In this document: positions 1 through 64,000 of the stretch, piece by piece | How positions within the stretch are numbered: position 1 is the stretch's first letter | How the letters are laid out: the number at the start of each line of letters is the position of its first letter | Assembly: GCA_964460115.1 (NCBI GenBank) | Contig: CAYWPR010000001.1 | Location: forward strand, 120,829 to 184,828 | Length of the DNA stretch: 64,000 bases | From: an uncultured Myxococcales bacterium | GTDB taxonomy: Bacteria > Myxococcota_A > Polyangia > Palsa-1104 > JAEUJZ01 | Direction of reading: 5' to 3' | The notes under the pieces: model-generated | What the model was told of the DNA's origin: nothing | Database searches by the model: none | The model's input: only the letters and a program-made list of their open reading frames with translations | Program-made: the position numbers and the translations under genes

Positions 1-1097
1 ACCGGCAGCGTGCAGCCGACCTTGGCGTCAACGTCTCGGAAGTGGCGACGACTTTGCGGGCCCTAGTCGCCGGCGAAGTCGCGGGAAACTTTGAAGACAA
101 AAACGCCCGCACTTATGACATTCGAGTTCGCCTGCCTAACTCGGGTCGAGCGTCTAAAAAAGACATCGCACGGCTTTTTGTGCCCGGCGCGACGCGCCCC
201 GATGGCACCCGCAACTTGGTCGCCGTGGATCAGGTGGCCGACCTTTTGGCCGGCGTCGGCCCGTCCAAAATCAATCGCATCGATCTATCGCGTGAGGTTC
301 GCATCACCGGCGGCATTGAAGGTCGGCCGCTCGGTGACGTCAGCACCGACATCAAACGCGGCGTCGACAAACTTGAGATGCCCGCCGGCTACAGCGTGGA
401 CATGGGCGGTCAAACCAAGGATCTGAAAGAAACGGTTGGCTACGTTCTAGAGACGCTGCTTTTGGCCATCGTTTTCATCTACTTGGTGCTGGCCTCGCAG
501 TTTGAAAGTTTTCTGCAGCCCTTGGCCATCATGCTGTCGCTGCCGCTGTCGATGATCGGCGTCTTTTTGGCGATGCTCGCGACGCGCGGCAATATGAACA
601 TCATGAGCATGATCGGCGTCATCATGCTTATGGGCCTTGTGACCAAAAACGCCATCTTGCTCATCGACAACGCCAACCAGCGCCGGGCCGAAGGGATGAG
701 CCGCGCCGACGCGCTGATTACCGCCGGCGAAATTCGTCTGCGACCCATCGTCATGACCACTTTGGCCATGGTCTTTGGCATGTTGCCGCTCGGCATGGCC
801 CTGGGCGAGGGATCGGAATTTCGCTCGCCCATGGCCCGCGCGGTCATCGGAGGACTCATCAGCTCGACGCTTTTGACCCTGGTCGTGGTGCCGGTGGTAT
901 ACACCTACCTCGACGGGCTGGGGCACTTCATCGTGCGAGTCATCGGGGGCAGCAAACCGGAGAATCATGCGGCTGAAAATGCTGCGCCCGCAGCTTCTGA
1001 AGCCTCGGCGCCAACGCCTGCACTGACTGCGGCGCACCACTCTGGAGCCCAGGTCCCGTCTCTAGTCCCGCCGAGCTCAGAGCTCAATTCGCCGTAA
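1..1097 (+). CDS. RND (HAE1/AcrB-CzcA family) efflux transporter permease, C-terminal fragment; 5' end lies outside the window
   Basis: The translation has the typical AcrB C-terminal TM bundle (LLAIVFIYLVLASQFESFLQPLAIMLSLPLS...LMGLVTKNAILLIDNANQRR...IVMTTLAMVFGMLPL). The ORF runs open from the window edge in the frame of ORF 42..1097. Confidence 0.9.
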   Translation, partial: RQRAADLGVNVSEVATTLRALVAGEVAGNFEDKNARTYDIRVRLPNSGRASKKDIARLFVPGATRPDGTRNLVAVDQVADLLAGVGPSKINRIDLSREVRITGGIEGRPLGDVSTDIKRGVDKLEMPAGYSVDMGGQTKDLKETVGYVLETLLLAIVFIYLVLASQFESFLQPLAIMLSLPLSMIGVFLAMLATRGNMNIMSMIGVIMLMGLVTKNAILLIDNANQRRAEGMSRADALITAGEIRLRPIVMTTLAMVFGMLPLGMALGEGSEFRSPMARAVIGGLISSTLLTLVVVPVVYTYLDGLGHFIVRVIGGSKPENHAAENAAPAASEASAPTPALTAAHHSGAQVPSLVPPSSELNSP

Positions 1098-1782
1098 TCT
1101 GCATCTTGAAGCGGCCCGGCCCGGCTTTGGCACGAATCAGCAACTGATAATTGCCGGGCTGCGGCCGCACCAAATCAAACTGCAACGCATGCGGCGAATC
1201 TTTGCCCGATTGAAAGCTGAGCCCGGGCGAAAGCTCATAGTTAAAGGTGTCGCGCCCAATCATCGGGTGTGCCCCTTCATCGACCTGCAAAAATAGCAGG
1301 GTGAAGTTTGTCACTCCGCTGGCCAGCGTGAAATACCCATCGATATCGCCGTTTGGCTGTAGCAAAAAAGTGCCAAAGCCCATCGATATCGTGTTGTAGG
1401 CGATTTGCGAAATATCCGCCGTCGTAATTTTCAAATGGTCCACATCACCGCTGGAATCGTAGGCGGTCAAAACCACCTGACCATCTAAATGCGCCAGCAG
1501 TCTGTATAAGCCGTTGCCCGCATCCTGCACTTCCAGCACGTCCGGCTGATCGCTGCGCACAAGCAAGGGCACATTGTTGCTCGAGCGGCTGGCGCGAACA
1601 TCGACAAGGCCATCTACCGCGAAAAGCCGCTTTAGATCACAGCCGCCTATATCCGAAAGCGCGCCCCCGCAATTGCTGACGTTAAATACCGCTTTGCCCA
1701 AATCTCCGGTATTCGCCGAGCTGCCGCAACCGCCTGACACGGCAGCCACTACCGCCAAAATTGCCAGCCCCCACCGTCGCAA
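1084..1782 (-). CDS. hypothetical lipoprotein with a TTG start; the long ORF 1084..2013 is trimmed because its 5' part overlaps a tRNA gene
   Basis: Lipoprotein signal peptide MRRWGLAILAVVAAVSGGCGSS sits directly after an in-frame TTG. The upstream 230 nt of the ORF are occupied by tRNA-Thr. No recognisable domain. Confidence 0.45.
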   Translation of the reverse strand: MRRWGLAILAVVAAVSGGCGSSANTGDLGKAVFNVSNCGGALSDIGGCDLKRLFAVDGLVDVRASRSSNNVPLLVRSDQPDVLEVQDAGNGLYRLLAHLDGQVVLTAYDSSGDVDHLKITTADISQIAYNTISMGFGTFLLQPNGDIDGYFTLASGVTNFTLLFLQVDEGAHPMIGRDTFNYELSPGLSFQSGKDSPHALQFDLVRPQPGNYQLLIRAKAGPGRFKMQITAN

Positions 1783-1796
1783 ACTGCAAAAACTTG

Positions 1797-1868
1797 AGCC
1801 ACTGCTGGGACTTGAACCCAGGACCTGCGGTTTACGAAACCGCTGCTCTACCGCTGAGCTACAGTGGC
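1797..1868 (-). tRNA. tRNA-Thr (anticodon CGT)
   Basis: The reverse complement reads GCCACTGTAGCTCAGCGGTAGAGCAGCGGTTTCGTAAACCGCAGGTCCTGGGTTCAAGTCCCAGCAGTGGCT. It has a 7-bp acceptor stem, a D-loop AGCTCAGCGGTAGAGC, anticodon loop TTCGTAA and T-loop GGTTCAAGTCC. Confidence 0.9.
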
Positions 1869-1924
1869 AAAACATGCGGCAGTCTAGTCGGTCTGCCCGG
1901 GTAAGAGCAAGCCCCAAAACAGCA

Positions 1925-2818
1925 TTAGAGAAGGGGCGCAAGGCCGACGAGTTGCCAGATTTCGGCGGCGCTGTGACCGGCTTTTCGCAAGGAGGATAAA
2001 GTCGGCGCGCCATGCCGCTTGGCCAGACGAACGCCGTCCGGCGTGGTTAGCAAACGATGATGTGCATATTCGGGCGTGCCATATCCAAACACGGCCTGAA
2101 GCAGACGATGGATGTGCGTGGCGTAAAAAAGATCTTCGCCGCGCGTCACCAGGTTGACTCCTTGCAGGTGGTCATCGACCGTGACCGCCAAATGATAACT
2201 GGTGCGCACTTCTTTGCGGCCAAGGACCACATCGCCCAGCAGAAGCGGTTGCAAGAAGACTTGGCCATGACCGTGATCGAAAAAGCTCAGCGGTCCGCGG
2301 TTTGGCGCAACTCGCTCTACATAATTCAAAGCCTGCTGTACATCCAAACGCAGCGCATACCCATGACCGGCGGCTATGCGCTCGGCGCGCTCGGCGGCAC
2401 TGCGCCGTCTACAAGTCCCTGGATAAATCGCCCCCAGCTCGGCAGGAAGGCCGCCCAAAGGCAGATCGTGCGGGGCGCCTTGCGCAGCGGCCACCTCGGC
2501 CGCGATTTCCGCGCGTGTACAAAAGCAGGGATAAAGCAGCCCCAGCGCCGAAAGTTTTTCTAGGTGCGCCGCGTAAACATCCAAGTGTTCGCTTTGCCAG
2601 CGCACCTCACCGTCCCATTGCAGCCCCAAAAAGCGCAGATCGTCAAACAGGGCCAGCGCAAATTCGCGCCGGCAACGGGTTTGGTCGATGTCTTCCAGGC
2701 GCAAAAGAAAGCGGCCCCCGGCCTTTCGCGCCGCCTCAAATCCGCACCGCGCCGAGTAGGCGTGGCCCAGATGCAAAAGGCCCGTTGGGGAAGGAGCGAA
2801 ACGTGTGACGACCGTCAC
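1925..2818 (-). CDS. gluQ: glutamyl-Q tRNA(Asp) synthetase (truncated GluRS paralog)
   Basis: HIGH motif FAPSPTGLLHLGHA; about 300 aa with class I GluRS catalytic core only and no anticodon-binding domain. Confidence 0.85.
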   Translation of the reverse strand: MTVVTRFAPSPTGLLHLGHAYSARCGFEAARKAGGRFLLRLEDIDQTRCRREFALALFDDLRFLGLQWDGEVRWQSEHLDVYAAHLEKLSALGLLYPCFCTRAEIAAEVAAAQGAPHDLPLGGLPAELGAIYPGTCRRRSAAERAERIAAGHGYALRLDVQQALNYVERVAPNRGPLSFFDHGHGQVFLQPLLLGDVVLGRKEVRTSYHLAVTVDDHLQGVNLVTRGEDLFYATHIHRLLQAVFGYGTPEYAHHRLLTTPDGVRLAKRHGAPTLSSLRKAGHSAAEIWQLVGLAPLL

Positions 2819-2836
2819 GCTTGTTGGCTCAGGAAT

Positions 2837-4135
2837 TTAGACGGCTTTGCTTGCGCGCTCTTCGCTTGGGTCGGTAGAGCGTTCATCGCCGGCCTTGGGC
2901 TTCAGACGATCGCGGCCGCTAACCCGGCGTACCACCGCACCGACCAGTGTTCCGCCGATTCCGCCGGTCACAAGCGACAGAAATAGCGAATCCAGCGCCG
3001 GCGCGACCAGCCGGTTGGCGGTGGCGTTTTCCGAGAAGTGCCAAGCAAACACAAGCGTCGCCGCCGAGGCCATAATGAGGTGCGTCTTATTCTTGGCATC
3101 GCCGATTTTCGCCTCGACGAAAATCATCGCCAACACGACGAGGATGCCAGTTACAAGAAACCACAGCGGATTTAAGCTTTGAGGATGGACGGCCACGTGC
3201 AGACCGCTTTGCAAGAGCTCATCGACCCCTTCGGTGCTCACCGATAATTCGTGGCCGCGCAGGTTGTTTGGCAGGCGGTGTTCGATTTGGCTGTTTTGCT
3301 GTGTCCAGTGCGTGCTGCCGCGCCGAGTGCGCATTTGGTTCGTCTTGACGCTGAACTCTCCGACTAGCTCATGGCTTTGTCCGCCATCGGCAGCGATCGT
3401 CAGCGCATAATCGACTTTGCGATCGCCGCCTGCTTCGGGGCGCAGGCTGCCGCTGACTGTGACATCGAACGGACCGGCGGCATTTTCACCGATCGGCATC
3501 TTCAGCGACTTGCTTTGCTCGGTCAAAACCGCCTCTGCCAAAACCTTGCGCGGCACCGCTTTGCGCAGCGTTGGATATCCCACCGATGCAGCCCAGACGA
3601 TGGCCAGCGCCGCAAACAGCGTACGGCCGTTTTTGCTCTCAATTAAATCGTAGGCAGAGCCAACCGTGCTGTAGATGGCAAACGCCAGAAGCCCGCCCGC
3701 CAAAACCAAGCCGACCATCCCCTCGCGCAAATAGTCCATCTTGTAGCCAATGACGCCGACGCCAAGGACGACAATGAAAGTGACTTGGCTAAGCCAGCTT
3801 TCCCAGTGCTCATCCATAAACCGCCTATAGGCAGATGGAGGCGGGCCTTTTTTGTCGTTTGTCTCAGAGGATGCGCGCGCTGGCGTACGGCTGCTTTTGC
3901 CGCCATCGCGCGTCGTATGTCGCCGGGTGGGCTTATAGCCATCGGCTTCGCCCTCTGCGCCATTGTTTCGGGTGGAAGTTTCGCCGCCGCCGCGGTCTAG
4001 TTCATCGTTATCTGCTGGTGCCACGAAAAGCCTCTCTTGCACAAAAGTCGCCGGGAAAATATCGTGCTCTCCCGCCCCATGCAAGAATAGCTGTGGCTGA
4101 GGCGCAATCGGGGCAATAAACAAGCGGCTGGCCAC
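2837..4135 (-). CDS. hypothetical integral membrane protein; N-terminal ~100 aa are low-complexity, alternative start near 3814
   Basis: Several predicted TM helices (FIVVLGVGVIGY, LVLAGGLLAFAIY, LWFLVTGILVVLAMIF). No recognisable family. The stop lies 19 nt upstream of the gluQ start, implying an operon. Confidence 0.5.
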   Translation of the reverse strand: MASRLFIAPIAPQPQLFLHGAGEHDIFPATFVQERLFVAPADNDELDRGGGETSTRNNGAEGEADGYKPTRRHTTRDGGKSSRTPARASSETNDKKGPPPSAYRRFMDEHWESWLSQVTFIVVLGVGVIGYKMDYLREGMVGLVLAGGLLAFAIYSTVGSAYDLIESKNGRTLFAALAIVWAASVGYPTLRKAVPRKVLAEAVLTEQSKSLKMPIGENAAGPFDVTVSGSLRPEAGGDRKVDYALTIAADGGQSHELVGEFSVKTNQMRTRRGSTHWTQQNSQIEHRLPNNLRGHELSVSTEGVDELLQSGLHVAVHPQSLNPLWFLVTGILVVLAMIFVEAKIGDAKNKTHLIMASAATLVFAWHFSENATANRLVAPALDSLFLSLVTGGIGGTLVGAVVRRVSGRDRLKPKAGDERSTDPSEERASKAV

Positions 4136-4158
4136 TTACCCTTTAGACTAGGTTAACG

Positions 4159-5301
4159 ATGAAGTCAGCGTCTTTTCGCCGTTTCATAGGGCGGCTTTTA
4201 CCCATTGCCGTCGCGATTGCCGCACTTTTATATGCCATCCATCGCACCGATCTGGACAAAACCTGGCAGCATTTGCGGCAGGCCTCGCTAGGCTGGCTGC
4301 TTTTGGTCTCGGCCGGCATGACGCTTTTGAACTGCGCCGCCGACACCTTCGCCATGTACCATGTCTTTGCCGGATTCGGACTGCGGCTGCGCTTTTTTGA
4401 CCTGTACACCATCCGCGCCGCGACCTACACGCTGGCGGTCATCCACTATCACGCCGGGCAGCTTGGCATCATCGGCTTTCTTTACCGAGTTGCGCGCGTG
4501 CCCTTGTCGCGGGCCAGCGCCTATATTCTTTTTATTATCGGCATCTGGGTGGCCCTGCTTGTGATCTTTGCCACCGGAGGCGCGCTGCTTGGCGGCCCCA
4601 AAGGACGAGCGGTGTTGCCTTGGCTGACGCCGTTTGCGCTGGGGCTTGTCGTATATGCCTTGGTTTTGCGCTTTCCGCCGCGCTTTTTGCGCGTGCCGCC
4701 CGTTGCGATTGCCGGCAGTGCGAAAGATTCGCTTTTGACCAATCTATGGCAGCGCGTGATTCGGCTGATCAGCAACTTGTGGGAGCCGCTGCACACCGCC
4801 GGCCTGTCCGGGCATTTGCGGGCGCTCCTCGTTCGGCTGCCGCACCTGGCAGTCCTTTTGATTTGGCATTTTATCGCCCTGCGCTGCTTTCATATCAAGG
4901 TGCCCTTTTACCTGGCCATGCTGTATCTGCCGGTAGTATTTGCCGTCGGAGCGCTGCCGATCAGCATTTTTGGCCTGGGCACCACCCAGATGGTGGCGCC
5001 TTACTATTTCGCGGATTTTGCCGGCTCGGGCCCTAGCGGCAACGCGGCAGCTTTTGCCTACAGCTTGTCGATGACCGCGATTTCCACGGTCAGTAACCTT
5101 GTCATGGGATTTTTGTTTCTACGCCGCGGCGCGCGGCTTGGTCTAAGCACCACGCCCGAACAAACGGCCAAGATGGAAGCTCAGCTTACAGCCGAAGCGC
5201 AGGCGGCTTCTGCTCCGCCGACGATTTCCGCCGAGGAAAACAGCGCATCCTTAGGTTCGGTGCTATACCCGAATTCGGAGGATCGGCTTATCCTTCACTG
5301 A
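4159..5301 (+). CDS. flippase-like / lysylphosphatidylglycerol-synthase-TM-region (UPF0104) family membrane protein
   Basis: Eight or so TM helices. The N-terminal pattern RLLPIAVAIAALLYAIHRTDLDKTWQHLRQASLGWLLLVSAGMTLLNCAADTFAMYHVF is typical of PF03706-like proteins. Confidence 0.5.
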   Translation: MKSASFRRFIGRLLPIAVAIAALLYAIHRTDLDKTWQHLRQASLGWLLLVSAGMTLLNCAADTFAMYHVFAGFGLRLRFFDLYTIRAATYTLAVIHYHAGQLGIIGFLYRVARVPLSRASAYILFIIGIWVALLVIFATGGALLGGPKGRAVLPWLTPFALGLVVYALVLRFPPRFLRVPPVAIAGSAKDSLLTNLWQRVIRLISNLWEPLHTAGLSGHLRALLVRLPHLAVLLIWHFIALRCFHIKVPFYLAMLYLPVVFAVGALPISIFGLGTTQMVAPYYFADFAGSGPSGNAAAFAYSLSMTAISTVSNLVMGFLFLRRGARLGLSTTPEQTAKMEAQLTAEAQAASAPPTISAEENSASLGSVLYPNSEDRLILH

Positions 5302-5308
5302 AACGCGT

Positions 5309-6271
5309 ATGCTTCCTGCGCTAACACTTCTAGCGTTGTGCTCGCTTCCCAAGCTGCTTTTGTACCCTGACGGCCCCGTGGAAAACGGCGGCGGAACGGT
5401 CAATCGCGCGCCTCCTCCGGTGGTTTTGGTCAAAAGCGCCGGAGTGCGCGCGGTGCAAGAAGTCGCCGACGCCTTCAGCGATGGCTGCCGAGTTCACGTG
5501 CAGCAGATTTATATAGGCGAAGGACCGACCGAGATTGCGCGCGCGCGTGAGATCGTCCAGTCCGCGCGCGTGCTTGTCGCGGTGGGCCAGCCGGCCATCG
5601 AACTGATGATTGGCGTGCGCGCGCACATCGTCTATGCGCTGGCCCCCGATCCGCCCCCAGGCCTGATTGGCACCAACAACAGCGCCCCGCCTTTACAGGT
5701 CTTTAAGGCGCTTTTGTCTCTGCGTCCGCACACGCGACGAATTGCCGCCATTTCTAGCGAACGGGGCGCGCATCGGCTGGTCCAAGCGCGGGCCGCGGCG
5801 CGCAGCTTGGGCCTGGAGCTTGTCGATCTGCCGGCCGACGACAGCCGTGCCGCAATTCGCGCGCTGCGCGCACTTTTTGTACCGATGCCCGATGAGCCCG
5901 CTGGAAAGACCGCTGGCTCTCCAGTCGACGCGCTGTGGCTGGGCGCCGATCCGCAGCTTGTCGATACGCAAGTGTTGCAATTTGTTCTGCAGATGCAGAT
6001 TCAGTGGCAAGTGCCGGTGGTGGCAGCCACCCGCCAACAAGTCAGCTTCGGAGCGCTTCTAACCGTCGATTGGCCGCTAGAAGCCGTCGGACGCAACCTG
6101 GCTTGGCAAGTCAATCAGCTACTTGATGATCCCGAACACATTGCAGATTTGGCCCGCGATCATCCCATGGGTACGCCCGAGACCGTCATCAACGCCCAGG
6201 CGGCCCGGCGTTTGGGCATTTCGGTCGAGGCGCTGCGCCCGCTTCCCCCCTGGAAGGTGATCGAGCGATGA
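5309..6271 (+). CDS. periplasmic ABC_sub_bind-like (PF04392-type) solute-binding protein associated with a sensor kinase
   Basis: Signal peptide present. Periplasmic-binding-protein-like fold with no ABC permease or ATPase genes nearby. A 4-nt ATGA overlap with the downstream histidine kinase suggests translational coupling. Confidence 0.5.
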   Translation: MLPALTLLALCSLPKLLLYPDGPVENGGGTVNRAPPPVVLVKSAGVRAVQEVADAFSDGCRVHVQQIYIGEGPTEIARAREIVQSARVLVAVGQPAIELMIGVRAHIVYALAPDPPPGLIGTNNSAPPLQVFKALLSLRPHTRRIAAISSERGAHRLVQARAAARSLGLELVDLPADDSRAAIRALRALFVPMPDEPAGKTAGSPVDALWLGADPQLVDTQVLQFVLQMQIQWQVPVVAATRQQVSFGALLTVDWPLEAVGRNLAWQVNQLLDDPEHIADLARDHPMGTPETVINAQAARRLGISVEALRPLPPWKVIER

Positions 6272-9114
6272 ACCCGGCCGACCCGGCAGCAGAATCTGCA
6301 GGTGCCGCGTCTACATCTTCGCCAATCTCTCAAGAAGAACCGACCACGCCCGCGGCCTCAGCGCTTTCTGACAGCACACCGATCGATCCCGTAGCGCCCT
6401 GCGAAATCCCGGTCCCCGAAGAAAGCACCTTAAAACTCGCAACCATTTCGCGAGCAGAGGCAAATGCCGCCGCGTCCCTGAGCACGGCGGCCGCCGAACT
6501 GGCCACAGCCGCCACGACCCAGCCAAGGACCACGCCCGGCCTAGAAGGCGACAACTTATCGATACGCGAGACCCTGCCGCTGGCCCATCCGCAAAGCGTG
6601 GTCGTCAAACCGGCCGACACTTCTGATCTGAGCAAAGCCGAGGAAACGACCGAGATCCTCGGGCTTGAGCAAAGCGGCGAAATCAGCGGTTGGGGCAATC
6701 TGCTGATGCGGCAGCGCTCCAGTTTCTTTCGGCAGGTATTTTTGTGGCTTTTGGCCATCTCGCTGCTGATGTCGGTGGGCTCGGGCGCTATCTATTACAG
6801 TCGGCAGCTTGCCTTCATTGAAGAAGACGGGCAGCAGCGGGCCGAGCTTTTGCTGGGTTATCTGGCGACGCAATCGCAGCTTGGTGCCTTTGCCGGTGAC
6901 AAAGTACTGCTGGAACATCCGGTGCGCCGGGTGATCGATCAAAAAGATGTCGTCTTTGTGGCCGTCTACGATCTTTCCGGAAAGGAACTTATCAAGTCGA
7001 GCGGCCGGATCGGTCAAGCGCCGCCGGATCCGCCGGCTGGCTTGCTTGGTGAAATGCTTCGCGCCACGCGACGGGATCCGCAGATCAAACAGAAGAACAA
7101 AAACGATATCTTTTTTCAAAACGTCGCCGCCAATCACAACCACGCGCTTATCAACGAAGAATGGAACTGTCTGGATTTGTATGCGCCCATCGTCATCAGC
7201 GAACGCGGCGGACCGGGCGTGGCGGCATTCGTTTCGCCAAGCGATCGACTGACCCATGAACGCGTCGTAGGTGTGGCGCGCGTCGGCCTGTCGCTGGAAA
7301 CCGCCAATGAGCGGCTGCGCGACGTATTGCGCTGGGGGGTGGGCCTGGGGCTGCTTTTGCTGGCCATGGGGGCAACCGCCGCCTACTTTATCGCCGGCCG
7401 CATCAGCGTCCCGATTTTGGAACTTGTGCGCGGCGCCGACGAAATTCGCAACGGCAATTTGCATCCACGCATCAATGTCTCGCGCACCGACGAACTGGGC
7501 ATGCTTGCCGAATCCTTTCTGCGCATGGCCGAGCGCCTGCGTGAAACCATGTCGGCGCTGTCGCGTCTGAACCGCGATCTGGAAAGCGAAGTCAAACGGC
7601 GCACGCGGCAAATTCGCCTGGCCTACGCGTTTACCTCTGTTTTGAATTCGCCCATCGATCGCAGCGACGAAGCCATGGATGCTGCTGATTTGACGGTGAT
7701 GCTCGATCAGGCCTTGGCGGCGCTCGTCGAGGCCACCGGCACCAAAGGCGGCGGCGTCTTTTTGGCCGATGAAAGTATCAGCGACGGCGAGCTTTTGGTC
7801 CGCGCCGCTTATGGCGTCTCGACGCATACCTTGGGTCCAACGCCGCCCCTCAAAGACTTTTTAGAGCAGTGCGTCAATAACGCCGATGGCATGGTGCCGA
7901 CGCTGCATGAAGCCGTACAGGTCGTCGGCCGGCGCCTTTTGGTGCCTTTGGTCTTTCGCAACCATCCTCTAGGCCTTTTGGTGCTGGTGCTTTGCGAGGA
8001 TGAGCCGCCCGAGCAAACGCTTCTAGAGTTCGTACGCCAGGCCGCAGCGCAGATGGCCATCGCGGTCAGCAATGCTCGCGCTTACGCCCGTCTGTCGCAA
8101 CTGGCCACGGAGCTGCGTCTGCGTACCGAAACCTTGGCGGCCCAGCGCGATCAGGTCAAAGCCCAGCGCGATCAGCTTGAAACGCAGCGCAATCAGCTTG
8201 AAGAGCAGCGCAATCAATTGGCGGCGCAGGGCATGCAATTGCGCATTCAGCGCAATCAGCTTCGCGAAGTGAATCGTCTGAAGTCGGAATTTTTGGCCAA
8301 TGTCTCACACGAGCTGCGCACGCCGCTAAACGCCATCATGGGCTACTCCGAGCTTATCGATGACGAGATCTACGGTCCCATTTCGGTCGATGCGCACGAG
8401 GCGGTCACCGGCGTCCTGGCTTCCTCGGCCAATCTGCTGCGCCTTATCAATCAGATTCTGGATCTGTCGCGAATCGAGGCCGGCAAGATGGAATTCTTCT
8501 TTGAAGAGATCGACATCTCGACGGTCTGTAGCGCGGTCATTCGCGAAGCCGAGGCGATGGGTCGCGACCGGCCCTATCGCGTAGAACTTACAAGCCCGCC
8601 GGGGCTGCGCATCGTCACCGATGCCGTGAAACTGCAGCAAATTCTGACCAACCTCATCGCCAACGCCATCAAGTTCACGGCCCAGGGATCGGTCTATGTC
8701 GAGGCCAAAGAACTTCTAGGCGGCGATGTGCAGATTTCGGTACACGACACCGGAATCGGTATTAAAAGCGAGAACTTGCAGCTTATTTTCGAGGAATTTC
8801 GCCAAGTGGACGGCAGCTCGACGCGGCGATTTGGCGGGACGGGCCTGGGATTGGCCATCGCCCGCCGCCTGGCCGAAATGCTCGGGGCGACGATCTCTGT
8901 CGAAAGCACATTTGGCGAGGGCTCGGTCTTTAGTGTGCATTTGCCGCGCATTCCACCGCCGCAGCCGGCTGGCCGCTCGCGACCGCGCGACGCCGACAGC
9001 AACCCATATGTCAGTATGTTCTCGGATCCTGAGATACCGCGCCTTTTGCAAACCAACCTACTTGCCGGACCCGGGCCGAAATTGCCGCCCGATCGGTCGC
9101 AAGACGAAACATAG
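6268..9114 (+). CDS. sensor histidine kinase: N-terminal disordered cytoplasmic region, 2 TM helices with periplasmic sensor, HAMP, GAF, coiled-coil S-helix, HisKA, HATPase_c
   Basis: HAMP motif PILELVRGADEIRNGNLHPRINVSRTDELGMLAESF. H-box FLANVSHELRTPLNAI. G-boxes DTGIGI and GGTGLGLAI. Heptad repeats QRDQ/QRNQ immediately precede the H-box. Confidence 0.9.
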   Translation: MNPADPAAESAGAASTSSPISQEEPTTPAASALSDSTPIDPVAPCEIPVPEESTLKLATISRAEANAAASLSTAAAELATAATTQPRTTPGLEGDNLSIRETLPLAHPQSVVVKPADTSDLSKAEETTEILGLEQSGEISGWGNLLMRQRSSFFRQVFLWLLAISLLMSVGSGAIYYSRQLAFIEEDGQQRAELLLGYLATQSQLGAFAGDKVLLEHPVRRVIDQKDVVFVAVYDLSGKELIKSSGRIGQAPPDPPAGLLGEMLRATRRDPQIKQKNKNDIFFQNVAANHNHALINEEWNCLDLYAPIVISERGGPGVAAFVSPSDRLTHERVVGVARVGLSLETANERLRDVLRWGVGLGLLLLAMGATAAYFIAGRISVPILELVRGADEIRNGNLHPRINVSRTDELGMLAESFLRMAERLRETMSALSRLNRDLESEVKRRTRQIRLAYAFTSVLNSPIDRSDEAMDAADLTVMLDQALAALVEATGTKGGGVFLADESISDGELLVRAAYGVSTHTLGPTPPLKDFLEQCVNNADGMVPTLHEAVQVVGRRLLVPLVFRNHPLGLLVLVLCEDEPPEQTLLEFVRQAAAQMAIAVSNARAYARLSQLATELRLRTETLAAQRDQVKAQRDQLETQRNQLEEQRNQLAAQGMQLRIQRNQLREVNRLKSEFLANVSHELRTPLNAIMGYSELIDDEIYGPISVDAHEAVTGVLASSANLLRLINQILDLSRIEAGKMEFFFEEIDISTVCSAVIREAEAMGRDRPYRVELTSPPGLRIVTDAVKLQQILTNLIANAIKFTAQGSVYVEAKELLGGDVQISVHDTGIGIKSENLQLIFEEFRQVDGSSTRRFGGTGLGLAIARRLAEMLGATISVESTFGEGSVFSVHLPRIPPPQPAGRSRPRDADSNPYVSMFSDPEIPRLLQTNLLAGPGPKLPPDRSQDET
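8140..8265 (+). repeat. six in-frame 21-bp tandem repeats (gcScagcgcRatcagSttgaa-like) encoding heptads AQRDQVK/AQRDQLE/TQRNQLE/EQRNQLA/AQGMQLR/IQRNQLR
   Basis: Direct reading of the sequence. The repeats lie inside the HK CDS, in the coiled-coil linker between GAF and DHp. Confidence 0.85.
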
Positions 9115-9133
9115 GATTTGATCGAGTGCTCAT

Positions 9134-9526
9134 GTGACGACCAGCCTTACTCCGAATGACCGTACCGTGCTTCTCGTCGATGACGACGTTCACAACCAGC
9201 GAATTTTTGATCGGGTGCTGCGCCACTCGGGATTTCATGTGCGCATGGCCGCCACCGGCGATGAGGCCCTGCGTGAGGCCCGCGCCCATCTGCCCGACCT
9301 CATCCTGATGGACCTATCGATTCCGGTGATTGACGGATGGGAATGCTCGCGCCAGCTTAAGGCCGATCCCAAGACCCAGCACATCATCATTTTGGCGCTA
9401 ACCGCCCATGCCATGCGCGGCGATCAGGAACGCGCCATTGCCGCAGGCTGCGATGGCTACCTGGCCAAACCAATCTCACCCAAAAGACTGGTCGAAGAGG
9501 TCAAACAGCGTCTACAAATTAGCTAA
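9134..9526 (+). CDS. stand-alone response regulator receiver (CheY-like) protein
   Basis: Receiver signature VLLVDDDV...LILMDLSIP...ALTAHAMRGDQERAIAAGCDGYLAKP, with conserved Asp and Lys. No output domain. Confidence 0.9.
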   Translation: MTTSLTPNDRTVLLVDDDVHNQRIFDRVLRHSGFHVRMAATGDEALREARAHLPDLILMDLSIPVIDGWECSRQLKADPKTQHIIILALTAHAMRGDQERAIAAGCDGYLAKPISPKRLVEEVKQRLQIS

Positions 9527-9575
9527 TTCGCGTCCCAAATGCGCTGCTTGCATGCGGATCCGCCCATCCGCTCGG

Positions 9576-9649
9576 TGACCGCGGCGCGATTCGAACGCGC
9601 GACCTACTGTTTAGGAAACAGTTGCTCTATCCGGCTGAGCTACGCAGTC
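9576..9649 (-). tRNA. tRNA-Arg (anticodon CCT)
   Basis: The reverse complement reads GACTGCGTAGCTCAGCCGGATAGAGCAACTGTTTCCTAAACAGTAGGTCGCGCGTTCGAATCGCGCCGCGGTCA, with cloverleaf anticodon loop TTCCTAA. ORF 9539..9766 overlapping it is spurious. Confidence 0.85.
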
Positions 9650-9789
9650 CTAGTCCCAAGCAAATCCTGCAGACGGAGCGTCTGCATCTATGACTACTTA
9701 GGCTGTCTTACAGAACGTCGTTCAAATAACACAGGATGCCAGGCTCTGGCAACGTATGCCGCTTGATTCTGCAGAGGTGCTGCGCCAAG

Positions 9790-10977
<1,188 letters not shown>

Positions 10978-11027
10978 GCGCTGTATCGAAGCACTTTCAC
11001 GAAATCTCAAACGGATAGGAACAAGCG

Positions 11028-11420
11028 ATGGCAAAGGACTACCCGGACGATCTGCGTTACACCAAAGACCACGAATGGGTGCGCATCAATGAAACGACCA
11101 AGCGCGCGCTCGTCGGCATCACCAAGTTTGCCGTCGACCAGCTTGGCGATATCACCATGGTCGATCTGCCCAAGGAAGGCGAGTCTTTTCGTCGCGAGCA
11201 GGTGCTAGCCACCGTGGAATCGGTCAAAGCCGTGTCGGACATCTATGCTCCGCTTTCCGGCAAAGTGCTGAAGGTCAACGATCCGGTGCGCGACACTCCA
11301 GAGACGCTGAACGATGACTGCTACGACGAAGGCTGGCTGGTCGAATTGGAGCTTTCCAGCTTGGCCGAAAGCAAAGAATTGATGACCGACGTCGAATACG
11401 AGCAGCACCTTCGCGAATAA
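11028..11420 (+). CDS. gcvH: glycine cleavage system H protein (lipoyl carrier)
   Basis: YTKDHEWVR...ESVKAVSDIYAPLSGKV, with the lipoyl-lysine in the SVKA motif. Confidence 0.9.
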   Translation: MAKDYPDDLRYTKDHEWVRINETTKRALVGITKFAVDQLGDITMVDLPKEGESFRREQVLATVESVKAVSDIYAPLSGKVLKVNDPVRDTPETLNDDCYDEGWLVELELSSLAESKELMTDVEYEQHLRE

Positions 11421-11428
11421 GGACTTCG

Positions 11429-12871
11429 ATGCGCTACATCCCGCATACTGATGCAGACGTCGCAGAGATGCTGCGCGTCATCGGCGCTCAATCGGTTGAC
11501 GCGCTGTTTGCACACATTCCTGCGTCCCTGCGCCCTAGTCGGCCGCTCAACATTGCCGCGCTGGACGAAGCGGCGCTGCTTGCGCATTTGGGCCAAATCG
11601 GTGCTCATAGCGTTCCGGCAGTCGGCGATACGCCTCGCGAATTGGCGGCGCTGTCGTTTTTGGGGGCGGGGCTTGTGCCGCACCACATTCCGACGGCGGT
11701 CGATGCGATGCTATGGCGCGCCGAATGGTATACTTCCTACACGCCCTATCAGCCCGAGGTGGCGCAGGGAACCCTGCAAGCCATTTTTGAATATCAAACC
11801 CTGGTCGCCGAGCTCTTCGGCTCGCCGCCCAGCGCCGGAGCAGCGACTTATATCAGCAACGCCAGCATGTATGACGGCGCGTCGTCGGCTGCCGAAGGTG
11901 TGCTGATGGCCAGGCGGCTAACCGGGCGTTCCGCCGTGCTGTATTGCGGCGCGCTGCATCCGCAGTATGCCGACACCATTAATTGTTATCTGTCGGGGCT
12001 GCGCCGCCCGAATGAAAAGCTCGTGCATCAAGTCGGACTTAGTCCGGCGGGTGACGGGCGCATCGATATGGACGGGCTGGATCGCACGCTCAAAGAGCTT
12101 GGCAATAGCCTGGCCTGCGTGGTCGTGCAGTCGCCCAACTACTTGGGCGTCATTGAAGATCTAAACGCCATCGCCGAGCGAGTGCATGCCGCCGGCGCAC
12201 TTTTGGTGGCCGTGTGCACCGAGCCTTTGGCCATGGGACTGTTGCAGCCGCCCGGAACGCTTGGAGCCGACATCATCTGCGGCGAAGGCATGGGCCTGGC
12301 GCTGCCTCCGACGCTAGGCGGGCCGGGAGTAGGCCTTTTTGCCGCACGCGCCGAATACGCGCGCCAAATGCCTGGACGGCTGGTGGGTGAAACCGTCGAT
12401 CAAAGCGGAAGGCGCGGCTACGTGCTGACATTGGCCACGCGTGAGCAGCACATCCGCCGCGAAAAGGCGACTTCGAACATTTGCACGAACCATGGCCTTA
12501 TCGCGCTGGCATTTACAATTCATCTATCGCTTCTAGGCCGCAGTGGTTTTGTGCGCTTGGCCGAGCTGAATTTGGCCAAAGCCGAATACGCTCGGCAGAA
12601 GCTGTCGCGGCTGAGCGGTTTTCGCTTGGCGGTCAGCGGACCGACTTTCAACGAATTCGCGCTGCGGCTGCGCGGCTCGATAAGTGCAACCACGGTGGTG
12701 GAACGGCTGCGCGAACAAAACATTTTGTGCGGCGTGCCGCTTGGCCAAGCCGGCTTTCGGCTTTCGACCCTGGCCGACGCCGAGCAAGTGCTGCTTATCG
12801 CCGTCAGCGAGCGCCACAAGCGCGAAGACATCGATCGTCTGGTCACCGCTCTTGATGAGGTATGTCCATGA
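11429..12871 (+). CDS. gcvPA: glycine dehydrogenase (decarboxylating) subunit 1
   Basis: N-terminal MRYIPHTDADVAEMLRVIGAQSVDALF and about 480 aa. The split P-protein arrangement is typical. Confidence 0.9.
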   Translation: MRYIPHTDADVAEMLRVIGAQSVDALFAHIPASLRPSRPLNIAALDEAALLAHLGQIGAHSVPAVGDTPRELAALSFLGAGLVPHHIPTAVDAMLWRAEWYTSYTPYQPEVAQGTLQAIFEYQTLVAELFGSPPSAGAATYISNASMYDGASSAAEGVLMARRLTGRSAVLYCGALHPQYADTINCYLSGLRRPNEKLVHQVGLSPAGDGRIDMDGLDRTLKELGNSLACVVVQSPNYLGVIEDLNAIAERVHAAGALLVAVCTEPLAMGLLQPPGTLGADIICGEGMGLALPPTLGGPGVGLFAARAEYARQMPGRLVGETVDQSGRRGYVLTLATREQHIRREKATSNICTNHGLIALAFTIHLSLLGRSGFVRLAELNLAKAEYARQKLSRLSGFRLAVSGPTFNEFALRLRGSISATTVVERLREQNILCGVPLGQAGFRLSTLADAEQVLLIAVSERHKREDIDRLVTALDEVCP

Positions 12872-14370
12872 GCGCCGGTCAAGGCCCCATTTCCACGCGC
12901 CATCCGCTACACCAAGCGGCGTCGATTTTCGAAATCGGCGCCCCCGGACGCAACGGCGCGTCTTTGCCTGAATGCGATGTTCCAGCGGCCGATCCCGCGG
13001 CGCTTTATGGATCGCTGTTTCGTCAAAAGCCTGCGGCTTTGCCCGAGGTGTCCGAGGTCGATGTGACGCGGCATTTTACTCGTCTGTCGCGTTGGAATTA
13101 CGCCATCGACATCGGCATGTATCCGCTGGGCTCGTGCACGATGAAATACAATCCCAAGGTCAACGAACGGGTGGCCCGTTTGCCCGGCTTTGCGGGTGTG
13201 CATCCGGCCCAGCCGATTTCGACGCTACAAGGCGCCTTGGAGCTCATGCACAAGCTGGAAGGCGTCTTGTGCGAGATCTCAGGATTTTCGCGAGTGGCAC
13301 TGCAGACCGCAGCCGGTGCGCATGGCGAGCTTTGCGGCCTGATGATGATTCGCGCTTATCATCAAAGTCGCGGGCGGCATCCCAAAAAAGTGCTGATTCC
13401 CGATTCGGCGCACGGCACCAATCCCGCTTCAGCCAGCCTGAATCAGTTTGAGACGGTACCGCTGAAGACGGGTGTGGACGGCCTTTTGTCGGCGGACAGC
13501 GTCCGGGCAGCGATTGCTGCGCATCCCGACGACATCGCCGGATTGATGATCACCAATCCCTCTACCTTGGGCATTTTTGAAGAGCAAGTTTGCGACATCA
13601 CCGCCGCGGTTCACGCCGCCGGTGGCCTGGTTTATATGGATGGCGCTAACTTCAACGCGCTGCTCGGCAAGCTGCGCCCCGGCGATACCGGCGTTGACTG
13701 CATGCACTTCAACCTGCACAAAACCTTTACTACGCCCCATGGCGGCGGCGGTCCGGGTTGTGGTCCGGTTGGAGTAACCGCGGCGCTGGTCCCATTTTTG
13801 CCAACGCCGACGGTGGAAAAACACGGAGAGAGCTACACCCTAGACTGGAATCGCCCGCAATCGATTGGCCGGCTGCGCAGCTTCTTTGGCAACTTCGGCA
13901 TGATGGTGCGCGCTTATACGTACATTCGCGAGATGGGCGGCGCCGGGCTAACTCGAGCCACCGAGATGGCCGTGCTAAACGCCTGCTATCTGCGCGCGCT
14001 GATTGCGCACGAATATCCGCCGTGCTCGGAACGCCCGTCGATGCATGAAGTCGTGGTCTCGGACAAGAAACTGAAAAAAGAAACCGGCGCCCAAACCTTG
14101 GACATTGCCAAACGGCTGATCGACTACGGCTTTCATCCGCCGACGATCTATTTTCCGCTGGTCGTGCCCGGGGCGATGATGATCGAACCGACCGAGACGG
14201 AAGCCAAAGAAACCATCGACGAGTTCGCGCAAGCGATGCTCGCCATCGCCGAGGAAGCGAAAAAAACTCCAGAGCTTTTGAAAGCCGCGCCGCAACAGAC
14301 CGCCATGCGCCGTTTGGACGAAACTCGCGCCGCGCGCCAGCCCAAGTTGCGCTGGCTGCCCACGCCATAA
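12862..14370 (+). CDS. gcvPB: glycine dehydrogenase (decarboxylating) subunit 2, PLP-binding
   Basis: CMHFNLHKTFTTPHGGGGPG contains the PLP-lysine motif. A 10-nt overlap with gcvPA. Confidence 0.9.
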   Translation: MSMSAGQGPISTRHPLHQAASIFEIGAPGRNGASLPECDVPAADPAALYGSLFRQKPAALPEVSEVDVTRHFTRLSRWNYAIDIGMYPLGSCTMKYNPKVNERVARLPGFAGVHPAQPISTLQGALELMHKLEGVLCEISGFSRVALQTAAGAHGELCGLMMIRAYHQSRGRHPKKVLIPDSAHGTNPASASLNQFETVPLKTGVDGLLSADSVRAAIAAHPDDIAGLMITNPSTLGIFEEQVCDITAAVHAAGGLVYMDGANFNALLGKLRPGDTGVDCMHFNLHKTFTTPHGGGGPGCGPVGVTAALVPFLPTPTVEKHGESYTLDWNRPQSIGRLRSFFGNFGMMVRAYTYIREMGGAGLTRATEMAVLNACYLRALIAHEYPPCSERPSMHEVVVSDKKLKKETGAQTLDIAKRLIDYGFHPPTIYFPLVVPGAMMIEPTETEAKETIDEFAQAMLAIAEEAKKTPELLKAAPQQTAMRRLDETRAARQPKLRWLPTP

Positions 14371-14374
14371 AGTT

Positions 14375-15682
14375 TCACATCGGGCGTTCGCTAATCACGG
14401 CACGCACGATCGAAGTCAGGCCGTCCAGGCCCAAGCTCTTTTGCACCACCGCACGCACGCCCAGTTGCCGCAAAAGCGCCCGATCGCCGCGCGTGCTGCG
14501 CTGCGACAAAACGACCACCGGCAGATCAGTCGTATTTTCCTGACCGCGCAGCGTCGCGCAAACTTCGACTCCGTTTAGCTTGGGAAGCGCCAGATCCATG
14601 ATCACAAGGCCAAGTGGCCCGCGTTGCGCTTCCTCTAGCACCTGATCGCCATCGGTGACCATGATCACTTCGGCATCGGGCGCCGCGGCTTCCACGCACA
14701 TTCGCAACTGATCCAAAACCAGCGGATCCTCATCCGCCACCAGCACGCGCTGCGGCGGCCGGCGCAGCGTTTTGCGATGCGCGGCGATAAGCGCCGCCAT
14801 CAGCTCATCGCAGGTCTGAAATCGATTGCTCGGATCGCGCGCCACCGACTTGAGAACGGTGCGATCAAAGACCTCGGGCAAATCCGGACGAAACACCGAA
14901 GGAGGCATCGGATCCTCTTCTTGGTGTTTGCGCAATACGTCGGCAACTTCGCCGCTGGGAAATGGCAGCTTGCCGGCCATAAGCTCGTAGATGCTCATCC
15001 CCAGCGCATAAACGTCGCAACGGCGCGCTTCTTCAGGCGTGCGCGGACGATGACGAATTTGTTCGGGCGCCAGATAATCCGGCGTACCGATGATGTGAGT
15101 TCCCGAGCCACGCGAATCTGTGGATTTGGCCAGACCAAAATCCATCAGAATCGCTCGCGGCCCCGGCGCAACCATCACGTTGGCCGGTTTGATGTCACGA
15201 TGAATGATTCCGGCAGCATGAACAACCTGCACCGCGCGGCAAAGCTGCAGCGCCAGGCTGACCGCCAGATCCAGCGGAATGGCATCGTGAACGCGCACCG
15301 CTTGCACCAGGTACGAAGCCAGCGTCGGACCGACGATGTACTCCATGACCATATAGGGCACGGTCCGGTGTTCGCCCAGTGAATGCACGTGGACGACATT
15401 TTCATGGCGCACGGCCGCGAGCAATCGCGCCTCACGGCGAAATAGCGCCGCCTGTCCGGGATGTACCGCATGTTCCGGCAGCAGCACTTTGATCGCCACT
15501 TGCCGTTCCAGCGCCAGATCCTCGGCCAGATAGACCGCGCCCATAGCACCTCGGCCGATCTCGCGCACCAGGCGATAATTATCGGCCAATACTTCACCCA
15601 GGCGTGGCGCCCTGTCCGTCGCCTTGGACGAGGCGCTTTCCGCCGCTTTTCCGCTTGGCTGCTTACTATTCGACGGCGGCAT
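14375..15682 (-). CDS. Ser/Thr protein kinase with C-terminal receiver (REC) domain
   Basis: Hanks kinase motifs GRGAMGAVY, AIK, HRDIKPANV, DFGLAK and GTPDYLAPE. C-terminal VLVADEDPLVLDQL...LVIMDLALPKLNGVEV... is a CheY-like receiver with the acceptor Asp. Confidence 0.85.
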   Translation of the reverse strand: MPPSNSKQPSGKAAESASSKATDRAPRLGEVLADNYRLVREIGRGAMGAVYLAEDLALERQVAIKVLLPEHAVHPGQAALFRREARLLAAVRHENVVHVHSLGEHRTVPYMVMEYIVGPTLASYLVQAVRVHDAIPLDLAVSLALQLCRAVQVVHAAGIIHRDIKPANVMVAPGPRAILMDFGLAKSTDSRGSGTHIIGTPDYLAPEQIRHRPRTPEEARRCDVYALGMSIYELMAGKLPFPSGEVADVLRKHQEEDPMPPSVFRPDLPEVFDRTVLKSVARDPSNRFQTCDELMAALIAAHRKTLRRPPQRVLVADEDPLVLDQLRMCVEAAAPDAEVIMVTDGDQVLEEAQRGPLGLVIMDLALPKLNGVEVCATLRGQENTTDLPVVVLSQRSTRGDRALLRQLGVRAVVQKSLGLDGLTSIVRAVISERPM

Positions 15683-15986
15683 CTAGGGTCTGCTCTCGAT
15701 GACCTTAGCCACCTCCGCGCCATTCGGTACTACAACCATGGCTCGACGAGCAGTCACGGAGAGCGGCCCATTCAGTCTAACGCAGGCAGCCCTTTTCGAA
15801 CAATAAAGAATTGTTAATCTAAATTACGCAAATGAATCGATATATACATTTGTGTGGAATTGTGGGTACATATCGAGCGCTACATCGGAGCATATTTTCG
15901 AGGGGAAAGCGCAGAAGGGCGGTTTCGCGCAAGCTTTGGGGCGCGCTGGCACGAAAACCAGCCGCTAAAACTCAGCGACGGAAACG

Positions 15987-16017
15987 AATAAAGCCCTACG
16001 CATGCGCAGGGCTTTAT
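15987..16017 (-). terminator. rho-independent terminator downstream of rpsT; usable on both strands
   Basis: GC-rich hairpin AGCCCTacgcatgcgcAGGGCT, flanked by AATAA on one side and TTTAT on the other. It lies 35 nt beyond the rpsT stop. Confidence 0.6.
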
Positions 16018-16050
16018 GAAACGGAAGAATTGTGAAGAAGAAAGCGCGAG

Positions 16051-16428
16051 CTACTTCTTGGAATCGGTCTTGGCGGGCGCGGCCTTGCGAGCGGGAGCCT
16101 TTTTCACGGCAGGCTTACCGACTTGCGCGGCTTTGGCTTCTACCGCTGCTTTGATGACCGGCTTGGCTTTGTTAATGGCCAAGGTCAGACGCGAAATTTT
16201 GCGAGCCGCCGTTTTCTTGTGAATAACGCCTTTTTGCGCCGCGCGAGCAATTTGCTTCACCGCGCTTTGCACTGTCGCTTCTACAGACTCCGGAGCATCT
16301 TTTGCATGATCCAAAGCATTACGAGCTCGCTTGACGCGCGTCCGCATTGGAACTAGATGACTGAGATTGCGCGCACGGCGCTTGATACGCTGACGATTGC
16401 GTTTTTCAGCAGACTGGACGTTGGCCAA
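16051..16428 (-). CDS. rpsT: 30S ribosomal protein S20 with Lys/Ala-rich C-terminal extension; TTG start
   Basis: N-terminal (M)ANVQSAEKRNRQRIKRRARN matches the S20 consensus MANIKSAEKR. The ORF track extends to a TTG at 16440. Confidence 0.85.
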   Translation of the reverse strand: MANVQSAEKRNRQRIKRRARNLSHLVPMRTRVKRARNALDHAKDAPESVEATVQSAVKQIARAAQKGVIHKKTAARKISRLTLAINKAKPVIKAAVEAKAAQVGKPAVKKAPARKAAPAKTDSKK

Positions 16429-16506
16429 GGGATCCTCCAACAGGCGAAGCTGACTCCGTCTTTACGAAAAAAGACGTAGCCAAATGCCAGCTTTCGCGTG
16501 AAAAAG

Positions 16507-16580
<74 letters not shown>

Positions 16581-16668
16581 TCAGCAAGTCGTGAGCACTT
16601 TACTCGGCTTCTGAAGATTGTCAATAAAAATTCGAGGAATGTGCTTGGCTGCGTACGAATTCGCAGCG

Positions 16669-17364
16669 CTAGACGGGTTTTTGTAGGCTGCCAAATAGCG
16701 CCAGCGTGCGCGTCCACGCATCACACGCCGCATTTCGCCTATATGCTTCGGGCCGCGCATCATTAAAAAAGGCGTGCCCTGCCCCTTCATATTCGATCAC
16801 TTCGGTGGCAATGCCCCGCTCACGCTGTTTTTGGGCAAAAGCTTTGGCGTCGGGCACTGAAAAAAAGGATTCGGATTCGCCAAAAAACAGCAGCCCGGGG
16901 ACTGTAATTTTTTCCAAATCTACCGAGCCTTTGGGCGGAAATCCGTAGAAAGCGGCGTAGGCGTCTATGCCCGGCTGACTGGCAGCAATTGTCGCCAGAG
17001 CCCCGCCCATGCAAAATCCGACAATGGCCACATGGGTGCAGTCTTCGGCTTGACGCAGGTGCATGGCCGCGCCGGCAATTTCTTGTTCCGCCTGAGCCCA
17101 GTTTAGGCCCTTCATAAGATGTGTGGCTTCTTCGGCATCGACGGTACTTTTGCCGTGATACAGATCGGGAGCCAGGGCCACAAAGCCGAGCGCCGCAAAA
17201 CGTCGCGCCACATCCTGTATATGCGGCACGAGCCCCCACCACTCTTGCACGACGATGACCCCGGTCCGAGCCGCTGCCGGCTGCGCCAAATAGCCCTGCG
17301 CGGGCGGCAATTCTCTCCCTGTCTCAGGTCCTGGCCTGCTCGAGAAGCGAATGAGCGACGGCAT
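16669..17364 (-). CDS. dienelactone hydrolase family protein
   Basis: VIVVQEWWGL...GFCMGG (nucleophile elbow)...GAGHAF is the DLH fold signature. Confidence 0.8.
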   Translation of the reverse strand: MPSLIRFSSRPGPETGRELPPAQGYLAQPAAARTGVIVVQEWWGLVPHIQDVARRFAALGFVALAPDLYHGKSTVDAEEATHLMKGLNWAQAEQEIAGAAMHLRQAEDCTHVAIVGFCMGGALATIAASQPGIDAYAAFYGFPPKGSVDLEKITVPGLLFFGESESFFSVPDAKAFAQKQRERGIATEVIEYEGAGHAFFNDARPEAYRRNAACDAWTRTLALFGSLQKPV

Positions 17365-17377
17365 GATTTTGACTCCG

Positions 17378-17725
17378 TTAGCCGGAAGACTGCTTGAGGT
17401 AGCGCATCCGCAGATCGTAAAGCAGACCTTCCAGAACGCGACCCTCTTCAGCAGTCAGATTGCCGCGCGTTTTTTCGCGCAGCATGCCCAAAATGTCGAT
17501 CGTCTGCTTGGCCAGCGGCAGATCGATGGGCGCAGCCGCGACCCCTTCTTCATGTTCGCCAAGGTGCATCAGCGCCGAAGTCGCTAGCGACATAATGAAG
17601 CTGATGAAGTCGATTTCATGACCATTGCCTAAGGCACTGGCCCCGGCATCGCTTGATTCATCAACTCCACCGTTGCCGGTGCCGGGATTCGCTACATCAC
17701 CTGATGGATGCTTGTCGTGGGCCAT
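17378..17725 (-). CDS. DUF1844 domain protein
   Basis: FISFIMSLATSALMHLGE...KQTIDILGMLREKTRGNLTAEEGRVLEGLLYDLRMRY matches the DUF1844 consensus. Confidence 0.7.
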   Translation of the reverse strand: MAHDKHPSGDVANPGTGNGGVDESSDAGASALGNGHEIDFISFIMSLATSALMHLGEHEEGVAAAPIDLPLAKQTIDILGMLREKTRGNLTAEEGRVLEGLLYDLRMRYLKQSSG

Positions 17726-17757
17726 CGCCGCCTCTTCACCTGCGCAAACGACTGACG

Positions 17758-18084
17758 CTATTCGTCGTCGTCTTCATCGTCGTCAAGATCGTCGTCTTCG
17801 TCAAGCAGGTCATCATCATCATCATCATCAAAGTCGTCGAGCAGATCCTTATCGCCGCTCAGTCGACCGGCGCTTGGCGGCGGCGAGACGCGAATCATGG
17901 GGCGCCGTTCGCGCACCCGAAGTTCGGGTTCTTCGGCAGGAACTGAGGGCGTCGACAGATCGGCCACATCCGGCAAAGCGCCAAGATGCGCTTCCAGATC
18001 GGCTCGCGTAAGCTCGCCGCGTCGAACGCGGCGCTCGATCACGCGTACATCCCAAAAGCGAGGGTCGGTGCGCTGAATAATCAT
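17758..18084 (-). CDS. small hypothetical protein with poly-Asp/Glu C-terminal tail; ORF 17758..18435 trimmed to the ATG at 18084
   Basis: MIIQRTDPRFWDVRVIERRVRRGELTRADLEAHL...DDFDDDDDDDLLDEDDDLDDDEDDDE. The upstream part of the long ORF overlaps the C-terminus of the neighbouring gene. Confidence 0.5.
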   Translation of the reverse strand: MIIQRTDPRFWDVRVIERRVRRGELTRADLEAHLGALPDVADLSTPSVPAEEPELRVRERRPMIRVSPPPSAGRLSGDKDLLDDFDDDDDDDLLDEDDDLDDDEDDDE

Positions 18085-18148
18085 AGGGCTTCGATATAAA
18101 ACCGCCGGCGGGCTGCTGTCAACTGCTGGTTCGCTGCAAATTTGGCGC

Positions 18149-19081
18149 CTAGATAATAGTTTTGGGATATGGCGCGGCGTCGGCGACGACAGCATCGTGG
18201 GCTTGAGCTTGGCCTTGGCCTTCAACAAGGCGCAATACATCCTCGAAAATGACCTCGGCGGGCTTAGGCTTATTGGGATTAGACGATTCTTGCGGACGCG
18301 CGTAAACGCGCAAAGCGCGCACCACGTCGCGGATGCGCAAGGCGCTATGCAGAATTCTTTCCAGCGTGACATTGAATGCTGCGAATTCACCGCGGAATTT
18401 GGGATTGGTGGCATTCGCATTGTCGATGTCGCCAAGAAGCATAGTCAGAGGATTTTGCAGTTTTTGTACTGACTCGGTCAGATTGTCGAGCGGTTGATTG
18501 ATGGCGGTGGTGACCCCGGCTGCGATGCGACCGACGGCGGCCAGCTTTTCGGTGCGCACCAGTTCGTCAAGCGTTGCCCGCAAGCGATCAAGAGCCACCG
18601 AAAGCTCGGCGTTGCGGCTTTGCAATTCGGCGCTGCGCCGTGCCACTTCCGATTCAAGCTGCAGGTTTAGTTCGGTGCTAGAGCGCAGCTTGGTGATTAG
18701 CGCCCGGCGTACCTCTTCGAACACCCGCTGCAGATTGTGAACTTCCAGCGTCGCAGGCACGCTAAGAGCTATCGGCCGCTGCAGCTCACCGCGCGACAAG
18801 GCCTGCGCACTGCGCTCGGTATCGCGCAGAGGCCTTACCACCCAAAAGCCGACCCCAGCCAAAAATCCGCCAAGCCCGATCAGGTACAAAAGTCCAAGCG
18901 ATACCAGCAGCGCTGGACGCGGCTCGGCCGGCAGCGCCGAAAAAAATCCCGCCCGGCCTAAAAGCAGCGCAGCAAATCCCAGGATCGCCATTCCGCCAAG
19001 TCCTAGGCCAAGCAGCAAACGGCCGCCGAGTGACCATTTCCAGATACAGATAGAGCGAAATAAAAAGTCTCGAAGGGCCAT
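18149..19081 (-). CDS. degenerate histidine-kinase-like protein: 2 TM helices, HAMP-like linker, DHp-like helix with His replaced by Thr, no ATPase domain
   Basis: TM segments GGRLLLGLGLGGMAILGFAALLLG and LLVSLGLLYLIGLGGFLAGVGFWVV. Coiled coil present. LAAVGRIAAGVTTAINQPLDNL aligns to the HisKA H-box G-V-A-H-E-I-N-N-P-L with H->T. The protein ends without a CA domain. The ATG at 19081 was chosen; the ORF track extends to 19453. Confidence 0.6.
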   Translation of the reverse strand: MALRDFLFRSICIWKWSLGGRLLLGLGLGGMAILGFAALLLGRAGFFSALPAEPRPALLVSLGLLYLIGLGGFLAGVGFWVVRPLRDTERSAQALSRGELQRPIALSVPATLEVHNLQRVFEEVRRALITKLRSSTELNLQLESEVARRSAELQSRNAELSVALDRLRATLDELVRTEKLAAVGRIAAGVTTAINQPLDNLTESVQKLQNPLTMLLGDIDNANATNPKFRGEFAAFNVTLERILHSALRIRDVVRALRVYARPQESSNPNKPKPAEVIFEDVLRLVEGQGQAQAHDAVVADAAPYPKTII

Positions 19082-19120
19082 CGGTAGCGCTCGCAGAGCT
19101 TTCAGTTTATAAATCTTCTC

Positions 19121-19858
19121 ATGAAGAGTGCTGAAATCTCCTTCGTTTCTGTGCTTGGCATTTGTGTCAGTTTGATAGTGCTTGCCGATGCCAAGCCAGC
19201 CGCTGCGCAAAACTGCTACCCGACGCATAGTGCCGGCTTTGCGCGCATCCGCTCGTTTGAGCCTAAGGCCCTGACCCAAGCGGCCGCGGACATGGAAGTG
19301 CGGGCCCTGTTTGGGCCGCGCATCGAGCTGTGCGAAGAAGGCGCCTACAAAGCGTTTATGGACAGCTTCAAAGAGTTTTCCGCCCAGGCCATGCGCGCCT
19401 CGAAAAACTCGCGAGAGAAACTGCTGCGTTTGGCCATCGCCGTCGTACGGCAAGCGCCCACGATGGTGCCGATCAAAGAGCTAAAGACCATGTCCAGCCA
19501 CTTTCGCCAAGTGCGCTCCGACCTAAATGCCACCGCCGATGACGTTGGCTTTGCGACGACTCCGCTATTGCAGCAGCTACTGGATGCGCTTTTGAATCTG
19601 GGACCGCCGAAGTCGGCCACCGGCACCATGGTGACCGTGGAAACGCAACCGCCAACGACCACGACCCCCTCCCCCTCGAACGGTACGCCCACTGGAAGCG
19701 TCCAGCCGATTCGCGTGCCCGCCGATCCCCTGCCGCCCTGGGCCGTCATCAAACTTTACGAGATGCGCGATCACGTCAAAGCGCAGGACTTGGCGGCGAT
19801 TCAGATCAAGCTTCAGGACATCATTAATTGGATCGAGAACAAAACTCGCGATCAGTAG
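19121..19858 (+). CDS. hypothetical secreted protein (signal peptide, Thr/Pro linker, helical C-terminal domain)
   Basis: Signal peptide MKSAEISFVSVLGICVSLIVLADAKPAAAQ. No known domain. Divergent from the pseudo-HK. Confidence 0.5.
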   Translation: MKSAEISFVSVLGICVSLIVLADAKPAAAQNCYPTHSAGFARIRSFEPKALTQAAADMEVRALFGPRIELCEEGAYKAFMDSFKEFSAQAMRASKNSREKLLRLAIAVVRQAPTMVPIKELKTMSSHFRQVRSDLNATADDVGFATTPLLQQLLDALLNLGPPKSATGTMVTVETQPPTTTTPSPSNGTPTGSVQPIRVPADPLPPWAVIKLYEMRDHVKAQDLAAIQIKLQDIINWIENKTRDQ

Positions 19859-19915
19859 CCCGGCGCAGCCAAGCCCTGCCACGCAAAGATTTCAGCCACC
19901 AAGCGAGGTCTTAAG

Positions 19916-21355
19916 ATGAGTGCGCAAACTTTCGAAAGCATCGTCGCACCCTTAGATGCCATTGTGCTGGCGGCGGGTCTGGGCACGCGCATGCATTCGC
20001 AGCGGGTCAAAGTTTTGCACCCCTTGTGCGGCCGACCGATGCTGGAGCATACGCTGCGGCTTTTGGCCCCGCTTGGTGTGCGGCGCACAATTTTGGTCCT
20101 TGGCCATCAGGCCGACGCGGTGGCTGAGACGCTGCGCCAGCGCCAAGTACAGCCGCCGGATCTGCAAATCGCCATTCAAGCGGCCCAGCGCGGAACTGCT
20201 GATGCGGTGCGCTCGGCCCTGCCCTTTTTGCCCGAGGACAGCGCCGGGGTGGTGATTTTGTATGGCGACACGCCGCTTTTGACCGGCCCGCGCTTGCACG
20301 CACTATGCAGTTTGCTGACGGCGAAAAAAGACCGAAAGCTGGCCCTTTTGACCACGCGTTTGGCCAATCCCGCAGGATACGGCAGGCTGATTCGCGATGG
20401 TGGCGGTGCCCCGCTGCGCATCGTCGAAGATCGCGATTGCTCACCCGTAGAGCGCTTGCAGGATGAAGTCAACGCCGGCATGTATGCCGTAAACAGCGCT
20501 TTTTTGCGCCGTGCCCTTTTGCAAGTACGCGCCGAGAACGCTCAGCGGGAATTTTATCTGACCGACCTTTTGTCGCTGGCCGTGGCCGAGGGCGCTGATG
20601 TCGCCGCCCTTTCCGCGCCTGCCGAAGAAGTCATGGGCGTCAACGACCGCGTCGATCTTTCGCATGCCGAGACGATTATGCGACGGCGAATTTGCGAAGC
20701 CCATATGCGCCGGGGCGTCAGCTTGCACAACCCCGACAGCATCTGTATCGACGACGAAGTAGAAATCGGCGCGGACAGCGAAATTGGTCCAAACGTAATT
20801 CTGCGCGGCCGTACCCGCATCGGGGCCCGCTGCCATATAGATGTGGGCTGCGTGCTAAGCGATGTCAGCGTGGCCGATGACAGCCATCTAAAGCCCTACT
20901 GTGTGGCCGCGGACAGCGTCCTTGGCAAAGCGGTGCAGGTCGGGCCGTTTTCGCATCTGCGACCGGGCAGCAAGCTGGAGCACGACGCCCACGTCGGTAA
21001 CTTCGTCGAATTGAAAAAAACCTATCTAGGCGCCGGCAGCAAAGCCAACCACTTGGCCTACCTTGGCGATGCGGAAATCGGCGCCAACGTCAACGTCGGC
21101 TGCGGCACGATCACTTGCAATTACGACGGTTTTGCCAAGCACCGCACGGTCATCGAGGACGGAGTTTTTATCGGCTCGGACGTTCAATTGGTAGCACCGG
21201 TGCATGTGGGCAAAGGCGCAATCATCGCCGCCGGCACCACCGTCACCAAAGATGTACCGGCCGGGGCCTTGACGCTAAGCCGCGTACCGCAAATCGACAA
21301 ACCCGGCTACGCCGAGCCGCTGCGCAATCGCTTGCGCCAAAAAAAGGAACCCTAA
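19916..21355 (+). CDS. glmU: bifunctional UDP-N-acetylglucosamine pyrophosphorylase / glucosamine-1-phosphate N-acetyltransferase
   Basis: N-terminal AIVLAAGLGTRM nucleotidyltransferase motif. C-terminal left-handed beta-helix hexapeptide repeats. About 479 aa. Confidence 0.9.
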   Translation: MSAQTFESIVAPLDAIVLAAGLGTRMHSQRVKVLHPLCGRPMLEHTLRLLAPLGVRRTILVLGHQADAVAETLRQRQVQPPDLQIAIQAAQRGTADAVRSALPFLPEDSAGVVILYGDTPLLTGPRLHALCSLLTAKKDRKLALLTTRLANPAGYGRLIRDGGGAPLRIVEDRDCSPVERLQDEVNAGMYAVNSAFLRRALLQVRAENAQREFYLTDLLSLAVAEGADVAALSAPAEEVMGVNDRVDLSHAETIMRRRICEAHMRRGVSLHNPDSICIDDEVEIGADSEIGPNVILRGRTRIGARCHIDVGCVLSDVSVADDSHLKPYCVAADSVLGKAVQVGPFSHLRPGSKLEHDAHVGNFVELKKTYLGAGSKANHLAYLGDAEIGANVNVGCGTITCNYDGFAKHRTVIEDGVFIGSDVQLVAPVHVGKGAIIAAGTTVTKDVPAGALTLSRVPQIDKPGYAEPLRNRLRQKKEP

Positions 21356-21357
21356 GC

Positions 21358-22077
21358 ATGGGCTGCAAGACCTGCCGCTCTGAATGCGGCCGAGAAGACG
21401 GCTGCGGCAGCCGCAAGGCCGTACAAAAAGAGCTACTCGACGGACTTTTGGCCCGCTTATATCCCAGCCACTGCTGGGGCCAGCCCGAGGCACTGGCCAG
21501 TCTGCAAGACGGGCTCGATCTGCAAGAAGTGGTGCAATTGGCCAGCTGGCTGGCCACGGCGCTGCGCGTTCCCGCCTACGTCGTACCGGGCGGCGAAGAC
21601 GATCATTGCAATTTTATTTACGCGCTGTGCTTTGGCCGCGAACCCGCGCTCGTCGAGTTGCGCGAGGCGCCGCCGCCCGCTTGGGCCTGGGATCAGCAAG
21701 GCCCTTCGGTGCGCGATCGCTATCTGCGCATTGCTTGTTCGACCTTGGGGCGGCTTGCTTGCGTGCAGGAAGTGGCCATGGAGCTTTTTACCCAGAGCAG
21801 CGATTGTCCGACGAATATGGTCGCGGTTCGCGAATCTTCGCTGCCCGGCGTTTTCGATCCGGTTCTGCTCAAACGCTTTCAGCGCACCGTCGATCTTTTG
21901 GCGGCGCACGGCGTCGAGCACCTTGACATGGGATTGCTCGACGTCGATGCCGAAGCCTTCGGGCTTTTGCCCGGTGACTACCTAAGCCGCTTCGGCGCCG
22001 CCCCGGCTTTGCTCAATTACCTTTTTTACGCCACCCCCGTAAAAACCACCGCCGTAACCTTCCTACCGATCGCCTAG
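21358..22077 (+). CDS. hypothetical protein with Cys-rich N-terminus (MGCKTCRSECGREDGCG); starts 3 nt after the glmU stop
   Basis: The long ORF 21115..22077 overlaps glmU in another frame. The first ATG after the glmU stop is 21358. No known domain. Confidence 0.5.
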   Translation: MGCKTCRSECGREDGCGSRKAVQKELLDGLLARLYPSHCWGQPEALASLQDGLDLQEVVQLASWLATALRVPAYVVPGGEDDHCNFIYALCFGREPALVELREAPPPAWAWDQQGPSVRDRYLRIACSTLGRLACVQEVAMELFTQSSDCPTNMVAVRESSLPGVFDPVLLKRFQRTVDLLAAHGVEHLDMGLLDVDAEAFGLLPGDYLSRFGAAPALLNYLFYATPVKTTAVTFLPIA

Positions 22078-22181
22078 GTGATTTGCTGCGTGCAGAGCGC
22101 CTTTTAAGAGGCGGGCCACCTGTGCTAAAGATCTTCGGCTTTTAAAAACCCTGGCCATTCACATTCCCGAGGAGAAGCAAT

Positions 22182-23069
22182 ATGCACAGGCGAGCCATTT
22201 GTACCTCTTTTGTCGCGTCCTTGACACTTTTTGCCCTTGTGGCAAAACCGGCAGCAGCCTTTCCGATCGCCACCGCCCGCGACGCCGCAGCGCCCAAATT
22301 GGCGCCGGCCGAAGAAGAGCTTGCAGCGGCCGGAACGGATTTTGCCGGAATCGTTGCGCTTAACAATTGCTCGGGGGCGCTCGTGCGCTTTGCCACGTCG
22401 AAAGCCAGCGACAAGGCGATGGTTCTGACCAATGGCCATTGTTATGAAGGCGGATTTTTGGACGCCGGTGAAGTGATTACCAATGTGACCTCGCGCCGCA
22501 CTTTTTCGCTGCTCAATCCCAGCGGCTCGCGTTCGCTTGGCACCTTGCGCGCCAGCAAGGTGATGTATGCCACCATGACCGATACGGACGTGACGCTGTA
22601 TCAGCTCAGCACGTGCTATTCCGCCATCAAAAGCCAATACGGCATCGATGCCTTAACGATCTCCAGCAGCCATCCGAGCGCCGGCGATCCGATTCGCGTG
22701 GTGTCGGGATACTGGCGACGAGTTTATTCGTGCAGCATTGACGACTTCGTGTACGAGCTTAAAGAAGCCGACTGGACCTTCTCGGATTCGATTCGCTACA
22801 CCAGCCCCGGCTGTCAGGTCATTCCGGGAACCTCGGGATCGCCCGTGCTGCATGCCAGCAGCAAGCAAATCATCGGCATCAACAACACCGGCAACGAAAG
22901 CGGCGAGCGCTGCACCCTGGACAATCCTTGCGAAGTCGACAAAGACGGCAACATCACCGTCCGCATGGGCGCCAGCTACGGCGAGCAAGTGTATCAATTT
23001 TACACCTGCCTCACCGCCGACAACCGCCTGGATCTGACGCAGCCGGGCTGCATGTTGCCTAAGCCCTAA
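22182..23069 (+). CDS. secreted trypsin-like (S1 family, V8/glutamyl-endopeptidase-like) serine protease
   Basis: Signal peptide present. Catalytic triad context LTNGHC (His), Asp, and GTSGSPV (Ser). RBS GAGGAG upstream. Confidence 0.75.
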   Translation: MHRRAICTSFVASLTLFALVAKPAAAFPIATARDAAAPKLAPAEEELAAAGTDFAGIVALNNCSGALVRFATSKASDKAMVLTNGHCYEGGFLDAGEVITNVTSRRTFSLLNPSGSRSLGTLRASKVMYATMTDTDVTLYQLSTCYSAIKSQYGIDALTISSSHPSAGDPIRVVSGYWRRVYSCSIDDFVYELKEADWTFSDSIRYTSPGCQVIPGTSGSPVLHASSKQIIGINNTGNESGERCTLDNPCEVDKDGNITVRMGASYGEQVYQFYTCLTADNRLDLTQPGCMLPKP

Positions 23070-23111
23070 ACTCTAAGCACGAGTTGTTTTCACGCAAACA
23101 AGGAGACGCAA

Positions 23112-23570
23112 ATGGCTATCGAACTGACTTTGGGCATGATTAAGCCCGACGCTGTAGAAAAGGGTCACCAGTGGCACATTCTTGCCGACATCGCCTCAAG
23201 CGGCTTAAAGCCGGTGGCGGTGCGCCTCACCCGCATGAGCAAGGAAATGGCCAAGGTTTTTTACATCGTTCACAAAGAACGACCCTTTTACGATGGACTG
23301 ACGAACTTTATGTCTTCGGGTCCGATTGTCGCCATGGTCCTTGAAGGGGAAGACGCCATTCACAAGTATCGCGAGATTATGGGAGCGACCGATGTGAAAA
23401 AGGCGGCGCCCGGCACGCTGCGCGCCAAGTTTGGCGAGAGCATTGAACGCAATGCGGTACACGGCAGCGATGCGCCGGAAACCGCCCGTCGAGAAATCAG
23501 CTTCTTCTTTACGATTCAGGAGCTGACCCCGCTAGGCGTCATCATCGGCGAGGCAGAGAAGAAGGCGTAG
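23112..23570 (+). CDS. ndk: nucleoside diphosphate kinase
   Basis: TLGMIKPDAV...NAVHGSD contains the active-site His. About 152 aa. Confidence 0.95.
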   Translation: MAIELTLGMIKPDAVEKGHQWHILADIASSGLKPVAVRLTRMSKEMAKVFYIVHKERPFYDGLTNFMSSGPIVAMVLEGEDAIHKYREIMGATDVKKAAPGTLRAKFGESIERNAVHGSDAPETARREISFFFTIQELTPLGVIIGEAEKKA

Positions 23571-25104
23571 CCTCTGATTCTGCCGGCGCATGGGCCGGCA
23601 AAATCAGCTCGAAGGTCGTGCCGACTGGGCTCGTGTGTACATCCACGCTGCCGCCATGGTCGTGCACGATCTCGCGCACGAAGGAAAGTCCAAGGCCCGT
23701 GCCCTGCGCCCGCGTGGTGAAAAAGGGAATCCAGATCTTCGGCAAGGCCTCGGCGCCAATTCCCGGACCGCTGTCGCGCACAACAAACCGCACCGCGGCC
23801 CTTTCAGAAGAAAGCCGCGCCGCCTCGGCGACGAGCTCGACGCGACGGGGACGCAAATCATCGGCAGGCAACGCGACCAAGGCCTGCACTGCATTATGCG
23901 CCAGATTTAGCAGCACCCGACGCAGTTGGGTGGCATCGGCGTGCACGAATAGTGCGGTATCCGGACGCGGACATTCTACGATTACCTCCGCCGGCGCCTT
24001 GGCACTGGCGCTGTCGCGTACCTCGCAAAGCACGTCAAATGCCGACACCGCCGTCAATATCGGCCGCGGCCGGCGCGCGTAGTCCAAAAAATCATTGACC
24101 ACCGCCTGAAGGTGCCAAAGCTCTTTACGAATGCGCTGTACGTACGATTGCGCCGTGGCAATGTTGACAGGGCTTGGTTCTAGCGCTCCGTCGGCTGGCG
24201 CGCCGGGCGACTGTAGCTCTTCGGCTAGCAGTCCGGCATAAAGCTCCATGCCGCCAAGCGGATTTCGCACTTCGTGAGCAATGCCGGAAAGCATCATCTG
24301 CATGCGTTCATCGCGAGCCCGCAGCGCCTGACGCATCGTCTCAAGCCCTTCGCCAAGTTCGGCAACCTCATCGCCACCTTTGCGCACGAGCACGGGATGG
24401 TCGAAAACGCCACTGCCGATAAGCCGAGCGCTTTCCAGCAAGCGCCGCAGCGGCCGAGTCAGCCCCAGCCCCAAAAGCACCGCCAAAAGCACCATGCCAA
24501 GCCCCCCCCCACCGCCGACCCACAACAATGTTTTGCGCAGCAAAAGCAGGTCGGCATAAATCGCCGCGTTGCCATCCACTCCGACCGCAAATCGCACGCC
24601 TTCTTGACCGCCAGCAGCAGCAATCGGCGCATAGCCGGATTTGTACAATTTTCCGTCGCGTCCGCGAAACAGTAGCGAAGAAACCGGCTGCCCGGCCTGG
24701 CCGGTCTGCAAAGCCGGAAATACCTGACGCAGCTCTGTGCGATTGCTGTCTAAGCCATAGTAGCGGGTGCCAATCGGCTGCTCATCGGTGTCTACTCGCG
24801 CCGTCAAGTCCGCAGCAAACAAGTAAACCCGCGCCACCCCGCTGGCATCGCGTATCTCGATGAGCCGACGGCGCAGATTGCGGTAGGTGCGACTTTGTTC
24901 ATCACCCGGCGAAAGCAGCGCCACGCTTTCTTCGGCAATTTGGGTCGCGGCAACCGCGGCGATGCCGGACAGCCGACGCCCAAGCTCGGCCTCTAGCGCA
25001 CGCGCCGCCGCATAATGGCCCAGCACGGCAAAGCCGGCAAAGGTAAGCACCGTCGGTGTCAAAATGCCCAAAAGCAATTTGCTAAGCAGCGAAATCCGCG
25101 CCAT
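23542..25104 (-). CDS. sensor histidine kinase (2 TM helices, periplasmic sensor domain, HAMP, HisKA, HATPase_c)
   Basis: H-box GIAHEVRNPLGG. N-box LLNLAHNAVQA. G-boxes DSGPGI and GTGLGLS. Confidence 0.9.
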   Translation of the reverse strand: MARISLLSKLLLGILTPTVLTFAGFAVLGHYAAARALEAELGRRLSGIAAVAATQIAEESVALLSPGDEQSRTYRNLRRRLIEIRDASGVARVYLFAADLTARVDTDEQPIGTRYYGLDSNRTELRQVFPALQTGQAGQPVSSLLFRGRDGKLYKSGYAPIAAAGGQEGVRFAVGVDGNAAIYADLLLLRKTLLWVGGGGGLGMVLLAVLLGLGLTRPLRRLLESARLIGSGVFDHPVLVRKGGDEVAELGEGLETMRQALRARDERMQMMLSGIAHEVRNPLGGMELYAGLLAEELQSPGAPADGALEPSPVNIATAQSYVQRIRKELWHLQAVVNDFLDYARRPRPILTAVSAFDVLCEVRDSASAKAPAEVIVECPRPDTALFVHADATQLRRVLLNLAHNAVQALVALPADDLRPRRVELVAEAARLSSERAAVRFVVRDSGPGIGAEALPKIWIPFFTTRAQGTGLGLSFVREIVHDHGGSVDVHTSPVGTTFELILPAHAPAESEATPSSLPRR

Positions 25105-25206
25105 GGCGCCAGTATGGAGGATTCAAAAAAATACATCAGCACGCTGGCCTAACCCGTCGCTGACCATCGTGCAATTGGGCGGCTTTTCGTGATATCTTGA
25201 AACATT

Positions 25207-27018
25207 GTGCCAACCCGCAAACCGCCTGCTTCCGCCGCTTCTAAGACAAGTGCTTCCAAACCCGTTTCAGTCCGCCAAAGCGCCGCGAAAAAAGCCGCGG
25301 CGGCGCCGGCGCTTTTATCGACACGTATCGTCGACCTTTTCGGCCTTGGCCACCAAGAGCAGCGGCTGCTTTCCCATTTGCTGGCCGCGTCTACGGCGCT
25401 TAGCCTTCGGGAGCTGGCCGAGCAGTGCGATGTGCCGCTTGGCGAAGTCATGGCGCTTTGCACGCCGACCGGAAAGCTGCGCGTCCGCGGCCTGGTTGAA
25501 ACCGAGGACGCAGCCGAGCTCGGCTGGCCTCTGCCCTCCGATCTAGTTCTGCCGGGTCGCGGTTTGCATTTGCACAGTGATGCATTCGGCCAAAAGCTGG
25601 CCGACGATTTCACTTTGTTTTGCAGCCAAGCGCCCGGCATTCGCTATATGCCAAGTCCGTCGACCGCGACCGCCTGGGCCAAAGACCTTGTAGAAGAACC
25701 GCCGCCTCCAGCCATTGCCGAGGTCGTCCGTCAGCATCTAAGTGCACCGCACGCCGTCGTGTTGTGGCTGGATGGAGTTTTGCTCGAGCAGATTGCGCCT
25801 TTGGCGCAAGCGGTAGGCAGCCGGCTGCAGCGGCCCGTGGTTTGTATCGATGGGGCGGCACTTTGTGGCTTTCCGCATTTGCAGCTTTTGCGCGCGCTGC
25901 GCCGTTTGCGCCGTGACGCCGATCTGCGGGGCGCAGCGGTAGTGGTCAGCGAAGTGGATCGCCTGGCCGACGCTTGGCCGGCGCTGTGCCAACCGCGGCC
26001 GAGCGGCCAGACGGCTCCGCTGCTTTTGTGCAGCCAAAAACTGCGCGGCCCGCTAGGTCGGCCACCGATCGGCCAAAGCGATGAAAAAGCGCTGATTTCG
26101 ATCTTTGCATCGCTGTTGCCCGGAACTGCTCAAGGCGCAGCAGCTACTTCGGCTGCCGGCGGCGTGCCCGCCGAAGATCCGGCCACGCTAGCCAGCCGCG
26201 AAGAAGCGCGACGTCGAGCGGCCCTTGATGCCGCTCGAGCCATGGGGCGGCCGATTCCGCCCGAGCTGTTAGAAAATTCTTCCAATTCGGCAGCTAGTTT
26301 CGCGCCGGCTCGTAAAGCGGAGCAAAGCGCGCCGGCCCCAAGTTCCTTGGCGGCACGCGCACCGGCCACCGGACCCGCCAGTCCGCCGGCTTCGCAGTCT
26401 GTCCCCGCCGCGCCTGCCCCGACGGCTGAAACCGAGGCCACGACGGCGCCCGCATCAGCGCCGAGCGGCCGCGTGCACAATCCGCGCCTTGCCGCGGCGC
26501 TGGCCAAGGCCGGGGTGTCCGTGCCCGGCAGTTCCGAGGATTCGCCTCCTGAATACGCCCGGCGACTGGCCGAAGAGCCTGTCGCGCCCTTGCCCGCCAA
26601 AATTCCTGAACTTCCGCCGCCAAGCCCCCCGACCATTGCGACAAGCGCGGCGGCTTTGGTCGCTGTGGCACAGCCGGCCTCGGCCGGCGCCTCCGCCGAG
26701 GAAAATGCGGAAGATCCCCCGCCGCTGCCAATTGATGAAAGTGCGCCCCTTGATGAGGCACTGCGCGTGGCGCGCACGACGCCGAATAACGCCCAGCGCA
26801 TTTCCCTCATGCAGCGCTTGGCCACGACGAAATCTCCAGGGGTGATTCAGCTATTTCGTATGAGCCTAAGCAGCTCGCATGCCGGCGTACGCGCCGCGGC
26901 CGAGGTTGGCATGGCCACGCTGTTTGGCCCCGGCTGGAATCGCACAAAAGCGATCGTGGCACCGATTCAACCGCCACGCAGCGACGACGGCGGCCGCGGT
27001 CCGGGCGGTGCTTTTTAG
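25207..27018 (+). CDS. hypothetical Ala/Pro-rich protein with N-terminal winged-helix-like segment and C-terminal HEAT-like repeat; GTG start
   Basis: LFGLGHQEQRLLSHLLAASTALSLRELAEQCDVPLGEVMALC resembles a wHTH. The C-terminal RISLMQRLATTKSPGVIQLFRMSLSSSHAGVRAAAEVG resembles PBS-lyase HEAT repeats. The long central region is low-complexity. Confidence 0.45.
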   Translation: MPTRKPPASAASKTSASKPVSVRQSAAKKAAAAPALLSTRIVDLFGLGHQEQRLLSHLLAASTALSLRELAEQCDVPLGEVMALCTPTGKLRVRGLVETEDAAELGWPLPSDLVLPGRGLHLHSDAFGQKLADDFTLFCSQAPGIRYMPSPSTATAWAKDLVEEPPPPAIAEVVRQHLSAPHAVVLWLDGVLLEQIAPLAQAVGSRLQRPVVCIDGAALCGFPHLQLLRALRRLRRDADLRGAAVVVSEVDRLADAWPALCQPRPSGQTAPLLLCSQKLRGPLGRPPIGQSDEKALISIFASLLPGTAQGAAATSAAGGVPAEDPATLASREEARRRAALDAARAMGRPIPPELLENSSNSAASFAPARKAEQSAPAPSSLAARAPATGPASPPASQSVPAAPAPTAETEATTAPASAPSGRVHNPRLAAALAKAGVSVPGSSEDSPPEYARRLAEEPVAPLPAKIPELPPPSPPTIATSAAALVAVAQPASAGASAEENAEDPPPLPIDESAPLDEALRVARTTPNNAQRISLMQRLATTKSPGVIQLFRMSLSSSHAGVRAAAEVGMATLFGPGWNRTKAIVAPIQPPRSDDGGRGPGGAF

Positions 27019-27143
27019 AGCTAGTGAACCAAACCTACTGCGCGTCCCGATCACGATGTCGTCCGTCCTCGCGTACCGCAGTACGCTCCGGGCGGGCGCC
27101 CTCGCGCTCGGGCCTGCTCGCTACGGTTTTGTTCGCTAGCTCT

Positions 27144-28409
27144 TTAGGCCGCGGATCTCGAAAAAACAGGTTGGCCGGCGCGATACACGCGCTGCACCAG
27201 CGAGACGCCAAAATGCTGGCAGACTTCGCGGTAGTGCTCGGCTTGCCAAACCACTAGATCGCCGCGATCGCCAATCAGCAAACGCCCGGCATCAGGCAGC
27301 CGCAAAGCATGCGCCGCATGTCGCGTCACCCCCAGCCAAGCTTCGGCGGCGCTAAGCCCCATCTGCGTACAACCGAGCGTCATCATTAAGGGCAGCGATT
27401 CGCTGTACGAGCTTCCAGGGTTGCAGTCGGTGCCAAGGGCTACGCGGACTCCGGCGCGTATCAATCGGCGCGCATCCGGCAAGCGCAGCCGCAAGGTCAG
27501 CGCCGCGCCCGGCAGCAAATTGGCGACCACATCGGCTGCGGCCAGCGCCGCAATGCCGCGTTCGTCGATCTCTTCCAAATGCTCGACAGAGACAGCGCCA
27601 AGACGCGCCGCCAGCTCAGCCGCCCCGGTGTACGTAAACTGCTCGGCGTGGCAGCGCAGCATAAGATCGGCGGCTCGCCCGGCCAAAAGCAGCGCTTCGG
27701 TCTCTGCCAGGGTGAAGGCGCCGGCATCGCAATAGACATCCAGGGCAGCGGCGCCATTGGCCGCAGCCTCAGAAATCGCCGCCAAAAGTTGCGCCAGGAA
27801 GTTTTGGCGTTCCTCGACTTGCAGATTCGCCGGGGGCACATGACACAAAAAAGTCGGCGACACCGATACAGGCTGGTGCTGCGCGGCGCGAACAATCAGA
27901 CCGAGCAAGCGCAGTTCGGCCGCCGGCTTTAGCCCATAGCCGGTCTTGACCTCGCAAAAGCTGACCCCTTGCCCAAGCGCGCGCTGCAGGCGGGTTCGCA
28001 TCCCAGAAATAAGCTGCTCATCGCTGGCTTGCTCTGTAGCCGCAACCGTCGACAAGATGCCGCCGCCGTGTCGCTGAATTTCCTGATAGCTTTTGCCCAG
28101 GTTGCGCCAGTCGAATTCACGGCTGCGGTCGCCGGCAAAAAGCAGATGGGTATGCGGATCGACGAGGCCCGGCGTCACCAATTGGCCGCCGGCGCTTTCC
28201 TCAAAAATCGGCGCGGGCCAGTTTGCCTTATCGGCCCGAGGCGCGGCGTGCGCCGGTCCGGCATAAGCGATGCGCCCATCGACGACGACGACCACGGCAT
28301 TGCGGACGAGGCCCAGGCTGACTTCGGCGCTTTCCGGATCTTCTGGCACTTGCGGCGGACCGCCTAGGGTCAAAAGTTCAGCGATGTCTTTTAAGTAGAG
28401 CGTTGGCAT
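27144..28409 (-). CDS. hutI: imidazolonepropionase (amidohydrolase superfamily)
   Basis: DPHTHL metal-binding motif and SFCEVKTGYGL (HutI-specific VKSGYGL motif). About 421 aa. Confidence 0.75.
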   Translation of the reverse strand: MPTLYLKDIAELLTLGGPPQVPEDPESAEVSLGLVRNAVVVVVDGRIAYAGPAHAAPRADKANWPAPIFEESAGGQLVTPGLVDPHTHLLFAGDRSREFDWRNLGKSYQEIQRHGGGILSTVAATEQASDEQLISGMRTRLQRALGQGVSFCEVKTGYGLKPAAELRLLGLIVRAAQHQPVSVSPTFLCHVPPANLQVEERQNFLAQLLAAISEAAANGAAALDVYCDAGAFTLAETEALLLAGRAADLMLRCHAEQFTYTGAAELAARLGAVSVEHLEEIDERGIAALAAADVVANLLPGAALTLRLRLPDARRLIRAGVRVALGTDCNPGSSYSESLPLMMTLGCTQMGLSAAEAWLGVTRHAAHALRLPDAGRLLIGDRGDLVVWQAEHYREVCQHFGVSLVQRVYRAGQPVFSRSAA

Positions 28410-28433
28410 GACGACAAAACGGTTTGGCGCAGC

Positions 28434-29969
28434 TTAGGCCGCGGGCAATTCGACGGTAAAACGCGTTCCAAAGGGCGGCTCGGGATGCAAAGGACTTTCC
28501 ACAATCAATCGTCCGCTGTGGCGCGACACCACTTCCAAGGCCAACGCCAGACCTAGCCCGGTGCCGCCTTTTTTGGTGGTAAAAAACGGCTCGAAAATCT
28601 GCTGCTGCTGCTCTTTAGAGATGCCGGGGCCGTTATCGATGACATCGATGGCGACGCTTTTCGGTGGACAGCGGCGGCTGCGAACCGTCAATTGGCGCTC
28701 GGCCGCTGTCTCGACATTGCCAGCCATCGCTTCGGCGGCATTGCGCAAAAGGTTCAAAAGTGCCTGCCGCACTTGATTGTCGTCAATAACCACCATCGGC
28801 AAGTCTTGACATAGATCAGCCTCGACGGCAATTCCACGAGCGCGCAGGTCCTGACCGAAAAATTGCAGCAGGCTGCGCAAAAGATCGTTTAGCTCGGCGC
28901 GTTCAAACCGCGACTGCGGCAGACGGGCAAAGCGCAGATACTGCTCGGTAATATCGGTCAGGCGATCGACTTCTTTGACGATCGCTTGAGCCAGTTTTTG
29001 CCCTTCGCTATTCGGGCCGGCAAACTCGTCGGCCAAAAGTTCGGCGTTTAAGCCAATGGCCGTCAACGGATTGCGCACTTCATGAGTGATCTGCGCCGCC
29101 ATCTTGCCCACGGCCGCCAATTGCTCGGAACGGCGCAGCCGCATTTCGCGCTCTTCTAGCGCGGCGGCCATGGCATTAAATTCGCGCGCCAAGGTGCCGA
29201 CTTCATCCGTCGCCGAGCCGCCGGCCCGAAAGACTCTGCCGGTTTGATAATTGCCGCGAGCAACCTCGCGCGCGCTATCGCTAAGCTGGCGCAAGGGCCG
29301 CAGCGTCGCCTGCACCAGCAGCAAGACCACGCCGCCGGTAAGTGCCGCCGCCAGCGCCAAAAGCACCGTCATCCAGGCCGTGCGCGCCTCATAGCGCTGT
29401 CCGGCGCTGACCACTTCCACGACTTTATTGGTCAGGCGGCTAGACATCTGTTCCAAAAGCTGCGTCGCCTGATCCTCCAGTTGGCGTTCGGAGGGATTGC
29501 GCGAAATGGTTGTAGACTGTGTAGCTTTTAGAGCCTGTGCAGACTGTGTTGTCTGCATAGCTTGTGTAGATATTGCATCTGTAGCTGTGTAGATTCGTTC
29601 TAATCGATCCAAGCCATTTTCGATTTGTGTCAAAAAGGCCGCTTCGGCCGGCGGCTGGCTGCGGCGAAGTTCCGAAACATGCTGCCGCGCTCCTTGCAAA
29701 CGGGCGCGCCGCAGGTTGCGATCGGCAGCAATCGTCAACAAAGAACGCGGACTGAAATCAGGCTCGGCCAGACGCTTTTGCAAGTTGGCTTGCAGCGTTA
29801 ACTGGTCCTGTAATTCCAGACGCAGAACCGAGTACCCAAGCGCCACAAGTCGCAGTTGCTCGCCCAGGGTGCGCACGGCCCAGGCGCCATACAGCGTCGC
29901 GCCGCCGAACGCAAAAAGCACCACGACAAAGCCAAGAAGTATCTTGCTGCGGATGGACAAACCAAACAC
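28434..29969 (-). CDS. sensor histidine kinase (TM, long coiled-coil/sensor region, HAMP, HisKA, HATPase_c); GTG start chosen, ORF track extends to 30512
   Basis: H-box ITHEVRNPLTAI. N-box LLNLLRNAAEAM. G-boxes DNGPGI and GTGLGLAL. The N-terminal 180 aa of the long ORF are low-complexity and would overlap the divergent gene at 30022. Confidence 0.8.
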   Translation of the reverse strand: MFGLSIRSKILLGFVVVLFAFGGATLYGAWAVRTLGEQLRLVALGYSVLRLELQDQLTLQANLQKRLAEPDFSPRSLLTIAADRNLRRARLQGARQHVSELRRSQPPAEAAFLTQIENGLDRLERIYTATDAISTQAMQTTQSAQALKATQSTTISRNPSERQLEDQATQLLEQMSSRLTNKVVEVVSAGQRYEARTAWMTVLLALAAALTGGVVLLLVQATLRPLRQLSDSAREVARGNYQTGRVFRAGGSATDEVGTLAREFNAMAAALEEREMRLRRSEQLAAVGKMAAQITHEVRNPLTAIGLNAELLADEFAGPNSEGQKLAQAIVKEVDRLTDITEQYLRFARLPQSRFERAELNDLLRSLLQFFGQDLRARGIAVEADLCQDLPMVVIDDNQVRQALLNLLRNAAEAMAGNVETAAERQLTVRSRRCPPKSVAIDVIDNGPGISKEQQQQIFEPFFTTKKGGTGLGLALALEVVSRHSGRLIVESPLHPEPPFGTRFTVELPAA

Positions 29970-30021
29970 TGCAAGAACTTTACGAGGATCGAAGCATATT
30001 CGTCTATAATTCAAAATCAGT

Positions 30022-32169
30022 ATGTCATTTACACTATCGCGAGTGCCAGGGGTGCGCATGGCCCTGGTGCTGGCCCTAGTGCTGAGCGGGGCTGTCGCAC
30101 AGGCGGAACTGCGTCCGCAGGGTGAAGCGGTCTTACTCGGCGATTCGACAAACGGCGGGCTGCTGGTCAATGTACGAATACGTCTGGCCGCTGAAGCGGG
30201 CATTACGCCGCCGATTGGCATGCCGACGCTGCGCGTCTTGCCGGTCACGAATTGGCGGAGCGAAGGCAACACCGTCGTGGGCGAAGTGGCGGCTGGCGCC
30301 AACCTCGGCGGACTGCTTTTGAATCTGCGTTGGCAGCAAACCGCTGAAGGTGCGTACGCCCTGCAGGCCGAAGGACAAGCGACTTCGCCCCTGTGGATTG
30401 GCATGCTGTCTATCGAAGTGGAGCTTCCCGATGGAGCTGCCAGTCTTGGCGGTCGCGAGCTGCATTTGCACCCGCTCGGGCGAACCGCAGCCTTTTCCGG
30501 ACTGGATCCCAAGTGGCTGCTGTTTTATCCGCAAGCTGGCGCCACCCGCAAAGAACGGCAAGCCGCGGCTGCCGCGCATTTGCCGCGGCCCTCTGCGTGG
30601 ACGCTTTTTGCCGATGACGATGCCGACGGAATCAAAGCCGTTCGCGAAGCTTCGCATCTTCAGTATCGCGTCGATCTTTTCTCGACAGAAGCTCGACCGT
30701 TCTCGCATTTTGCTTCGTGTACGGACAATTGGCATTCGCCCAATCACCGGCAGCTTTTGCCGGTGCGGCTGGTCCAGCCCGATGAACCGCTACACAGCGA
30801 GATCACCATTTATCAAGGCACGGCGGTGCCGATATTTAAGGCGCGTTATCCCGACGGCCGAAACGCGGCGCTGGTCATTACTGATCATGCCGATCAGACC
30901 TCAGCGGTCACTTTGCGCGCGCTCATCGGCGGCACCTCTGATGTGACTTCTCCAACTTGGGGCCAGGGCGGACTGCTCGGACAAGGTCTGCGCATTACCA
31001 AATCGCTGTGGATGTCCAGCGGCGAGCCAGCGCCACCGCCGCTTCTATACACCGCCGCCGATTCATCGGCCACGCACGCCGAGCACGGCAGCCATCGTGC
31101 CCTGACTGCGCAACAGGCGCGACCGTCTCGCGCTACCAAAATCGTCGCATTTCGCAACCGCTACGGCCGGCCGCAGGTCGATTCGACGGGCGGCGGACGA
31201 CCGCAGCTTGACGATCCCGAAGTGGCCGAAATGGCCGAGCGCATGGCTCGCGTCGGTTGGGAAATCGTTCCGCACTCGGCGACTCCACTGCGCGATGAAC
31301 GCGACCGCACCGAGATGGCCCTGGAATGGTTTTCGCGCTACAAAGCGCACACTTGGATCGATCATCAGCCCTATACCAACTGCGAAGCGCTGATCAATCA
31401 GGGATACAAGACCGGTCCCTTTGGCATCGTCGATCTGCTGCACAAGTTTGGCTATAGCTATGCGTGGTCGGGTATTGACGTACCGCTTGGCTCGCTGAAT
31501 CTTTTGGCGCCGCGACGGCTGGATCGCTACGTGCCGGTGCTGTGGCCGGCCGGACGGCTGGCGCACGGAACTCCGCCGGGATTGTGGCTGTTCAGCACGA
31601 TGATGACCTACGTCGATAGCGCTCAGTTTTTCAAGATCTACGGCAAAAAGGCCCTGGACCAGCTTGAACACGAGCGTGGATTGCACATCGCCCACACCTA
31701 TTTGGAAGCCTTTCATCCGCCGGCCAGCCCCTTTGTGAAGCGCAACCTCATGCTTCCCGGCCATCGACCTGGCGAAGTGGTGCTGGATCCCAAGCTGGAC
31801 GCTTTGTTTCATGCGCTGGCGGCGCGCGTCGCCCATGGCGGGCTGTGGATTCCCACGCTCAGCCAGCTTGGCGATCACATGCGTGCCATGACCACGGTTT
31901 CAGTGCGTCTGCAGGCCGACGGCAGCGCCGTGTTGCAATCGCCGCAGACCTTAAGCGGCGCCACATTCGTGCTGCCGCGCCCTGGCCTGCGCGTGCTTAT
32001 CGACGGACAGCCGCCCAAAGGTCAGCGCAGCTCACGCAAAGACACGACCTTTTGGGTGGATTTGCCCGCCAACCGCCAAGTTCATGTGATGCTTCTGGAT
32101 GCGCAAGGCGAAATGGTTCTGTTTCGCCGCCTGCCGGAAGGCAAGTCTTTGCTCGCGGTTCGCAAATAG
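30022..32169 (+). CDS. hypothetical secreted protein (signal peptide; possible carbohydrate esterase/hydrolase-like central domain)
   Basis: Signal peptide MALVLALVLSGAVAQA (an alternative start near 30058). 715 aa with no confident family assignment. Confidence 0.5.
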   Translation: MSFTLSRVPGVRMALVLALVLSGAVAQAELRPQGEAVLLGDSTNGGLLVNVRIRLAAEAGITPPIGMPTLRVLPVTNWRSEGNTVVGEVAAGANLGGLLLNLRWQQTAEGAYALQAEGQATSPLWIGMLSIEVELPDGAASLGGRELHLHPLGRTAAFSGLDPKWLLFYPQAGATRKERQAAAAAHLPRPSAWTLFADDDADGIKAVREASHLQYRVDLFSTEARPFSHFASCTDNWHSPNHRQLLPVRLVQPDEPLHSEITIYQGTAVPIFKARYPDGRNAALVITDHADQTSAVTLRALIGGTSDVTSPTWGQGGLLGQGLRITKSLWMSSGEPAPPPLLYTAADSSATHAEHGSHRALTAQQARPSRATKIVAFRNRYGRPQVDSTGGGRPQLDDPEVAEMAERMARVGWEIVPHSATPLRDERDRTEMALEWFSRYKAHTWIDHQPYTNCEALINQGYKTGPFGIVDLLHKFGYSYAWSGIDVPLGSLNLLAPRRLDRYVPVLWPAGRLAHGTPPGLWLFSTMMTYVDSAQFFKIYGKKALDQLEHERGLHIAHTYLEAFHPPASPFVKRNLMLPGHRPGEVVLDPKLDALFHALAARVAHGGLWIPTLSQLGDHMRAMTTVSVRLQADGSAVLQSPQTLSGATFVLPRPGLRVLIDGQPPKGQRSSRKDTTFWVDLPANRQVHVMLLDAQGEMVLFRRLPEGKSLLAVRK

Positions 32170-32196
32170 CCACAAAGCCGCGGGTTTGGTGCGGCT

Positions 32197-33606
32197 TTAC
32201 TCGCGCTTTTCGAGTACAGCGACGCATTCGACGTGCGCGGTATGCGGCGCCAAGTCGATGGGCTGTACGCGTCTAACCAAATAGTCCTGCGCGACGAGAA
32301 ACTCCAGATCGCGCCCCAGCGTCATCGAATCACAAGAGACATAGACGATGCGACGGGCTTGTAGCCGCGCTAAAAGCGGCAGAGCCTCGCGCGCGCCGAT
32401 GCGCGGCGGATCCAGCACCACGGCGTCAAACTGCGCCGCGCTTTGCACAAGTTCCAAAAGCGCCGCCTCGACTGCCTGCGCTTTCATGGTGATATTCGGC
32501 GCGTCCGCAAATAAAGCTTGCGCCCGCGCGACGGCTGCGGCGTCTCCCTCGATGCACAAAAGCGTGCGCGACGGCCCCTGTAAAGCGCGCGTCAGATTGC
32601 CGCTGCCTGAAAACAACTCCAAAAGCCGCAACGGCTGGCCCGGCCGCGGAGCAATCTCGGCAATCGCCGCGGCAACTTGTTGCGGCAAAAGTGCATGTCC
32701 GGCGGCGCTTGGCTGCGCAAAGCCTTCCGCCGATCCCTCAAATGGCCCTAGGTCGCTAGATTCGCCGATTTTCAGCGTCTTTTGACCGATGTATTCCGCG
32801 CGATTGCCGTCGTGCAGAATCACGCCGCAAACTTCGCCGCTTTGCCACAGATCATAAAGGGCGGACCGCACCGCTTGGCGCCGCGCTGCCGGTCCCAAGT
32901 GCACCGCCAAATGCACTGCCGGCTTTTCGGCCGTTTGCCCCAAAAGTCCGCGGACGGTGGTTCCTTCGCCAAAAAGCGGCACTAGCGCCCCCAAGCGCCC
33001 AAACAGCACACGATCAAGCGCCGGCGCTAGCACCGCACAACTGGCGATGAAAACGCCGTGGTGCGAGCGCGCACTGGCATAACCCAGCTTGCCATCGCGC
33101 ACCATCAGCCGAGCACGCAAGCGGTAGCCAAGCGCAGGGGTCGGCGCCAAAATCGGCAAAATAGTCGAGGCGCTCGTAGTTTTGCGCAGAGCGCGGCGCA
33201 CCCAAGCTTCTTTGGCGGCAAGCTGCGCCTCAAGACGCACCGGCATCAAGGGACAGCCGCCACATTTTTCGGACGCAGCCAGCGCGCACGCCGGCGTCAC
33301 GCGATTCGGGCCGGGCGATAGCACACGCAAAAGCCGGCCGCGGCCTAGACCCTTGCGCGGCGGCGCGATGGCCACTTCGACCCGATCTCCAGGAGTGCCG
33401 CCGGGCACAAAGACGACAAGTCCATCGTCGCGGCGCCCCACGGCATCACCGCCCGGAGCCATTTCAAAAAGGGTCAGTAAAGCGCTTGGCACGGCCGCGA
33501 TGGTAGCACCTTGACGGAGTGGCGAGCTCCCAGTATGACGGAAATGAGAAGGAGCGCGCCCATTGACCAGCTTATCGTCCAGTTCATCCGTGCGACCCCT
33601 GCGCAA
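32197..33606 (-). CDS. TRAM-domain 23S rRNA (uracil-5-)-methyltransferase RumA/RlmD family; true start possibly internal (~33462)
   Basis: TRAM-like N-terminus VVFVPGGTPGDRVEVAI. Four-Cys cluster CALAASEKCGGCPLM. SAM motif LELFSGSGNL and DPPRIGA. Confidence 0.8.
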   Translation of the reverse strand: MRRGRTDELDDKLVNGRAPSHFRHTGSSPLRQGATIAAVPSALLTLFEMAPGGDAVGRRDDGLVVFVPGGTPGDRVEVAIAPPRKGLGRGRLLRVLSPGPNRVTPACALAASEKCGGCPLMPVRLEAQLAAKEAWVRRALRKTTSASTILPILAPTPALGYRLRARLMVRDGKLGYASARSHHGVFIASCAVLAPALDRVLFGRLGALVPLFGEGTTVRGLLGQTAEKPAVHLAVHLGPAARRQAVRSALYDLWQSGEVCGVILHDGNRAEYIGQKTLKIGESSDLGPFEGSAEGFAQPSAAGHALLPQQVAAAIAEIAPRPGQPLRLLELFSGSGNLTRALQGPSRTLLCIEGDAAAVARAQALFADAPNITMKAQAVEAALLELVQSAAQFDAVVLDPPRIGAREALPLLARLQARRIVYVSCDSMTLGRDLEFLVAQDYLVRRVQPIDLAPHTAHVECVAVLEKRE

Positions 33607-34138
33607 ACTTCGCGCCTTTGCCGGTAAATTTCCGACGATCGATCCAAGCGTCTATATTGCCGATACCGCCACGGTGGTCGGCGACGTGCACGTCGGAGCC
33701 CGCTCGAGCATTTGGTTTGGCGCTGTGCTGCGCGGCGATGTCTTTCACATCCGCGTTGGAGAAGAGACATCGATACAAGACAACACGGTGCTGCACGTCA
33801 CCCACGATCGCTTTGCCACGGTGGTCGGCAACCGAGTGACGGTCGGCCACTCGGTGACGCTGCATGGCTGCACCATCGGCGATTTGTGCATCATCGGCAT
33901 GGGCGCCACGGTGCTCGACCAAGTTGAAGTTGGCGAGCGCTGCATCGTCGGCGCCGGCGCCCTTTTGACCCCCGGAACCAAAGTTCCCCCCGGGCACCTT
34001 ATCGTCGGCACCCCGGCGCGCGTCAAGCGCCCCCTGACCGACGCCGAACTTGAATGGCTGTCCGCTTCCGCCGCGCATTATGTGGAGCTTGGCCGCATTT
34101 ACGCCCGAGAGGAAGCCGAAGCCCAAACCGGCAATTGA
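33563..34138 (+). CDS. gamma-carbonic-anhydrase-like hexapeptide-repeat protein (YrdA/PaaY/CaiE family)
   Basis: Left-handed beta-helix repeats with the characteristic PTIDPSVYIADTATVVGDVHVGARSSIWFGAVLRGD. Confidence 0.85.
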   Translation: MTSLSSSSSVRPLRKLRAFAGKFPTIDPSVYIADTATVVGDVHVGARSSIWFGAVLRGDVFHIRVGEETSIQDNTVLHVTHDRFATVVGNRVTVGHSVTLHGCTIGDLCIIGMGATVLDQVEVGERCIVGAGALLTPGTKVPPGHLIVGTPARVKRPLTDAELEWLSASAAHYVELGRIYAREEAEAQTGN

Positions 34139-34177
34139 CAGTTCGGTTCGCTCCCGTAAAGATCAAAGGTTATCGGC

Positions 34178-36037
34178 ATGTTTGCGGCCTTTGCCAAAGC
34201 AATGGATGCGCTGAAAAGGCGCCTGAAAAAGCCGCACAAGCTGTGGCTGCTTTGGGCGGTGCTGCTTGGCATTGGGCTTCTTCTTGGACCGGTTCCGGCG
34301 TGGCTGCTCGATGGACTTTTGGCGGCGAATCTGACACTGGCAGTGACGCTGTGCGTGGTTGCGGCAAACGCTGGCGAACCGCGGCGCCTGCCGCAGCTAC
34401 CGGCCCTGCTTTTCATCTCGGTGCTGGTGCGGCTGGGGCTCAATATTGCCGCGCTGCGCCTTTTGTTCAGCGCCGGCGGCGGCGAAGCCGGCTGGCTGAT
34501 TCGCCAAAGCGGCGATTGGCTGCTTGGCGGCGATGCCATTTTCGGCGCAGTGCTCATCAGCGCAATTGGCGTCGTTGAATATCTGGTCCTGGTGCGCGGC
34601 GGTGAACGTGCGGCCGAGGTCGCCGCCCGTTTTGTTTTGGATGCACTACCCGGCAGGCAGGCCGCCATCGAAGCGGATCTGCGCAGCGGCGCCATCGATC
34701 AGACGCAAGCGCAAAAGCGCCGCCAGGCGCTGGACCACGAAGCCCAGATTTACGGGGCGCTCGACGGAGCGCTGCGCCTTCTGAAAGGCGATGTAATCGC
34801 GGCTCTGCTGCTTTTGTCCTTGGGATTTGCCGGCGGACTTTTGCTAGGCGTATTGCGCCAAGGGTTGGATGTCGCGCAAGCAGCCGAGCGCTATGGGCTG
34901 TGGATGGTCGGTCAGGGACTTTTGACGCAGGTGCCGGTTCTTTTGAACACTGCAGCGGCAGGGCTGCTTTTGACGCGCGGCGTTGCCGTTCAGCCGGCAG
35001 AGGGCCCGAAGGCCGCGCAGCACCTCGAAATTCGCATCGAAGCCGGCGCCGGTTTGAAAATCGATACGGCGCTTTTGCTATCGCTGCGCGAAACTCTGTC
35101 GGCCCGCCTGGGCTTTGCCGTGCCCGAGCTGAGGTTTTTACAGCTCGATTCGGCGCCGACCGGACGGCGGCTTTTGGTGCGTCTGTTCGGCGTACCGATT
35201 TTCGGCAGTGAACTGCACAGCGATAGCGATGTTCGAACCGTACTGCTTGGCCTGCTTTTGCCGGCGGCCGCCGATCTGTTGACGCTGGACATCGTGCAGC
35301 AGACTTTGGAGGATCTGGGGCAGCAGCAACCCGCTCTACTGCGTGAGACGGTGCCGCGCCGCATCGATCTGGGACGCTTGACGGCCCTATTGCGCCGCTT
35401 GCTGACGCAGCGAGTTTGGCCGCTTGATGTGCGGGCCGTGCTGGAAACTTTGGCCACGCTGCCGCGCATGGAAAGCGATTTGGACGCCTTGACCGAGCAA
35501 GTGCGAGGCGGTCTCGGGCGGTTTCTCATTTCCGGCTTGTTGCGCACTCCGAGCAGCGAAGAAGTTCCCACCAGCAGTGGACAAAACGGCTTGCCGGCGC
35601 TGCTTTTGTCAAACGAGATCGAAGAATTGCTGCGCGAGACTCGATCCGGGCCAAGCGCTTTGGGCATGGGCGGACCGCTTATCGAGCCGGAGCTGGAACG
35701 CGACATCGTCCAGGCAGTGCTGGCGGCGCGCACGCTGGCCCCCGAAGCTGCACTGCTTTGTCACGCCGACGTGCGACGTCTGGTCGAACAGCTTCTGTGC
35801 CGAACGCCCGAGTCCCTGCCGGTTTTGGCCTACAGCGAAATTCCCCCCTCGGTGCCAGTCATCGTTTTGGGCCGGGTCGAGCCCGGTCCTAGTTCGGGGT
35901 CGGGACATAGCTCGGTGCGGCCGCTGCCGTTTGTAGACATCGCGGCGGTTCCTTGGCAAATGCGCCCGACGACGACGTCGTCGTCGACAGCGACTTCTAA
36001 TTCCACTTCGACATCTACAGGCCGAAGCGGACTATAA
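34178..36037 (+). CDS. FHIPEP-family protein (FlhA / SctV export-gate homolog), orphan
   Basis: The N-terminal TM domain aligns along its length with FlhA. RFVLDALPGRQAAIEADLRSGAIDQTQAQKRRQALDHEAQIYGALDGALRLLKGDVIAAL matches the FHIPEP signature RFVLDGMPGKQMAIDADLNAG...FYGSMDGASKFVRGDAIAG. The C-terminal segment LDVRAVLETLATL matches IRDMRTILETLAE. Confidence 0.85.
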   Translation: MFAAFAKAMDALKRRLKKPHKLWLLWAVLLGIGLLLGPVPAWLLDGLLAANLTLAVTLCVVAANAGEPRRLPQLPALLFISVLVRLGLNIAALRLLFSAGGGEAGWLIRQSGDWLLGGDAIFGAVLISAIGVVEYLVLVRGGERAAEVAARFVLDALPGRQAAIEADLRSGAIDQTQAQKRRQALDHEAQIYGALDGALRLLKGDVIAALLLLSLGFAGGLLLGVLRQGLDVAQAAERYGLWMVGQGLLTQVPVLLNTAAAGLLLTRGVAVQPAEGPKAAQHLEIRIEAGAGLKIDTALLLSLRETLSARLGFAVPELRFLQLDSAPTGRRLLVRLFGVPIFGSELHSDSDVRTVLLGLLLPAAADLLTLDIVQQTLEDLGQQQPALLRETVPRRIDLGRLTALLRRLLTQRVWPLDVRAVLETLATLPRMESDLDALTEQVRGGLGRFLISGLLRTPSSEEVPTSSGQNGLPALLLSNEIEELLRETRSGPSALGMGGPLIEPELERDIVQAVLAARTLAPEAALLCHADVRRLVEQLLCRTPESLPVLAYSEIPPSVPVIVLGRVEPGPSSGSGHSSVRPLPFVDIAAVPWQMRPTTTSSSTATSNSTSTSTGRSGL

Positions 36038-36614
36038 AGCGCGGCCCGACGGTCAGATAAATCGGGATATGGCCAAGGTCGGTCAAAAAAGCATGGTAGC
36101 GAATGGCCACCCCGACGGCCCAGCGCCGCGTGATCAGGTAATCCGCCCCCAGGCCCAAAGAAGCGCCGGCGCCTACAGACTGCGTAACGCCTTCTGCGGT
36201 ACGCGTAACAGTGCCTAAAACGCCGAGCCCGGCTTCGAAAAAAGGCACGATGCGCACGATGTCCAGGGCGTAACTGATGCCAGCGCTGGCCTGCCAGCTA
36301 AGCAGCGTCCCGGCAGGCAGCATGTGCTTGTCATCTTGCAGCGCCGAAAGCGGATGCGCGGTCAGGCCGCCCTGAATTTGCACCGAGACGGCATCGGTCA
36401 GTCCATAGCTCAGATGCGCATTGCCGCCGCCGCCCGAAGGCGCGCGATCGTCAATATACGTAAGTCCGTACAGGGGCTGAATTCCCATCGCAAGCTCGCG
36501 CTGCTCGGCCCGCGCGCAAACCGGCCGGACGAGCATCAGCAAAGCCGTCGCCATGCCCAAAAGCGCGCCCGCTCGATAGGTTTGCCAAAACATGAACTGC
36601 AGCGTTGGTATCAC
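36015..36614 (-). CDS. small outer-membrane beta-barrel protein (OmpA-like/OMP_b-brl)
   Basis: Signal peptide present. Alternating amphipathic beta-strands with a C-terminal aromatic-rich strand (...IVRFGL). Confidence 0.6.
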   Translation of the reverse strand: MIPTLQFMFWQTYRAGALLGMATALLMLVRPVCARAEQRELAMGIQPLYGLTYIDDRAPSGGGGNAHLSYGLTDAVSVQIQGGLTAHPLSALQDDKHMLPAGTLLSWQASAGISYALDIVRIVPFFEAGLGVLGTVTRTAEGVTQSVGAGASLGLGADYLITRRWAVGVAIRYHAFLTDLGHIPIYLTVGPRFIVRFGL

Positions 36615-36656
36615 GGCTGGCTTTCTTGGGCAACGTCGGTGCTATAGTGCGCGGCG

Positions 36657-37949
36657 ATGACGACATCCCGTTACCCTTGCCAGGGCGGTGTACCGCCGAT
36701 GCAGCAGTCGCCGGAAAAGCCGGCGCGCCGGCCGGTGCAGGTGCGCCGAGTCGATGAATGCCAGACGCTCGATGAACTATTTCGCAGTTGTCTGCCGGCT
36801 TTTGGCGGCGGCTTTTTGCGCCGAATCTATTCGATTCTGGACGAGGCGATCGGGGCCGGTTGTCCGCTGACCTTGGCCATTGCCGGGCCGGTGACCGTTT
36901 CTGGCCAGCATCAGGCCTGGCTGCTGCCGCTTTTAGAGACCGGATGGGTCGCCTACCTAAGCACCACCGACGCGGTGTGCTATCACGACGGGCACCGGGC
37001 GCTTGACGAGCATCAGCAGGATCCCATCTACGAAGTGCCGATCTTCGGGGACGACGGGGCCTTGCGCGAAGCGGGCACGATTCGCGTGACCGACATGGGT
37101 TTTGATGAACAGGTGCTGCTCGATCAGGATCGCTTTCTGACCGCCTGCCTGCTGCGTCCGGAATTTCAGAAAAAAATGACCGGCACCGAGCTGCGCCATT
37201 TGCTGGGCGGCCGCTATGCCGCGCAAGAGCAAAAAAACGGCTCGGCCGCGGGCTTGCTCAGCACTTGCCAGCGCTTGGCTGTGCCGATCTTTGTCGGAGC
37301 TCCCGGTGACGGCAGCGTATTTTTAAACGCCATGAAGCTGTGGGCGATGCAAAAAGCCGGTCTTTTGCCAGAACATCGCTTCGAACTGGACTGCCAAGCC
37401 GAGGTGTTTGAGTCCTGCGCCTATCACTACTGGGGGCTGTTTGAAAACTCGGCGCGCAGCCTGGCGACGCTGATTCTAGGTGGCGGCGTGCCCAAAAACT
37501 ATAACCTGCAGCCCGAGCCGGCGCTGTCGCAAGTACTGGGTCTACAGGAAGTGCGCGGCTATATGTTTGACGTACAAATCGTCAGCGCACCGATTACCGA
37601 CGGCTCGCTGTCGTCCTGCCCGCCGGCCGAGGCGGTCACCTGGGGCAAGGTGGACAAAGACGTTTACCCGTACACCACGGAAAGCATGCAGGCCGACTAC
37701 TCGATGGTGATGCCGTTTTTGGTAAAAGCGCTGCTCGAAAACCGCGCGCGCTATGCCCGCTGGGCTGAAAAAATGGGCGAAGAAGCGCTGTATGCGCAGC
37801 ACCCCAAGGCGCGCGGCTATTTGCGATCTCAAGGCGGCTATAGGCTGTTCGAAAAGCGCGAAGAACTGACGCAAAAGCTGCTTGTGGCGGTGCGCAATAA
37901 TGCCGACTGGCTTTTGCCAACGCTGCGCTATCCGCTGGCTTCGGCCTAG
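36657..37949 (+). CDS. deoxyhypusine synthase (DHS)-like family protein
   Basis: LTLAIAGPVTVSGQHQAWLLPLLETGWVAYLSTTDAVCYHDGHRAL and VPIFVGAPGDGSVFLN resemble the DHS Rossmann/spermidine-site motifs. Assigned from remembered patterns only. Confidence 0.5.
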   Translation: MTTSRYPCQGGVPPMQQSPEKPARRPVQVRRVDECQTLDELFRSCLPAFGGGFLRRIYSILDEAIGAGCPLTLAIAGPVTVSGQHQAWLLPLLETGWVAYLSTTDAVCYHDGHRALDEHQQDPIYEVPIFGDDGALREAGTIRVTDMGFDEQVLLDQDRFLTACLLRPEFQKKMTGTELRHLLGGRYAAQEQKNGSAAGLLSTCQRLAVPIFVGAPGDGSVFLNAMKLWAMQKAGLLPEHRFELDCQAEVFESCAYHYWGLFENSARSLATLILGGGVPKNYNLQPEPALSQVLGLQEVRGYMFDVQIVSAPITDGSLSSCPPAEAVTWGKVDKDVYPYTTESMQADYSMVMPFLVKALLENRARYARWAEKMGEEALYAQHPKARGYLRSQGGYRLFEKREELTQKLLVAVRNNADWLLPTLRYPLASA

Positions 37950-37961
37950 GCCTTAAGTTTC

Positions 37962-38387
37962 GTGCGCATCGTCATTCTGGCCGTCGGCAAGTTGCGCGAT
38001 CCGTGGGTGGCCGCGGGTTGCGCCGAATATATGCAGCGCTTGCGCGTGCGGCTACCCGTCGAAATGGTCGAGCTGCGGCGAGAAAACGAACTGCTTTTGC
38101 GGCTGCCGCCGCGTTTTGCGTGCTGGGTGCTGGATGAAAAAGGGGCGCAGCCGAGCTCGCGCGAGCTTTCCACACGGCTTGGCCAAGCGATGCACAGCGG
38201 TCAAAAAGGCATTGCCTTGTGCATCGGCGGCCCGGACGGACTGCCGGCCGAGCTTGTAAAGCGCGCCGACTACCTGCTGTCTCTGTCGCGCTTGACGCTG
38301 CCGCATCGGCTGGCGCGGCTTTTGCTTTTGGAACAGCTTTACCGCGCCGCCTCAATTTTGGCCGGCGAACCTTATCACCGCGATTAA
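37962..38387 (+). CDS. rlmH: 23S rRNA (pseudouridine1915-N3)-methyltransferase RlmH (SPOUT)
   Basis: MRIVILAVGKLRDPWV...CIGGPDGL...SLSRLTLPHRLARLLLLEQLYRAASILAGEPYHR matches the YbeA/RlmH consensus. Confidence 0.9.
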   Translation: MRIVILAVGKLRDPWVAAGCAEYMQRLRVRLPVEMVELRRENELLLRLPPRFACWVLDEKGAQPSSRELSTRLGQAMHSGQKGIALCIGGPDGLPAELVKRADYLLSLSRLTLPHRLARLLLLEQLYRAASILAGEPYHRD

Positions 38388-38432
38388 GAGCGCCTAAAAA
38401 TACCGGCGACCGAGACGGTATTTTTAGGCGCT

Positions 38433-39719
38433 CTAAGCAGTTTCTGACTGCAAGCGCGCGAGGATTTCGGCGGCGCGCTCGGCGCAGATGTCTTTGCTCG
38501 CAGACAGCTCTGCGGCGACGCGATCGACAAGCTCGCCGGTGGCTCCGGCGGCCACCGCTACCGATCGAGAATGCAGCGACATATGGCCGCGCTGAATGCC
38601 CTCGGTGGCTAGCGCGCGCAGAGCAGCCAGATTGCTGGCCAGTCCCGCCGCAGCCATGATCATGCCCAGTTCGCCGGCGTTTTTGACGCCGAGGATGCGC
38701 AGGCTCAGCCGAGCGCCCGGATGCACGCGCAACGTCCCGCCCACCGTGCCGACCGCCAGCGGCAGCTCTATTTGGCCCCTCAGACTGCCGTCTTCGGTGC
38801 GCCGCCAAACCGCCAGCGGCCGGTAGACGCCGCTGCGCGCCGCGTAGGCATGCGCCCCGGCTTCGACTCCGCGCCAATCGTTGCCGGTGGCGATCACCAC
38901 CGGATCGATGCCATTGAGGATTCCTTTGTTGTGGGTCGCGGCGCGGTAGGGATCAAGCTCGGCAAAACGGCTGGCGGCAACGATTCCTGCCAAAACCTCT
39001 TGGCCGTTGTAGCCGCCTCCGCCCAAAAGCCCAGAAGAGATCTGACACCAAACGCGTACCCGTCGGCGATCCGCCAAGTTCGAAAGGATGCGCAGGCCCA
39101 CCTGAGCACGCGCAAGCGCCGCCAAGCGACCGGCCACGGCCTCGGCCATGGTGTTGACCAGGTTTGCGCCCATGGCGTTGCCGCAGTCGGCAATAATGTG
39201 CACCACCAGCATTCCTGGTTCCAGCACTCGCACTTCCAGTTCGCGCGCTCCGCCGCCGTGCCGTACAAGTCCTGGACAAGCGGCATTGCAGGTGGCCAAA
39301 AGCTCGGTTTGTGCTTCTACAATCGCGACACTGGCAGCCTCTATATCGGGCACGTTGCACAGTTGCACCTGCCCAAGCATCAGCGGCGGATCGGCTTCGG
39401 CATGAAAGCCGCCGCCCTCGCGCACCATGCGCGCGGCATTCGAGGCCGCGGCAATGACCGATGGCTCTTCGACGCACATCGGAACCAAATAATCGTGGCC
39501 GTTCACCTGAAAATTCAGGCCGAGGCCCAAAGGCAGCGTATAGGTGCCGATGACGTTTTCGACTATATGGTTGGCCGCGTCCACGCTCAGGCCGCCGGAA
39601 CACAGCCGCTCGCATTCTTCCGGGGTCAATCCGGCGCGCTGCAAAAGCTGGTGCCGCTCATCGAGCGTGAACCGATAGAAGCCGGGAATGCGTGAACTAT
39701 CGACGCGGGTGCTCTTCAT
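38433..39719 (-). CDS. mvaA: hydroxymethylglutaryl-CoA reductase, class II (428 aa)
   Basis: ENVIGTYTLPLGLGLNFQVNGHDYLVPMCVEEPSVIAAAS is the class II HMGR signature. 428 aa, as for P. mevalonii MvaA. Confidence 0.9.
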   Translation of the reverse strand: MKSTRVDSSRIPGFYRFTLDERHQLLQRAGLTPEECERLCSGGLSVDAANHIVENVIGTYTLPLGLGLNFQVNGHDYLVPMCVEEPSVIAAASNAARMVREGGGFHAEADPPLMLGQVQLCNVPDIEAASVAIVEAQTELLATCNAACPGLVRHGGGARELEVRVLEPGMLVVHIIADCGNAMGANLVNTMAEAVAGRLAALARAQVGLRILSNLADRRRVRVWCQISSGLLGGGGYNGQEVLAGIVAASRFAELDPYRAATHNKGILNGIDPVVIATGNDWRGVEAGAHAYAARSGVYRPLAVWRRTEDGSLRGQIELPLAVGTVGGTLRVHPGARLSLRILGVKNAGELGMIMAAAGLASNLAALRALATEGIQRGHMSLHSRSVAVAAGATGELVDRVAAELSASKDICAERAAEILARLQSETA

Positions 39720-39725
39720 GGGTTT

Positions 39726-40697
39726 TTACCGCGGGAAGCCGCCGACGTGGCATCCAGCCAAGCTAATCTGCAGAGGCAAAAGCTCGAGCTCGGCATACAC
39801 CGGACTGGAATTTGCGACAAGTCGCTGCTCCAGCGCCGCTGCTGCTTTGAGGTCGGGAAGAAACACAACCGCCAAGTCGCCGCCGCCAGCCCCCGACGGT
39901 TTGGCCACCCCTCCGACTTGTTTGGCAAGGTCGGCAATGGCCATATGCTCGGCGGTCAGCAATTCACAATTCAAAGCTTCCTGCAAAACGCGAAAAGCCG
40001 ACTGCGCTTCGGCGACCGCTTCCAGAATCTCGCCCGGCGCGGCCATGCGGCAGGCTTGCAGAAAGCGCTTTGCGGCTTGGCCCATGCGCGCCCGGCCCGA
40101 ATCAGCCGCTGCGCCGACGCTGCGATAGCGTTTGATAAGCGCCGCGGTCGAGGCACTGCGTCCGGTGGCAATAAAGCGCAGTTGCAACGGCGCAGGCAGT
40201 TGCAGCTCGTCTGGGCAATGGTCAAGGGCCGCGCCGCGGTTTTCCAAAGCGCGCAGCCCGCCAAAGGTCGATGCCAGCACATCGGCGCCGCTGCCTGGCT
40301 CGCCTTGCGCTATGTCGTGCGCGCGCCGCGCCGCCCGATGCAGCGCGATCAAGTGAGCCGCTGGCAAAAGATCGCGTCCAGCCGCGACAAAAAGCGCGCC
40401 GAGGGCGGCAACGGTCGCCGCGGCGCTGGAACCAAGCCCCAGTTTGCGTCCATTTGGCGCAAAAGCCGTGGTGTCCACAACCGGAACGGCGGACGGAGCA
40501 CTTGGGCCCAAACTCAAAAGCTCGATGCGCGCTTGCTCTAGAGCGGCGCGAATAAAATCAGACGCGGGGCTGGCGTTTTCATGAAGCTGCGCCACGGCGT
40601 AGCGATTCACCGCCGCGACGACTGCGGAGCTTCCGTCTAAAACCGCGTACTCGCCAATCAGCATGGCTTTGCCTGGGGCTAAAATCGCCAGGCTCAC
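39726..40697 (-). CDS. phosphomevalonate kinase (GHMP kinase)
   Basis: N-terminal APGKAMLIGEYAVLDG (PMK-type) and GHMP motif KLGLGSSAA. Confidence 0.8.
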   Translation of the reverse strand: MSLAILAPGKAMLIGEYAVLDGSSAVVAAVNRYAVAQLHENASPASDFIRAALEQARIELLSLGPSAPSAVPVVDTTAFAPNGRKLGLGSSAAATVAALGALFVAAGRDLLPAAHLIALHRAARRAHDIAQGEPGSGADVLASTFGGLRALENRGAALDHCPDELQLPAPLQLRFIATGRSASTAALIKRYRSVGAAADSGRARMGQAAKRFLQACRMAAPGEILEAVAEAQSAFRVLQEALNCELLTAEHMAIADLAKQVGGVAKPSGAGGGDLAVVFLPDLKAAAALEQRLVANSSPVYAELELLPLQISLAGCHVGGFPR

Positions 40698-41719
40698 GAC
40701 AACGCCTCTTTGCCATCGCTCAAAATCTTCGCGCCGCTGCCTGGACGCGCAACGATCGTACGCAAAACCCCAGGAAGCGCGGCCAGCGCCGCGGCCACAG
40801 CATCGGCATCGGCGGCGGTCGTCAGGGCTTTGGGATGCGGTCCGGCATCGCAGGTAAAAAAAGCGCCGATTCCACGCCGGCGCAAGGCCCGTAGGGTGTG
40901 CAGTCCTTCCAGGGTGGCGCCGCGCAAGTACACAACGCCCGGATCAGCAGCCAGGGCCGAAGCGTGCATGCGCAGGGCGCTGCGCTCGGCCACAAGACCC
41001 AGGCGTTCCAAATCGCGTGCCTTTACAGCGGCTATCGCCTCCGCCAAATCGGCGGGAGCGGCCGCGACAAAAGACGCATAGTAGGGCGAAGTGGCCGCGG
41101 TGTGGCGCATTCCATCTGTAGAGGCCGTTTCCTTGGCCTGCTCGGTAGCCACGCCGATGACCAGGCGCAAATCCGACCAGTCATCGGCGGCGCACATCGG
41201 AACGGCGCGCGCCGAGTCCACTTGGCCGGGCGTGCCGGTGCCAAGGACGACCAGTCCGCCATACAGCGAACGGGCGGCCGAACCCGAGCCCTGCCGCGCC
41301 CAGATCGAAAGCCGGCAGCGCCAAGGCTCATCAAGCTGCCAACCCGGCGCTTGCAAAGCTGCGGTAGCGGCTACGGTAAGCGCCGCAAATGCCGAGGCCG
41401 AAGATGCCAGCCCAGCCGCCGTGGGGAAATTATTGTGGCTGCGTACTTCGGCGGGCAAGCGCGCCGGGATGGCCAAGGCGTGCGCAATGCGATCGAGGTG
41501 ACGCGACACTTTTCGCAGCGATTCGCCGTTTTGCGCCGTGCCGTTTAAGAAAAATCGATCGGCCAAAAGCGCACTGTCGAATGAAACTTCGGTGCGCGTG
41601 CGCAGTCCATCGAGCGTCAGCGACAAGCTAGGAACCGCCGGCAGATTTAGCGCCTCGTCATTTTTGCCCCAGTATTTGACCAGGGCAATGTTGGTGTTGG
41701 CTTCGGCGGCGGATTTCAT
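40694..41719 (-). CDS. mvaD: diphosphomevalonate decarboxylase
   Basis: NIALVKYWGKNDEALNLPAVPSLSLTL and the GLASSAS GHMP motif. Confidence 0.9.
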   Translation of the reverse strand: MKSAAEANTNIALVKYWGKNDEALNLPAVPSLSLTLDGLRTRTEVSFDSALLADRFFLNGTAQNGESLRKVSRHLDRIAHALAIPARLPAEVRSHNNFPTAAGLASSASAFAALTVAATAALQAPGWQLDEPWRCRLSIWARQGSGSAARSLYGGLVVLGTGTPGQVDSARAVPMCAADDWSDLRLVIGVATEQAKETASTDGMRHTAATSPYYASFVAAAPADLAEAIAAVKARDLERLGLVAERSALRMHASALAADPGVVYLRGATLEGLHTLRALRRRGIGAFFTCDAGPHPKALTTAADADAVAAALAALPGVLRTIVARPGSGAKILSDGKEALS

Positions 41720-42717
41720 CTGGTTCCTATTTGCACTTTGAAGCTTTGGTAGCCGGCTTTTTGCCAGGCCGCTTGGACCGCGGCTTCATTTTCAGGGGCC
41801 AGCGCGACCACACAGCCACCGCCGCCCCCGCCCGTCAGCTTGGCGCCAAGTGCGCCAGCGTCTCGCGCCAAGGCACACATGTGTTCGATCTCGAGACAGG
41901 AGACCTCCAGCGCCAAAAGCTCGGCCTGATTGCCGTTCATGGCGCTTCCCAGGGCGTAAAGGTCTCCGCAGCGCAGCGCCAAGGCGGCTTGTTCGACAAG
42001 CTCGGCAATGCGTGAAAAGCGCGCGGTCGTGCCCGCTTTGTCCTGCTTTTGCAGAAGCGCGACGTGCGCCACGCGGCCCTTGGTGTCGCGAACGCGTCCG
42101 GTGTGCCCGACCAGCACGGAAAGCGGCAGGAGGCTTTGCGGCACTTCTAGAAGTGGGGTCAAGCCGTGGCCGCGACGAAAAAGTCCAAAACCGCCGTGCT
42201 GCGCCAGGGCTTGATCCAGACCGGAAGATTGGCCGTGAAAAATCTGCTCGGCGGCAAAGACCGCGGCGTCTACCTGCTGCGAATGTAGATTCAGGTTCAG
42301 CGCCTGATTCAGGCAGCGCACCACGGCAACCGCCAGGGCCGCCGAACTGCCGAGCCCGGCACCAGTGGGAATGGCAAAGTGGACGATCAAATCGTAGGGC
42401 AAAAAAAACCGCTCTTGCGCACAGCCGGCCAAAAGCGAGCGCAAAATGGCTTGGTACGCAGCAGACAGTGGGCTATCCGCTGCGGCGGAGGCGTCAAGCA
42501 GTTCAGTGGCCGTGGCCGTGGCCACCTGCCAAGCCGGTACGCACAGGCGCCCAGCTCCGCGTACAGCCTGCACCGTGGCGCCGCGTTCCAAAGCCCCACA
42601 CAAAGCGGCTACGCCGTACACCACGGCATGTTCGCCAAGCAAGATGACCTTGCCGCAGGCGGTAGACTCCGCAACGATCTGTTGCGGTAGATCCTCAAGC
42701 GCAAGGGGGTTCATCAA
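41716..42717 (-). CDS. mvk: mevalonate kinase
   Basis: GKVILLGEHAVVYG and PTGAGLGSSAA GHMP motifs. Confidence 0.9.
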   Translation of the reverse strand: MMNPLALEDLPQQIVAESTACGKVILLGEHAVVYGVAALCGALERGATVQAVRGAGRLCVPAWQVATATATELLDASAAADSPLSAAYQAILRSLLAGCAQERFFLPYDLIVHFAIPTGAGLGSSAALAVAVVRCLNQALNLNLHSQQVDAAVFAAEQIFHGQSSGLDQALAQHGGFGLFRRGHGLTPLLEVPQSLLPLSVLVGHTGRVRDTKGRVAHVALLQKQDKAGTTARFSRIAELVEQAALALRCGDLYALGSAMNGNQAELLALEVSCLEIEHMCALARDAGALGAKLTGGGGGGCVVALAPENEAAVQAAWQKAGYQSFKVQIGTR

Positions 42718-43814
42718 AACGCACGATCCTGGCGTGCTTCTTCCAGCCAGGCCCGCAGCGCTTGGCCCAGCACGCGCGGCGCATAACGCAGCTCTTGGGA
42801 GCTGCGGCAGCCGGCCAAAAAGGTGATGGCGCGCAAGGTTTCAATGACTTGGGTCAAAAAGCGAATGACGCCATCGTAACCGCCGGACTTATGGGCGCGC
42901 AGCACCGGTGCTGCCAAGCCGCCGGCCGTGGCCCCGAGCGCCAGCGCATTTGCCACATCGGTGCCGCTGCGCAAACCGCCCGTTGCAATAATGGTCAGAT
43001 CGAGGTCGGCAAGCAGCCCAATCGATGCCGCCGTCGGAATGCCCCAATCCCAAAGTTCGTCGCCAAGCAGCTTGGCTGGACCTTCGGCGCGTTTGGTCTC
43101 GACGCCGACCCAGGAAGTGCCGCCGGCGCCGCTGACATCGACAGCATGTATGCCCAGGGAAGAAACCAGCTTGCCGACCCGGCGCGACAGGCCGCATCCG
43201 GTCTCTTTGACGACAATGGGCACGCCAAGCTCGCCGTGAAGCTGCGCCAGGGTTTCGCGCCCATGCCGAAAATCGCGATCGCCGCCCGGCTGTATCAGCT
43301 CCATCGCTGGATTTAAATGTACACACAGCGCATCGGCGCCGACCGCCTGCACCAATTGGCGCAGTTCGGCGGTACGCATATCGCGCGCTTGCACCAGGCC
43401 AATGTTGCCTAGAAGTAGCGCTGTCGGTGCAACATCGCGTACCTCGTAAGTGCGTGCACTTTCGGGTCGCACAAGCATGGCCCGCTGTGAACCCAAGCCA
43501 AAGCCAATGCCCAGCGTCTCGGCAGCACGCGCCAGATCGCGATTTATGGACTGTGCTTCATCGGTACCGCCGGTCATTCCGCTAATCACAAGCGGTGCCT
43601 GCAGCACTTTGCCCAAAAGCGGGGTTTGCAGATCGACATCGTCATAATGGCGATCGGGCAGCGCATCGTGGACAAGCTGTACTTGATCAAGGAGCGTGCC
43701 CTTGCCGCGAAACTCGGCTTCACCCGTCGAGCAAAGTGCAATGTGGTCGGATTTGCGTTGGCTAATCAGCGCCGGCGCCGCTGCCGGCACTGATATTGGT
43801 TGCGAATCGTCCAT
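42714..43814 (-). CDS. fni: isopentenyl-diphosphate delta-isomerase, type 2 (FMN-dependent)
   Basis: RKSDHIALC, the VKETGCGLS TIM-barrel motif and GAGGTSWVGVE. Confidence 0.9.
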   Translation of the reverse strand: MDDSQPISVPAAAPALISQRKSDHIALCSTGEAEFRGKGTLLDQVQLVHDALPDRHYDDVDLQTPLLGKVLQAPLVISGMTGGTDEAQSINRDLARAAETLGIGFGLGSQRAMLVRPESARTYEVRDVAPTALLLGNIGLVQARDMRTAELRQLVQAVGADALCVHLNPAMELIQPGGDRDFRHGRETLAQLHGELGVPIVVKETGCGLSRRVGKLVSSLGIHAVDVSGAGGTSWVGVETKRAEGPAKLLGDELWDWGIPTAASIGLLADLDLTIIATGGLRSGTDVANALALGATAGGLAAPVLRAHKSGGYDGVIRFLTQVIETLRAITFLAGCRSSQELRYAPRVLGQALRAWLEEARQDRAF

Positions 43815-43997
43815 GCTTTCGCCTCAAAGCAGACCGCGCTCAGACGACGCGGAGAAGAAGAGCCATGGCGGCCGTGCCATCCCGCAAAGGCCATTTCGCC
43901 ACGGGCGCTAAAGGTTTGCCGACGTGCCTACATGCACGACGACAGCCGCTCATGCCTTCCTCAAAGACTGCGCATACAGGGATTTCAGAATCACGTA

Positions 43998-44816
43998 TTA
44001 AACGTAGTCTAAAACCATATGTTCGTAGTGGCGATAGATTCGCCAGCCGACAAGGACGACGAGCAAAGTCGGCACAACGATGCCCAGCCAGCCAAGCAAA
44101 GAGGGAACCTGGCCCTGCATGACCGCCCGCCTTACCGCAAACAAAATGCCGGCCAAGGGACTGCACTGCAGGATGGTACGAAACGGATAGGGAATCACGT
44201 CGATGGGGTAGACGAGCGGCGTCAGCCAATACAGCAAAAGCAGGGCGGTGTTTACCAAATAGGCGACGTCTCGATAAATCACGTTGAGCACTGAAGTCGC
44301 AAGAGCGATGCCGCCTATCAAAAGCAGCAGCAGGGCGAGCAGGATCGGAATGATCAAAAGCGCCGGCGTGACGCGAAAAGCGCCGGGAAAGATCGGGATG
44401 AAAATCAACAGCGCCAGCGATTCGATGCAGAAGTTGATGCCGTAGCTTAAGACGGTGGACATCGGCAAAAGCTGGCGCAAAAAAATCGTACGTTTAATGA
44501 TGTCGGCGTTGTTCACAAAGACGGTGGTGGCCGCATTGACGCTGGCGGTGAACCACTGCCACAGCAAAAGCCCAATCAGCAAAAAAACCGGAAAGTAGCG
44601 CTCGGTCGAGCGAAAAAGATGGGTAAACACCAAACTGATGATGCCCATCATCACCAGCGGATTGAGCAAACTCCACAAAAGGCCAAGCGCCTGCGAACGG
44701 TAGCGCGCGCGAAAATCGGTGCGAGTCAGCACCCACAGCACGTGCAGCGCATTTTGTGACGGCTCGGCGCGAAACGATCGCTTGCCTGTTGTGATCTCTT
44801 CCTCGGGCTCGAACAT
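43998..44816 (-). CDS. ABC-2 type transporter permease (Wzm/KpsM/TagG-like), no adjacent ATPase; ORF track extends to 45014
   Basis: Six TM helices with the ABC-2 signature region YRSQALGLLWSLLNPLVMMGIISLVF. The N-terminal extension beyond the Met at 44816 is hydrophilic and non-conserved. Confidence 0.7.
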   Translation of the reverse strand: MFEPEEEITTGKRSFRAEPSQNALHVLWVLTRTDFRARYRSQALGLLWSLLNPLVMMGIISLVFTHLFRSTERYFPVFLLIGLLLWQWFTASVNAATTVFVNNADIIKRTIFLRQLLPMSTVLSYGINFCIESLALLIFIPIFPGAFRVTPALLIIPILLALLLLLIGGIALATSVLNVIYRDVAYLVNTALLLLYWLTPLVYPIDVIPYPFRTILQCSPLAGILFAVRRAVMQGQVPSLLGWLGIVVPTLLVVLVGWRIYRHYEHMVLDYV

Positions 44817-45076
44817 CGACAATGCCGCGGCATCGGCCGGCGCAAAACCTTTGGCATCGCCGAGCGGTCCAACAAAGATGCGCGAAGCGGTGCGATGGGT
44901 AAAATGCGCGGGAAGCGGATGCCGCAAAGACGGTGCCGCGGGCGCAGCCTCTGGCGATTCGAGTGTCAAAGGTGCTCCTGTCGATTCAGAAATAAGCGCA
45001 GGCACTATAGCCAAGGAGTTCTGGCGTTACCAGGGCTTGCTTCGCGCCGGGGGATGTCCTAGCCTGTGGCGCTAAG

Positions 45077-46387
45077 ATGGCAAACGTTGTGATCGTCGGC
45101 GCGCAGTGGGGTGATGAGGGCAAGGGAAAGGTCGTAGATTTGTATACCGAGTTCGCCGACGTGGTGGTCCGCTTCGGCGGTGGCGCCAACGCCGGGCATA
45201 CGCTGGTGGTGGGCGGCGAAAAACTGGTCACGCACCTTATCCCTTCTGGGGTGCTTCGTGGACGCGGCAAGCGCTGCGTTCTGGGCGATGGCATGGTCAT
45301 CGACCCGGCGACCCTTTTGGACGAACTGCGCGAATTGCGGCAGCGCGGCCTTTTGACGGATGATCGCGATCTGGTGGTTGGGCAGCGCGCTCACGTCATT
45401 TTGCCGCACCATAAAGAAATCGATCGGCTGCGCGAAGAAGGCAAAGGAGCGATCGGCACCACGCGGCGCGGCATTGGTCCGGCCTACGAAACCAAGATGG
45501 CGCGGCGGGGCGTACGCATGCGCGATCTTTTATATCCCGATCGGCTGCGCGAACACGTTGTTCACCAAATTGAAGATTGGCTGCCGGTGCTCACCCACCT
45601 TGGAGGAAAAGCCCCCGATGTCGATGAGGTGATTCGGCAATATCTGGAATACGGCAAGGCCTTGGCCCCCTACATTCAAGATGCAACGCGGCTTCTTGCC
45701 GATGAGCTGAAGCGCGGTCAAAACGTACTATTTGAAGGGGCGCAAGGGGCGCTTTTAGATATCGATCACGGAACCTACCCCTACGTCACTTCATCGACCA
45801 CTTTGGCCGGCGGGGCTTGCACCAGTTGCGGCGTCGGACCGATGGCCATCACCGGGGTGGTCGGCATTGCCAAGGCCTATACCACTCGCGTTGGGGCTGG
45901 TCCTTTTCCGACCGAAATCACCGGAGAGGCCGGCGCAGCCTTGCGCACCGCCGGGGCCGAATTTGGCGCCACCACCGGCCGGCCGCGGCGCTGCGGCTGG
46001 CTGGACATCGCCGGGTTGCGGCTGGCGACCCGCTGGAACGGCCTGTCCAGTCTGGCGCTGACCAAGCTCGATGTACTTTCGGGGCAAAAACGCATCAAAG
46101 TCTGCGTGGGCTATCGCTTGCAGCCGCAACCCGGCGGCAGCGGAGTGGTTGAAACCCGCGATGAGATGCCTACCGATCCCGATGAGCTTTCGCGGGCCAC
46201 GCCCGCCTACGAAGAACTGGAAGGTTGGTCCGCGGATTTGGGCCAAATGCGCGAGGTCGAAGACCTACCGCCACCAGCGCGCCGCTATGTGCGCCGCATC
46301 GAAACGCTTTTGGGCATCGATTGCTGTTTAATATCTGTAGGCCCGGGGCGCACTGAAACCATCATGCTCAAAAACCCCTTCCGCTAG
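45077..46387 (+). CDS. purA: adenylosuccinate synthetase
   Basis: VIVGAQWGDEGKGKVVD P-loop and GGGANAGHT. Confidence 0.95.
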   Translation: MANVVIVGAQWGDEGKGKVVDLYTEFADVVVRFGGGANAGHTLVVGGEKLVTHLIPSGVLRGRGKRCVLGDGMVIDPATLLDELRELRQRGLLTDDRDLVVGQRAHVILPHHKEIDRLREEGKGAIGTTRRGIGPAYETKMARRGVRMRDLLYPDRLREHVVHQIEDWLPVLTHLGGKAPDVDEVIRQYLEYGKALAPYIQDATRLLADELKRGQNVLFEGAQGALLDIDHGTYPYVTSSTTLAGGACTSCGVGPMAITGVVGIAKAYTTRVGAGPFPTEITGEAGAALRTAGAEFGATTGRPRRCGWLDIAGLRLATRWNGLSSLALTKLDVLSGQKRIKVCVGYRLQPQPGGSGVVETRDEMPTDPDELSRATPAYEELEGWSADLGQMREVEDLPPPARRYVRRIETLLGIDCCLISVGPGRTETIMLKNPFR

Positions 46388-46501
46388 TGGGTTCCGATTT
46401 GGGTTTCTGGATCGGCGCCGGATTGCTCAAACAGCCTCTTGGCTTGCGGGCGGGATGGAGCTTCGTATAAGCTGAGCTCACGCAGAGGGGAATATTCGGA
46501 C

Positions 46502-48250
46502 ATGAAAATCGTCTGCGACAACTGCGCAACGAAATATCAGATTGCCGATGAGAAAGTCAGCGGCAAGGCATTTAAGATCCGGTGCAAAAAGTGCAGCCAC
46601 GTCATCGTGGTCAACAAAGGTGCCGGGGAAGGCGGAGGGCAAGCGCCAGCCGGGGATGCAGGTCTTCCCCAAGAAGCGCCCCCTCAAGCCGCGGAAACAG
46701 CGCCAGCTGGCGATGCGGTTTGGCACCTAGTCATCGAGCGCGAACAAGTCGGGCCGATGACCCCTGATGAAGTACGGGCCAAGGTGCAAGCCGGACAGGT
46801 CGATGCCGAAACCTATGGCTGGCGCGAAGGCTTTGACGACTGGCTGAAACTTTCTGCGATCGAAGATTTTCGCGGATTGTTCGCGGCCGGAGACGATCAG
46901 GCCACTCGGCGTACCGATGCCGCCGAACGCGCCACCGCAGTGGCGGCGGCAGGGGCAGCGGCACCGGGTGCCGATCTATTCGGGCCAACGCGGCGCGATG
47001 AATCGACGCGTACGCCCGGGTCCGCACAGGCCGCGTCCGAGGGGCTGCACGCGCAAAATACCGAAGCACTCAGCATGTCGGCCGGCCGAGGCGCCCGCGC
47101 GCAGACGGCTGAAGCCGAAGATCCCAGACCGGCGGCTGGAGCACAGGGCGATGCAAACGCCCAGTCGATGCTGGGAGCGCGCAGCGAAAACTCGGTGCTC
47201 TTCTCGCTGAACAATTTGTCGGCGCTGGCCGGTGCCAACGGCGGCAACGCCCCGGCTCAGAAGCCGGCAGGCGATCGGCAAAACGTCGCCAACGTACAAA
47301 GCGAAGCATCGGGACTCATCGATATACGCGCGATGGCTGCCGCAACGCTTGGTCCGCAAAGCGGTACCGGCGGACCGATCAGCAAGGCTCCAGATTTTCT
47401 GACCAGCGATGCGCCGCCGGTGTTCACACCGCTGGCGCCAGCCATGCTACTGCCCAGTAACGATCAGGGAGGCGCACCCAAGTGGGTGTGGCCGCTTGTC
47501 GGAGTCGGCGTGCTCATGATCGTCGGCCTTATCGGCACGCTGCTGTTTGTCTTTTTGCGCGAGCCGACGACGGGACCTGTGGCAACGAATAATCCGCCCA
47601 AAGATACTTCGAGCAATTCCGGAAATACCGGCACGACCATCGTGACCACCCCGACCAAAGATCCGAGCAGCGCCAATGCCGGGACCTCCGCAGCCCCGAC
47701 CAGTAAGCCCGCCACCCCTGAAAATCCAGCGGGCACGAGCAAGCCAAGCGCCCCCAGCGACAAAGGCGATCGCACTCCATCCAAGCCGCGCGATAGCAAG
47801 AAGGACACGAAGAGCACCAAAGATACCAAGCCGGAAAAAGCTTCGGATCCTACGCCGGCACCGCGCAACGATCCGCCGCCACCGCCGCCGATCAAGAAGG
47901 ACAAACCGGCCAAGGCCAAAGACGATCTGGATTCTTTGCTGGACTCTGCATCAAGCAGCAGCAGCGGCAAGCCGGCCAAGCAGGAAAAAGAAGACCTGCC
48001 TGAGCAGCTTTCGATGAGCGCCATTCAAAGCACCCTTAAGAGCGTCAATGTCGCTTCCTGCAAAAGCGAGGGCGCATCCGGCGTCGTCCAGGTTCGTTTG
48101 ACGATTGGCAAAGATGGCAAAGTAACCAGCGCCACTCCATCGGGCGGCGCTCCGGGCGGCGACTGCGTGGCCGGCAAGGTCAAGAGCACCAAATTCCCTC
48201 GATTCAGCGGCGATCCAATGACGCTGACCTTTCCTTTCATCGTGCGCTAA
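46502..48250 (+). CDS. MJ0042-type zinc-ribbon + GYF-like (DUF4339) + single TM + Pro/Lys-rich linker + TonB-C-like domain protein (GltJ/AgmX-like architecture)
   Basis: MKIVCDNCATKYQIADEKVSGKAFKIRCKKCSHV is the zinc ribbon. VWHLVIEREQVGPMTPDEVRAKVQAGQVDAETYGWREGFDDWLKL is GYF-like. The TM helix is WVWPLVGVGVLMIVGLIGTLLFVFL. A PPPPPPIKKDKP linker follows, and the C-terminal ~90 aa are TonB_C-like. RBS GAGGGGA precedes the ATG at 46502. Confidence 0.75.
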   Translation: MKIVCDNCATKYQIADEKVSGKAFKIRCKKCSHVIVVNKGAGEGGGQAPAGDAGLPQEAPPQAAETAPAGDAVWHLVIEREQVGPMTPDEVRAKVQAGQVDAETYGWREGFDDWLKLSAIEDFRGLFAAGDDQATRRTDAAERATAVAAAGAAAPGADLFGPTRRDESTRTPGSAQAASEGLHAQNTEALSMSAGRGARAQTAEAEDPRPAAGAQGDANAQSMLGARSENSVLFSLNNLSALAGANGGNAPAQKPAGDRQNVANVQSEASGLIDIRAMAAATLGPQSGTGGPISKAPDFLTSDAPPVFTPLAPAMLLPSNDQGGAPKWVWPLVGVGVLMIVGLIGTLLFVFLREPTTGPVATNNPPKDTSSNSGNTGTTIVTTPTKDPSSANAGTSAAPTSKPATPENPAGTSKPSAPSDKGDRTPSKPRDSKKDTKSTKDTKPEKASDPTPAPRNDPPPPPPIKKDKPAKAKDDLDSLLDSASSSSSGKPAKQEKEDLPEQLSMSAIQSTLKSVNVASCKSEGASGVVQVRLTIGKDGKVTSATPSGGAPGGDCVAGKVKSTKFPRFSGDPMTLTFPFIVR

Positions 48251-48390
48251 AAGCTAGACCGTCGCAGCCTTTCGATCGCCTGAGCGGGCGTTCTCCCCTC
48301 GTCCTACAAGCGGAAGGCTGCGATTAGAGTGCAGCTCCGCTGAGCGGACCCGCCTTTACGTCCATTGCTCAGCCGGCGATACTTTGTGAT

Positions 48391-50004
48391 ATGAGCCGCG
48401 CCAAAAAGTCTTCGCCTGAGCTTTCATTGCCACCGGTATCGCCACCGGATGCGGCAGAGCTGGCTTCGCAGGAGAAAACGAGCGCCTCTAAAAATGCCGC
48501 CGCGGCGCCCGAGACGATAAGATCCGTGGCAACGTCGGCGCCGGCAGCTTCGCTCACGGGTCCTGCTCCCCGCACCTTGAGCAAAATCATTCAAGAAAAT
48601 ACCCAGTTTTTCTCCAGCGTGGTCATCGGCGGGGCGGGATTGATTGCGACCTCGATTTATCAGTGCAATCAGTCAAATCTGGCCCAAAGTCAGGCCCGCT
48701 GGCAGCAAAAGCGCGACGAAGAAAAATCGAACAACGACTGGCGCATCGAACGCGCCAAAATTCTGGCGCAAAATCTGGCGACGCTGACCACGCGCGGCAG
48801 CGACACCGCAGAGCAACGCTACGGCGTACTTCTGTCTTTGACCCGCAGCAAAATCATTGAACGCGATCTGGCTGTCTCTTATGCGCTGGAACTGGGCAAA
48901 GACAGCGCCGAAGACATGCGCAGCGTGCTGAACAACATCGACGGCAAGGATGTGCACTACTACAAGCGCTTGGCCGAGGCCTACACGCTGACCTGCAAGC
49001 AGCGCTACGGCATCGGCGTCCCATCGATGGAAATCTGCCGCAAGGACAAGCTCGAGAAATTTTCCCAAGGCATTGCCTGGTCGGTGTCCGATGACCTCGA
49101 CGGCACGGGCGAGCAAACAAGCAGCCCGCCGCTGGATCTTTTGACCGACGAGCACTACGTGCAGGGCAAACTGGCGCAGCTCATCGGCTTATACAGCGAA
49201 TTTGTGGACGACGTTTGCGAACGCCGGCAATGGCAGACGCTGGACCGCTTTTTGAACAGCTCTACGGGCGCGCGCCTCGTCGGCAATTTCAATGTGCTGC
49301 TGCAGCCGCTGGATCAGACCAATCTTGCCGACCAGCAGGCCGCCCGTCAACGTTTTGAAGGCGCCTGCACTTGGCTGAAGGGCTATTTGCTTGGTGCCAG
49401 TTGCGATGGAGAATGTCGCGCGCGCATTCTGAGCGTCTCGCTTAGCTACTTCAGTCGCAACCGCGAGTATTTTGCCAAACTGCTGCGCGCTCTTTTGCAA
49501 GGCCAGCGTTTTGAGGCCTCTTCGGCGATAAACAGGATGCACGGGCGGCTAAATGCGTGTCAGTTTGAACCCGATGAACTGCCGGCGCTGCGCGATATGG
49601 TGCTGATTCCGGTGCTGATTGCGCAGGCCGAAAAAGTGACTCCGAGCACGCCGATTACCGAGCAGCAGGCGCTGCTCGATGAACTTTTAGGACTTTTGCA
49701 GCTTATGGCGCCGCCGCCCGATTCCTCGGCAGATTGGAAAAAGCTGCAAGTGGCGCTTTCGCGGGCCACCTCGGGCCGTGAACCCAAACAATATCTGGAA
49801 CGCCATGCCGAGGAGCAACGCCGCCGCAAAGCCGTTGCAGCAGCAGCGGCAGCAGCGGCAGCCACAGCGGCCAATGCTCGTCCCAAAAACGCCGTCGGTC
49901 CGGTTTCGCCGCCGCCGCCCGCACCTCCGGCGTTTATTCAGGGCCGAAGTTTCTGTTCTGTCGTCAGCCAATATGAAGAGTCTGAGGATGAAGCCGAAGA
50001 ATGA
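48391..50004 (+). CDS. hypothetical protein (one N-terminal TM helix, C-terminal poly-Ala and acidic tail)
   Basis: No recognisable domain. Uniform codon bias. TM segment FFSSVVIGGAGLIATSIY. Confidence 0.5.
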   Translation: MSRAKKSSPELSLPPVSPPDAAELASQEKTSASKNAAAAPETIRSVATSAPAASLTGPAPRTLSKIIQENTQFFSSVVIGGAGLIATSIYQCNQSNLAQSQARWQQKRDEEKSNNDWRIERAKILAQNLATLTTRGSDTAEQRYGVLLSLTRSKIIERDLAVSYALELGKDSAEDMRSVLNNIDGKDVHYYKRLAEAYTLTCKQRYGIGVPSMEICRKDKLEKFSQGIAWSVSDDLDGTGEQTSSPPLDLLTDEHYVQGKLAQLIGLYSEFVDDVCERRQWQTLDRFLNSSTGARLVGNFNVLLQPLDQTNLADQQAARQRFEGACTWLKGYLLGASCDGECRARILSVSLSYFSRNREYFAKLLRALLQGQRFEASSAINRMHGRLNACQFEPDELPALRDMVLIPVLIAQAEKVTPSTPITEQQALLDELLGLLQLMAPPPDSSADWKKLQVALSRATSGREPKQYLERHAEEQRRRKAVAAAAAAAAATAANARPKNAVGPVSPPPPAPPAFIQGRSFCSVVSQYEESEDEAEE

Positions 50005-50046
50005 AAGAAGACAGCGGGCCCAGGATCGGCTAGGCTGCCGCTACGG

Positions 50047-52308
50047 ATGACTCCACCTACGGCCAAGCCGCCGTACGGTGACCGGTGGCGACCGGCGCCG
50101 AGGCGTAGTTGGCGCGCGCTGCGCGCAATTCGGGACAGTTTGCGTGCTCACTTGCCCATGCTGGCGGGGCTCTTCGCGGTTTGCCTGCTTTATGCCGGGC
50201 TGTTCGGCATCGATTTTCTTTTCGGCGCCGATTTGCGGGTCTTTGGCGTCTACGATGCTGCGACCGAACGCTTGGTGTTTACACGCTACGGTCATTTGCT
50301 GCTGGTGCATCAAGCGCGCATTTTGGGCGTCTATCTGCTCATTGGCTTGGCGGTGGGCGCGATCACTCAGGCGCTTATCGCGCTGTGGGAACGCAGTGGC
50401 GTCTGGCCACGCCGCAGCCATGCGCATTCAGCCGCGACTCCGGTCGAGCTTTTGCCGTCTCCCTGGCCGCTATACCGCCGGCTGCTGTTTAGCCTGGGGC
50501 TGGGATTGCTGGTGCATCTATTCTGGCTGAGCAAAGCCATCATCGACCGGCCGGCGATGTTTGCCGAAGCGCTTTACGATCGCGGCGGCCTGACGCGATT
50601 TCTGATGGTCGGGTTGACGCATGGGCGCGGAGCCTGGCTGGGGTTGACGCTGGGCGTGGGCTTTTTGCTGTTCTGGCTGATTGCGCCGCTCTTGACGACG
50701 CGTGGGCGGCGCTTTTTGACCAATCTGACGACCTGGCAACTGATTTTGGGGCTGGGCGGCTTGGCAGCCGGTCTAGGCGGATTGTTCCACAGCTTGGCGC
50801 CACGCCGCGCGCTGCCGCACCCGGTGGCCGCGGCTCCGGCGAAACGGCCTTCGGTGTTGCTGATTGCCGTGGACAGCCTGCGCGCCGATCGCCTGGGTCC
50901 AAATGCGCGAGCGATTACTCCGACGCTGCACAGCCTGGCCGCGCGCAGCGTGGCCTTTGACGCGGCGTACGTCACGGTGCCGCGCACTTTTCCATCGCTT
51001 ATCACTTTGCTGACCGGCCGCTATCCCCATCATCATGGCATTCGCACGATGTTTCCGACGATGGCAGAGCGGGCGGCGATACCTCCGGCCCTGCCCCGCC
51101 TGCTTCAGCCAGCCGGTTACCACAGCGCCGCCTTAAGCGACTTTTGTGGCGAGGTCTTTTCGCGCATCGAGCTTGGCTTTGAGCGCACGCTGGTTCCGAT
51201 GTTTGACGCGCGCACCATCGTGCTGCAGCGAAGTCTGACGGTTCACAAAAATCTTTTGCCTTATGCCTTGGGAACGCTGGGCACGCGGATGTTTCCGGAA
51301 ATGGGCGCGCTGGCCGAAATGGCCGACGCCAATCGCTTGGCCGATCAGGCTTTGGGGCTGCTTAGCGAGTATCAGCGCACGAGCTCACCGTTTTTTATGA
51401 CGGTATTTTTTTCGTCGGCGCATTTTCCCTATGCCGCGCCGGCGCCCTATTATCGGCGCTTTGCCGATTCGGCCTACCACGGTCCCTTTCGCTATCACAA
51501 GCCGCCGCTGAGCGAACCCCAGTCCGAGGCCGATCGCGCCGCAGTGCGCGCGCTTTACGACGGCGCAGTGCTGGCCACAGATGAAGGCATTGCGCGGCTG
51601 CTCGACGGACTGCATCGGCTGGGCCTGGATGAACGGACCATCGTCGTTTTGCTGGCCGATCACGGCGAAAATCTTTACGACCAGCCCGAGCGTGGCATGG
51701 GCCATGGCGAACACCTAGAAGGCGACGTCGCGCTGCATGTGCCGCTATTCATCTACGATCCGATACACCGCTTTGCACCGCATCACGTGTCCGGCCTGGT
51801 GCGCGATATCGATCTAGTGCCGACGCTGCTTGAGCTTTTGGAAGTCGATGCCGGCGCGAACCGCCGCGACTTTGACGGAGTCAGCTTGCTGCCGCTTTTG
51901 CGCGGCCAAAGCGACAGCTTGGGCCTTTGGGCGTTTTCCGAAACCGAGCTGTGGTTTACGCCAAGCGGTCCGGGCTTTGGCGTCGCGCAGCGGCTGCCCT
52001 ATCCCGGAATCACCAGCACCACCGACGTCGATGAGCATGATGACATCGCCCTTTCCAGCCGCTATGCCGAGCTAGTGACCGTAGCCAAGCACCGCGCCTT
52101 GCGCAGCGATCGCTACAAAATCATTTATCGCCCGACGCGCGAAGGTCCGCGCTACAGCCTGTTTGACGTGCAGCGCGATCCGCATGAACTGCACGACATT
52201 TCAACAGAGCAGCCGGCCGAGCTTTCCGCCATGCAGGCGAAACTGTTTCAAATCATCGCGCAAGATCCCAAAGTAGTCATCGAACGCGGCTATATACTGC
52301 CGCGCTAA
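50047..52308 (+). CDS. LtaS/OpgB-like membrane-anchored sulfatase-family (alkaline phosphatase superfamily) hydrolase/transferase
   Basis: N-terminal 5-6 TM domain, then RPSVLLIAVDSLRADRLG...TVPRTFPS...GRYPHHHGIR...LADHGENL, the sulfatase-fold metal-site motifs. Confidence 0.75.
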   Translation: MTPPTAKPPYGDRWRPAPRRSWRALRAIRDSLRAHLPMLAGLFAVCLLYAGLFGIDFLFGADLRVFGVYDAATERLVFTRYGHLLLVHQARILGVYLLIGLAVGAITQALIALWERSGVWPRRSHAHSAATPVELLPSPWPLYRRLLFSLGLGLLVHLFWLSKAIIDRPAMFAEALYDRGGLTRFLMVGLTHGRGAWLGLTLGVGFLLFWLIAPLLTTRGRRFLTNLTTWQLILGLGGLAAGLGGLFHSLAPRRALPHPVAAAPAKRPSVLLIAVDSLRADRLGPNARAITPTLHSLAARSVAFDAAYVTVPRTFPSLITLLTGRYPHHHGIRTMFPTMAERAAIPPALPRLLQPAGYHSAALSDFCGEVFSRIELGFERTLVPMFDARTIVLQRSLTVHKNLLPYALGTLGTRMFPEMGALAEMADANRLADQALGLLSEYQRTSSPFFMTVFFSSAHFPYAAPAPYYRRFADSAYHGPFRYHKPPLSEPQSEADRAAVRALYDGAVLATDEGIARLLDGLHRLGLDERTIVVLLADHGENLYDQPERGMGHGEHLEGDVALHVPLFIYDPIHRFAPHHVSGLVRDIDLVPTLLELLEVDAGANRRDFDGVSLLPLLRGQSDSLGLWAFSETELWFTPSGPGFGVAQRLPYPGITSTTDVDEHDDIALSSRYAELVTVAKHRALRSDRYKIIYRPTREGPRYSLFDVQRDPHELHDISTEQPAELSAMQAKLFQIIAQDPKVVIERGYILPR

Positions 52309-52316
52309 TCGCGGCC

Positions 52317-53573
52317 ATGGCCTTTGGGGTTTACATCCATTTTCCTTATTGTGCGCAGCGCTGTCCGTACTGCGACTTCGCCATTGCCGTGCGCAAAACC
52401 ATTCGGCACGAGCGCTACTTGGACGCGATTTTGGCCGAGCTTTCCGCCAAAGCTCCGCTGTTTGCACAAAGGCAGGCGGTTTCGGTGTATTTCGGCGGCG
52501 GAACTCCATCGCTGTGGCGGCCCGAATGCATCAAAGCGGCGCTTGATGCGGCGCTGCACAGCTTTCCGCCGCCGCAAGGAGTGACGGCAGAAGTCACGCT
52601 AGAGTGCGACCCGGCGGAACTTTTGCCGCAAACTCTGGACGCGTTGCGCCGTGCCGGAATCAATCGCCTGTCCATTGGTGCGCAATCGTTTTCTCGACGC
52701 CATTTGCAAGTCCTTGGCCGCCGTCATGAGCCGGCGCAAATACAATCGCTTTGCGCAGCGGCGCGCCAAGCCGGGTTTGACAATTTATCGCTCGATTTGA
52801 TGATTGGCCTCATTGGCCAGCGTCCGAGCGAACTGCGCGCCGATCTGGCGGATCTTGTCGCGCTTTTCCCCGAACATGTGTCGCTGTATCAACTGACCGT
52901 GGAACCGCGTACGCCGTTAGGCGCTGCGGTTCGCCGCGGTAGCGTTTCTGCACCAAATGCCGAGGATCAAGCCGACGCGTATGAAACGGTGCGCGCCGTT
53001 CTGGCGCAGGCCGGCTATGTGCATTACGAAATTTCCAGCTTTGCGCGCGCCCGCGATGCCGAGGATTTGGCCAGAAATCTGCGATCTCGTCACAATTCGC
53101 TGTATTGGACGGGCGGTGAGTATCTGGGCTTGGGCATGGGGGCGCATTCTTTTCGCCGCTCGCTTTCGCAAGATTTCGCCGCGGCGATTGGCGAACGCTT
53201 CGCGAATCAGCGCGGCATCGATGCGTATTTAGGACTGTGGGCGCCCGGCCGGACGGCGACGCTTGCTGCTGAAACAAGCAACGCCGCTGAGGCGCCTTTT
53301 TCCCTGCTCGAAGGGGCGCCCGGCCTGGCGCTTTATGAACGGCGCACCGCACCGGCGCTTTTGCGCGAGGCAGTTTGGCTAGGTCTGCGACGCATCGACG
53401 GAATCTGCTGTTTGCGTTTTGCCGCGGAATACGGAGTGGATCCGCGTCAGGAATATGCCTCCACGGTGCAGGCAATGGTGGCGCGCGGCTGGCTTGAAAT
53501 CGACAAAGACACGCTGCGCCTGACAAATGCCGGTCTGCTTTTCGCGGACGAAGTCGGCGCCGCTTTTTTGTAG
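52317..53573 (+). CDS. hemW: radical SAM heme chaperone HemW (HemN-like, oxygen-independent coproporphyrinogen oxidase family)
   Basis: YIHFPYCAQRCPYCDF (CxxxCxxC) and the HemN_C domain. Confidence 0.85.
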   Translation: MAFGVYIHFPYCAQRCPYCDFAIAVRKTIRHERYLDAILAELSAKAPLFAQRQAVSVYFGGGTPSLWRPECIKAALDAALHSFPPPQGVTAEVTLECDPAELLPQTLDALRRAGINRLSIGAQSFSRRHLQVLGRRHEPAQIQSLCAAARQAGFDNLSLDLMIGLIGQRPSELRADLADLVALFPEHVSLYQLTVEPRTPLGAAVRRGSVSAPNAEDQADAYETVRAVLAQAGYVHYEISSFARARDAEDLARNLRSRHNSLYWTGGEYLGLGMGAHSFRRSLSQDFAAAIGERFANQRGIDAYLGLWAPGRTATLAAETSNAAEAPFSLLEGAPGLALYERRTAPALLREAVWLGLRRIDGICCLRFAAEYGVDPRQEYASTVQAMVARGWLEIDKDTLRLTNAGLLFADEVGAAFL

Positions 53574-53585
53574 CTCGATTTGGCG

Positions 53586-55025
53586 TTAAAACGCCACCTG
53601 CGCTTGTAGTTTCAGCGCGTTGTCATCGGGCAAAGTTTCCAAAGCGACTTGTCCGGAACGCAAGCGCACACGCGCGCCATAGTCATAGTGGGAGTACTGA
53701 ATGAATATCTGCGCGCCCAGCAGCCAGTTGACGGTCACGCCGATGCGCGGACTGTAGACGCGAAACGCCGAAGCTTGATCCTGTACATCGGCAATGACGC
53801 GATCGTATCGCAAAGCGACAAATAGGAATGACAACGGCTGAATCAAAAGCTCGGTCCCCCATTTGAAACTCAGTCGGCCGTCGCGGTTGATGGCGGGATC
53901 CTCGTCAACTTGTTTGCTTAAGGTGTATGCCGTCAAAGCAAAAAGTTTCAGTGCCAGTTCACCTCCATGCAAAATGGGCAAGCGCCCTGCGGCCCGCCGA
54001 GCCAAAAGAGTGCGCAGGCTGAATGTGTACTCGCCAGCGAGGTTCCACAGGCTGCCGACGCCATCGCTTTTTTCGACGCCCAAGTAGTTTTCCTGCAAAC
54101 CGCGACCGCCATAGGCATGCATGACTTCCAGCACCGGACTTAGATATTGCGCCTGCGCCGCGGTGATGATGGAACCGCCGAGATAAGCGCGACCAAGCCA
54201 CGTCAAAAGTTGAACGTCAAGCCCAACGACGCGCATGCCGGCATCCTTTAATTCCTTAAGCTGGCGCTGATCATGCGATTGCGCATCGAGAAAATAAAAT
54301 CCGACTTGCGCCACTTTGCGAATGTCCACTCCGGCATGCAGATAGTTCAGCAAAGTCAGGCCTTGATTGGAATCAATGGCCTCTTGATGCACGCCTATGC
54401 CCTGTAGCAGCCAAAACATAAGTCCGGTGCTGTGCGGTTCAAATTCCAGCCGCACTTGCCCGCCCATCTGATGGGTGCGAGCAAACAAATAGGTGTCGTA
54501 ATTTTCAAGCCAGCCAAACCGGTCCCAAAATGATCCGGCGCGCACGTGCATTGCAAAGCGCAGCCGCGGACCGTCCGCGGCAAAATGAAATGTCAGATAG
54601 GCCTGGGCGATGCCCCACTGACGGTCTAACAAAGGCCGGGCCCAGTCGGAATACAAAGAGCCCATCAGCGCAACCGTTCCCTCTAGATGCTGGTTGCCGA
54701 GGTTAAAATACAGTTCCGACCAATCGGATTCCTGAAGCCGCGTGTACAGGAATCCCGAGCGAAAATAGTCATCGTCAACGAGCCAAGGGCTGTGAATGTC
54801 ATAGCCGAATTGGCCCGTAGCCGAATTGTCGCCGCGGCTGCGCAGCGCCAGCCGCAAAGGCGCGCGAAAATAGCCGCTGGCGCGAAGCTGCAGCGGTCCA
54901 AGCATCAATCCGAAGCCGGGGCGCGGCAATTCTTGCGCAAAGGATCGCGCCGGAGCGCAAATGCCAAGCAGCAGACAAGCCATCCCCATCGAAATCGAAA
55001 TTTGCCAAGCCGTCTTAGGCTTCAT
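53586..55025 (-). CDS. outer-membrane beta-barrel porin-like protein; signal peptide starts at the Met near 55025, ORF track extends to 55139
   Basis: Signal peptide MKPKTAWQISISMGMACLLLGICAPARSFAQE. Aromatic-rich amphipathic strands. C-terminal ...LQAQVAF (terminal Phe). Confidence 0.6.
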   Translation of the reverse strand: MKPKTAWQISISMGMACLLLGICAPARSFAQELPRPGFGLMLGPLQLRASGYFRAPLRLALRSRGDNSATGQFGYDIHSPWLVDDDYFRSGFLYTRLQESDWSELYFNLGNQHLEGTVALMGSLYSDWARPLLDRQWGIAQAYLTFHFAADGPRLRFAMHVRAGSFWDRFGWLENYDTYLFARTHQMGGQVRLEFEPHSTGLMFWLLQGIGVHQEAIDSNQGLTLLNYLHAGVDIRKVAQVGFYFLDAQSHDQRQLKELKDAGMRVVGLDVQLLTWLGRAYLGGSIITAAQAQYLSPVLEVMHAYGGRGLQENYLGVEKSDGVGSLWNLAGEYTFSLRTLLARRAAGRLPILHGGELALKLFALTAYTLSKQVDEDPAINRDGRLSFKWGTELLIQPLSFLFVALRYDRVIADVQDQASAFRVYSPRIGVTVNWLLGAQIFIQYSHYDYGARVRLRSGQVALETLPDDNALKLQAQVAF

Positions 55026-57340
55026 CGCGGTCTCCGCCCAAGTCCCGACAATGTACGGCGATGCAAAAGTGTCAGCAGGATTGTCAGCGAAATCAGCGTC
55101 CAAAATGGTACGCGCGCAGAGGGCGCATGCATTTGGCACAGACAGGCATTTTCATAAGGAAAACTTGCTGGATCGGAATTCGCGGAGTTGTCATTTTTGC
55201 CGCCGTTTTCGCCATCGCGAGCGCACACGTAAGGACGACCGCTTGACTGGTTGCCGGCTCCGTCTCCGCAGTGATTGGGTTCAATCAGGCCCGAGCGGTC
55301 CAAAAGAGTCAGCACATAAGCGCCACCGCCATAGCCCACCATGGGAATGCTTCCGGTGTACTTTCCAATGGCCCCATCGGCGCGCACCGCGTTGTAAAGC
55401 TCGGGCAATAAATAAAAATTAGCGGCGGCTTTGTCGACGACAAGTTGCAGCAGGTTTTGGCTGCTTGATTCGCGAGAGGCGCGCCAAAACGCATCGGACA
55501 TGCGCAAGTCGATGAGAATCCATTCATTGTTGTCATAACTCGACAGACCATCGTCGTTGCGCTTAAAGCCGCCGCTGTCTATGCGCAATCGCTCTAGCAA
55601 ATCGAGGCTGGCTTGACTGCTGCGTCCGGCGTACTCCTTGTCGGAAAGGATGTTCCAGGTAAATGCTTCGACGACCGCCGCGTCCAAATACTGATTGATG
55701 CCAAGCTCTTCTATCGATCCGGCAATGGCGCCGTTCTGATCGAGAAAAAGATTCCAAAAGGCGCTGCGCGCTTTTTGCGACAGGTTGGAGTAACTAGTCA
55801 CCGTGTCGTTACGGCCTAGGATTTTGGCCGTTGCCGCCAAATCGCAAAAGCCGCGAATGGCCGCCAGCGTCGTGTAGGCATAATGCTTTTTGTTTTGCTG
55901 ATGCACTTCCCAAATCGAAGAGTCTTCTTGCACCACGCCGCTTGTTTCCAAATTGGCGCTTAGCGGCTGCGCCACGCCGCTTAGGATGGTGTCCCAAACG
56001 CTGACACCGCTTGGCAAACGGCTGCTTAACCAAGCGACGTCGGACGACGCTTCGATGTATTGTCGAACTCCCCACAGAAACATGCCCCAACCGTCGAGTT
56101 CAATGTTCGGAGTCGGCTGTCCGGAATAATCGGCCTCTTCCTCGCCGTTGCCGAAGTAGCGCACAACGGAAATGCGATAGTCGGTGTTTTTGACAAAAGA
56201 CTTGAACTTGCCGACTGGACCGGCGTTTAGAAAAAATTCCAAAGCCATTTTCGCTTCGTCAAAATGGCCCATGCGCGCCAGTGCAACGATGGCGTACATG
56301 GCATCGCGCACCCAGCCGGTGTGCCATTCGCCGACCGGCAGACTGGCCAACATCATTCCATGGTTTTTGCGCGTGGCGGTGTACGGCTCGCGCACTTGGC
56401 CCATGCGCAAAATGGCTTCGCTTTGTTGCCAAAGACGTTTTTCGTCATCGCTGCACAGCGCCAAAGTCGCTGGCGGCGGCTTGCGCCAGGTTCGCCATTC
56501 GGCAAGCGCGGTCTGCAAAAGCTCGGGCGGCGCGCGGTTTCCAACAAAATTGCGCAGCGACTGCGCCGCCGTAGCGGCAGCGCTGGAATTTTCGACGTAA
56601 ATCATGGCGACGGCAAACCAGCCGTCCATAAGCTCTGCCTGAAACGCCGGCACGATGTTGTCGCCAGTGCATTCCGGATGATCGACCAGCGGCTGACCGT
56701 TTTTGACTTTGTTATAGACATCCTGACAATCGGCATATCGAAGCGGCGTCAGCGGCAGATAAACCATGGCCCCGCCGCCGGGTCCGGTCTCGACGAAAAA
56801 CGGAGTTTCGGAAGTGTCGCGGCGCAGAGATTCGCCACTTGTGTCGGGTTGGCCAGAAACGACTGCGCCCATGTGAAAGTTAAACAGCGCAAATCCATCG
56901 CTGGCGGCTGGCGCGTGCAATAGCGCGAGCATGGCGTTGCCCTCATACCCAAATGGCGCAAAATAGTAAGTATCTGCCGAAATTCCGGCCAAATTCACCG
57001 GAGCTCGAATGATATTTGTCTGCTCTACATATTCGGGCTCACCAGCCGTGCCCTCGCTAAGCCAGCCGCTGCCGCCAGACGTGCGCAGTCCGAAATAAAA
57101 ATCGTAAAGCAAATTGCGCCGCCCGACGCCGTCGCCGCTGGGATCGGCACTTGGACGAAGATAGCGATAAGGATGTTCCAGAAAATAGGTCAGCTTGTTT
57201 TGGCTTAGATCGTAGACTTGAAAACCGTGACCATTGCCGGTGGTCAGGTAACTCCAAGTGCGCGACGTTTTTGCACATTGCCCAGCGCTGGCAAACGCAA
57301 TCACGCCCAAAAGCGCCGTAACCAAGCAGCCTCGAATCAT
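55022..57340 (-). CDS. secreted glycoside hydrolase family 15-like (glucoamylase/glucodextranase/trehalase-like (alpha/alpha)6 barrel) with C-terminal Cys + TM + basic tail
   Basis: Signal peptide present. HTGWVRDAMYAIVALARMGHFDEAKMALEFF, DGWGMFLWG and NEWILIDLRMSDAFW are typical of GH15-like catalytic domains. C-terminal ...CLCQMHAPSARVPFWTLISLTILLTLLHRRTLSGLGRRPR. Confidence 0.65.
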   Translation of the reverse strand: MIRGCLVTALLGVIAFASAGQCAKTSRTWSYLTTGNGHGFQVYDLSQNKLTYFLEHPYRYLRPSADPSGDGVGRRNLLYDFYFGLRTSGGSGWLSEGTAGEPEYVEQTNIIRAPVNLAGISADTYYFAPFGYEGNAMLALLHAPAASDGFALFNFHMGAVVSGQPDTSGESLRRDTSETPFFVETGPGGGAMVYLPLTPLRYADCQDVYNKVKNGQPLVDHPECTGDNIVPAFQAELMDGWFAVAMIYVENSSAAATAAQSLRNFVGNRAPPELLQTALAEWRTWRKPPPATLALCSDDEKRLWQQSEAILRMGQVREPYTATRKNHGMMLASLPVGEWHTGWVRDAMYAIVALARMGHFDEAKMALEFFLNAGPVGKFKSFVKNTDYRISVVRYFGNGEEEADYSGQPTPNIELDGWGMFLWGVRQYIEASSDVAWLSSRLPSGVSVWDTILSGVAQPLSANLETSGVVQEDSSIWEVHQQNKKHYAYTTLAAIRGFCDLAATAKILGRNDTVTSYSNLSQKARSAFWNLFLDQNGAIAGSIEELGINQYLDAAVVEAFTWNILSDKEYAGRSSQASLDLLERLRIDSGGFKRNDDGLSSYDNNEWILIDLRMSDAFWRASRESSSQNLLQLVVDKAAANFYLLPELYNAVRADGAIGKYTGSIPMVGYGGGAYVLTLLDRSGLIEPNHCGDGAGNQSSGRPYVCARDGENGGKNDNSANSDPASFPYENACLCQMHAPSARVPFWTLISLTILLTLLHRRTLSGLGRRPR

Positions 57341-57366
57341 CGGGCGCGACGCTAGCGCGCTGGCAC

Positions 57367-58764
57367 TTAGGATGTCAACGCCGTCGAAAACGGCGCAGCA
57401 TGCTCGGCCGTCGCGGATTTTTCATCCGATTCGTTGTCATCGAAGGCTTCCAGCCGGTCGAGCAGCGCCGCGGGAAGTTCCCTTTTGCCTTTGACGCCAA
57501 GTTGCCGCAATGCCTCGGCCCGTTTTTTCAAATTGCCGCGGCCGGTGTGCAGGCGTTTCAAAGTGTCCTCAAAGGCGATTTGCGCCTGGCCAAGGTGCCG
57601 TCCAAGCGCAAGCAGCGATTCCAGCGACAAGGCCATTTGATCCCACAGCTCGGCAGCGCGGCGGGCGATTTCTTCGGCGTTTTTGCTTTGTCGCTCGACG
57701 CGCCAGATTCCTTCAATGGTTCGCAAAGTCGCCAGCAAAGTACTAGGCCCGACGATGATGATCTTACGACGGTAGGCATCGGTAAAAAGTGCGGAATCCT
57801 GTTGCAGGACAAGCAGCAGCGCCGGTTCAATCGGCACAAATAGGAGTACGAAGTCAATGGCTTGTCCGGCCAGCAAAGCCGCATAATCCTTTTCCGCCAA
57901 ATCGCTGATGTGGCCGCGCAGCGAACTGATATGCGCTGAAACTGCGGCTTGGCGCACCGCATCATCTTCGCTGCTGCAGTATTCCAAATAGGCATTTAGC
58001 GAGACTTTGGAATCAATAATCACATCGCGCTTGTCGGGAAGGTGAATGATGACATCGGGCACGCGACGCTTTCCGTCGTCGCTGCGCAATGATTTTTGCA
58101 ATTCATATTCGGTGCCGTGCACAAGTCCCGAAGCTTCCAGCAAAGTGGTCAAAGTTTGCTCGCCCCAAGCTCCGCGTAGTTGACTTTGGCCTTTTAAAGC
58201 CTGCGTCAGATTCAAAGCTTGCTGTCCCAAAGTTTGATTCAGATGTTGCAACTGCTGAACCTGCGCCAAAAGCAGACTGCGATCTTTGGAATCCTGCAAA
58301 TAGACTCCTTCGACGGTCTTTTTGAAGTCGAAAAGTTGCTCGCGCAAGGGAGTCAAAGTGGCATCGAAAAGCTTTTGCGAATGCTGGCTAAGTTTCTCGG
58401 TTTTCTCTTCAAAAATTTGCTGCGAAAGCTGTTTGAATTCGGCGCGCAATTCGCTGCGCGCATCGCTGAGCAAGCGCATCCGTTCGCCCTCAAAATGCTG
58501 CGCCTCGGTCGCTTGGGTTTTTTGCGCAACTAGCTCTAGCTCGACTTCGCGCAGCCGAGCCAAAAGCTGTTGCGCATGTGCTTCCTGATTCTGAATATGC
58601 TGACGCAGCCGCGCAATTTCGCGCTCTTGTTCCAGTTGCAGAGTTTGCAGGGTCGCTTGCTGGCTGGCGACTTGAATGCGTTCCAGGTTGCGACCCACGA
58701 AAAACCCAAGGGCGCAAGCTACGCCGCAAGCAAGAATCAGCAACAAGATCGCAGAGGTGGCCAT
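57367..58764 (-). CDS. rmuC: DNA recombination protein RmuC
   Basis: N-terminal TM helix, long coiled coil, then LRGAWGEQTLTTLLEASGL...PDVIIHLPDKRDVIIDSKVSL. Confidence 0.85.
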   Translation of the reverse strand: MATSAILLLILACGVACALGFFVGRNLERIQVASQQATLQTLQLEQEREIARLRQHIQNQEAHAQQLLARLREVELELVAQKTQATEAQHFEGERMRLLSDARSELRAEFKQLSQQIFEEKTEKLSQHSQKLFDATLTPLREQLFDFKKTVEGVYLQDSKDRSLLLAQVQQLQHLNQTLGQQALNLTQALKGQSQLRGAWGEQTLTTLLEASGLVHGTEYELQKSLRSDDGKRRVPDVIIHLPDKRDVIIDSKVSLNAYLEYCSSEDDAVRQAAVSAHISSLRGHISDLAEKDYAALLAGQAIDFVLLFVPIEPALLLVLQQDSALFTDAYRRKIIIVGPSTLLATLRTIEGIWRVERQSKNAEEIARRAAELWDQMALSLESLLALGRHLGQAQIAFEDTLKRLHTGRGNLKKRAEALRQLGVKGKRELPAALLDRLEAFDDNESDEKSATAEHAAPFSTALTS

Positions 58765-58810
58765 TGGCTGTGCTGCTTATAGCAGGTGCCAATGACAAGC
58801 GCTTTGCGAA

Positions 58811-59173
58811 TCAGGACTTGGGAACAAAGCGCATCGACAGCGAATTGACGCAGTGACGCGTATTTTTTGCGGTCAGGCGTTCGCCGACAAATACGTGTCC
58901 AAGGTGTCCGCTGCACGCGGCACATTGAATTTCGACGCGCCGACCATCGGCGTCGGGCAACTGTTTCACGGCGCCGGAAATCGCGGCGTCAAAACTCGGC
59001 CAACCGCAGCCGCTTTTAAACTTGCTGTCCGATTGATAAAGTGGGGCGTTGCAGCGCCGGCAAATATACGTTCCTTCGACGTAGAAATCATCGTATTCGC
59101 CGCTATAGGGCCGCTCGGTCCCTTTGTCTTCGATGATGTGCTTCTCGATAGCCGTTAGCTTGTTCCACGCCAT
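58811..59173 (-). CDS. msrB: peptide-methionine (R)-S-oxide reductase
   Basis: CxxC...CxxC zinc site, GCGWPSF and RHCVNS catalytic Cys. Confidence 0.9.
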
Positions 59174-59220
59174 GGCGCAATTTTGGTACGAAAGCGCCGT
59201 CTAGACAAGTCGCGAGCCGC

Positions 59221-60810
59221 TTAGGGTTGCAAGTACGCGTCGGGCGCGTTCATTTTTGGCGCCAGAATCAAACCAATCGAGGGATGAAAGCGCGGGCGCA
59301 AAAGATGCATGGTCTTCGGCCAGGTTTTTAAAACCAGCGCCGGCTTCAGATAGAAAAAGCGCAGCCCCTCGCGCCAGGCGGCGGCGCGAAAAAGCTGCCC
59401 ATCCTGCGCCAAAAAACCGAGCATTCCGTACAGCGTCAAAAGCGCGATAAGCTGCACTCCGATAAATATTCCCAAAAGCCGTACGGCATAGCTGCCGCAC
59501 ACATCTTGAAATACATCGAAGGCGACCGCGCGGTGCTCGAGCTCTTCATAACAGTGCCATTCGATCATTTGCCGCGCCGCCGAATCGAGGTCGTGCAAAA
59601 TTCCGTCAAACAGCACGGCTTCGGCGACACAAGCGGTAAAATGCTCGATGGCGACGGTCACCGCCATATTCAGGTTGGGACTAAGCAGCCGCGGCAGGAC
59701 AGTCTGGCCGATCCACCGACATAGACGATCCAAGCGCTCCAGACGATATCCCAAGCGGTGCAGTTGCGTCGAAAAGCGCCGATGTTCGGCGGCGTGGTGC
59801 GCTTCCTGATCTACAAACCAATCGGTTTGCTCGCGCAAAAGCGGCGTGCTCAGTCGGTTTTTGACGCGGCGTATGTTGGCAATCATGTAGCGCTCGCCGT
59901 GAGCGACAACAATGTGCAAAGCGTTGACGAAATGATTTTTCACCGGGTGGCGCAGAAAATTCGCACGCTCTAGCTGACATATGTCTTGTGGGTTTGGAGG
60001 TCCCGCCCACTCGGGCGCAAACGATAGCACTTTGGTCACAGGCTGGGTCTTAGCGCCGCCGCGCAGAAGCGCCAGAACCACCGGAATGCCCATTCCCAAA
60101 AGGGCACCCATGCGCACCGCAAACATTCCAATCGCGACATAGTATAAAGCCACTGCGCCATAGGCCAAAGTCGGCCAAATTCCATCTTTGTCGAGCTGGT
60201 GGCTTTTGGGAAAAAGGACCGCATCAAAGATTGCGACGACGAGGGAACTGCCCAAAAACCACGCCGCGTAGTTTTCAATCGGAACTTGTGACCATGCTGG
60301 AGTGCCGCTCGTCCAGCGCCATAGTCCCACGGCGACCGCCGTTGGATCCATGGCTGTATCCCAAGCGGTCATGCAAAGGCCGCCGATGGCTGCGACCAAA
60401 ATTCGCGGCAGGATGCGCCCCGCGTGCTGGCCGACGATGCGCCGCGCCATCACATAGCTTGGGTACATCATCATAAACCACATGCACGGAACGACGAGCA
60501 TCACGAAGTTTGGCGGCAGCGGAGCCCAGCGCGACGGCACGTAGGAATAGTGCGCCCCAAAAAGTCCAAAATGCGTTCCCCAAAGCTCGGCGCTTAGCGT
60601 AATGACGTAGGTCAGGGCAAAAAGCAGCGCTGCGCGTTTGCGGCCAAAACGCAGCGTCGCGGAACTCAAGCTAAAGGGCAAAAGAAAAACATAAACAAAG
60701 GGCGGTCCATTTTCGGAAATGATGCGCAGGACTCCCAGCATCAACGCAAAAAGGTGCAGCCCCCAAAAAAGGACGACGAGCCGACGAAGCTGTGGCGTAG
60801 TCACGGACAT
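59221..60810 (-). CDS. fusion protein: N-terminal carotenoid-biosynthesis-type membrane domain (DUF422/PF04240-like) + C-terminal predicted metal-dependent hydrolase (PF10118-like)
   Basis: The N-terminal half is polytopic membrane (VPCMWFMMMYPSYV...). The C-terminal half has HHAAEHRRF...EHFTACVAE...WHCYEELEHRAVAFDVFQDV, a His/Glu-rich four-helix-bundle motif typical of PF10118. Confidence 0.55.
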   Translation of the reverse strand: MSVTTPQLRRLVVLFWGLHLFALMLGVLRIISENGPPFVYVFLLPFSLSSATLRFGRKRAALLFALTYVITLSAELWGTHFGLFGAHYSYVPSRWAPLPPNFVMLVVPCMWFMMMYPSYVMARRIVGQHAGRILPRILVAAIGGLCMTAWDTAMDPTAVAVGLWRWTSGTPAWSQVPIENYAAWFLGSSLVVAIFDAVLFPKSHQLDKDGIWPTLAYGAVALYYVAIGMFAVRMGALLGMGIPVVLALLRGGAKTQPVTKVLSFAPEWAGPPNPQDICQLERANFLRHPVKNHFVNALHIVVAHGERYMIANIRRVKNRLSTPLLREQTDWFVDQEAHHAAEHRRFSTQLHRLGYRLERLDRLCRWIGQTVLPRLLSPNLNMAVTVAIEHFTACVAEAVLFDGILHDLDSAARQMIEWHCYEELEHRAVAFDVFQDVCGSYAVRLLGIFIGVQLIALLTLYGMLGFLAQDGQLFRAAAWREGLRFFYLKPALVLKTWPKTMHLLRPRFHPSIGLILAPKMNAPDAYLQP

Positions 60811-61922
60811 TCCTTTTTCGCCGGGCCCGGTGCGTGAAAACTGGCATAGGCAAAGCCCTCGTTCTTGGTGTACCAGTCCTGCCAGCGCTCGATGGAATTG
60901 TAGGTGGAAGCCACTTGCTTATAGCGCTGCACCCAGCTTGCATAGCCCTTGTGCACGGCCAGAGGCAGATCATTTTGCTGCGCATAGGCCAAAAGCGCCG
61001 GGCGCAGCATTTGCGAAAGCGCCGGCAAATCCCATCGCGACACTTGCGGATATAAATGATGCTCGATGTGATAGTTCAGATTGCAGATCAAAAACGCCAG
61101 CAGTCGATTGGTCTGAAAGGTTCTGGTCACGCAGATCTGGCGCTGCAAATACGGCAAATCGGACAGTCGAAAAGGAATCATCAGCGTATGCAGCGGCTTG
61201 GCCGATTTGTAGACAATGGCCAGTCCGGCAATCGCCGGCAGCACAAATGCGCACAAAAGCACTCGCAGATAAGCGCCGCGCTGCACTAGATAAAAAGTCA
61301 GCGGCCCCCAGACCACCAGCATCAGGGCCACATCGATGAGCGTATTTTGCAAAAGCGCTCGATCGGAATTGCCCACATTGCTCGCGCTGCCCGTATTGGC
61401 TGTACTTTTCGCATTGCTCAGGCACTGATTTCGCACCCAGCGGCCAAACTGCCCAAGCTGTAGGATCCATGTATATAGGAATGCATCGCCTGGGCTGTTG
61501 GCGATGCGCGCCAGCAGTCGGCCGGTCGGACGGAGGCCGGCATCTTCAAAGCTCAGGTGCAAAGCTTCCGGATCGTCTTCGACCAGTCCGGAACGGCGAT
61601 GATGCTGCAGGTGTTCGGCGCGCAAAAAATGAAACGGACAGCCGTAGTATGCACCGATGAGGCGCGCCACCCAGGTCTCTAGGCGGCGGTTGCCAAAAGC
61701 CGACTGGTGCATACAGTCATGAAACAGCAAAATCGCGTGTATATTTACCACGATCAAAAGCACCGTGCCGAGTAGCATGTACAGGGTTTTAGAAGCCGTC
61801 AGCACGCAATGAAAGCCAAACAAAAAGGAGCCCAGCAAGGCGCAGTCGTAAAGCAGCTCAAGACCGCGGCGCGGTTTATAGCGCAGACGCGGCAAGAGGG
61901 CCTCGGCTTCCAATTTCCTCAT
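60801..61922 (-). CDS. fatty acid desaturase family membrane protein (three His-boxes)
   Basis: HDCMH, HLQHHR and HIEHH boxes with polytopic TM topology. Confidence 0.8.
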   Translation of the reverse strand: MRKLEAEALLPRLRYKPRRGLELLYDCALLGSFLFGFHCVLTASKTLYMLLGTVLLIVVNIHAILLFHDCMHQSAFGNRRLETWVARLIGAYYGCPFHFLRAEHLQHHRRSGLVEDDPEALHLSFEDAGLRPTGRLLARIANSPGDAFLYTWILQLGQFGRWVRNQCLSNAKSTANTGSASNVGNSDRALLQNTLIDVALMLVVWGPLTFYLVQRGAYLRVLLCAFVLPAIAGLAIVYKSAKPLHTLMIPFRLSDLPYLQRQICVTRTFQTNRLLAFLICNLNYHIEHHLYPQVSRWDLPALSQMLRPALLAYAQQNDLPLAVHKGYASWVQRYKQVASTYNSIERWQDWYTKNEGFAYASFHAPGPAKKECP

Positions 61923-61926
61923 GGCT

Positions 61927-63354
61927 TCATCTTTCTAGGCGCGCGATGTGCAGTTTTACGCCGTCGCGCGGCATAAGGGTCACAAGTGCCTGCGGCTTCA
62001 GCACAAAATTCGGGTCGGCGCGCAGAGTAAATTTGCGCAAAAGCACGGCCAGGACGGTCTTTATCCATAAGCGCGCCATGGGCTCGCCGATGCAGGCGCG
62101 CGGCTGAATTCCAAAGGGCAGATACGCGGTCGCAGCTTCGTCGGACAAATTGCCATCCAAAAAGCGCTGCGGAAAAAACTCTTGCGGCTGCGCAAAAAAA
62201 TGCGGATGGCGATGCGTCAAGTAGGGCATACAGACGACCACCGAGCCTTGCGGAATGACGCATCCGCTGATGACGTCGTCCTTTTGTACATCGCGCAAAA
62301 TGATGGGAACCGCCGGAAACAAACGCAGCGACTCTGCAATGACGGCATCTAGGTAGGTCAGGCGTCCCAAGGCCGCAAGGTCGATGGGAGCGCTGCCCAG
62401 TACGTTTTCAAGTTCCTGCCTTAGGTCCGCCTGCACGTCCGGATGCTGCGATAAAAGATGCGCCGTAAACGCCAGCGAGTTGCTGGTGGTGTCATAGCTG
62501 GCCAAAAAAAAGGTCATCGCTTCATCGCGGATTTGCCGCTGCACAGAAGCAAGTGCCGCGCGATCCGCAAATTCCTGCGCGTGCATGGCAAAAAGCCGCT
62601 GCAAAAAACCCGGCGGTTCTGAAGAAGCCGAGGCGCGACTTTGCAAAAGGACATCCGCGAGCATTTCGTCCAAATTCGCAACAGCGCGGCGCAGCCGGCG
62701 ATTGGCCGGCATCGGCAGCCACAACGGCAACCGAACGAGCGCCGTCATGCGTTTTATCACCGCGGTCGAGGCCTGCAAAAGGGCGGCATCTAGCTCATGG
62801 CTGCGCGCGCTGGCGTCGATGCCAACCAGCGCCGAACTGGCGATGCGCAAAGTCAATTGCGCAAAATCTTGCGAAACCAGGCGCGGGCACTCCGCAACGC
62901 CGTGCAGCTTCGCGGTCCAGATTTCGGCAAGCGAATCGGCCGCGCGCGCCACCAGCGCCACATCCGCCTGCGCTGCCCGCGTCGTAAAAGCTGCGGCCAA
63001 GCGCCGACGCTGGGTCACCCAGGCGTCTTCGGATGCGGTCAAAAGTCCGTTGCCTATAAGCAGCCGCAATTCATCAAATGAGCGCCCCTTGTCGAAGTTT
63101 TTGCGACGGTCTTTAAACACATGACGCAGCGCCTGTGGATGTACCAAAATGAAATAGTCGCGAAACAGGGATAAGCGGACGATATCGCCGTATTGCTGAA
63201 ATAGCGCCGAAAGCTCGCCCAGCGGATCAGCGTGCAGCCGAGGCAGGCGCCGCAAAAGCTCGCTGCGGGTGGGGCCGGGTGCCGATCGCCGAAGGTCGCG
63301 CATGGTATGAAACTGCGCCCACGGGCGCAGCGGCCCACCATTGACCACATCCAC
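61927..63354 (-). CDS. cytochrome P450
   Basis: Heme-thiolate loop FGIQPRACIGEPMA and ExxR (ESLR). About 475 aa. Confidence 0.9.
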   Translation of the reverse strand: MDVVNGGPLRPWAQFHTMRDLRRSAPGPTRSELLRRLPRLHADPLGELSALFQQYGDIVRLSLFRDYFILVHPQALRHVFKDRRKNFDKGRSFDELRLLIGNGLLTASEDAWVTQRRRLAAAFTTRAAQADVALVARAADSLAEIWTAKLHGVAECPRLVSQDFAQLTLRIASSALVGIDASARSHELDAALLQASTAVIKRMTALVRLPLWLPMPANRRLRRAVANLDEMLADVLLQSRASASSEPPGFLQRLFAMHAQEFADRAALASVQRQIRDEAMTFFLASYDTTSNSLAFTAHLLSQHPDVQADLRQELENVLGSAPIDLAALGRLTYLDAVIAESLRLFPAVPIILRDVQKDDVISGCVIPQGSVVVCMPYLTHRHPHFFAQPQEFFPQRFLDGNLSDEAATAYLPFGIQPRACIGEPMARLWIKTVLAVLLRKFTLRADPNFVLKPQALVTLMPRDGVKLHIARLER

Positions 63355-63592
63355 CTAGATGGCGTCAAGCCCTTTTCTGGCTTGGCAAAGCGCCTTTCGG
63401 ATTTCGCGCCAGTGGCGCTACCGCCATATGCACCAAACTCGCATAGGCGTTTTGCAGAATGATTGACGCTTCGATTTGTTGAAAAGAGGCCAATAGCGCT
63501 GCTTATTTGACAGCTTGCACAGGCTCGATACGCTGCCCCAAATGTGGGCCCAGGCGCACAGAATCATGAATTTGGCCACCCGGGCCTTGGCA

Positions 63593-64000
63593 ATGTCGTT
63601 TTTCCTTTGGTTTGGCGGGCTTTGCGGCTGTGACCGCTATTCCGGGACAGTTCTGGCGCTGTCTATGGTTTGCCCGCAGGAAGTTTGCCAACCCGCCACG
63701 CCGCTGCCGCCAACTGCCCATCTCGAGCTATGGGCCAACGTCAACCGCGACGGAGTTCCTTTATACCTGCGGCTGCCGGCGCAAGTCGGCAGCGGTGATC
63801 CGGCGGCATTTAGCGGCTTTTCAGTGGTGCCGGCGGTCGATCCCAATGATCCCTGTTTAATACGCGGCCTCGATCGCGACGATCAAGTTTGCGCCAACGC
63901 CGAGGCCAAAACGCCCGAGGTCTGCGGCACGCAGCTCTTCAGCAAACCGGCGCAAATCGTGCCCGATGGCAGCACTGCGGACCTGGCCCAGCTTGGGCTG
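63593..64000 (+). CDS. possible lipoprotein, 5' partial-window ORF (runs off the 3' end of the window)
   Basis: ATG followed by MSFFLWFGGLCGC (a lipobox-like LCGC). Open frame of 136 codons to the window end with GC3-rich codons. Not in the ORF track because no stop is reached. Confidence 0.3.
   Translation, partial: MSFFLWFGGLCGCDRYSGTVLALSMVCPQEVCQPATPLPPTAHLELWANVNRDGVPLYLRLPAQVGSGDPAAFSGFSVVPAVDPNDPCLIRGLDRDDQVCANAEAKTPEVCGTQLFSKPAQIVPDGSTADLAQLGL

Follow-up and report, generated by a model that had tools for sequence, protein, structure and literature searches.

We analyzed a window of 64,000 nucleotides from an uncultured Myxococcales bacterium, centering on three co-directional minus-strand genes that the initial annotation had grouped together. 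All three are present: a 310-aa ORF related to histidine kinases (18149..19081), a 108-aa protein with an acidic tail (17758..18084) and a 115-aa DUF1844 protein (17378..17725). The gaps between them measure 64 nt and 32 nt. A minus-strand gene for a dienelactone-hydrolase family protein (16669..17364; PF01738, E 6.5e-50) starts 13 nt past the DUF1844 stop. On the other side, a 39-nt intergenic region (19082..19120) separates the 310-aa ORF from a divergent, plus-strand gene (19121..19858) for a 245-aa all-alpha protein with a predicted signal peptide, which we call sec245; glmU follows 57 nt downstream of sec245 on the same strand. Rfam returned only a tRNA-Met over 15500..20500. PADLOC and PHROGs gave no matches and hence no hint that the region derives from a defence system or a phage.

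We characterized the 310-aa ORF with Pfam, an AF2 model, profile matching and a set of 28 homologues. Its layout is TM-TM-HAMP-coiled coil-DHp. Two hydrophobic helices, TM1 at about aa 18-43 and TM2 at about aa 56-83, are present, as the initial annotation had proposed, and the extracytoplasmic part amounts to about 12 residues at most. The stretch after TM2, earlier described as a linker, matches HAMP (PF00672, aa 80-128; 25.7 bits against a cutoff of 25), and its Pro84 is invariant in the family alignment. A signalling coiled coil (KLRSSTELNLQLESEVARRSAEL, aa 131-153) and a DHp-like hairpin (aa about 166-261) follow. HAMP was the sole Pfam match: HATPase_c was not matched at all and the HisKA model itself stayed below threshold. 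The AF2 model (pLDDT 78.6) is all-helical, with a long helix at 112-221 and a second at 227-261, and contains no alpha/beta domain. Foldseek found nothing significant in the PDB for this model (best E 2), a long helical monomer being uninformative in such a search. The protein ends ~50 aa past DHp helix 2; its last helix (aa 275-300, AEVIFEDVLRLVEG) looks like the helix that opens a catalytic domain, and may be a vestige of one. At the other end, the N-terminal/TM region is poorly conserved in the family, with just one TM helix in some homologues. NCBI places the start at Met31, giving 280 aa; the N-terminal extension is kept in one homologue (P0003/L004) from residue 15.

The initial annotation held that a Thr replaces the phosphorylatable His in this protein and that, with no catalytic ATP-binding domain, it cannot autophosphorylate. 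Both statements withstood closer analysis. The family profile matched ZraS (9jfj) with E 1.5e-15 and the FixL DHp with E 2.7e-13, and the profile alignment paired the family stretch 'AAsvtseInePv' with AAGVAHEIRNPL of ZraS. Because these stretches are paired, Thr192 (GVTTAINQPL against 'GVAHEIRNPL' of ZraS; codon ACC, 18506..18508, minus strand) falls in the phospho-acceptor His column of HisKA kinases. This column reads S19/A3/D2/G2/T1/L1 in the 28 sequences, with Glu also listed for the family, and is never His. The profile alignment placed no His elsewhere in the helix: the three His residues of the protein (115, 245 and 295) all lie in non-conserved columns, and no conserved His exists anywhere in the family alignment, where at most 5 of the 28 sequences carry one at any column. 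The HAMP domain after TM2 and the HisKA-homologous DHp hairpin of a histidine kinase are thus present, and the H-box His and an ATP-binding domain with N, G1, F and G2 boxes are missing. Since both the phospho-acceptor His and the catalytic domain have been lost, the protein is predicted to be unable to autophosphorylate. By these features it is HK-derived, DHp-containing and non-catalytic, and we refer to it as the pseudo-kinase. A phosphatase role, which had also been suggested, was rejected: the (E/D)xx(T/N) motif that would follow the His column is absent from the window protein (T-A-I-N-Q; A at +1, Q at +4) and variable in the family (+1, A13/E11/D3/S1; +4, T7/E6/N6/A5/Q2/V1/D1).

We wondered where the pseudo-kinase comes from. 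The 28 aligned sequences, which share 35-54% identity, form a small family from Polyangia/Myxococcales. In an exhaustive HMM search, the 14 best representatives (E<=3.7e-64) outranked the first His-bearing kinase, P0114 (9.3e-62); the H-box was readable in 12 of these 14, and all 12 are His-less. Further down the ranking come almost exclusively 'AHEINNP' kinases, about 500-900 aa long. The nearest relatives of the family are ordinary HAMP-HisKA-HATPase_c kinases: the sister kinases P0114 and P0115 carry all three domains, a combination found in none of the His-less members. The contig of P0114 is too short for an informative context. Pseudo-kinases and sister kinases closely resemble each other in the coiled coil and DHp helix 1 (E down to 1e-62 over HAMP-DHp), whereas DHp helix 2 carries distinct signatures, 'VRAMRVYARP' in the former and 'VQALHNYSRGD' in the latter. 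The long-form His-less members (P0012, P0024-28, P0111, P0113 and P0140) keep a degenerate catalytic domain without the N-box Asn or the F and G2 boxes and with 'DxGPPL' at G1; most of the family has no such domain. The pseudo-kinase is shown to derive from a HAMP-HisKA-HATPase_c sensor kinase lineage, and the family appears to keep intermediate stages, from a full kinase through a His-less protein with a dead catalytic domain to a DHp-only form.

The vestigial look of the last helix and the existence of longer relatives with degenerate catalytic domains would also fit a pseudogene in decay: a nonsense mutation or frameshift would recently have cut short a full-length kinase gene and left it functionless. 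We give this reading almost no credence. A tblastn search of all frames of 16601..19200 detected no trace of a catalytic domain (chance matches only, E>0.3), so that neither a frameshifted catalytic domain nor a fused ancestral ORF lies downstream; the next gene, likewise conserved, begins 64 nt on. Many independent MAGs carry short forms, the alignment of the 28 sequences has 25 invariant columns, and the His is missing throughout the family instead of in the window gene alone. The pseudogene reading is already refuted by this conservation.

Known systems offer partial parallels. DivL of Caulobacter crescentus is a histidine pseudokinase in which Tyr replaces the phospho-acceptor His; its DHp core is a docking surface for DivK~P that acts with no phosphotransfer, and DivL regulates CckA (PMC4211667). 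Like DivL, the window protein is HK-derived, membrane-anchored and devoid of the His, but DivL keeps full catalytic and PAS domains, which the window protein lacks; the latter has a HAMP domain and stems from an unrelated HisKA sub-lineage in Polyangia. PsmA of Streptomyces venezuelae is a histidine pseudokinase that acts via protein-protein interaction with DivIVA, and retains a dead catalytic fold with degenerate ATP-binding motifs (PMC12963549). PsmA and the window protein family share a variable His column and a missing (D/E)xx(T/N) phosphatase motif. PsmA, however, is cytoplasmic and hybrid-HK-like, with PAS and receiver-like parts, whereas the window protein is short, membrane-anchored and cut off after the DHp. 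Thus, of the hallmarks of pseudokinases of the DivL/PsmA kind, the window protein shows a replaced His in an HK-derived core under selection but no retained catalytic fold. Kinases with a ZraS/AtoS/FixL-type H-box ('AHEINNP'; P0114, P0115 and PDB 9jfj) are homologous to it over HAMP, signalling helix and DHp and have the same long hairpin; as bona fide kinases they carry the His and the N/G1/F/G2 boxes and usually also a large sensor domain in the periplasm, none of which the window protein has. Spo0B and ChpT resemble it as DHp-type helical hairpin dimers with no autokinase activity. Unlike the window protein, they are soluble, have a pseudo-catalytic alpha/beta domain, and keep a phosphorylatable His through which phosphate is shuttled; in the window protein phosphotransfer would be impossible because the His is missing.

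The gene content around the pseudo-kinase differs from that proposed by the initial annotation, which had overlooked sec245. The sec245 gene is divergent to the pseudo-kinase gene in 21/21 loci, with sec245 identities of 37-67%, and it is the real conserved neighbour of the pseudo-kinase. The predicted signal peptide of sec245 ends AAA|QNC, and the protein has two conserved Cys (C32 and C71) and a Pro/Thr-rich disordered linker (aa 169-195) followed by a C-terminal helical hairpin; its profile had no meaningful match among PDB sequences. The region between the two genes holds a conserved AT-rich palindromic element ('...GAGAAGATTTATAAACTGAAAGC...GCGCTACCG' on the minus strand). The 39-nt region is nearly identical in the window, L002, L004 and L027, and its GCGCTACC part also occurs in L005; the element is a putative promoter or operator. 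The conserved pairing might mean co-regulation only: a direct contact of the pseudo-kinase with a periplasmic protein is not obvious, because its extracytoplasmic part is tiny and its N-terminal/TM region poorly conserved. Gene neighbourhood makes an envelope link possible, as the pair adjoins glmU or cdaA-ybbR. The 888-aa His-less member P0111 has no sec245 in its context, so this deeper branch lies outside the pair.

The acidic-tail and DUF1844 genes form a cassette of their own (module B). The acidic-tail protein has a conserved N-terminal 'DPRFWDVRVxERRxRRGELT...HLxxLPDV' domain and a Pro/Arg-rich middle, and no match in Pfam, NCBIfam or the PDB was found for it, including with its profile. 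The initial annotation was right about an acidic tail; its ~35 almost purely acidic residues proved to be 31 (aa 78-108), of which 24 are D/E (net charge -23), so that the tail is slightly shorter and less pure than described. Overall, this small protein joins a basic domain to a poly-Asp/Glu tail. The DUF1844 assignment of its neighbour holds (PF08899, E 8.3e-28, 96.8 bits against a cutoff of 27, aa 37-110); a comparison with PDB sequences gave no meaningful match. Wherever a locus was informative, DUF1844 came immediately after the acidic-gene homologue, even where that homologue is tail-less and only 63 aa long. The dienelactone hydrolase gene follows DUF1844 in L002-4, L021, L023, L027 and L034 and not in L022, L028 and L030-39 (L034 apart), and is thus a frequent but non-universal third gene of the cassette.

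Comparison of the loci also revealed a promoter-like site at the acidic-tail gene (18082..18122, minus strand). TTGACA (18122..18117) and TATATC (18098..18093) are separated by an N18 spacer, and 8 nt further on comes the ATG (18084..18082); the site falls within the 64 nt that follow the pseudo-kinase stop. A sigma-70 scan had missed it because the -10 hexamer ends in C. The TTGACA-N18-TATATC pattern has its sole match in the 64-kb window here, and 0/100 shuffles match. Each of 19 loci with an acidic-gene homologue has exactly one match, at the gene start, and 22 other loci have none; across loci the hexamers are kept and the spacer sequence varies. This arrangement suggests that the acidic-tail mRNA is a separate transcript, either leaderless or with a 1-3-nt leader. 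Module B is probably an independent, leaderless unit with its own conserved sigma-70-type promoter. In the literature we found only a passing mention of DUF1844, and no earlier description of its fixed pairing with a 'WDVRVxER...LPDV' protein or of the near-leaderless promoter.

These data bear on the proposal of the initial annotation that one operon encodes a functional trio: the membrane pseudo-kinase, the poly-acidic protein that it anchors or recruits, and DUF1844. The genes are co-directional, their gaps are small, and no terminator-like site was found between them in our scan; read-through from the pseudo-kinase into module B is therefore possible across the 64-nt gap. The same order is found in L002/L003, L004 and L027. 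Yet with the window these make up only 4 distinct close relatives, whose pseudo-kinases share about 48-54% identity, and the order is kept nowhere else among the loci compared. Both the acidic and DUF1844 genes are absent within 8 kb of 17 other pseudo-kinase loci, and the pseudo-kinase is absent from 14 other acidic/DUF1844 loci; in assembly JAEUJZ01 the pseudo-kinase module and module B occupy separate contigs (L011 and L021). Together with the conserved promoter-like site preceding the acidic gene, this leaves the trio very improbable. Its phyletic pattern largely refutes it, and with it the idea that a membrane anchor recruits a polyanion as a unit. Two unrelated gene modules abut in the window.

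We consider it rather probable that the locus is best explained by a non-catalytic HAMP-DHp adaptor paired with sec245, plus the independent module B. The pseudo-kinase keeps the TM anchor, HAMP, signalling coiled coil and DHp hairpin, and most likely forms a dimer, with HAMP as one bundle and DHp as a four-helix bundle. It would probably serve as a non-catalytic adaptor whose sole possible output is protein-protein contact via the DHp-like bundle. Such a contact could dock a response regulator, as in DivL; alternatively, it could pair with and silence a sister kinase. The pseudo-kinase would share one pathway, possibly envelope-linked, with sec245. We infer only this much about function: an adaptor acting through protein contacts.

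The silencing variant can be put more strongly: the pseudo-kinase would heterodimerise with a sister kinase from the 'KLRSSTE.NL.LE...AHEINNP' lineage, whose gene lies elsewhere in the genome, and, as a dominant-negative partner, block or tune its autophosphorylation. Control of sensor kinases through heterodimers is well established, as with RetS-GacS, and the coiled coil and DHp helix 1 are near-identical to those of the sister kinases. No sister kinase was seen in the window, however. The initial annotation had offered the histidine kinases of the window as partners, a suggestion that finds no support in BLASTP comparisons with two of them (E 0.32 for one and, over HAMP only, 0.006 for the other). 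In addition, DHp helix 2 has its own signature in the pseudo-kinases, and dominant-negative pairing would leave the strict association with sec245 unexplained. We regard it as unlikely. Somewhat less doubtful, though still tentative, is a specific form of the adaptor reading, in which pseudo-kinase and sec245 constitute an undescribed envelope signalling module of Polyangia, with a scaffold that would work without phosphoryl chemistry, by purely conformational or protein-protein coupling. The sec245 of such a module has no recognisable fold relatives and is strictly co-inherited with the pseudo-kinase.

Neither module overturns current understanding, and near-term testability is limited because the carriers found are uncultured MAGs or metagenome contigs only. 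Histidine pseudokinases, of which DivL and PsmA are examples, are only starting to be recognised, and the pseudo-kinase family, pared down to anchor, HAMP, coiled coil and DHp, would lie at an extreme among them. Because its intermediates are visible and its secreted partner is strictly conserved, it may offer a clean system for DHp function without phosphotransfer. Through module B, the orphan family DUF1844 gains its first fixed genomic partner.

Four tightly spaced ORFs lie within 19081-16669 of the minus strand: the pseudo-kinase (19081..18149, 310 aa), a protein with an acidic tail (18084..17758, 108 aa), a DUF1844 protein (17725..17378, 115 aa) and a dienelactone-hydrolase family protein (17364..16669, 231 aa), after which come rpsT and tRNA-Met. 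On the plus strand, sec245, encoding a secreted all-alpha protein of 245 aa (19121..19858), is followed after a 57-nt gap by a glmU ORF with 74% identity to a gene carrying NTP_transferase and Hexapep domains. The NCBI annotation starts the pseudo-kinase at Met31 (280 aa; 18991, minus strand), which would cut off TM1. We favor 19081 because the N-terminal extension is conserved from residue 15 in the homologue P0003/L004; the divergent start codons are then only 39 nt apart.

The sole Pfam match in the pseudo-kinase is HAMP (aa 80-128); the NCBIfam matches, to DHp regions from many kinases, were weak and partial. The AF2 model (mean pLDDT 78.6, above 90 for residues 120-180) is all helical and has no alpha/beta domain: two N-terminal hydrophobic helices and a HAMP-like segment are followed by one unbroken helix over residues 112-221, another (227-261) that runs back, and a final one (275-300). 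Compared with solved kinases, the family profile matched ZraS (E 1.5e-15) and FixL chimeras (E 2.7e-13), with the family segment AAsvtseInePv falling on AAGVAHEIRNPL. Thus, Thr192 of the window's GVTTAINQPL occupies the phospho-His column. The initial annotation had read the gene as a pseudo-kinase with Thr in place of His; the reading is correct and the underlying features are real. It had also considered a His elsewhere in the helix, but none is conserved: the window protein's three His are all in unconserved columns, and in the 28-sequence alignment at most 5 sequences share a His at any one column. The (E/D)xx(T/N) phosphatase motif, whose loss was judged by the same criterion in the PsmA study (PMC12963549), is not formed, Ala being at +1 and Gln at +4. 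A decayed or frameshifted full-length kinase should leave traces nearby, yet tblastn with the full-length sequences of longer relatives and of a true kinase found no catalytic-domain remnant in any frame of 16601..19200, where the sole significant match was the pseudo-kinase's own HAMP-DHp region. These comparisons show a protein incapable of autophosphorylation and of phosphoryl acceptance or donation at the canonical site.

A k-mer-limited protein search recovered 28 relatives (34-54% identity, nearly all 236-425 aa), none of them with a HATPase_c annotation (0/28). Their 25 invariant columns include the HAMP proline and most of the signaling helix KLRSSTELNLQLESEVARRSAEL; a broken gene is ruled out by a family of this size and conservation. 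An exhaustive profile search covering 1.84 billion representatives revealed a sharp boundary: the 14 best (E <= 3.7e-64) outrank the first His-bearing kinase, P0114 (rank 15, E 9.3e-62), and all 12 whose H-box was readable are His-less. Among the best 150, 114 carry AHE(I/L/V)NNP followed by about 220-250 residues and 15 have S, T, D, A, G or E at the His position, while 21 were not parsed by the H-box pattern. Pfam detects HAMP, HisKA and HATPase_c in the sister kinases P0114 and P0115, and neither HisKA nor HATPase_c in any His-less member tested, the 888-aa P0111 included. By regional alignment, a degenerate catalytic domain persists in the longer His-less members: it has another residue in place of the N-box Asn, D(D/S/N)GPPL as its G1 box, and neither an F nor a G2 box. 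The short forms, including the window's, end about 40-50 residues past the conserved VRAMRVYARP of DHp helix 2. The alignment of long and short forms thus makes visible the stages from kinase to His-less protein with a dead ATPase to DHp-only protein. All genome matches of the family are Polyangia/Myxococcales MAGs. We have little doubt that the pseudo-kinase is a conserved non-catalytic kinase derivative. P0111 (locus L025, 4849-7515), His-less and HATPase-less with an N-terminal region of roughly 530 aa, has no sec245 neighbor, and two co-directional genes 5' of it encode proteins of 103 and 434 aa in which Pfam finds no domain; P0111 may represent kinase death in this lineage either at an earlier stage or as a separate event.

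We compared the window proteins with all retrieved loci by tblastn. A sec245 homologue divergently adjoins the pseudo-kinase in every locus retrieved, and a reverse start from the most divergent sec245 homologue (42% identity) led again to a divergent His-less pseudo-kinase, of the long form; the pairing holds in 21/21 loci. The initial annotation had instead joined the pseudo-kinase, the acidic-tail protein and DUF1844 in one operon, possibly as a membrane anchor recruiting a polyanion. This model found no support: the shared order occurs only in the closest relatives (L002/L003, L004 and L027), and in the JAEUJZ01 assembly the pseudo-kinase pair and the acidic/DUF1844 genes are on different contigs. 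The partner of the pseudo-kinase is therefore probably the secreted sec245, not the acidic-tail and DUF1844 genes.

The pair adjoins glmU in the window and nine retrieved loci, the arrangement of the window's clade, and folP-cdaA-ybbR in four others; in the more distant Polyangia loci L001, L006 and L007 it directly follows ftsH-folP-cdaA(DAC)-ybbR (about 1640-4874 in L001). Both neighborhoods hold c-di-AMP or UDP-GlcNAc and cell-envelope precursor genes, and they weakly hint at an envelope connection. Positions 19082..19120, with the opening codons of both flanking genes, contain a near-invariant AT-rich palindrome, TTTATAAA within GAGAAGATTTATAAACTGAAAGC (window, L002, L004, L027, L005), 7 nt from the sec245 ATG; a conserved GCGCTACC also lies in the divergent region. 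Being non-coding in L004, the palindrome element probably serves both genes as a promoter or operator. For sec245, too, an almost leaderless mRNA is possible.

The N-terminal domain of the acidic protein (DPRFWDVRVxERRxRRGELT..HLxxLPDV) has homologues in about 39 clusters. DUF1844 lies immediately 3' of the acidic-gene homologue, sometimes overlapping it, in every informative context (three contig look-ups, 12 of 13 metagenome loci, the thirteenth contig being 1.2 kb, and one distant tail-less 63-aa homologue), and no other flanking gene is conserved among the loci compared. The tail comprises 31 residues, 24 of them D/E (net charge -23), after 75 Arg-rich, overall nearly neutral residues. When the upstream regions were compared, a common pattern emerged: TTGAC(A/T), a variable spacer of 17-19 nt, TA(T/A)AT(C/G), 7-10 nt and ATG. 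This pattern has a single match in the 64-kb window (18082..18122, minus strand; 0/100 shuffles) and occurs exactly once per locus, always at the gene start, in 19/19 loci with the acidic-tail gene (L002 7206-7246, L004 6959-6999, L021 6008-6048, L030 3944-3985 and others), against 0/22 loci lacking it. The cassette thus has its own conserved site, promoter-like and of consensus sigma-70 type, in the 64-nt gap past the pseudo-kinase stop. We regard the acidic-tail and DUF1844 genes as a cassette separate from the pseudo-kinase. The spacing predicts an mRNA that is leaderless or has a 1-3-nt leader. One clade (L022, L023, L030-L039) shares a GGGAGTTTG(A/G)G element just 5' of the -35 hexamer. 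The window's DUF1844 gene is an ordinary PF08899 member; we found no earlier description of a fixed upstream partner or promoter for DUF1844, and these reveal no function for it.

Other signaling genes lie in the window. A Ser/Thr protein kinase fused to a C-terminal receiver (14375..15682, minus strand; Pkinase aa 36-288, Response_reg aa 313-426) recurs beside rpsT in L002; upstream of it is a glycine-cleavage cluster (gcvT, gcvP subunits 1 and 2; 9736..14370, plus strand), an ordinary housekeeping context. Two bona fide sensor kinases, HAMP-HisKA-HATPase_c (23542..25104, minus strand) and HAMP-GAF-HisKA-HATPase_c (6268..9114, plus strand), are not closely related to the pseudo-kinase; in the former the DHp loop is unusually long, of a length similar to the pseudo-kinase's.

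The most conserved parts of the pseudo-kinase are HAMP, the signaling helix and both DHp helices, not the N-terminal/TM region. The protein probably keeps a dimeric HAMP and four-helix-bundle architecture and would act by using its DHp-like bundle to contact other proteins. One possibility is an adaptor on which a response regulator docks, in the manner of DivL (PMC4211667); another is non-productive pairing with a sister kinase. Any specific output mechanism is doubtful. The strict pairing argues for the pseudo-kinase and sec245 acting in one pathway, but direct periplasmic contact is uncertain because the part of the pseudo-kinase exposed outside the membrane is poorly conserved and no longer than about a dozen residues. 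Taken together, a non-catalytic derivative, a sec245 partner and such an output make an explanation that we lean toward. Histidine pseudokinases are already known as a kind: DivL carries Tyr where the His would be and retains its catalytic domain, whereas in PsmA the residue at that position varies and the catalytic domain is dead (PMC12963549). The window's pseudo-kinase falls in another HisKA sub-lineage, with ZraS as the solved protein nearest to it in sequence, and although it lacks their retained catalytic fold, it fits the concept.

Follow-up and report, generated by a model that had tools for sequence, protein, structure and literature searches.

The open reading frame at 34178..36037 (+) of the window (the whole 64 kb stretch of DNA analysed here) is a real gene, comprising 619 codons and a stop codon in the ORF list and translation, and its product belongs, in reduced form, to the FHIPEP (FlhA/SctV) family. 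Our best explanation, offered tentatively, is that this product is a functional, vertically inherited, reduced FHIPEP module coupled to the PMF, and not a canonical chaperone-docking export gate. FlhA/SctV is both the most conserved and the least understood part of type III secretion. The clade to which the window protein belongs keeps, under purifying selection, almost exactly the TM2-6 core plus TM1 and the cytoplasmic ‘cup’, while the linker, SD2 and the helices that lace neighbours have been shed, in a lineage without nearby export-apparatus genes. If the host genomes lack SctRSTU, the FHIPEP engine would have a role outside type III secretion and would provide a simpler natural model for proton coupling; if they have the gate, the protein would belong to a needleless myxobacterial T3SS as an unusual, accessory isoform of SctV.

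Family membership and domain architecture

The Pfam FHIPEP profile (PF00771) matches the protein in two stretches with 343.5 bits (E = 3e-102), against a gathering cut-off of 29.1 bits, which places it in the family. The coordinates, length and FHIPEP homology given in the first-pass annotation are borne out. In contrast, scores lie far below the cut-offs of the NCBIfam equivalogs for FlhA (TIGR01398, 313.7 versus 772 bits) and SctV (TIGR01399, 312.4 versus 692 bits), and also below that for the chlamydial FlhA paralog (NF004571, 145.5 versus 670 bits). The best PDB sequence match is YscV (phmmer, 231.6 bits), with aa 348-567 aligning to YscV 492-702 and aa 352-552 to FlhA 488-674. Similarity to FlhA/SctV had been described as running end to end, but it is confined to two separate blocks, aa 26-268 and aa ~350-567. 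The motif RFVLD..PG.Q.AI.AD...YG..DG.....GD is indeed present and invariant in the alignment (R151, F152, L154, D155, P158, G159, Q161, I164, A166, D167, Y192, G193, D196, G197 and D205).

The protein keeps TM1-TM6, the FHIPEP cytoplasmic loop, SD1, SD3 and SD4, and has neither TM7-TM8 nor the FlhA linker nor SD2. A ‘full-length’ homolog with an eight-TM FHIPEP domain, as first annotated, therefore proves to be a reduced form with six TM helices, recognized both as hydrophobic segments by hydropathy and as helices in the AF2 monomer model. The membrane core (all coordinates of the gene are on the + strand) consists of TM1-TM4 (aa 19-142, 34232..34603; hydropathy and AF2 helices H22-36, H41-65, H74-98 and H120-170) and TM5-TM6 (aa 197-270, 34766..34987; hydropathy, AF2 model and residue mapping), between which lies the cytoplasmic loop or ‘cup’ (aa 143-196, 34604..34765), which contains alignment-invariant columns. 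FlhA residues ~283-361, which comprise TM7, TM8 and the linker, have no counterpart. The alignment gap over FlhA 283-328 removes the TM7-8 region, leaving fewer than eight helices, and the linker (328-361) gives way to a short disordered tether of 14 low-confidence residues (aa 271-284, 34988..35029; alignment gap, pLDDT <50 at aa 271-280), which stands in place of ~80 residues of FlhA. The linker of FlhA latches neighbouring C-domains and binds FliJ/SctO, and SD2 forms half of the chaperone-substrate cleft.

The cytoplasmic half begins with an SD1-like subdomain (aa 285-351, 35030..35230), assigned by alignment, AF2 secondary structure and Foldseek matches to FlhA_C/SctV_C. SD2 (FlhA ~436-483) has no counterpart and is replaced by a turn of ~6 residues (aa 346-351), such that the four-subdomain SD1-SD4 arrangement with its SD1/SD2 chaperone cleft is absent. 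There follow the SD1 return helix, SD3 and SD4 (aa 352-570, 35231..35887; phmmer versus PDB, Foldseek), a stretch rich in clade-invariant residues (P385, E390, P393, R443, E482, R533 and E554). The earlier proposal that part of the cytoplasmic ring domain is retained thus holds, as Foldseek recovers the FlhA_C/SctV_C fold in the C-terminal half (TM-score 0.6-0.72, target-normalised). The deletions also take out E351, W354 and D356 of the FlhA linker and F459 of the SD2 dimple. The gene ends in a low-confidence tail (35888..36034; alignment, pLDDT <50 from aa 594), in which the motif FVD.AAVPWQMRP, common to close relatives, precedes a lineage-specific Ser/Thr-rich stretch. A Ser/Thr-rich tail had been noted previously; it does exist (aa ~595-619), but is conserved only among near-identical relatives.

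The deficit of 80-100 aa relative to canonical FlhA/SctV that was first reported is in fact a net shortening of ~73 aa, which masks ~135 aa deleted internally and partly made up for by the ~50-aa tail. None of these deletions shifts the reading frame, and the TM helices lost are even in number, which leaves topology intact. The possibility that a second piece of a split gene encodes TM7-8 or SD2 was considered and rejected, as neither the window nor the clade loci gave another FHIPEP match.

Clade, selection and descent

The same reduced architecture is found in a clade of ~54 sequences (~11 clusters at 50% identity) recorded only from uncultured Polyangia/Myxococcales assemblies. End-to-end matches are restricted to ~11 of 1555 FHIPEP clusters (50% identity; E < 1e-30). 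Assemblies with clade members include GCA_046351595.1 (Polyangia STL-MYX5), GCA_016794465.1 and that of JAEUJZ01 (MAG-82). A scan of genome contigs from GTDB species representatives, among which the window's own assembly does not figure, yielded four clade loci, and a metagenome scan yielded three more; the exact 619-aa protein is also encoded on a 5.8 kb Logan contig. The TM7-8/linker region is missing, with identical deletions throughout, from 54/54 clade members, whereas the TM7-8 region is lacking in 0/206 other surveyed FHIPEP proteins (those assigned to TM7-8-containing classes).

The gene is under purifying selection: comparison with a locus from an independent sample (L171) gave dN/dS = 0.10, with 52 synonymous and 15 non-synonymous differences. 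Large internal deletions, an orphan position and a low-complexity tail might suggest a decaying, functionless remnant of a T3SS or flagellum that has since disappeared, one of the two fates (relic or co-opted component) envisaged in the first-pass annotation. However, this alternative is largely refuted and we consider it very improbable, because of the low dN/dS together with the conservation of proton-path and charge-ring residues described below. Moreover, a single architecture with 45 invariant alignment columns is maintained across the ~54 sequences down to ~41% identity, the ORFs are intact in every clade locus, and the deletions preserve both frame and topology.

In a NJ tree, run in line with the initial suggestion to compare FlhA and SctV clades, placement of the clade (itself with 100% bootstrap) on the side of SctV has 100% bootstrap, and the clade is nested in a myxobacterial group with 100% support. 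The sister of that group, with 62% support, is a set of full-length orphan FHIPEP proteins from Haliangium-like bacteria, while the T3SS* SctV of Archangium forms a branch separate from the reduced proteins. Other orphan FHIPEP genes of Myxococcota (Haliangium-like L015, L024 and L061; Kofleriaceae L069; Nannocystaceae ST9 L007; and P0109) likewise stand alone without T3SS neighbours, and all fall within the same 100%-supported group or its 62%-supported sister. The claim of a stand-alone FHIPEP paralog without export-apparatus neighbours thus extends beyond the window, with the orphan state kept across both the clade and its sister lineages. In contrast to the reduced clade, all of these other orphans keep TM7-8, and those of the Haliangium-like bacteria keep the linker and SD2 as well. 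The reduced clade is the most reduced end of this series of myxobacterial orphan FHIPEP proteins. Culturable carriers of the sister form include Nannocystaceae strain ST9 and Haliangium ochraceum. A literature search on FHIPEP in myxobacteria found no description of these orphan genes.

Gene order points the same way. In the window, rlmH (SPOUT methyltransferase, PF02590) lies at 37962..38387 (+); among the full-length Haliangium-like orphans, the order rsfS-rlmH-FHIPEP occurs in L024 and L061, and rlmH adjoins the FHIPEP gene in L015. Judging from the tree and this common rlmH linkage, the reduced clade probably descends from the full-length FHIPEP orphans of Haliangium-like myxobacteria, and rlmH is a likely mark of the ancestral chromosomal neighbourhood that they share.

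Proton-path and charge-ring residues

Recent cryo-EM work proposes that FlhA is a proton-driven motor, and assigns the FlhA residues compared below to a proton path or to an inner charge ring, or lists them as essential (Johnson et al., 2026; bioRxiv 10.64898/2026.06.13.732081). According to the same study, TM2-6 form the compact core of FlhA, TM7-8 decorate the adjacent protomer, and the charge ring lines the central channel that is threaded by FlhB in the flagellar apparatus. The window protein shares with FlhA the order of membrane core, cup and C-terminal domain, and it has the conserved loop together with all of the residues R85 and D208 (which form a salt bridge), R94, R147, R154, D158, D199 and Q254. 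In its own numbering, R85 and R94 in TM1-TM4 correspond to FlhA R85 and R94; R144, R151, D155 and D196 in the cup to R147, R154, D158 and D199; and R200, D205 and Q251 in TM5-TM6 to K203, D208 and Q254. Each of the eight named FlhA residues is kept in at least 53/54 clade members, with the R85-D208 pair and Q254 in 54/54; R94 is replaced by Lys in one member, and the K203 position is Arg in 54/54.

The window protein differs from FlhA, besides having six TM helices versus eight and no flagellar gene context, at two positions in the membrane core: D249 is replaced by Gln (Q246) and N137 by Glu (E134). A negative charge at D249 is needed in Salmonella FlhA (bioRxiv 10.64898/2026.06.13.732081), and the acidic residue at this position has been lost in 37/54 clade members. 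Glu at the N137 position is found in 24/54 members, only where D249 is non-acidic, and in 0/206 other FHIPEP proteins; in a further 13/54 members, D249 is non-acidic and no compensating Glu is present at the N137 position. The paired changes suggest relocation of a charge, and are the pattern expected if a buried carboxylate must stay. At the same time, Gln at the D249 position in the window protein and the 13 uncompensated members indicate that proton conduction may be altered or lost.

Loss of the D249 carboxylate also bears on an alternative in which the protein has lost ion conduction and works as a scaffold or sensor at the membrane, the TM core serving only as an anchor and SD1-SD3-SD4 recruiting or regulating cytoplasmic partners. 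This reading, which we consider unlikely, would account for the strong conservation of the C-domain with its many invariant residues, and genes for PilZ, FHA, sigma-54 activator, Ser/Thr kinase and histidine kinase proteins do recur nearby, if inconsistently. However, an inert anchor sits poorly with the retention of the R85-D208 pair, Q254, R94 and the charge ring in essentially 54/54 members, or with a Glu that appears at the N137 position only where D249 is lost, and no conserved neighbour is found clade-wide.

Under the PMF-coupled module that we favour, the six-helix membrane core would retain the proton pathway of FlhA, alongside the cup with its ring of charged residues and the trimmed SD1-SD3-SD4 domain, while the parts lost are the TM7-TM8 hairpin (which packs on the neighbouring FlhA protomer), the linker and SD2. 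We infer that proton (ion) flow through the TM core is coupled to movement of the cytoplasmic domain, and that the protein no longer serves as the canonical substrate-sorting gate of a flagellum or injectisome; in Polyangia-type myxobacteria it might act as a stand-alone PMF-coupled membrane module, or with other partners. As for its oligomeric state, a TM nonamer of FlhA has been argued to be disfavoured when the export gate is missing (Johnson et al., 2026; bioRxiv 10.64898/2026.06.13.732081), so a gate-less ring would need a different geometry. The invariance of the charge ring could mean that an FlhB/SctU-like partner persists, which counts against the stand-alone reading. Similarly, SD2 shortening alone is also seen in FHIPEP proteins encoded within complete flagellar and injectisome clusters, so that loss of SD2 is weak evidence for lost export function and is weakened as an argument against it. 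A bolder form of the proposal, possible but in our view doubtful, would see the clade as a free-standing minimal FlhA-type proton engine (TM1-6, cup and trimmed ring domain) working without FliPQR/FlhB, and hence as an unrecognised PMF-driven machine of Polyangia that arose by stepwise reduction of an orphan SctV.

Gene neighbourhood and relation to type III secretion

No flagellar or T3SS part was found in the 64 kb window by Pfam searches with ~60 ORFs (small needle-type ORFs being covered in part), nor by profile HMMs for FliF/I/M/N/O/P/Q/R and FlhB. The absence of export genes had been claimed for at least 30 kb on each side; none lies within the window, but its flanks extend 34 kb upstream and only 28 kb downstream. 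The same HMMs, which gave clear matches to the positive control (L064), detected no T3SS or flagellar component in the clade loci L001, L003-L006, L008, L009, L011 and L090-L093, and the only return from searches for T3SS parts with E. coli queries and family HMMs was a single 17-bit P-loop match in L008. The orphan context holds in 12 loci: neither the window nor 11 further clade loci contain an export-gate partner (SctRSTU, FliPQR-FlhB).

Among the closest systems with which to compare this context are the T3SS* of Myxococcales, which occur in the same phylum and are non-classical systems without needle or secretin (Abby & Rocha 2012; Thiery et al. 2022; Herrou et al. 2025). The window protein could be an unlinked or accessory subunit of such a system encoded elsewhere in the genome, joining or replacing full-length SctV around SctRSTU. 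We regard this as a possible but not a probable explanation. In its favour, there is no variation at the charge-ring positions facing FlhB in the flagellar apparatus, T3SS* systems are known in Myxococcota, copies of sctV and sctR have been reported from Polyangia in one paper (PMC11509652), and full-length myxococcal sctV can lie >10 kb from sctRSTU (L053 and L025, as opposed to L064). However, no T3SS gene lies within 28-34 kb of the window gene or within 10 kb in 11 clade loci, and the T3SS* hallmark of sctN, J, Q, R, S, T, U and V together is not seen here, whereas sctV of L064 adjoins sctN, Q, R, S, T and U. All clade members have lost TM7-8 and the linker, which serve nonamer building and FliJ/SctO binding, while the T3SS* SctV proteins (L064, L053 and L025) are full length (~700 aa) with TM7-8, linker and SD2. 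Finally, surveys place T3SS genes chiefly in Myxococcales/Myxococcaceae, as opposed to Polyangiales, Nannocystales and Haliangiales, and not in Polyangiales bins (PMC10196010, PMC11821767), and the system table of Abby & Rocha has no Sorangium or Haliangium entry. The supplement to that work does list flagellar loci in Anaeromyxobacter, so that, judged by gene content, the stated absence of flagella from myxobacteria has exceptions.

Injectisome SctV in general (YscV, InvA, MxiA and HrcV) has TM1-6, the loop motif, the charge-ring residues and the SD1, SD3 and SD4 folds in common with the reduced proteins, but differs in having TM7-8, the linker, SD2 and sctRSTU/sctN neighbours. Another short relative, the chlamydial FlhA paralog (NF004571, ~584 aa), is likewise encoded away from the flagellum, but comes from another lineage. 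Interaction with T3SS components is reported for it, and Chlamydiae have a complete injectisome.

A conserved functional partner was sought by all-against-all comparison of the neighbours in 17 orphan loci and rejected, since no gene is common across the tight clade; only rlmH/rsfS, histidine kinases and Ser/Thr kinases recur, and neighbours vary between clade sub-lineages. Pfam matches bear out the neighbours named in the first-pass annotation, namely rlmH, a gamma-carbonic-anhydrase-like gene, a small OMP gene and a deoxyhypusine-synthase-like gene (36657-37949). A sigma-54 or other promoter had been suggested at ~34140-34178, but no sigma-54 site (TGGCAC-N5-TTGCW, ≤2 mismatches) was found on the + strand of 33300-34178, and no sigma-70-like promoter in or upstream of the 39-bp gap that precedes the FHIPEP gene; window-wide, sigma-54 consensus matches are fewer than chance. 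The hexapeptide-repeat (gamma-carbonic-anhydrase-like) gene (33563..34138, +; Pfam Hexapep) ends 39 bp upstream of the FHIPEP gene, and the two are probably co-transcribed. This pairing is confined to the closest relatives (L001, L090 and L171), with other neighbours in L003, L004 and L005. The same close relatives alone keep the small OMP beta-barrel gene (36015..36614, −; PF13505), which is convergent with the FHIPEP gene and overlaps it by 23 bp (the last 20 nt of the tail plus the stop codon).

Family assignment and reduced architecture

The ORF at 34178-36037 (+) encodes a 619-aa product that matches a single Pfam family, FHIPEP (PF00771, E = 3e-102, 343.5 bits), and the motif block quoted in the first-pass annotation is there, unchanged throughout an aligned panel of FlhA, SctV and clade proteins. 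The assignment is therefore secure, with similarity extending beyond generic transmembrane (TM) helices, a point on which that annotation had advised an HMM check. The family itself is already known, and relatives carry the NCBI label ‘FHIPEP family type III secretion protein’. NCBIfam scores are near-equal for FlhA (313.7 bits) and SctV (312.4 bits), far under the respective equivalog cut-offs of 772 and 692.

The protein had also been described as an 8-TM homologue over its whole length, which proved wrong, as alignment, hydropathy and an AlphaFold2 model all show a reduced layout. Against solved FlhA/SctV chains it matches in two separate blocks, aa 26-268 (YscV 21-262, FlhA 28-272) and aa ~350-567 (YscV 492-702, FlhA 488-674), with ~80 residues between them versus ~216 in FlhA. 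A hydropathy scan finds six TM segments (19-40, 41-66, 72-100, 114-142, 197-228 and 247-266) and, together with a multiple alignment including E. coli FlhA, places the TM7-TM8 hydrophobic hairpin (FlhA 285-329) among the missing parts; the alignment shows that the linker (FlhA 329-361) and cytoplasmic subdomain SD2 (FlhA 436-483) are gone as well, while SD1 (aa 285-351), SD3 and SD4 are retained. Because an even number of helices was removed, the C-terminal domain stays cytoplasmic. The AlphaFold2 model, for which the clade alignment served as input, agrees with this layout at high confidence (mean pLDDT 86); it joins TM6 to SD1 by a 14-residue, low-confidence tether (aa 271-284) and ends in a disordered tail from ~aa 594. 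A Foldseek search with the C-terminal half retrieved FlhA_C, SctV_C, MxiA, CdsV and InvA (E down to 7.5e-13, target-normalised TM-scores 0.6-0.72), a fold of the FlhA_C/SctV_C type. The reported Ser/Thr-rich C-terminal tail does exist, but is confined to the window protein and sequences nearly identical to it; somewhat more divergent relatives end shortly past a common FVD.AAVPWQMRP motif.

These reduced proteins form a clade of ~54 sequences from uncultured Polyangia/Myxococcales assemblies. A word-indexed search returned ~48 proteins, 535-685 aa long, whose alignments to the window protein have a coverage of 73% or more and 41-68% identity, and which are named, where a name is given, ‘Polyangia bacterium’ or ‘Myxococcales bacterium’; the score then steps from 299 to 238 bits, to ordinary FlhA/SctV matching in the N-terminal 40% only. 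An exhaustive search of 1.84 billion representatives gave 1555 FHIPEP clusters at E < 1e-30, of which only ~11 match end to end in a single stretch, and a scan of a genome collection found four clade loci. When 266 retrieved FHIPEP proteins were scored on E. coli FlhA coordinates, TM7-8, linker and SD2 were missing from all ~54-56 clade members, while TM7-8 was missing from none of the ~206 others assigned to TM7-8-containing classes. About 70 of the non-clade proteins are SD2-short. The two of these that we checked (655-660 aa) are encoded within complete gene clusters, one flagellar (P0113, locus L172) and one for an injectisome (P0095, L173), so SD2 shortening alone is not diagnostic of lost export function. 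The distinctive feature of the clade is the deletion of TM7-8 plus linker. The 6-TM layout without linker or SD2, consistently standing alone, seems not to have been described before; our literature search found no publication describing these orphan genes. As an aside, the SD2-short form occurs in about 70 of the 150 best representatives, a class that may merit separate study.

Selection and proton-path residues

Compared with a 98%-identical counterpart sampled in an unrelated sequencing run (L171), the window gene shows 52 synonymous and 15 non-synonymous changes (dN/dS = 0.10), and the clade alignment holds 45 invariant columns across the membrane and cytoplasmic domains. The first-pass annotation had considered a relic; such purifying selection largely excludes this, and we regard it as highly improbable.

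Recent structures of Salmonella FlhA describe TM2-6 as a compact core, with TM1 and TM7-8 decorating neighbouring protomers, and trace a proton path that starts at R94, passes the R85-D208 salt bridge and reaches R147 and D199. According to the same work, FlhA cannot do without N137 and Q254 and needs a negative charge at D249, its essential inner charge ring, which faces FlhB, includes R154 and D158, and a TM nonamer is disfavoured when the export gate is missing (Johnson et al., bioRxiv 2026, 10.64898/2026.06.13.732081). In FlhA numbering, R85, R147, R154, D158, D199, D208 and Q254 are present in 54/54 clade members, R94 in 53 (Lys in one), and K203 is replaced by Arg in all 54; the nine positions are R85, R94, R144, R151, D155, D196, R200, D205 and Q251 in the window protein. 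The clade thus retains almost exactly the core that the 2026 structures call the proton-conducting unit, which makes it of interest for T3SS mechanism.

Position 249 varies among the 54 members (Gln in 21, Asp in 17, Val in 8, other residues in the remainder; Q246 in the window protein). Position 137 is Glu in 24/54, including window E134, only in members whose position 249 is non-acidic and in 0/206 other FHIPEP proteins; no fewer than two sub-lineages (E/Q and E/V) acquired this pattern. A buried carboxylate may therefore have been relocated within the proton path, although the members share phylogenetic history and 13 of the 54 carry a carboxylate at neither position. Such a relocation would speak for continued ion handling; that the protein is instead a non-conducting scaffold or sensor seems to us quite unlikely.

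Our tentatively favoured reading is that of a functional, ion-coupled reduced FHIPEP module whose role would lie beyond classical substrate sorting. Its trimmed cytoplasmic domain would still be coupled to ions flowing through the TM core and cup. TM7-8 and the linker, which lace the canonical nonamer, and half of the chaperone cleft (SD2) have been given up.

Gene neighbourhood

The FHIPEP gene has the neighbours first reported: a hexapeptide-repeat (gamma-carbonic-anhydrase-like) gene (33563-34138), an outer membrane protein (OMP) beta-barrel gene (36015-36614, -) overlapping its 3' end by 23 bp, a deoxyhypusine-synthase-like gene (36657-37949, +) and rlmH (37962-38387), 1.9 kb downstream. 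The hexapeptide-FHIPEP-OMP arrangement is common to the window, L001, L090 and L171, and in all three comparison loci the deoxyhypusine-synthase-family gene, which in a bacterium may be homospermidine-synthase-like, also adjoins the FHIPEP/OMP pair. In L090, a 63%-identical relative, a ~9 kb element absent from the window (12609-21467; phage-type integrase, DUF3987 gene, primase-like gene) separates the OMP and deoxyhypusine-synthase-like genes. The FHIPEP neighbours in L003, L004 and L005 are quite different, and all-against-all comparison revealed no partner common to the whole clade.

That the gene stands alone in the window was borne out. Pfam annotation of ~60 ORFs spanning the window identified no genes other than housekeeping and signalling ones, and profile HMMs for FliF/I/M/N/O/P/Q/R and FlhB, built from flagellar/injectisome homologues of retrieved canonical loci, gave no match in the 64 kb window or, with flanks of at most 10 kb, in L001, L003-L006, L008, L009, L011 and L090-L093; the same HMMs recovered SctN, Q, R, S, T and U from the Archangium needleless T3SS (T3SS*) control locus L064. 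Sister lineages are likewise orphan (Nannocystaceae ST9, L007; P0109, L089; Kofleriaceae, L069). In L007 (8961-10001), where TM7-8 is kept and SD2 missing, an SLT lytic transglycosylase gene overlaps the FHIPEP start by 1 nt. Since envelope-spanning machines come with lytic transglycosylases of their own, this overlap may hint at function.

Elsewhere in the window, a complete-looking mevalonate operon (38433-43814, -; HMG-CoA reductase, two GHMP kinases, diphosphomevalonate decarboxylase and an FMN-dependent, type 2 IDI-like enzyme) lies beyond rlmH and fits a myxobacterial origin. A Ser/Thr protein kinase is fused to a C-terminal response-regulator receiver domain (14375-15682, -), and a carotenoid-synthesis/metal-hydrolase fusion protein, fatty-acid desaturase and cytochrome P450 form a cluster (59221-63354, -). 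Four large ORFs (517-715 aa) lack Pfam matches (30022-32169, +; 25207-27018, +; 48391-50004, +; 53586-55139, -), the 715-aa one having a syntenic 739-aa counterpart in L090.

Descent and type III secretion in myxobacteria

In a neighbour-joining tree (100 bootstraps) the clade has 100% support and is nested in a myxobacterial group, also at 100%, with a Haliangium-like full-length group as sister (62%); all fall on the side of SctV and apart from the FlhA of E. coli and Firmicutes (100%). The best PDB sequence match agrees (YscV 231.6 bits, FlhA 201.3). Since the tree is distance-based and its root arbitrary, this is moderate evidence for SctV affinity.

The full-length Haliangium-like genes (within L024 8883-12061, L061 8948-12052 and L015 8219-11472) are also orphan, with no T3SS genes within 10 kb; they lie directly after rsfS-rlmH and precede the gene for a large receiver-DUF4388-TPR protein. 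The order rsfS-rlmH-FHIPEP in L024 and L061, with rlmH also near the window gene, suggests that the genes were inherited vertically in a single chromosomal neighbourhood. Architectures run from full length (L015, L024, L061), through loss of SD2 (L068) and loss of SD2 with a short linker (L069, L007, P0109), to the clade, which lacks TM7-8, linker and SD2. No earlier account seems to exist of this descent from full-length orphan genes in myxobacteria outside Myxococcia.

Alternatively, the protein could serve a needleless T3SS encoded elsewhere in the genome, as an accessory subunit or as one whose gene is unlinked, which the invariant FlhB-facing charge ring would favour; the deletions and T3SS surveys speak against it, and we consider it somewhat unlikely. 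The published record is mixed, though suggestive: among 46 sludge bins, that of Myxococcaceae was alone in carrying at least 50% of the T3SS homologues (PMC11821767), and Sorangium and Haliangium have no entry in the system table of Abby and Rocha (PMC3459982), whereas multiple sctV and sctR copies are mentioned for Polyangia (PMC11509652). The earlier statement that myxobacteria lack flagella is not universal at the gene level, as flagellar loci are listed alongside Myxo NF-T3SS for Anaeromyxobacter genomes (PMC3459982, supplementary table). Finally, two full-length sctV genes of the T3SS* type, in Archangium gephyra (L053) and Myxococcales 5N171 (L025), have no sctRSTU closer than 10 kb, while the 89%-identical sctV of L064 directly follows its cluster; even within Myxococcia, then, the gene need not be linked.

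Follow-up and report, generated by a model that had tools for sequence, protein, structure and literature searches.

The joint logic of CruF, CrtD and CrtA-OH on acyclic carotenoid end groups is established: CruF, CrtD (a 3,4-desaturase) and CrtA or CrtA-OH (a C-2 oxygenase) bring hydration, desaturation and oxygenation to bear on one hydrophobic end group (PMC11855829). CrtD is FAD-dependent, and CrtA is a heme protein. In Deinococcus, the route in which CruF acts as the 1,2-hydratase additionally uses a P450, CYP287A1. The locus described here lies in a stretch of 64,000 nt of myxobacterial DNA (the 64-kb window), and it resembles that route in that it combines a CruF-family membrane domain with an oxygenase, a P450 and an enzyme of the desaturase type. 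The enzymes themselves, however, are different: a His-box di-iron enzyme stands in the place of CrtD and a putative ferritin-like di-iron domain in the place of CrtA, neither being homologous to its counterpart. Moreover, the hydratase-like part is fused to the oxygenase, crt genes are unlinked and the CruF equivalog thresholds are missed. We read the genes from 63354 to 59221 as a conserved O2-dependent cassette that would tailor a hydrophobic membrane lipid, most likely a carotenoid-type isoprenoid with an acyclic end, an assignment that we favour tentatively and hold with slightly less conviction than doubt. Judged from sequence and structural models, the cassette would encode three O2-activating enzymes plus the CruF-like membrane domain, and the catalytic motifs are intact in all three enzyme genes.

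Four genes run in the same direction, all on the minus strand, and re-reading the sequence returned the coordinates, junctions and domains given in the initial annotation. The cassette opens with the P450 gene (61927..63354; 475 aa from a GTG at 63354; PF00067, E 1.5e-71). It continues with the gene of the His-box enzyme, of the FA_desaturase fold (60801..61922; 373 aa; PF00487, E 2.8e-30), and with the fusion gene (59221..60810; 529 aa). The N-terminal half of the fusion (60046..60810, about aa 1-255) is the CruF-like polytopic membrane domain, with about seven helices and a PF04240 match at aa 51-250 (E 1e-24); the C-terminal half (59278..59958) is the PF10118 domain (aa 285-511, E 9e-58), in which aa 442-469 form a hydrophobic helix. 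The msrB gene for a methionine-R-sulfoxide reductase (58811..59173; NF004036, 200.4 against a cut-off of 179) follows 47 nt downstream. The TGA stop of the P450 gene is separated by 4 nt (AGCC) from the ATG of the desaturase gene, whose stop and the fusion start overlap by 10 nt (ATGTCCGTGA). The three genes are thus predicted to form a single translationally coupled unit. In public gene calls the P450 begins with an ATG at 63303 (458 aa) and the fusion with an ATG at 60741 (506 aa); with the latter the overlap is lost. The long fusion start at 60810 is better supported, because it alone covers an N-terminal membrane helix that the relatives retain. An alternative GTG at 60804 would give a 4-nt overlap, GTGA, as is typical in relatives.

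The fusion is genuine and unusual, as had been supposed at first sight. Since it carries no internal stop codon and recurs intact in about seven independent assemblies (from JGI, ENA, NCBI and Logan) and in several lineages, an assembly artefact is ruled out. Its AlphaFold2 model has a pLDDT of 90.8. It recurs at 57-61% identity in P0002-P0006 and at about 31-39% in P0032 and P0033. A search of 5.8 billion clustered proteins gave only about seven relatives that carry the fusion, and when 1.84 billion representatives were searched exhaustively, just two distant fused clusters were added. PDB sequence searches with profiles of the whole fusion and of the CruF-like domain gave no match.

The order P450-desaturase-fusion is kept in all five related lineages, with different flanks each time, and two further lineages have the desaturase and the fusion without the P450. 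Elsewhere the three domains are encoded by separate adjacent genes (L010/L017 and L018), or the desaturase is paired with a PF10118 gene (L016). When desaturases of this subfamily (above 190 bits) are considered, a PF10118 gene adjoins them in 13 of 13 loci; the roughly 70 loci whose desaturases lie outside it (below 80 bits) show no such neighbour. The invariant core is therefore a dedicated His-box desaturase, a CruF-like domain and a PF10118 domain, fused or as neighbouring genes; in this Polyangia lineage the latter two are joined in one protein and a soluble P450 is added as the first gene. A single species-representative genome, a Haliangiales MAG, had a match. This agrees with an origin in Myxococcales, as does PurA, which shares 78-79% identity with its counterparts in Myxococcales MAGs. 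One protein (P0035) that looked like a natural desaturase::PF10118 fusion was rejected as a decayed copy, because its locus (L007), compared with the syntenic L009, has an approximately 800-bp deletion in which the 3' end of the desaturase gene and the CruF-like domain are lost. A gene for an SRPBCC/START lipid-binding protein is translationally coupled downstream of the cassette in two lineages (L003 and L005); homologues of the L003 SRPBCC gene and of the L003 442-aa gene were not found within the 64-kb window.

The same comparison separates msrB from the cassette. The initial annotation had grouped all four genes in one cluster and taken msrB as a sign of oxidative repair. The coupling of the three enzyme genes stands, but contigs of this one genome (L001 and L002) are the only ones in which the cassette is followed by msrB and rmuC, and in the five related lineages the position is taken by an SRPBCC gene, a NAD_binding_10 gene or the end of the contig. 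Both genes are therefore ruled out as members of the module, and msrB is not part of what is conserved. A four-gene light- or oxidative-stress operon, composed of msrB and three enzymes with a metal-dependent hydrolase in the fusion, would agree with the co-directional position of msrB, and no convincing terminator was found between the fusion gene and msrB, which may be co-transcribed with the cassette in this genome. However, such an operon is largely refuted by the synteny, the supposed hydrolase has the fold and the ligand set of an oxygenase, and the regulatory elements that had been expected were not found, so that we consider this explanation very improbable. The presumed cassette promoter lies in the divergent intergenic region (63355..63565, from six-frame reading and the L001 gene calls) between the P450 gene and a lipoprotein-like gene on the plus strand, which has its start at 63566. 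Upstream of the P450 gene we found neither an ECF-like (GGAAC-N-CGT), a sigma-70 nor a CarH direct-repeat (A..T..ACA) motif, no k-mer is shared in this region across four lineages, and no Rfam family was detected in 63355..63565. A promoter of the CarH, CarQ or ECF type is thus not supported.

What, then, may the fusion protein do? Its CruF-like domain is homologous to CruF hydratases over nearly the full length. Since it passes the Pfam model PF04240 (88.1 against 25) and stays far under the cut-offs of the three CruF equivalog models (NF045693, 66.9/154.7; TIGR03460, 47.1/400; NF041333, 43.8/300), we regard it as a member of the superfamily rather than an equivalog. It has invariant acidic residues, which argue for a catalytic domain and not for a plain membrane anchor. 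No useful literature on PF04240 was found.

The C-terminal half had been taken for a metal hydrolase, and indeed the PF10118 family, with more than 4,500 cluster representatives, is labelled throughout as metal-dependent hydrolases. The match is strong (196.3 bits against a gathering cut-off of 33.2; 227 of 247 profile positions). The helical-bundle core, however, superimposes on known ferritin-like di-iron carboxylate oxygenases, and the ligand signature E...ExxH...E...ExxH is present as E306, E336xxH339, E389 and E423xxH426. Across 56-71 diverse members of the family, each of these residues is either invariant or conserved to at least 90%, and they align with the motifs of COQ7. Fold and ligand set together argue for redox chemistry over hydrolysis; we therefore consider the domain a putative ferritin-like di-iron carboxylate oxygenase of the AurF/CmlI/R2lox/COQ7 type, and not a hydrolase. 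It differs from the AurF/CmlI N-oxygenases, R2lox and COQ7 in that it has no significant sequence membership in these families (COQ7 falls below its cut-off, and AurF gives no match in the Pfam search) and in that a polytopic membrane domain and a His-box enzyme accompany it, by fusion or by genomic linkage. No characterised PF10118 member was found in the searchable literature, and nothing useful appeared under COG3687 or K07044.

The likeness to COQ7 raises the question of whether the substrate of the cassette could be a polyprenylated quinone or another aromatic isoprenoid of this kind. The di-iron domain would then act as a COQ7-like ring hydroxylase, while the CruF-like domain and the SRPBCC protein would present the lipid as COQ9 and COQ10 do. 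COQ7 is the only solved protein that the domain profile detects by sequence, its ligand motifs being in register (PDB match, E 0.15), and the coupled SRPBCC/START gene would suit such a role. On the other hand, the COQ7 match (PF03232) reaches 16.7 bits against a gathering cut-off of 23.5, the additional invariant histidines H343 and H419 resemble AurF/CmlI and not COQ7, no ubi or men genes are nearby, and neither a His-box desaturase nor a CruF-like hydratase has a known role in quinone synthesis. A quinone substrate thus appears improbable.

The His-box enzyme shows the features of the FA_desaturase superfamily: its fold, its four membrane helices and all three of its His boxes. Its matches to the NCBIfam equivalogs CrtW ketolase, CrtR hydroxylase and DesA desaturase (35.1/350, 27.9/475 and 38.9/500) all stay below the cut-offs and are local, around the His boxes alone. 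When the 13 desaturases of the subfamily were run against NCBIfam, the result was a tie between fatty-acid and carotenoid enzymes: DesA was the top match in 13 of 13, and CrtW matched the subfamily equally often. Compared with CrtW, CrtR, the acyl-lipid desaturases and AlkB, the enzyme belongs to a distinct subfamily, rare and dedicated, with its own motifs DPEALH and KPLHT, about 35-39 bits to any named family and a constant pairing with PF10118.

The P450 is an unambiguous member of its family (PF00067, 242 bits against 22.8), with the heme-Cys motif FGIQPRACIG at aa 414, ExxR at aa 341 and the I-helix motif ASYDTT at aa 285; it has no membrane anchor and is thus soluble. Like the CYP97 and the CYP102/CYP4-clan P450s, it is of the E-class type with a complete heme-binding motif. 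Its closest solved relative is 7wzl (2e-55), an unannotated bacterial P450 on which we found no useful literature. The best annotated ones are the carotene hydroxylases CYP97A3 (LUT5, 3e-42) and CYP97C1, a likeness that holds at the clan level only, the CYP97A3 alignment (148 bits) showing sparse identity and being clearly weaker than that with 7wzl. Unlike CYP97, the cassette P450 comes from a bacterium and is soluble, and no gene nearby encodes a redox partner. Its orthologues are confined to the five type-A loci; at 49-53% identity, and by the CYP family rule of at least 40%, the cassette P450s make up a single CYP family by themselves. To the core, the P450 is an accessory specific to this lineage.

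According to these results, the probable target of oxidation by the cassette is an isoprenoid of the membrane, for instance a carotenoid, and our best guess, by analogy with CruF, CrtD and CrtA, is the tailoring of an acyclic isoprenoid or carotenoid end. The near full-length CruF homology, the CYP97 relatives of the P450, the SRPBCC gene coupled in two lineages and the presence of a mevalonate operon in the same window of a myxobacterial host all point in this direction. Myxobacteria are nearly all carotenogenic, and in Sorangiineae and Nannocystineae their crt genes are scattered (PMC9304148). The lipid or carotenoid tailoring role advanced in the initial annotation is therefore reasonable, but no crtB, crtI, crtE or cyclase gene lies beside the cassette in about ten lineages or anywhere in the 64-kb window. 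Also counting against a carotenoid are the low scores of the CruF-like domain with the equivalog models, the position of the His-box enzyme, as close to DesA as to CrtW/CrtR, the clan-level nature of the CYP97 similarity, and the fusions of other PF10118 proteins to enoyl-CoA hydratase, PapA-like (PapA_C-like) acyltransferase and flavin monooxygenase, which point to fatty-acyl chemistry for the wider family.

As crt genes are adjacent nowhere, a fatty-acyl substrate is a serious rival, although we consider it unlikely. The cassette would then modify the fatty-acyl or alkyl chains of membrane lipids, by desaturation and in-chain or terminal hydroxylation or by an oxidative chain conversion, and the CruF-like domain would be a lipid-binding platform for the di-iron oxygenase. 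PF00487 is primarily a fatty-acid desaturase family, with DesA leading the matches as described above, and R2lox, which binds fatty acids, is among the structural neighbours of the di-iron domain, as are aldehyde-deformylating oxygenase, acyl-ACP desaturase and UndA. Nevertheless, a homologue of a carotenoid end-group hydratase that retains its invariant acidic residues and is kept both fused and unfused does not fit easily with straight acyl chains, CrtW matches the desaturases as often as DesA does, and acyl-CoA, ACP and phospholipid-synthesis genes are likewise unlinked. Orthologues in clearly fatty-acid contexts, which would have spoken against the initial proposal, were not seen; carotenoid contexts were not seen either.

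In the mechanism that we propose, the cassette would act on an isoprenoid, most likely a carotenoid, whose chain has an acyclic end of the lycopene type. The CruF-like domain would bind this end inside the membrane and probably hydrate its terminal double bond, and the covalently attached di-iron domain would oxygenate a neighbouring carbon. The His-box enzyme could desaturate or ketolate the chain, the P450 could add one further hydroxyl, and electrons would come from general ferredoxin systems encoded elsewhere. The whole would be a non-homologous counterpart of the CruF, CrtD and CrtA-OH end-group route. In what order these steps would run, and with what regiochemistry each enzyme would act, is pure inference. 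We also speculate, with rather more doubt, that PF10118 is a large family of di-iron oxygenases that act on lipids at the membrane and have gone unrecognised, and that the cassette is an undescribed machine (His-box enzyme, CruF-like hydratase and di-iron oxygenase, with or without a P450). Predatory Myxococcota and a few further lineages would use it to make an isoprenoid or carotenoid in an oxidised form not described so far, CrtD and CrtA being replaced by non-homologous enzymes.

Every enzyme superfamily in the cassette is already known, and no major open question is touched. If the proposed reading is correct, a sizeable family of "hydrolases" would be re-annotated as O2-activating di-iron enzymes, and the orphan PF10118 would gain a first functional handle, namely its obligate pairing with a CruF-like domain and a His-box enzyme. 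The covalent link between a membrane hydratase-like domain and a soluble-type di-iron oxygenase would be a natural way to present a membrane-embedded substrate, comparable to COQ9 handing its substrate to COQ7. The compact three-gene cassette, with three different types of oxygen-activating cofactor, could be moved straight into E. coli strains that produce carotenoids or lipids, in search of a new oxidised lipid.

Two minor observations concern the separate domains. The best stand-alone CruF-like protein (P0048) sits on a short contig, and the generic PF10118 proteins of Chitinophagales are found in a context of tandem paralogues only.

The cassette lies on the minus strand and opens with the P450 gene (61927..63354; PF00067, E 1.5e-71). 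This gene is followed by that of a 373-aa His-box desaturase-type enzyme (60801..61922; PF00487, E 2.8e-30), by the 529-aa fusion (59221..60810; PF04240 at residues 51-250, E 1e-24, and PF10118 at residues 285-511, E 9e-58) and by msrB (58811..59173; NF004036, 200.4 bits against a cut-off of 179). The four co-directional genes and their junctions are as the initial annotation had placed them: the P450 stop codon is 4 nt from the desaturase ATG, and the desaturase and fusion genes overlap by 10 nt (ATGTCCGTGA). Public gene calls give shorter starts to the P450 (ATG 63303) and the fusion (ATG 60741); the first membrane helix, retained in relatives, is lost from the fusion unless the long start is used. 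Further downstream on the same strand are rmuC and then a gene within 53586..57340 for a 772-aa protein with a weak GH15 match (21.3 against a Pfam cut-off of 22), whose 3' end overlaps a 517-aa ORF of no family by about 118 nt.

The P450-desaturase-fusion triad is present in five of five related lineages with available context (L003/L004, L005, the P0005 contig, the P0002 contig together with L008, and the window itself); its junctions are mostly 4-nt overlaps and its flanks are unrelated. The membership of msrB, proposed from the sequence alone, did not hold: msrB and rmuC follow the cassette solely in contigs of the same genome (L001, L002), and elsewhere the fusion gene is followed by an SRPBCC protein gene, a NAD_binding_10 protein gene or the contig end. 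The msrB gene is thus an incidental neighbour. The lipid-binding SRPBCC (Polyketide_cyc2) gene overlaps the fusion gene by 4 nt in two lineages (within L003 11575..13478; L005 8805..9329), and the two orthologous proteins are 55% identical. In L003 the next, coupled gene encodes a 442-aa protein that was assigned to no family; neither it nor the SRPBCC protein has a homologue in the window. In two more distant lineages the desaturase gene precedes the fusion gene without a P450, so the P450 is an addition confined to one clade. The three core domains are separate genes in L010, L017 and L018, in the order PF10118 (divergent), desaturase, CruF-like, and L016 carries a desaturase/PF10118 pair. 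When HMMs built from our own alignments were scanned against all 87 fetched loci, desaturase scores were bimodal, either above 190 bits or below 80 bits. A PF10118 gene adjoins the desaturase in 13/13 loci of the upper class, whereas neither PF10118 nor a CruF-like gene adjoins an ordinary desaturase (<80 bits) in any of approximately 70 loci. Therefore, the core consists of three parts: a dedicated desaturase subfamily, the CruF-like domain and PF10118. A 262-aa DUF4423 gene adjoins all three unfused modules (L010 6466..7254; L017 2074..2862; L018 449..1237), and the GC content of these contigs is lower (0.54); together these features suggest a second host lineage for the module. P0035, a candidate desaturase::PF10118 fusion, was rejected as a deletion derivative of an L009-type locus. 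L007 (5017..6495) and L009 (8001..10270) are syntenic, but about 800 bp, from the 3' part of the desaturase gene through the CruF-like domain, are missing in L007; this leaves the 415-aa desaturase/PF10118 chimera P0035, through either module decay in one lineage or assembly collapse.

The fusion itself is genuine, as the initial annotation had held: its reading frame is unbroken in the JGI, ENA, NCBI and Logan assemblies, and its AlphaFold2 model is confident (pLDDT 90.8, pTM 0.75). It is also rare: among 5.8 billion clustered proteins, a word-indexed search returned only seven fused relatives, one identical and five at 57-61% identity. An HMM was also run exhaustively against 1.84 billion representatives. 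It gave 4,505 matches, almost all of them proteins of about 270-300 aa with PF10118 as their single domain; outside the cluster of the fusion itself, this search added only two distant CruF-like::PF10118 fusions (P0032, P0033). Representatives from it (P0138, P0078, P0124, P0046, P0150) show PF10118 fused to a flavin monooxygenase, an enoyl-CoA hydratase or a PapA_C-like acyltransferase, and tandem double CruF domains in separate proteins. In a Chitinophagales MAG (L011 5083..6888), two adjoining PF10118 paralogues lie downstream of suf Fe-S assembly genes, an arrangement that recurs in several Chitinophagales/Sphingobacteriales assemblies.

The label of metal-dependent hydrolase does not suit the C-terminal half, whose ligands and fold point to a di-iron oxygenase. 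Little or no variation is seen across 56-71 diverse members at E306, E336xxH339, E389 and H419xxxE423xxH426; these residues are predicted to form the classical carboxylate ligand set of a di-iron site, with an additional His like that of the AurF ligand set. Foldseek is consistent with a ferritin-like di-iron oxygenase fold. COQ7 was the sole PDB protein detectable by sequence with the domain profile, and the ExxH motifs of the two are in register in this weak alignment (E 0.15); the Pfam COQ7 match is sub-threshold. Our search found no literature on PF10118, and its recognition as a probable oxygenase-type di-iron family is new.

The cassette thus encodes three O2-activating metalloenzyme types (heme-thiolate, membrane His-box di-iron and carboxylate-bridged di-iron) and a CruF-like membrane domain; the last two are covalently linked and all parts are strongly co-inherited. 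Very probably it tailors a lipid oxidatively and the supposed hydrolase in it is a di-iron oxygenase. The enzyme superfamilies are all known and clusters of oxidative tailoring enzymes are ordinary; what is new is the rare, strictly co-inherited trio and the CruF-like::di-iron fusion. All the enzymes would act on one hydrophobic, membrane-resident substrate, about which the CruF-like domain appears to be the sole part to carry information. Characterised relatives of this domain act on acyclic carotenoid ends, where they hydrate the terminal C-1,2 double bond; in the established route for such ends, hydration by CruF is followed by 3,4-desaturation by CrtD and C-2 oxygenation by CrtA-OH (PMC11855829). 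The cassette would combine the same three kinds of chemistry, although its desaturase and oxygenase components are not homologous to CrtD and CrtA. We speculate that the fused hydratase-like domain passes the hydrated end straight to the di-iron site, in the way that COQ9 offers an isoprenoid substrate to COQ7, and that the P450 adds one further hydroxyl. The Cys-ligand, ExxR and I-helix motifs are all present in this P450; a search for a membrane anchor in it found none. Its closest solved relative is an unannotated bacterial P450 (7wzl), followed by the plant carotene hydroxylases CYP97A3 and CYP97C1 and then by CYP102 and CYP46A1, a similarity at clan level. The genomic context is compatible with a carotenoid substrate, if not compelling: a complete mevalonate operon (38433..43814, minus strand; HMG-CoA reductase, two GHMP kinases, diphosphomevalonate decarboxylase and an FMN-dependent IDI2-like enzyme) lies about 15 kb away, and the host is a Polyangia-type myxobacterium. 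Carotenogenesis is near-universal among myxobacteria, and crt genes are scattered in this part of the phylum (PMC9304148). However, no crt gene is linked to the cassette in any lineage with context, and the wider PF10118 family is fused to fatty-acyl enzymes. We therefore propose an isoprenoid or carotenoid substrate only tentatively; a fatty-acyl or alkyl lipid, which the same two observations favour, is a somewhat less probable but serious alternative, and a quinone an improbable one.

As for expression, the gap between the fusion gene and msrB holds no convincing terminator, and transcription may therefore run on into msrB in this genome. The divergent intergenic region 5' of the P450 is 211-262 bp long. 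No sigma-70 match, ECF-like motif or CarH-type repeat was found in 63290..63610, no k-mer is common to the corresponding regions of four lineages and no Rfam family matched; the light- or oxidative-stress regulation initially suggested therefore gains no support from these searches. The compact cassette lends itself to a direct test by heterologous expression. The divergent gene (63566..64000, plus strand, continuing in L001 2610..4747) is lipoprotein-like, with a signal peptide ending LCGC, and matches no Pfam family; it is followed by genes for a 348-aa protein without assigned role and a TonB-dependent receptor. The GC content of the cassette region (58500..63500) is about 0.55-0.58, against 0.60 for the whole window and 0.72-0.73 around orthologous cassettes in relatives; the host is a myxobacterium of unusually low GC. 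The window also encodes a Ser/Thr kinase fused to a receiver domain (14375..15682, minus strand) and, on the plus strand, a FHIPEP (FlhA/SctV-type) export protein (34178..36037) and a deoxyhypusine-synthase-like protein (36657..37949).
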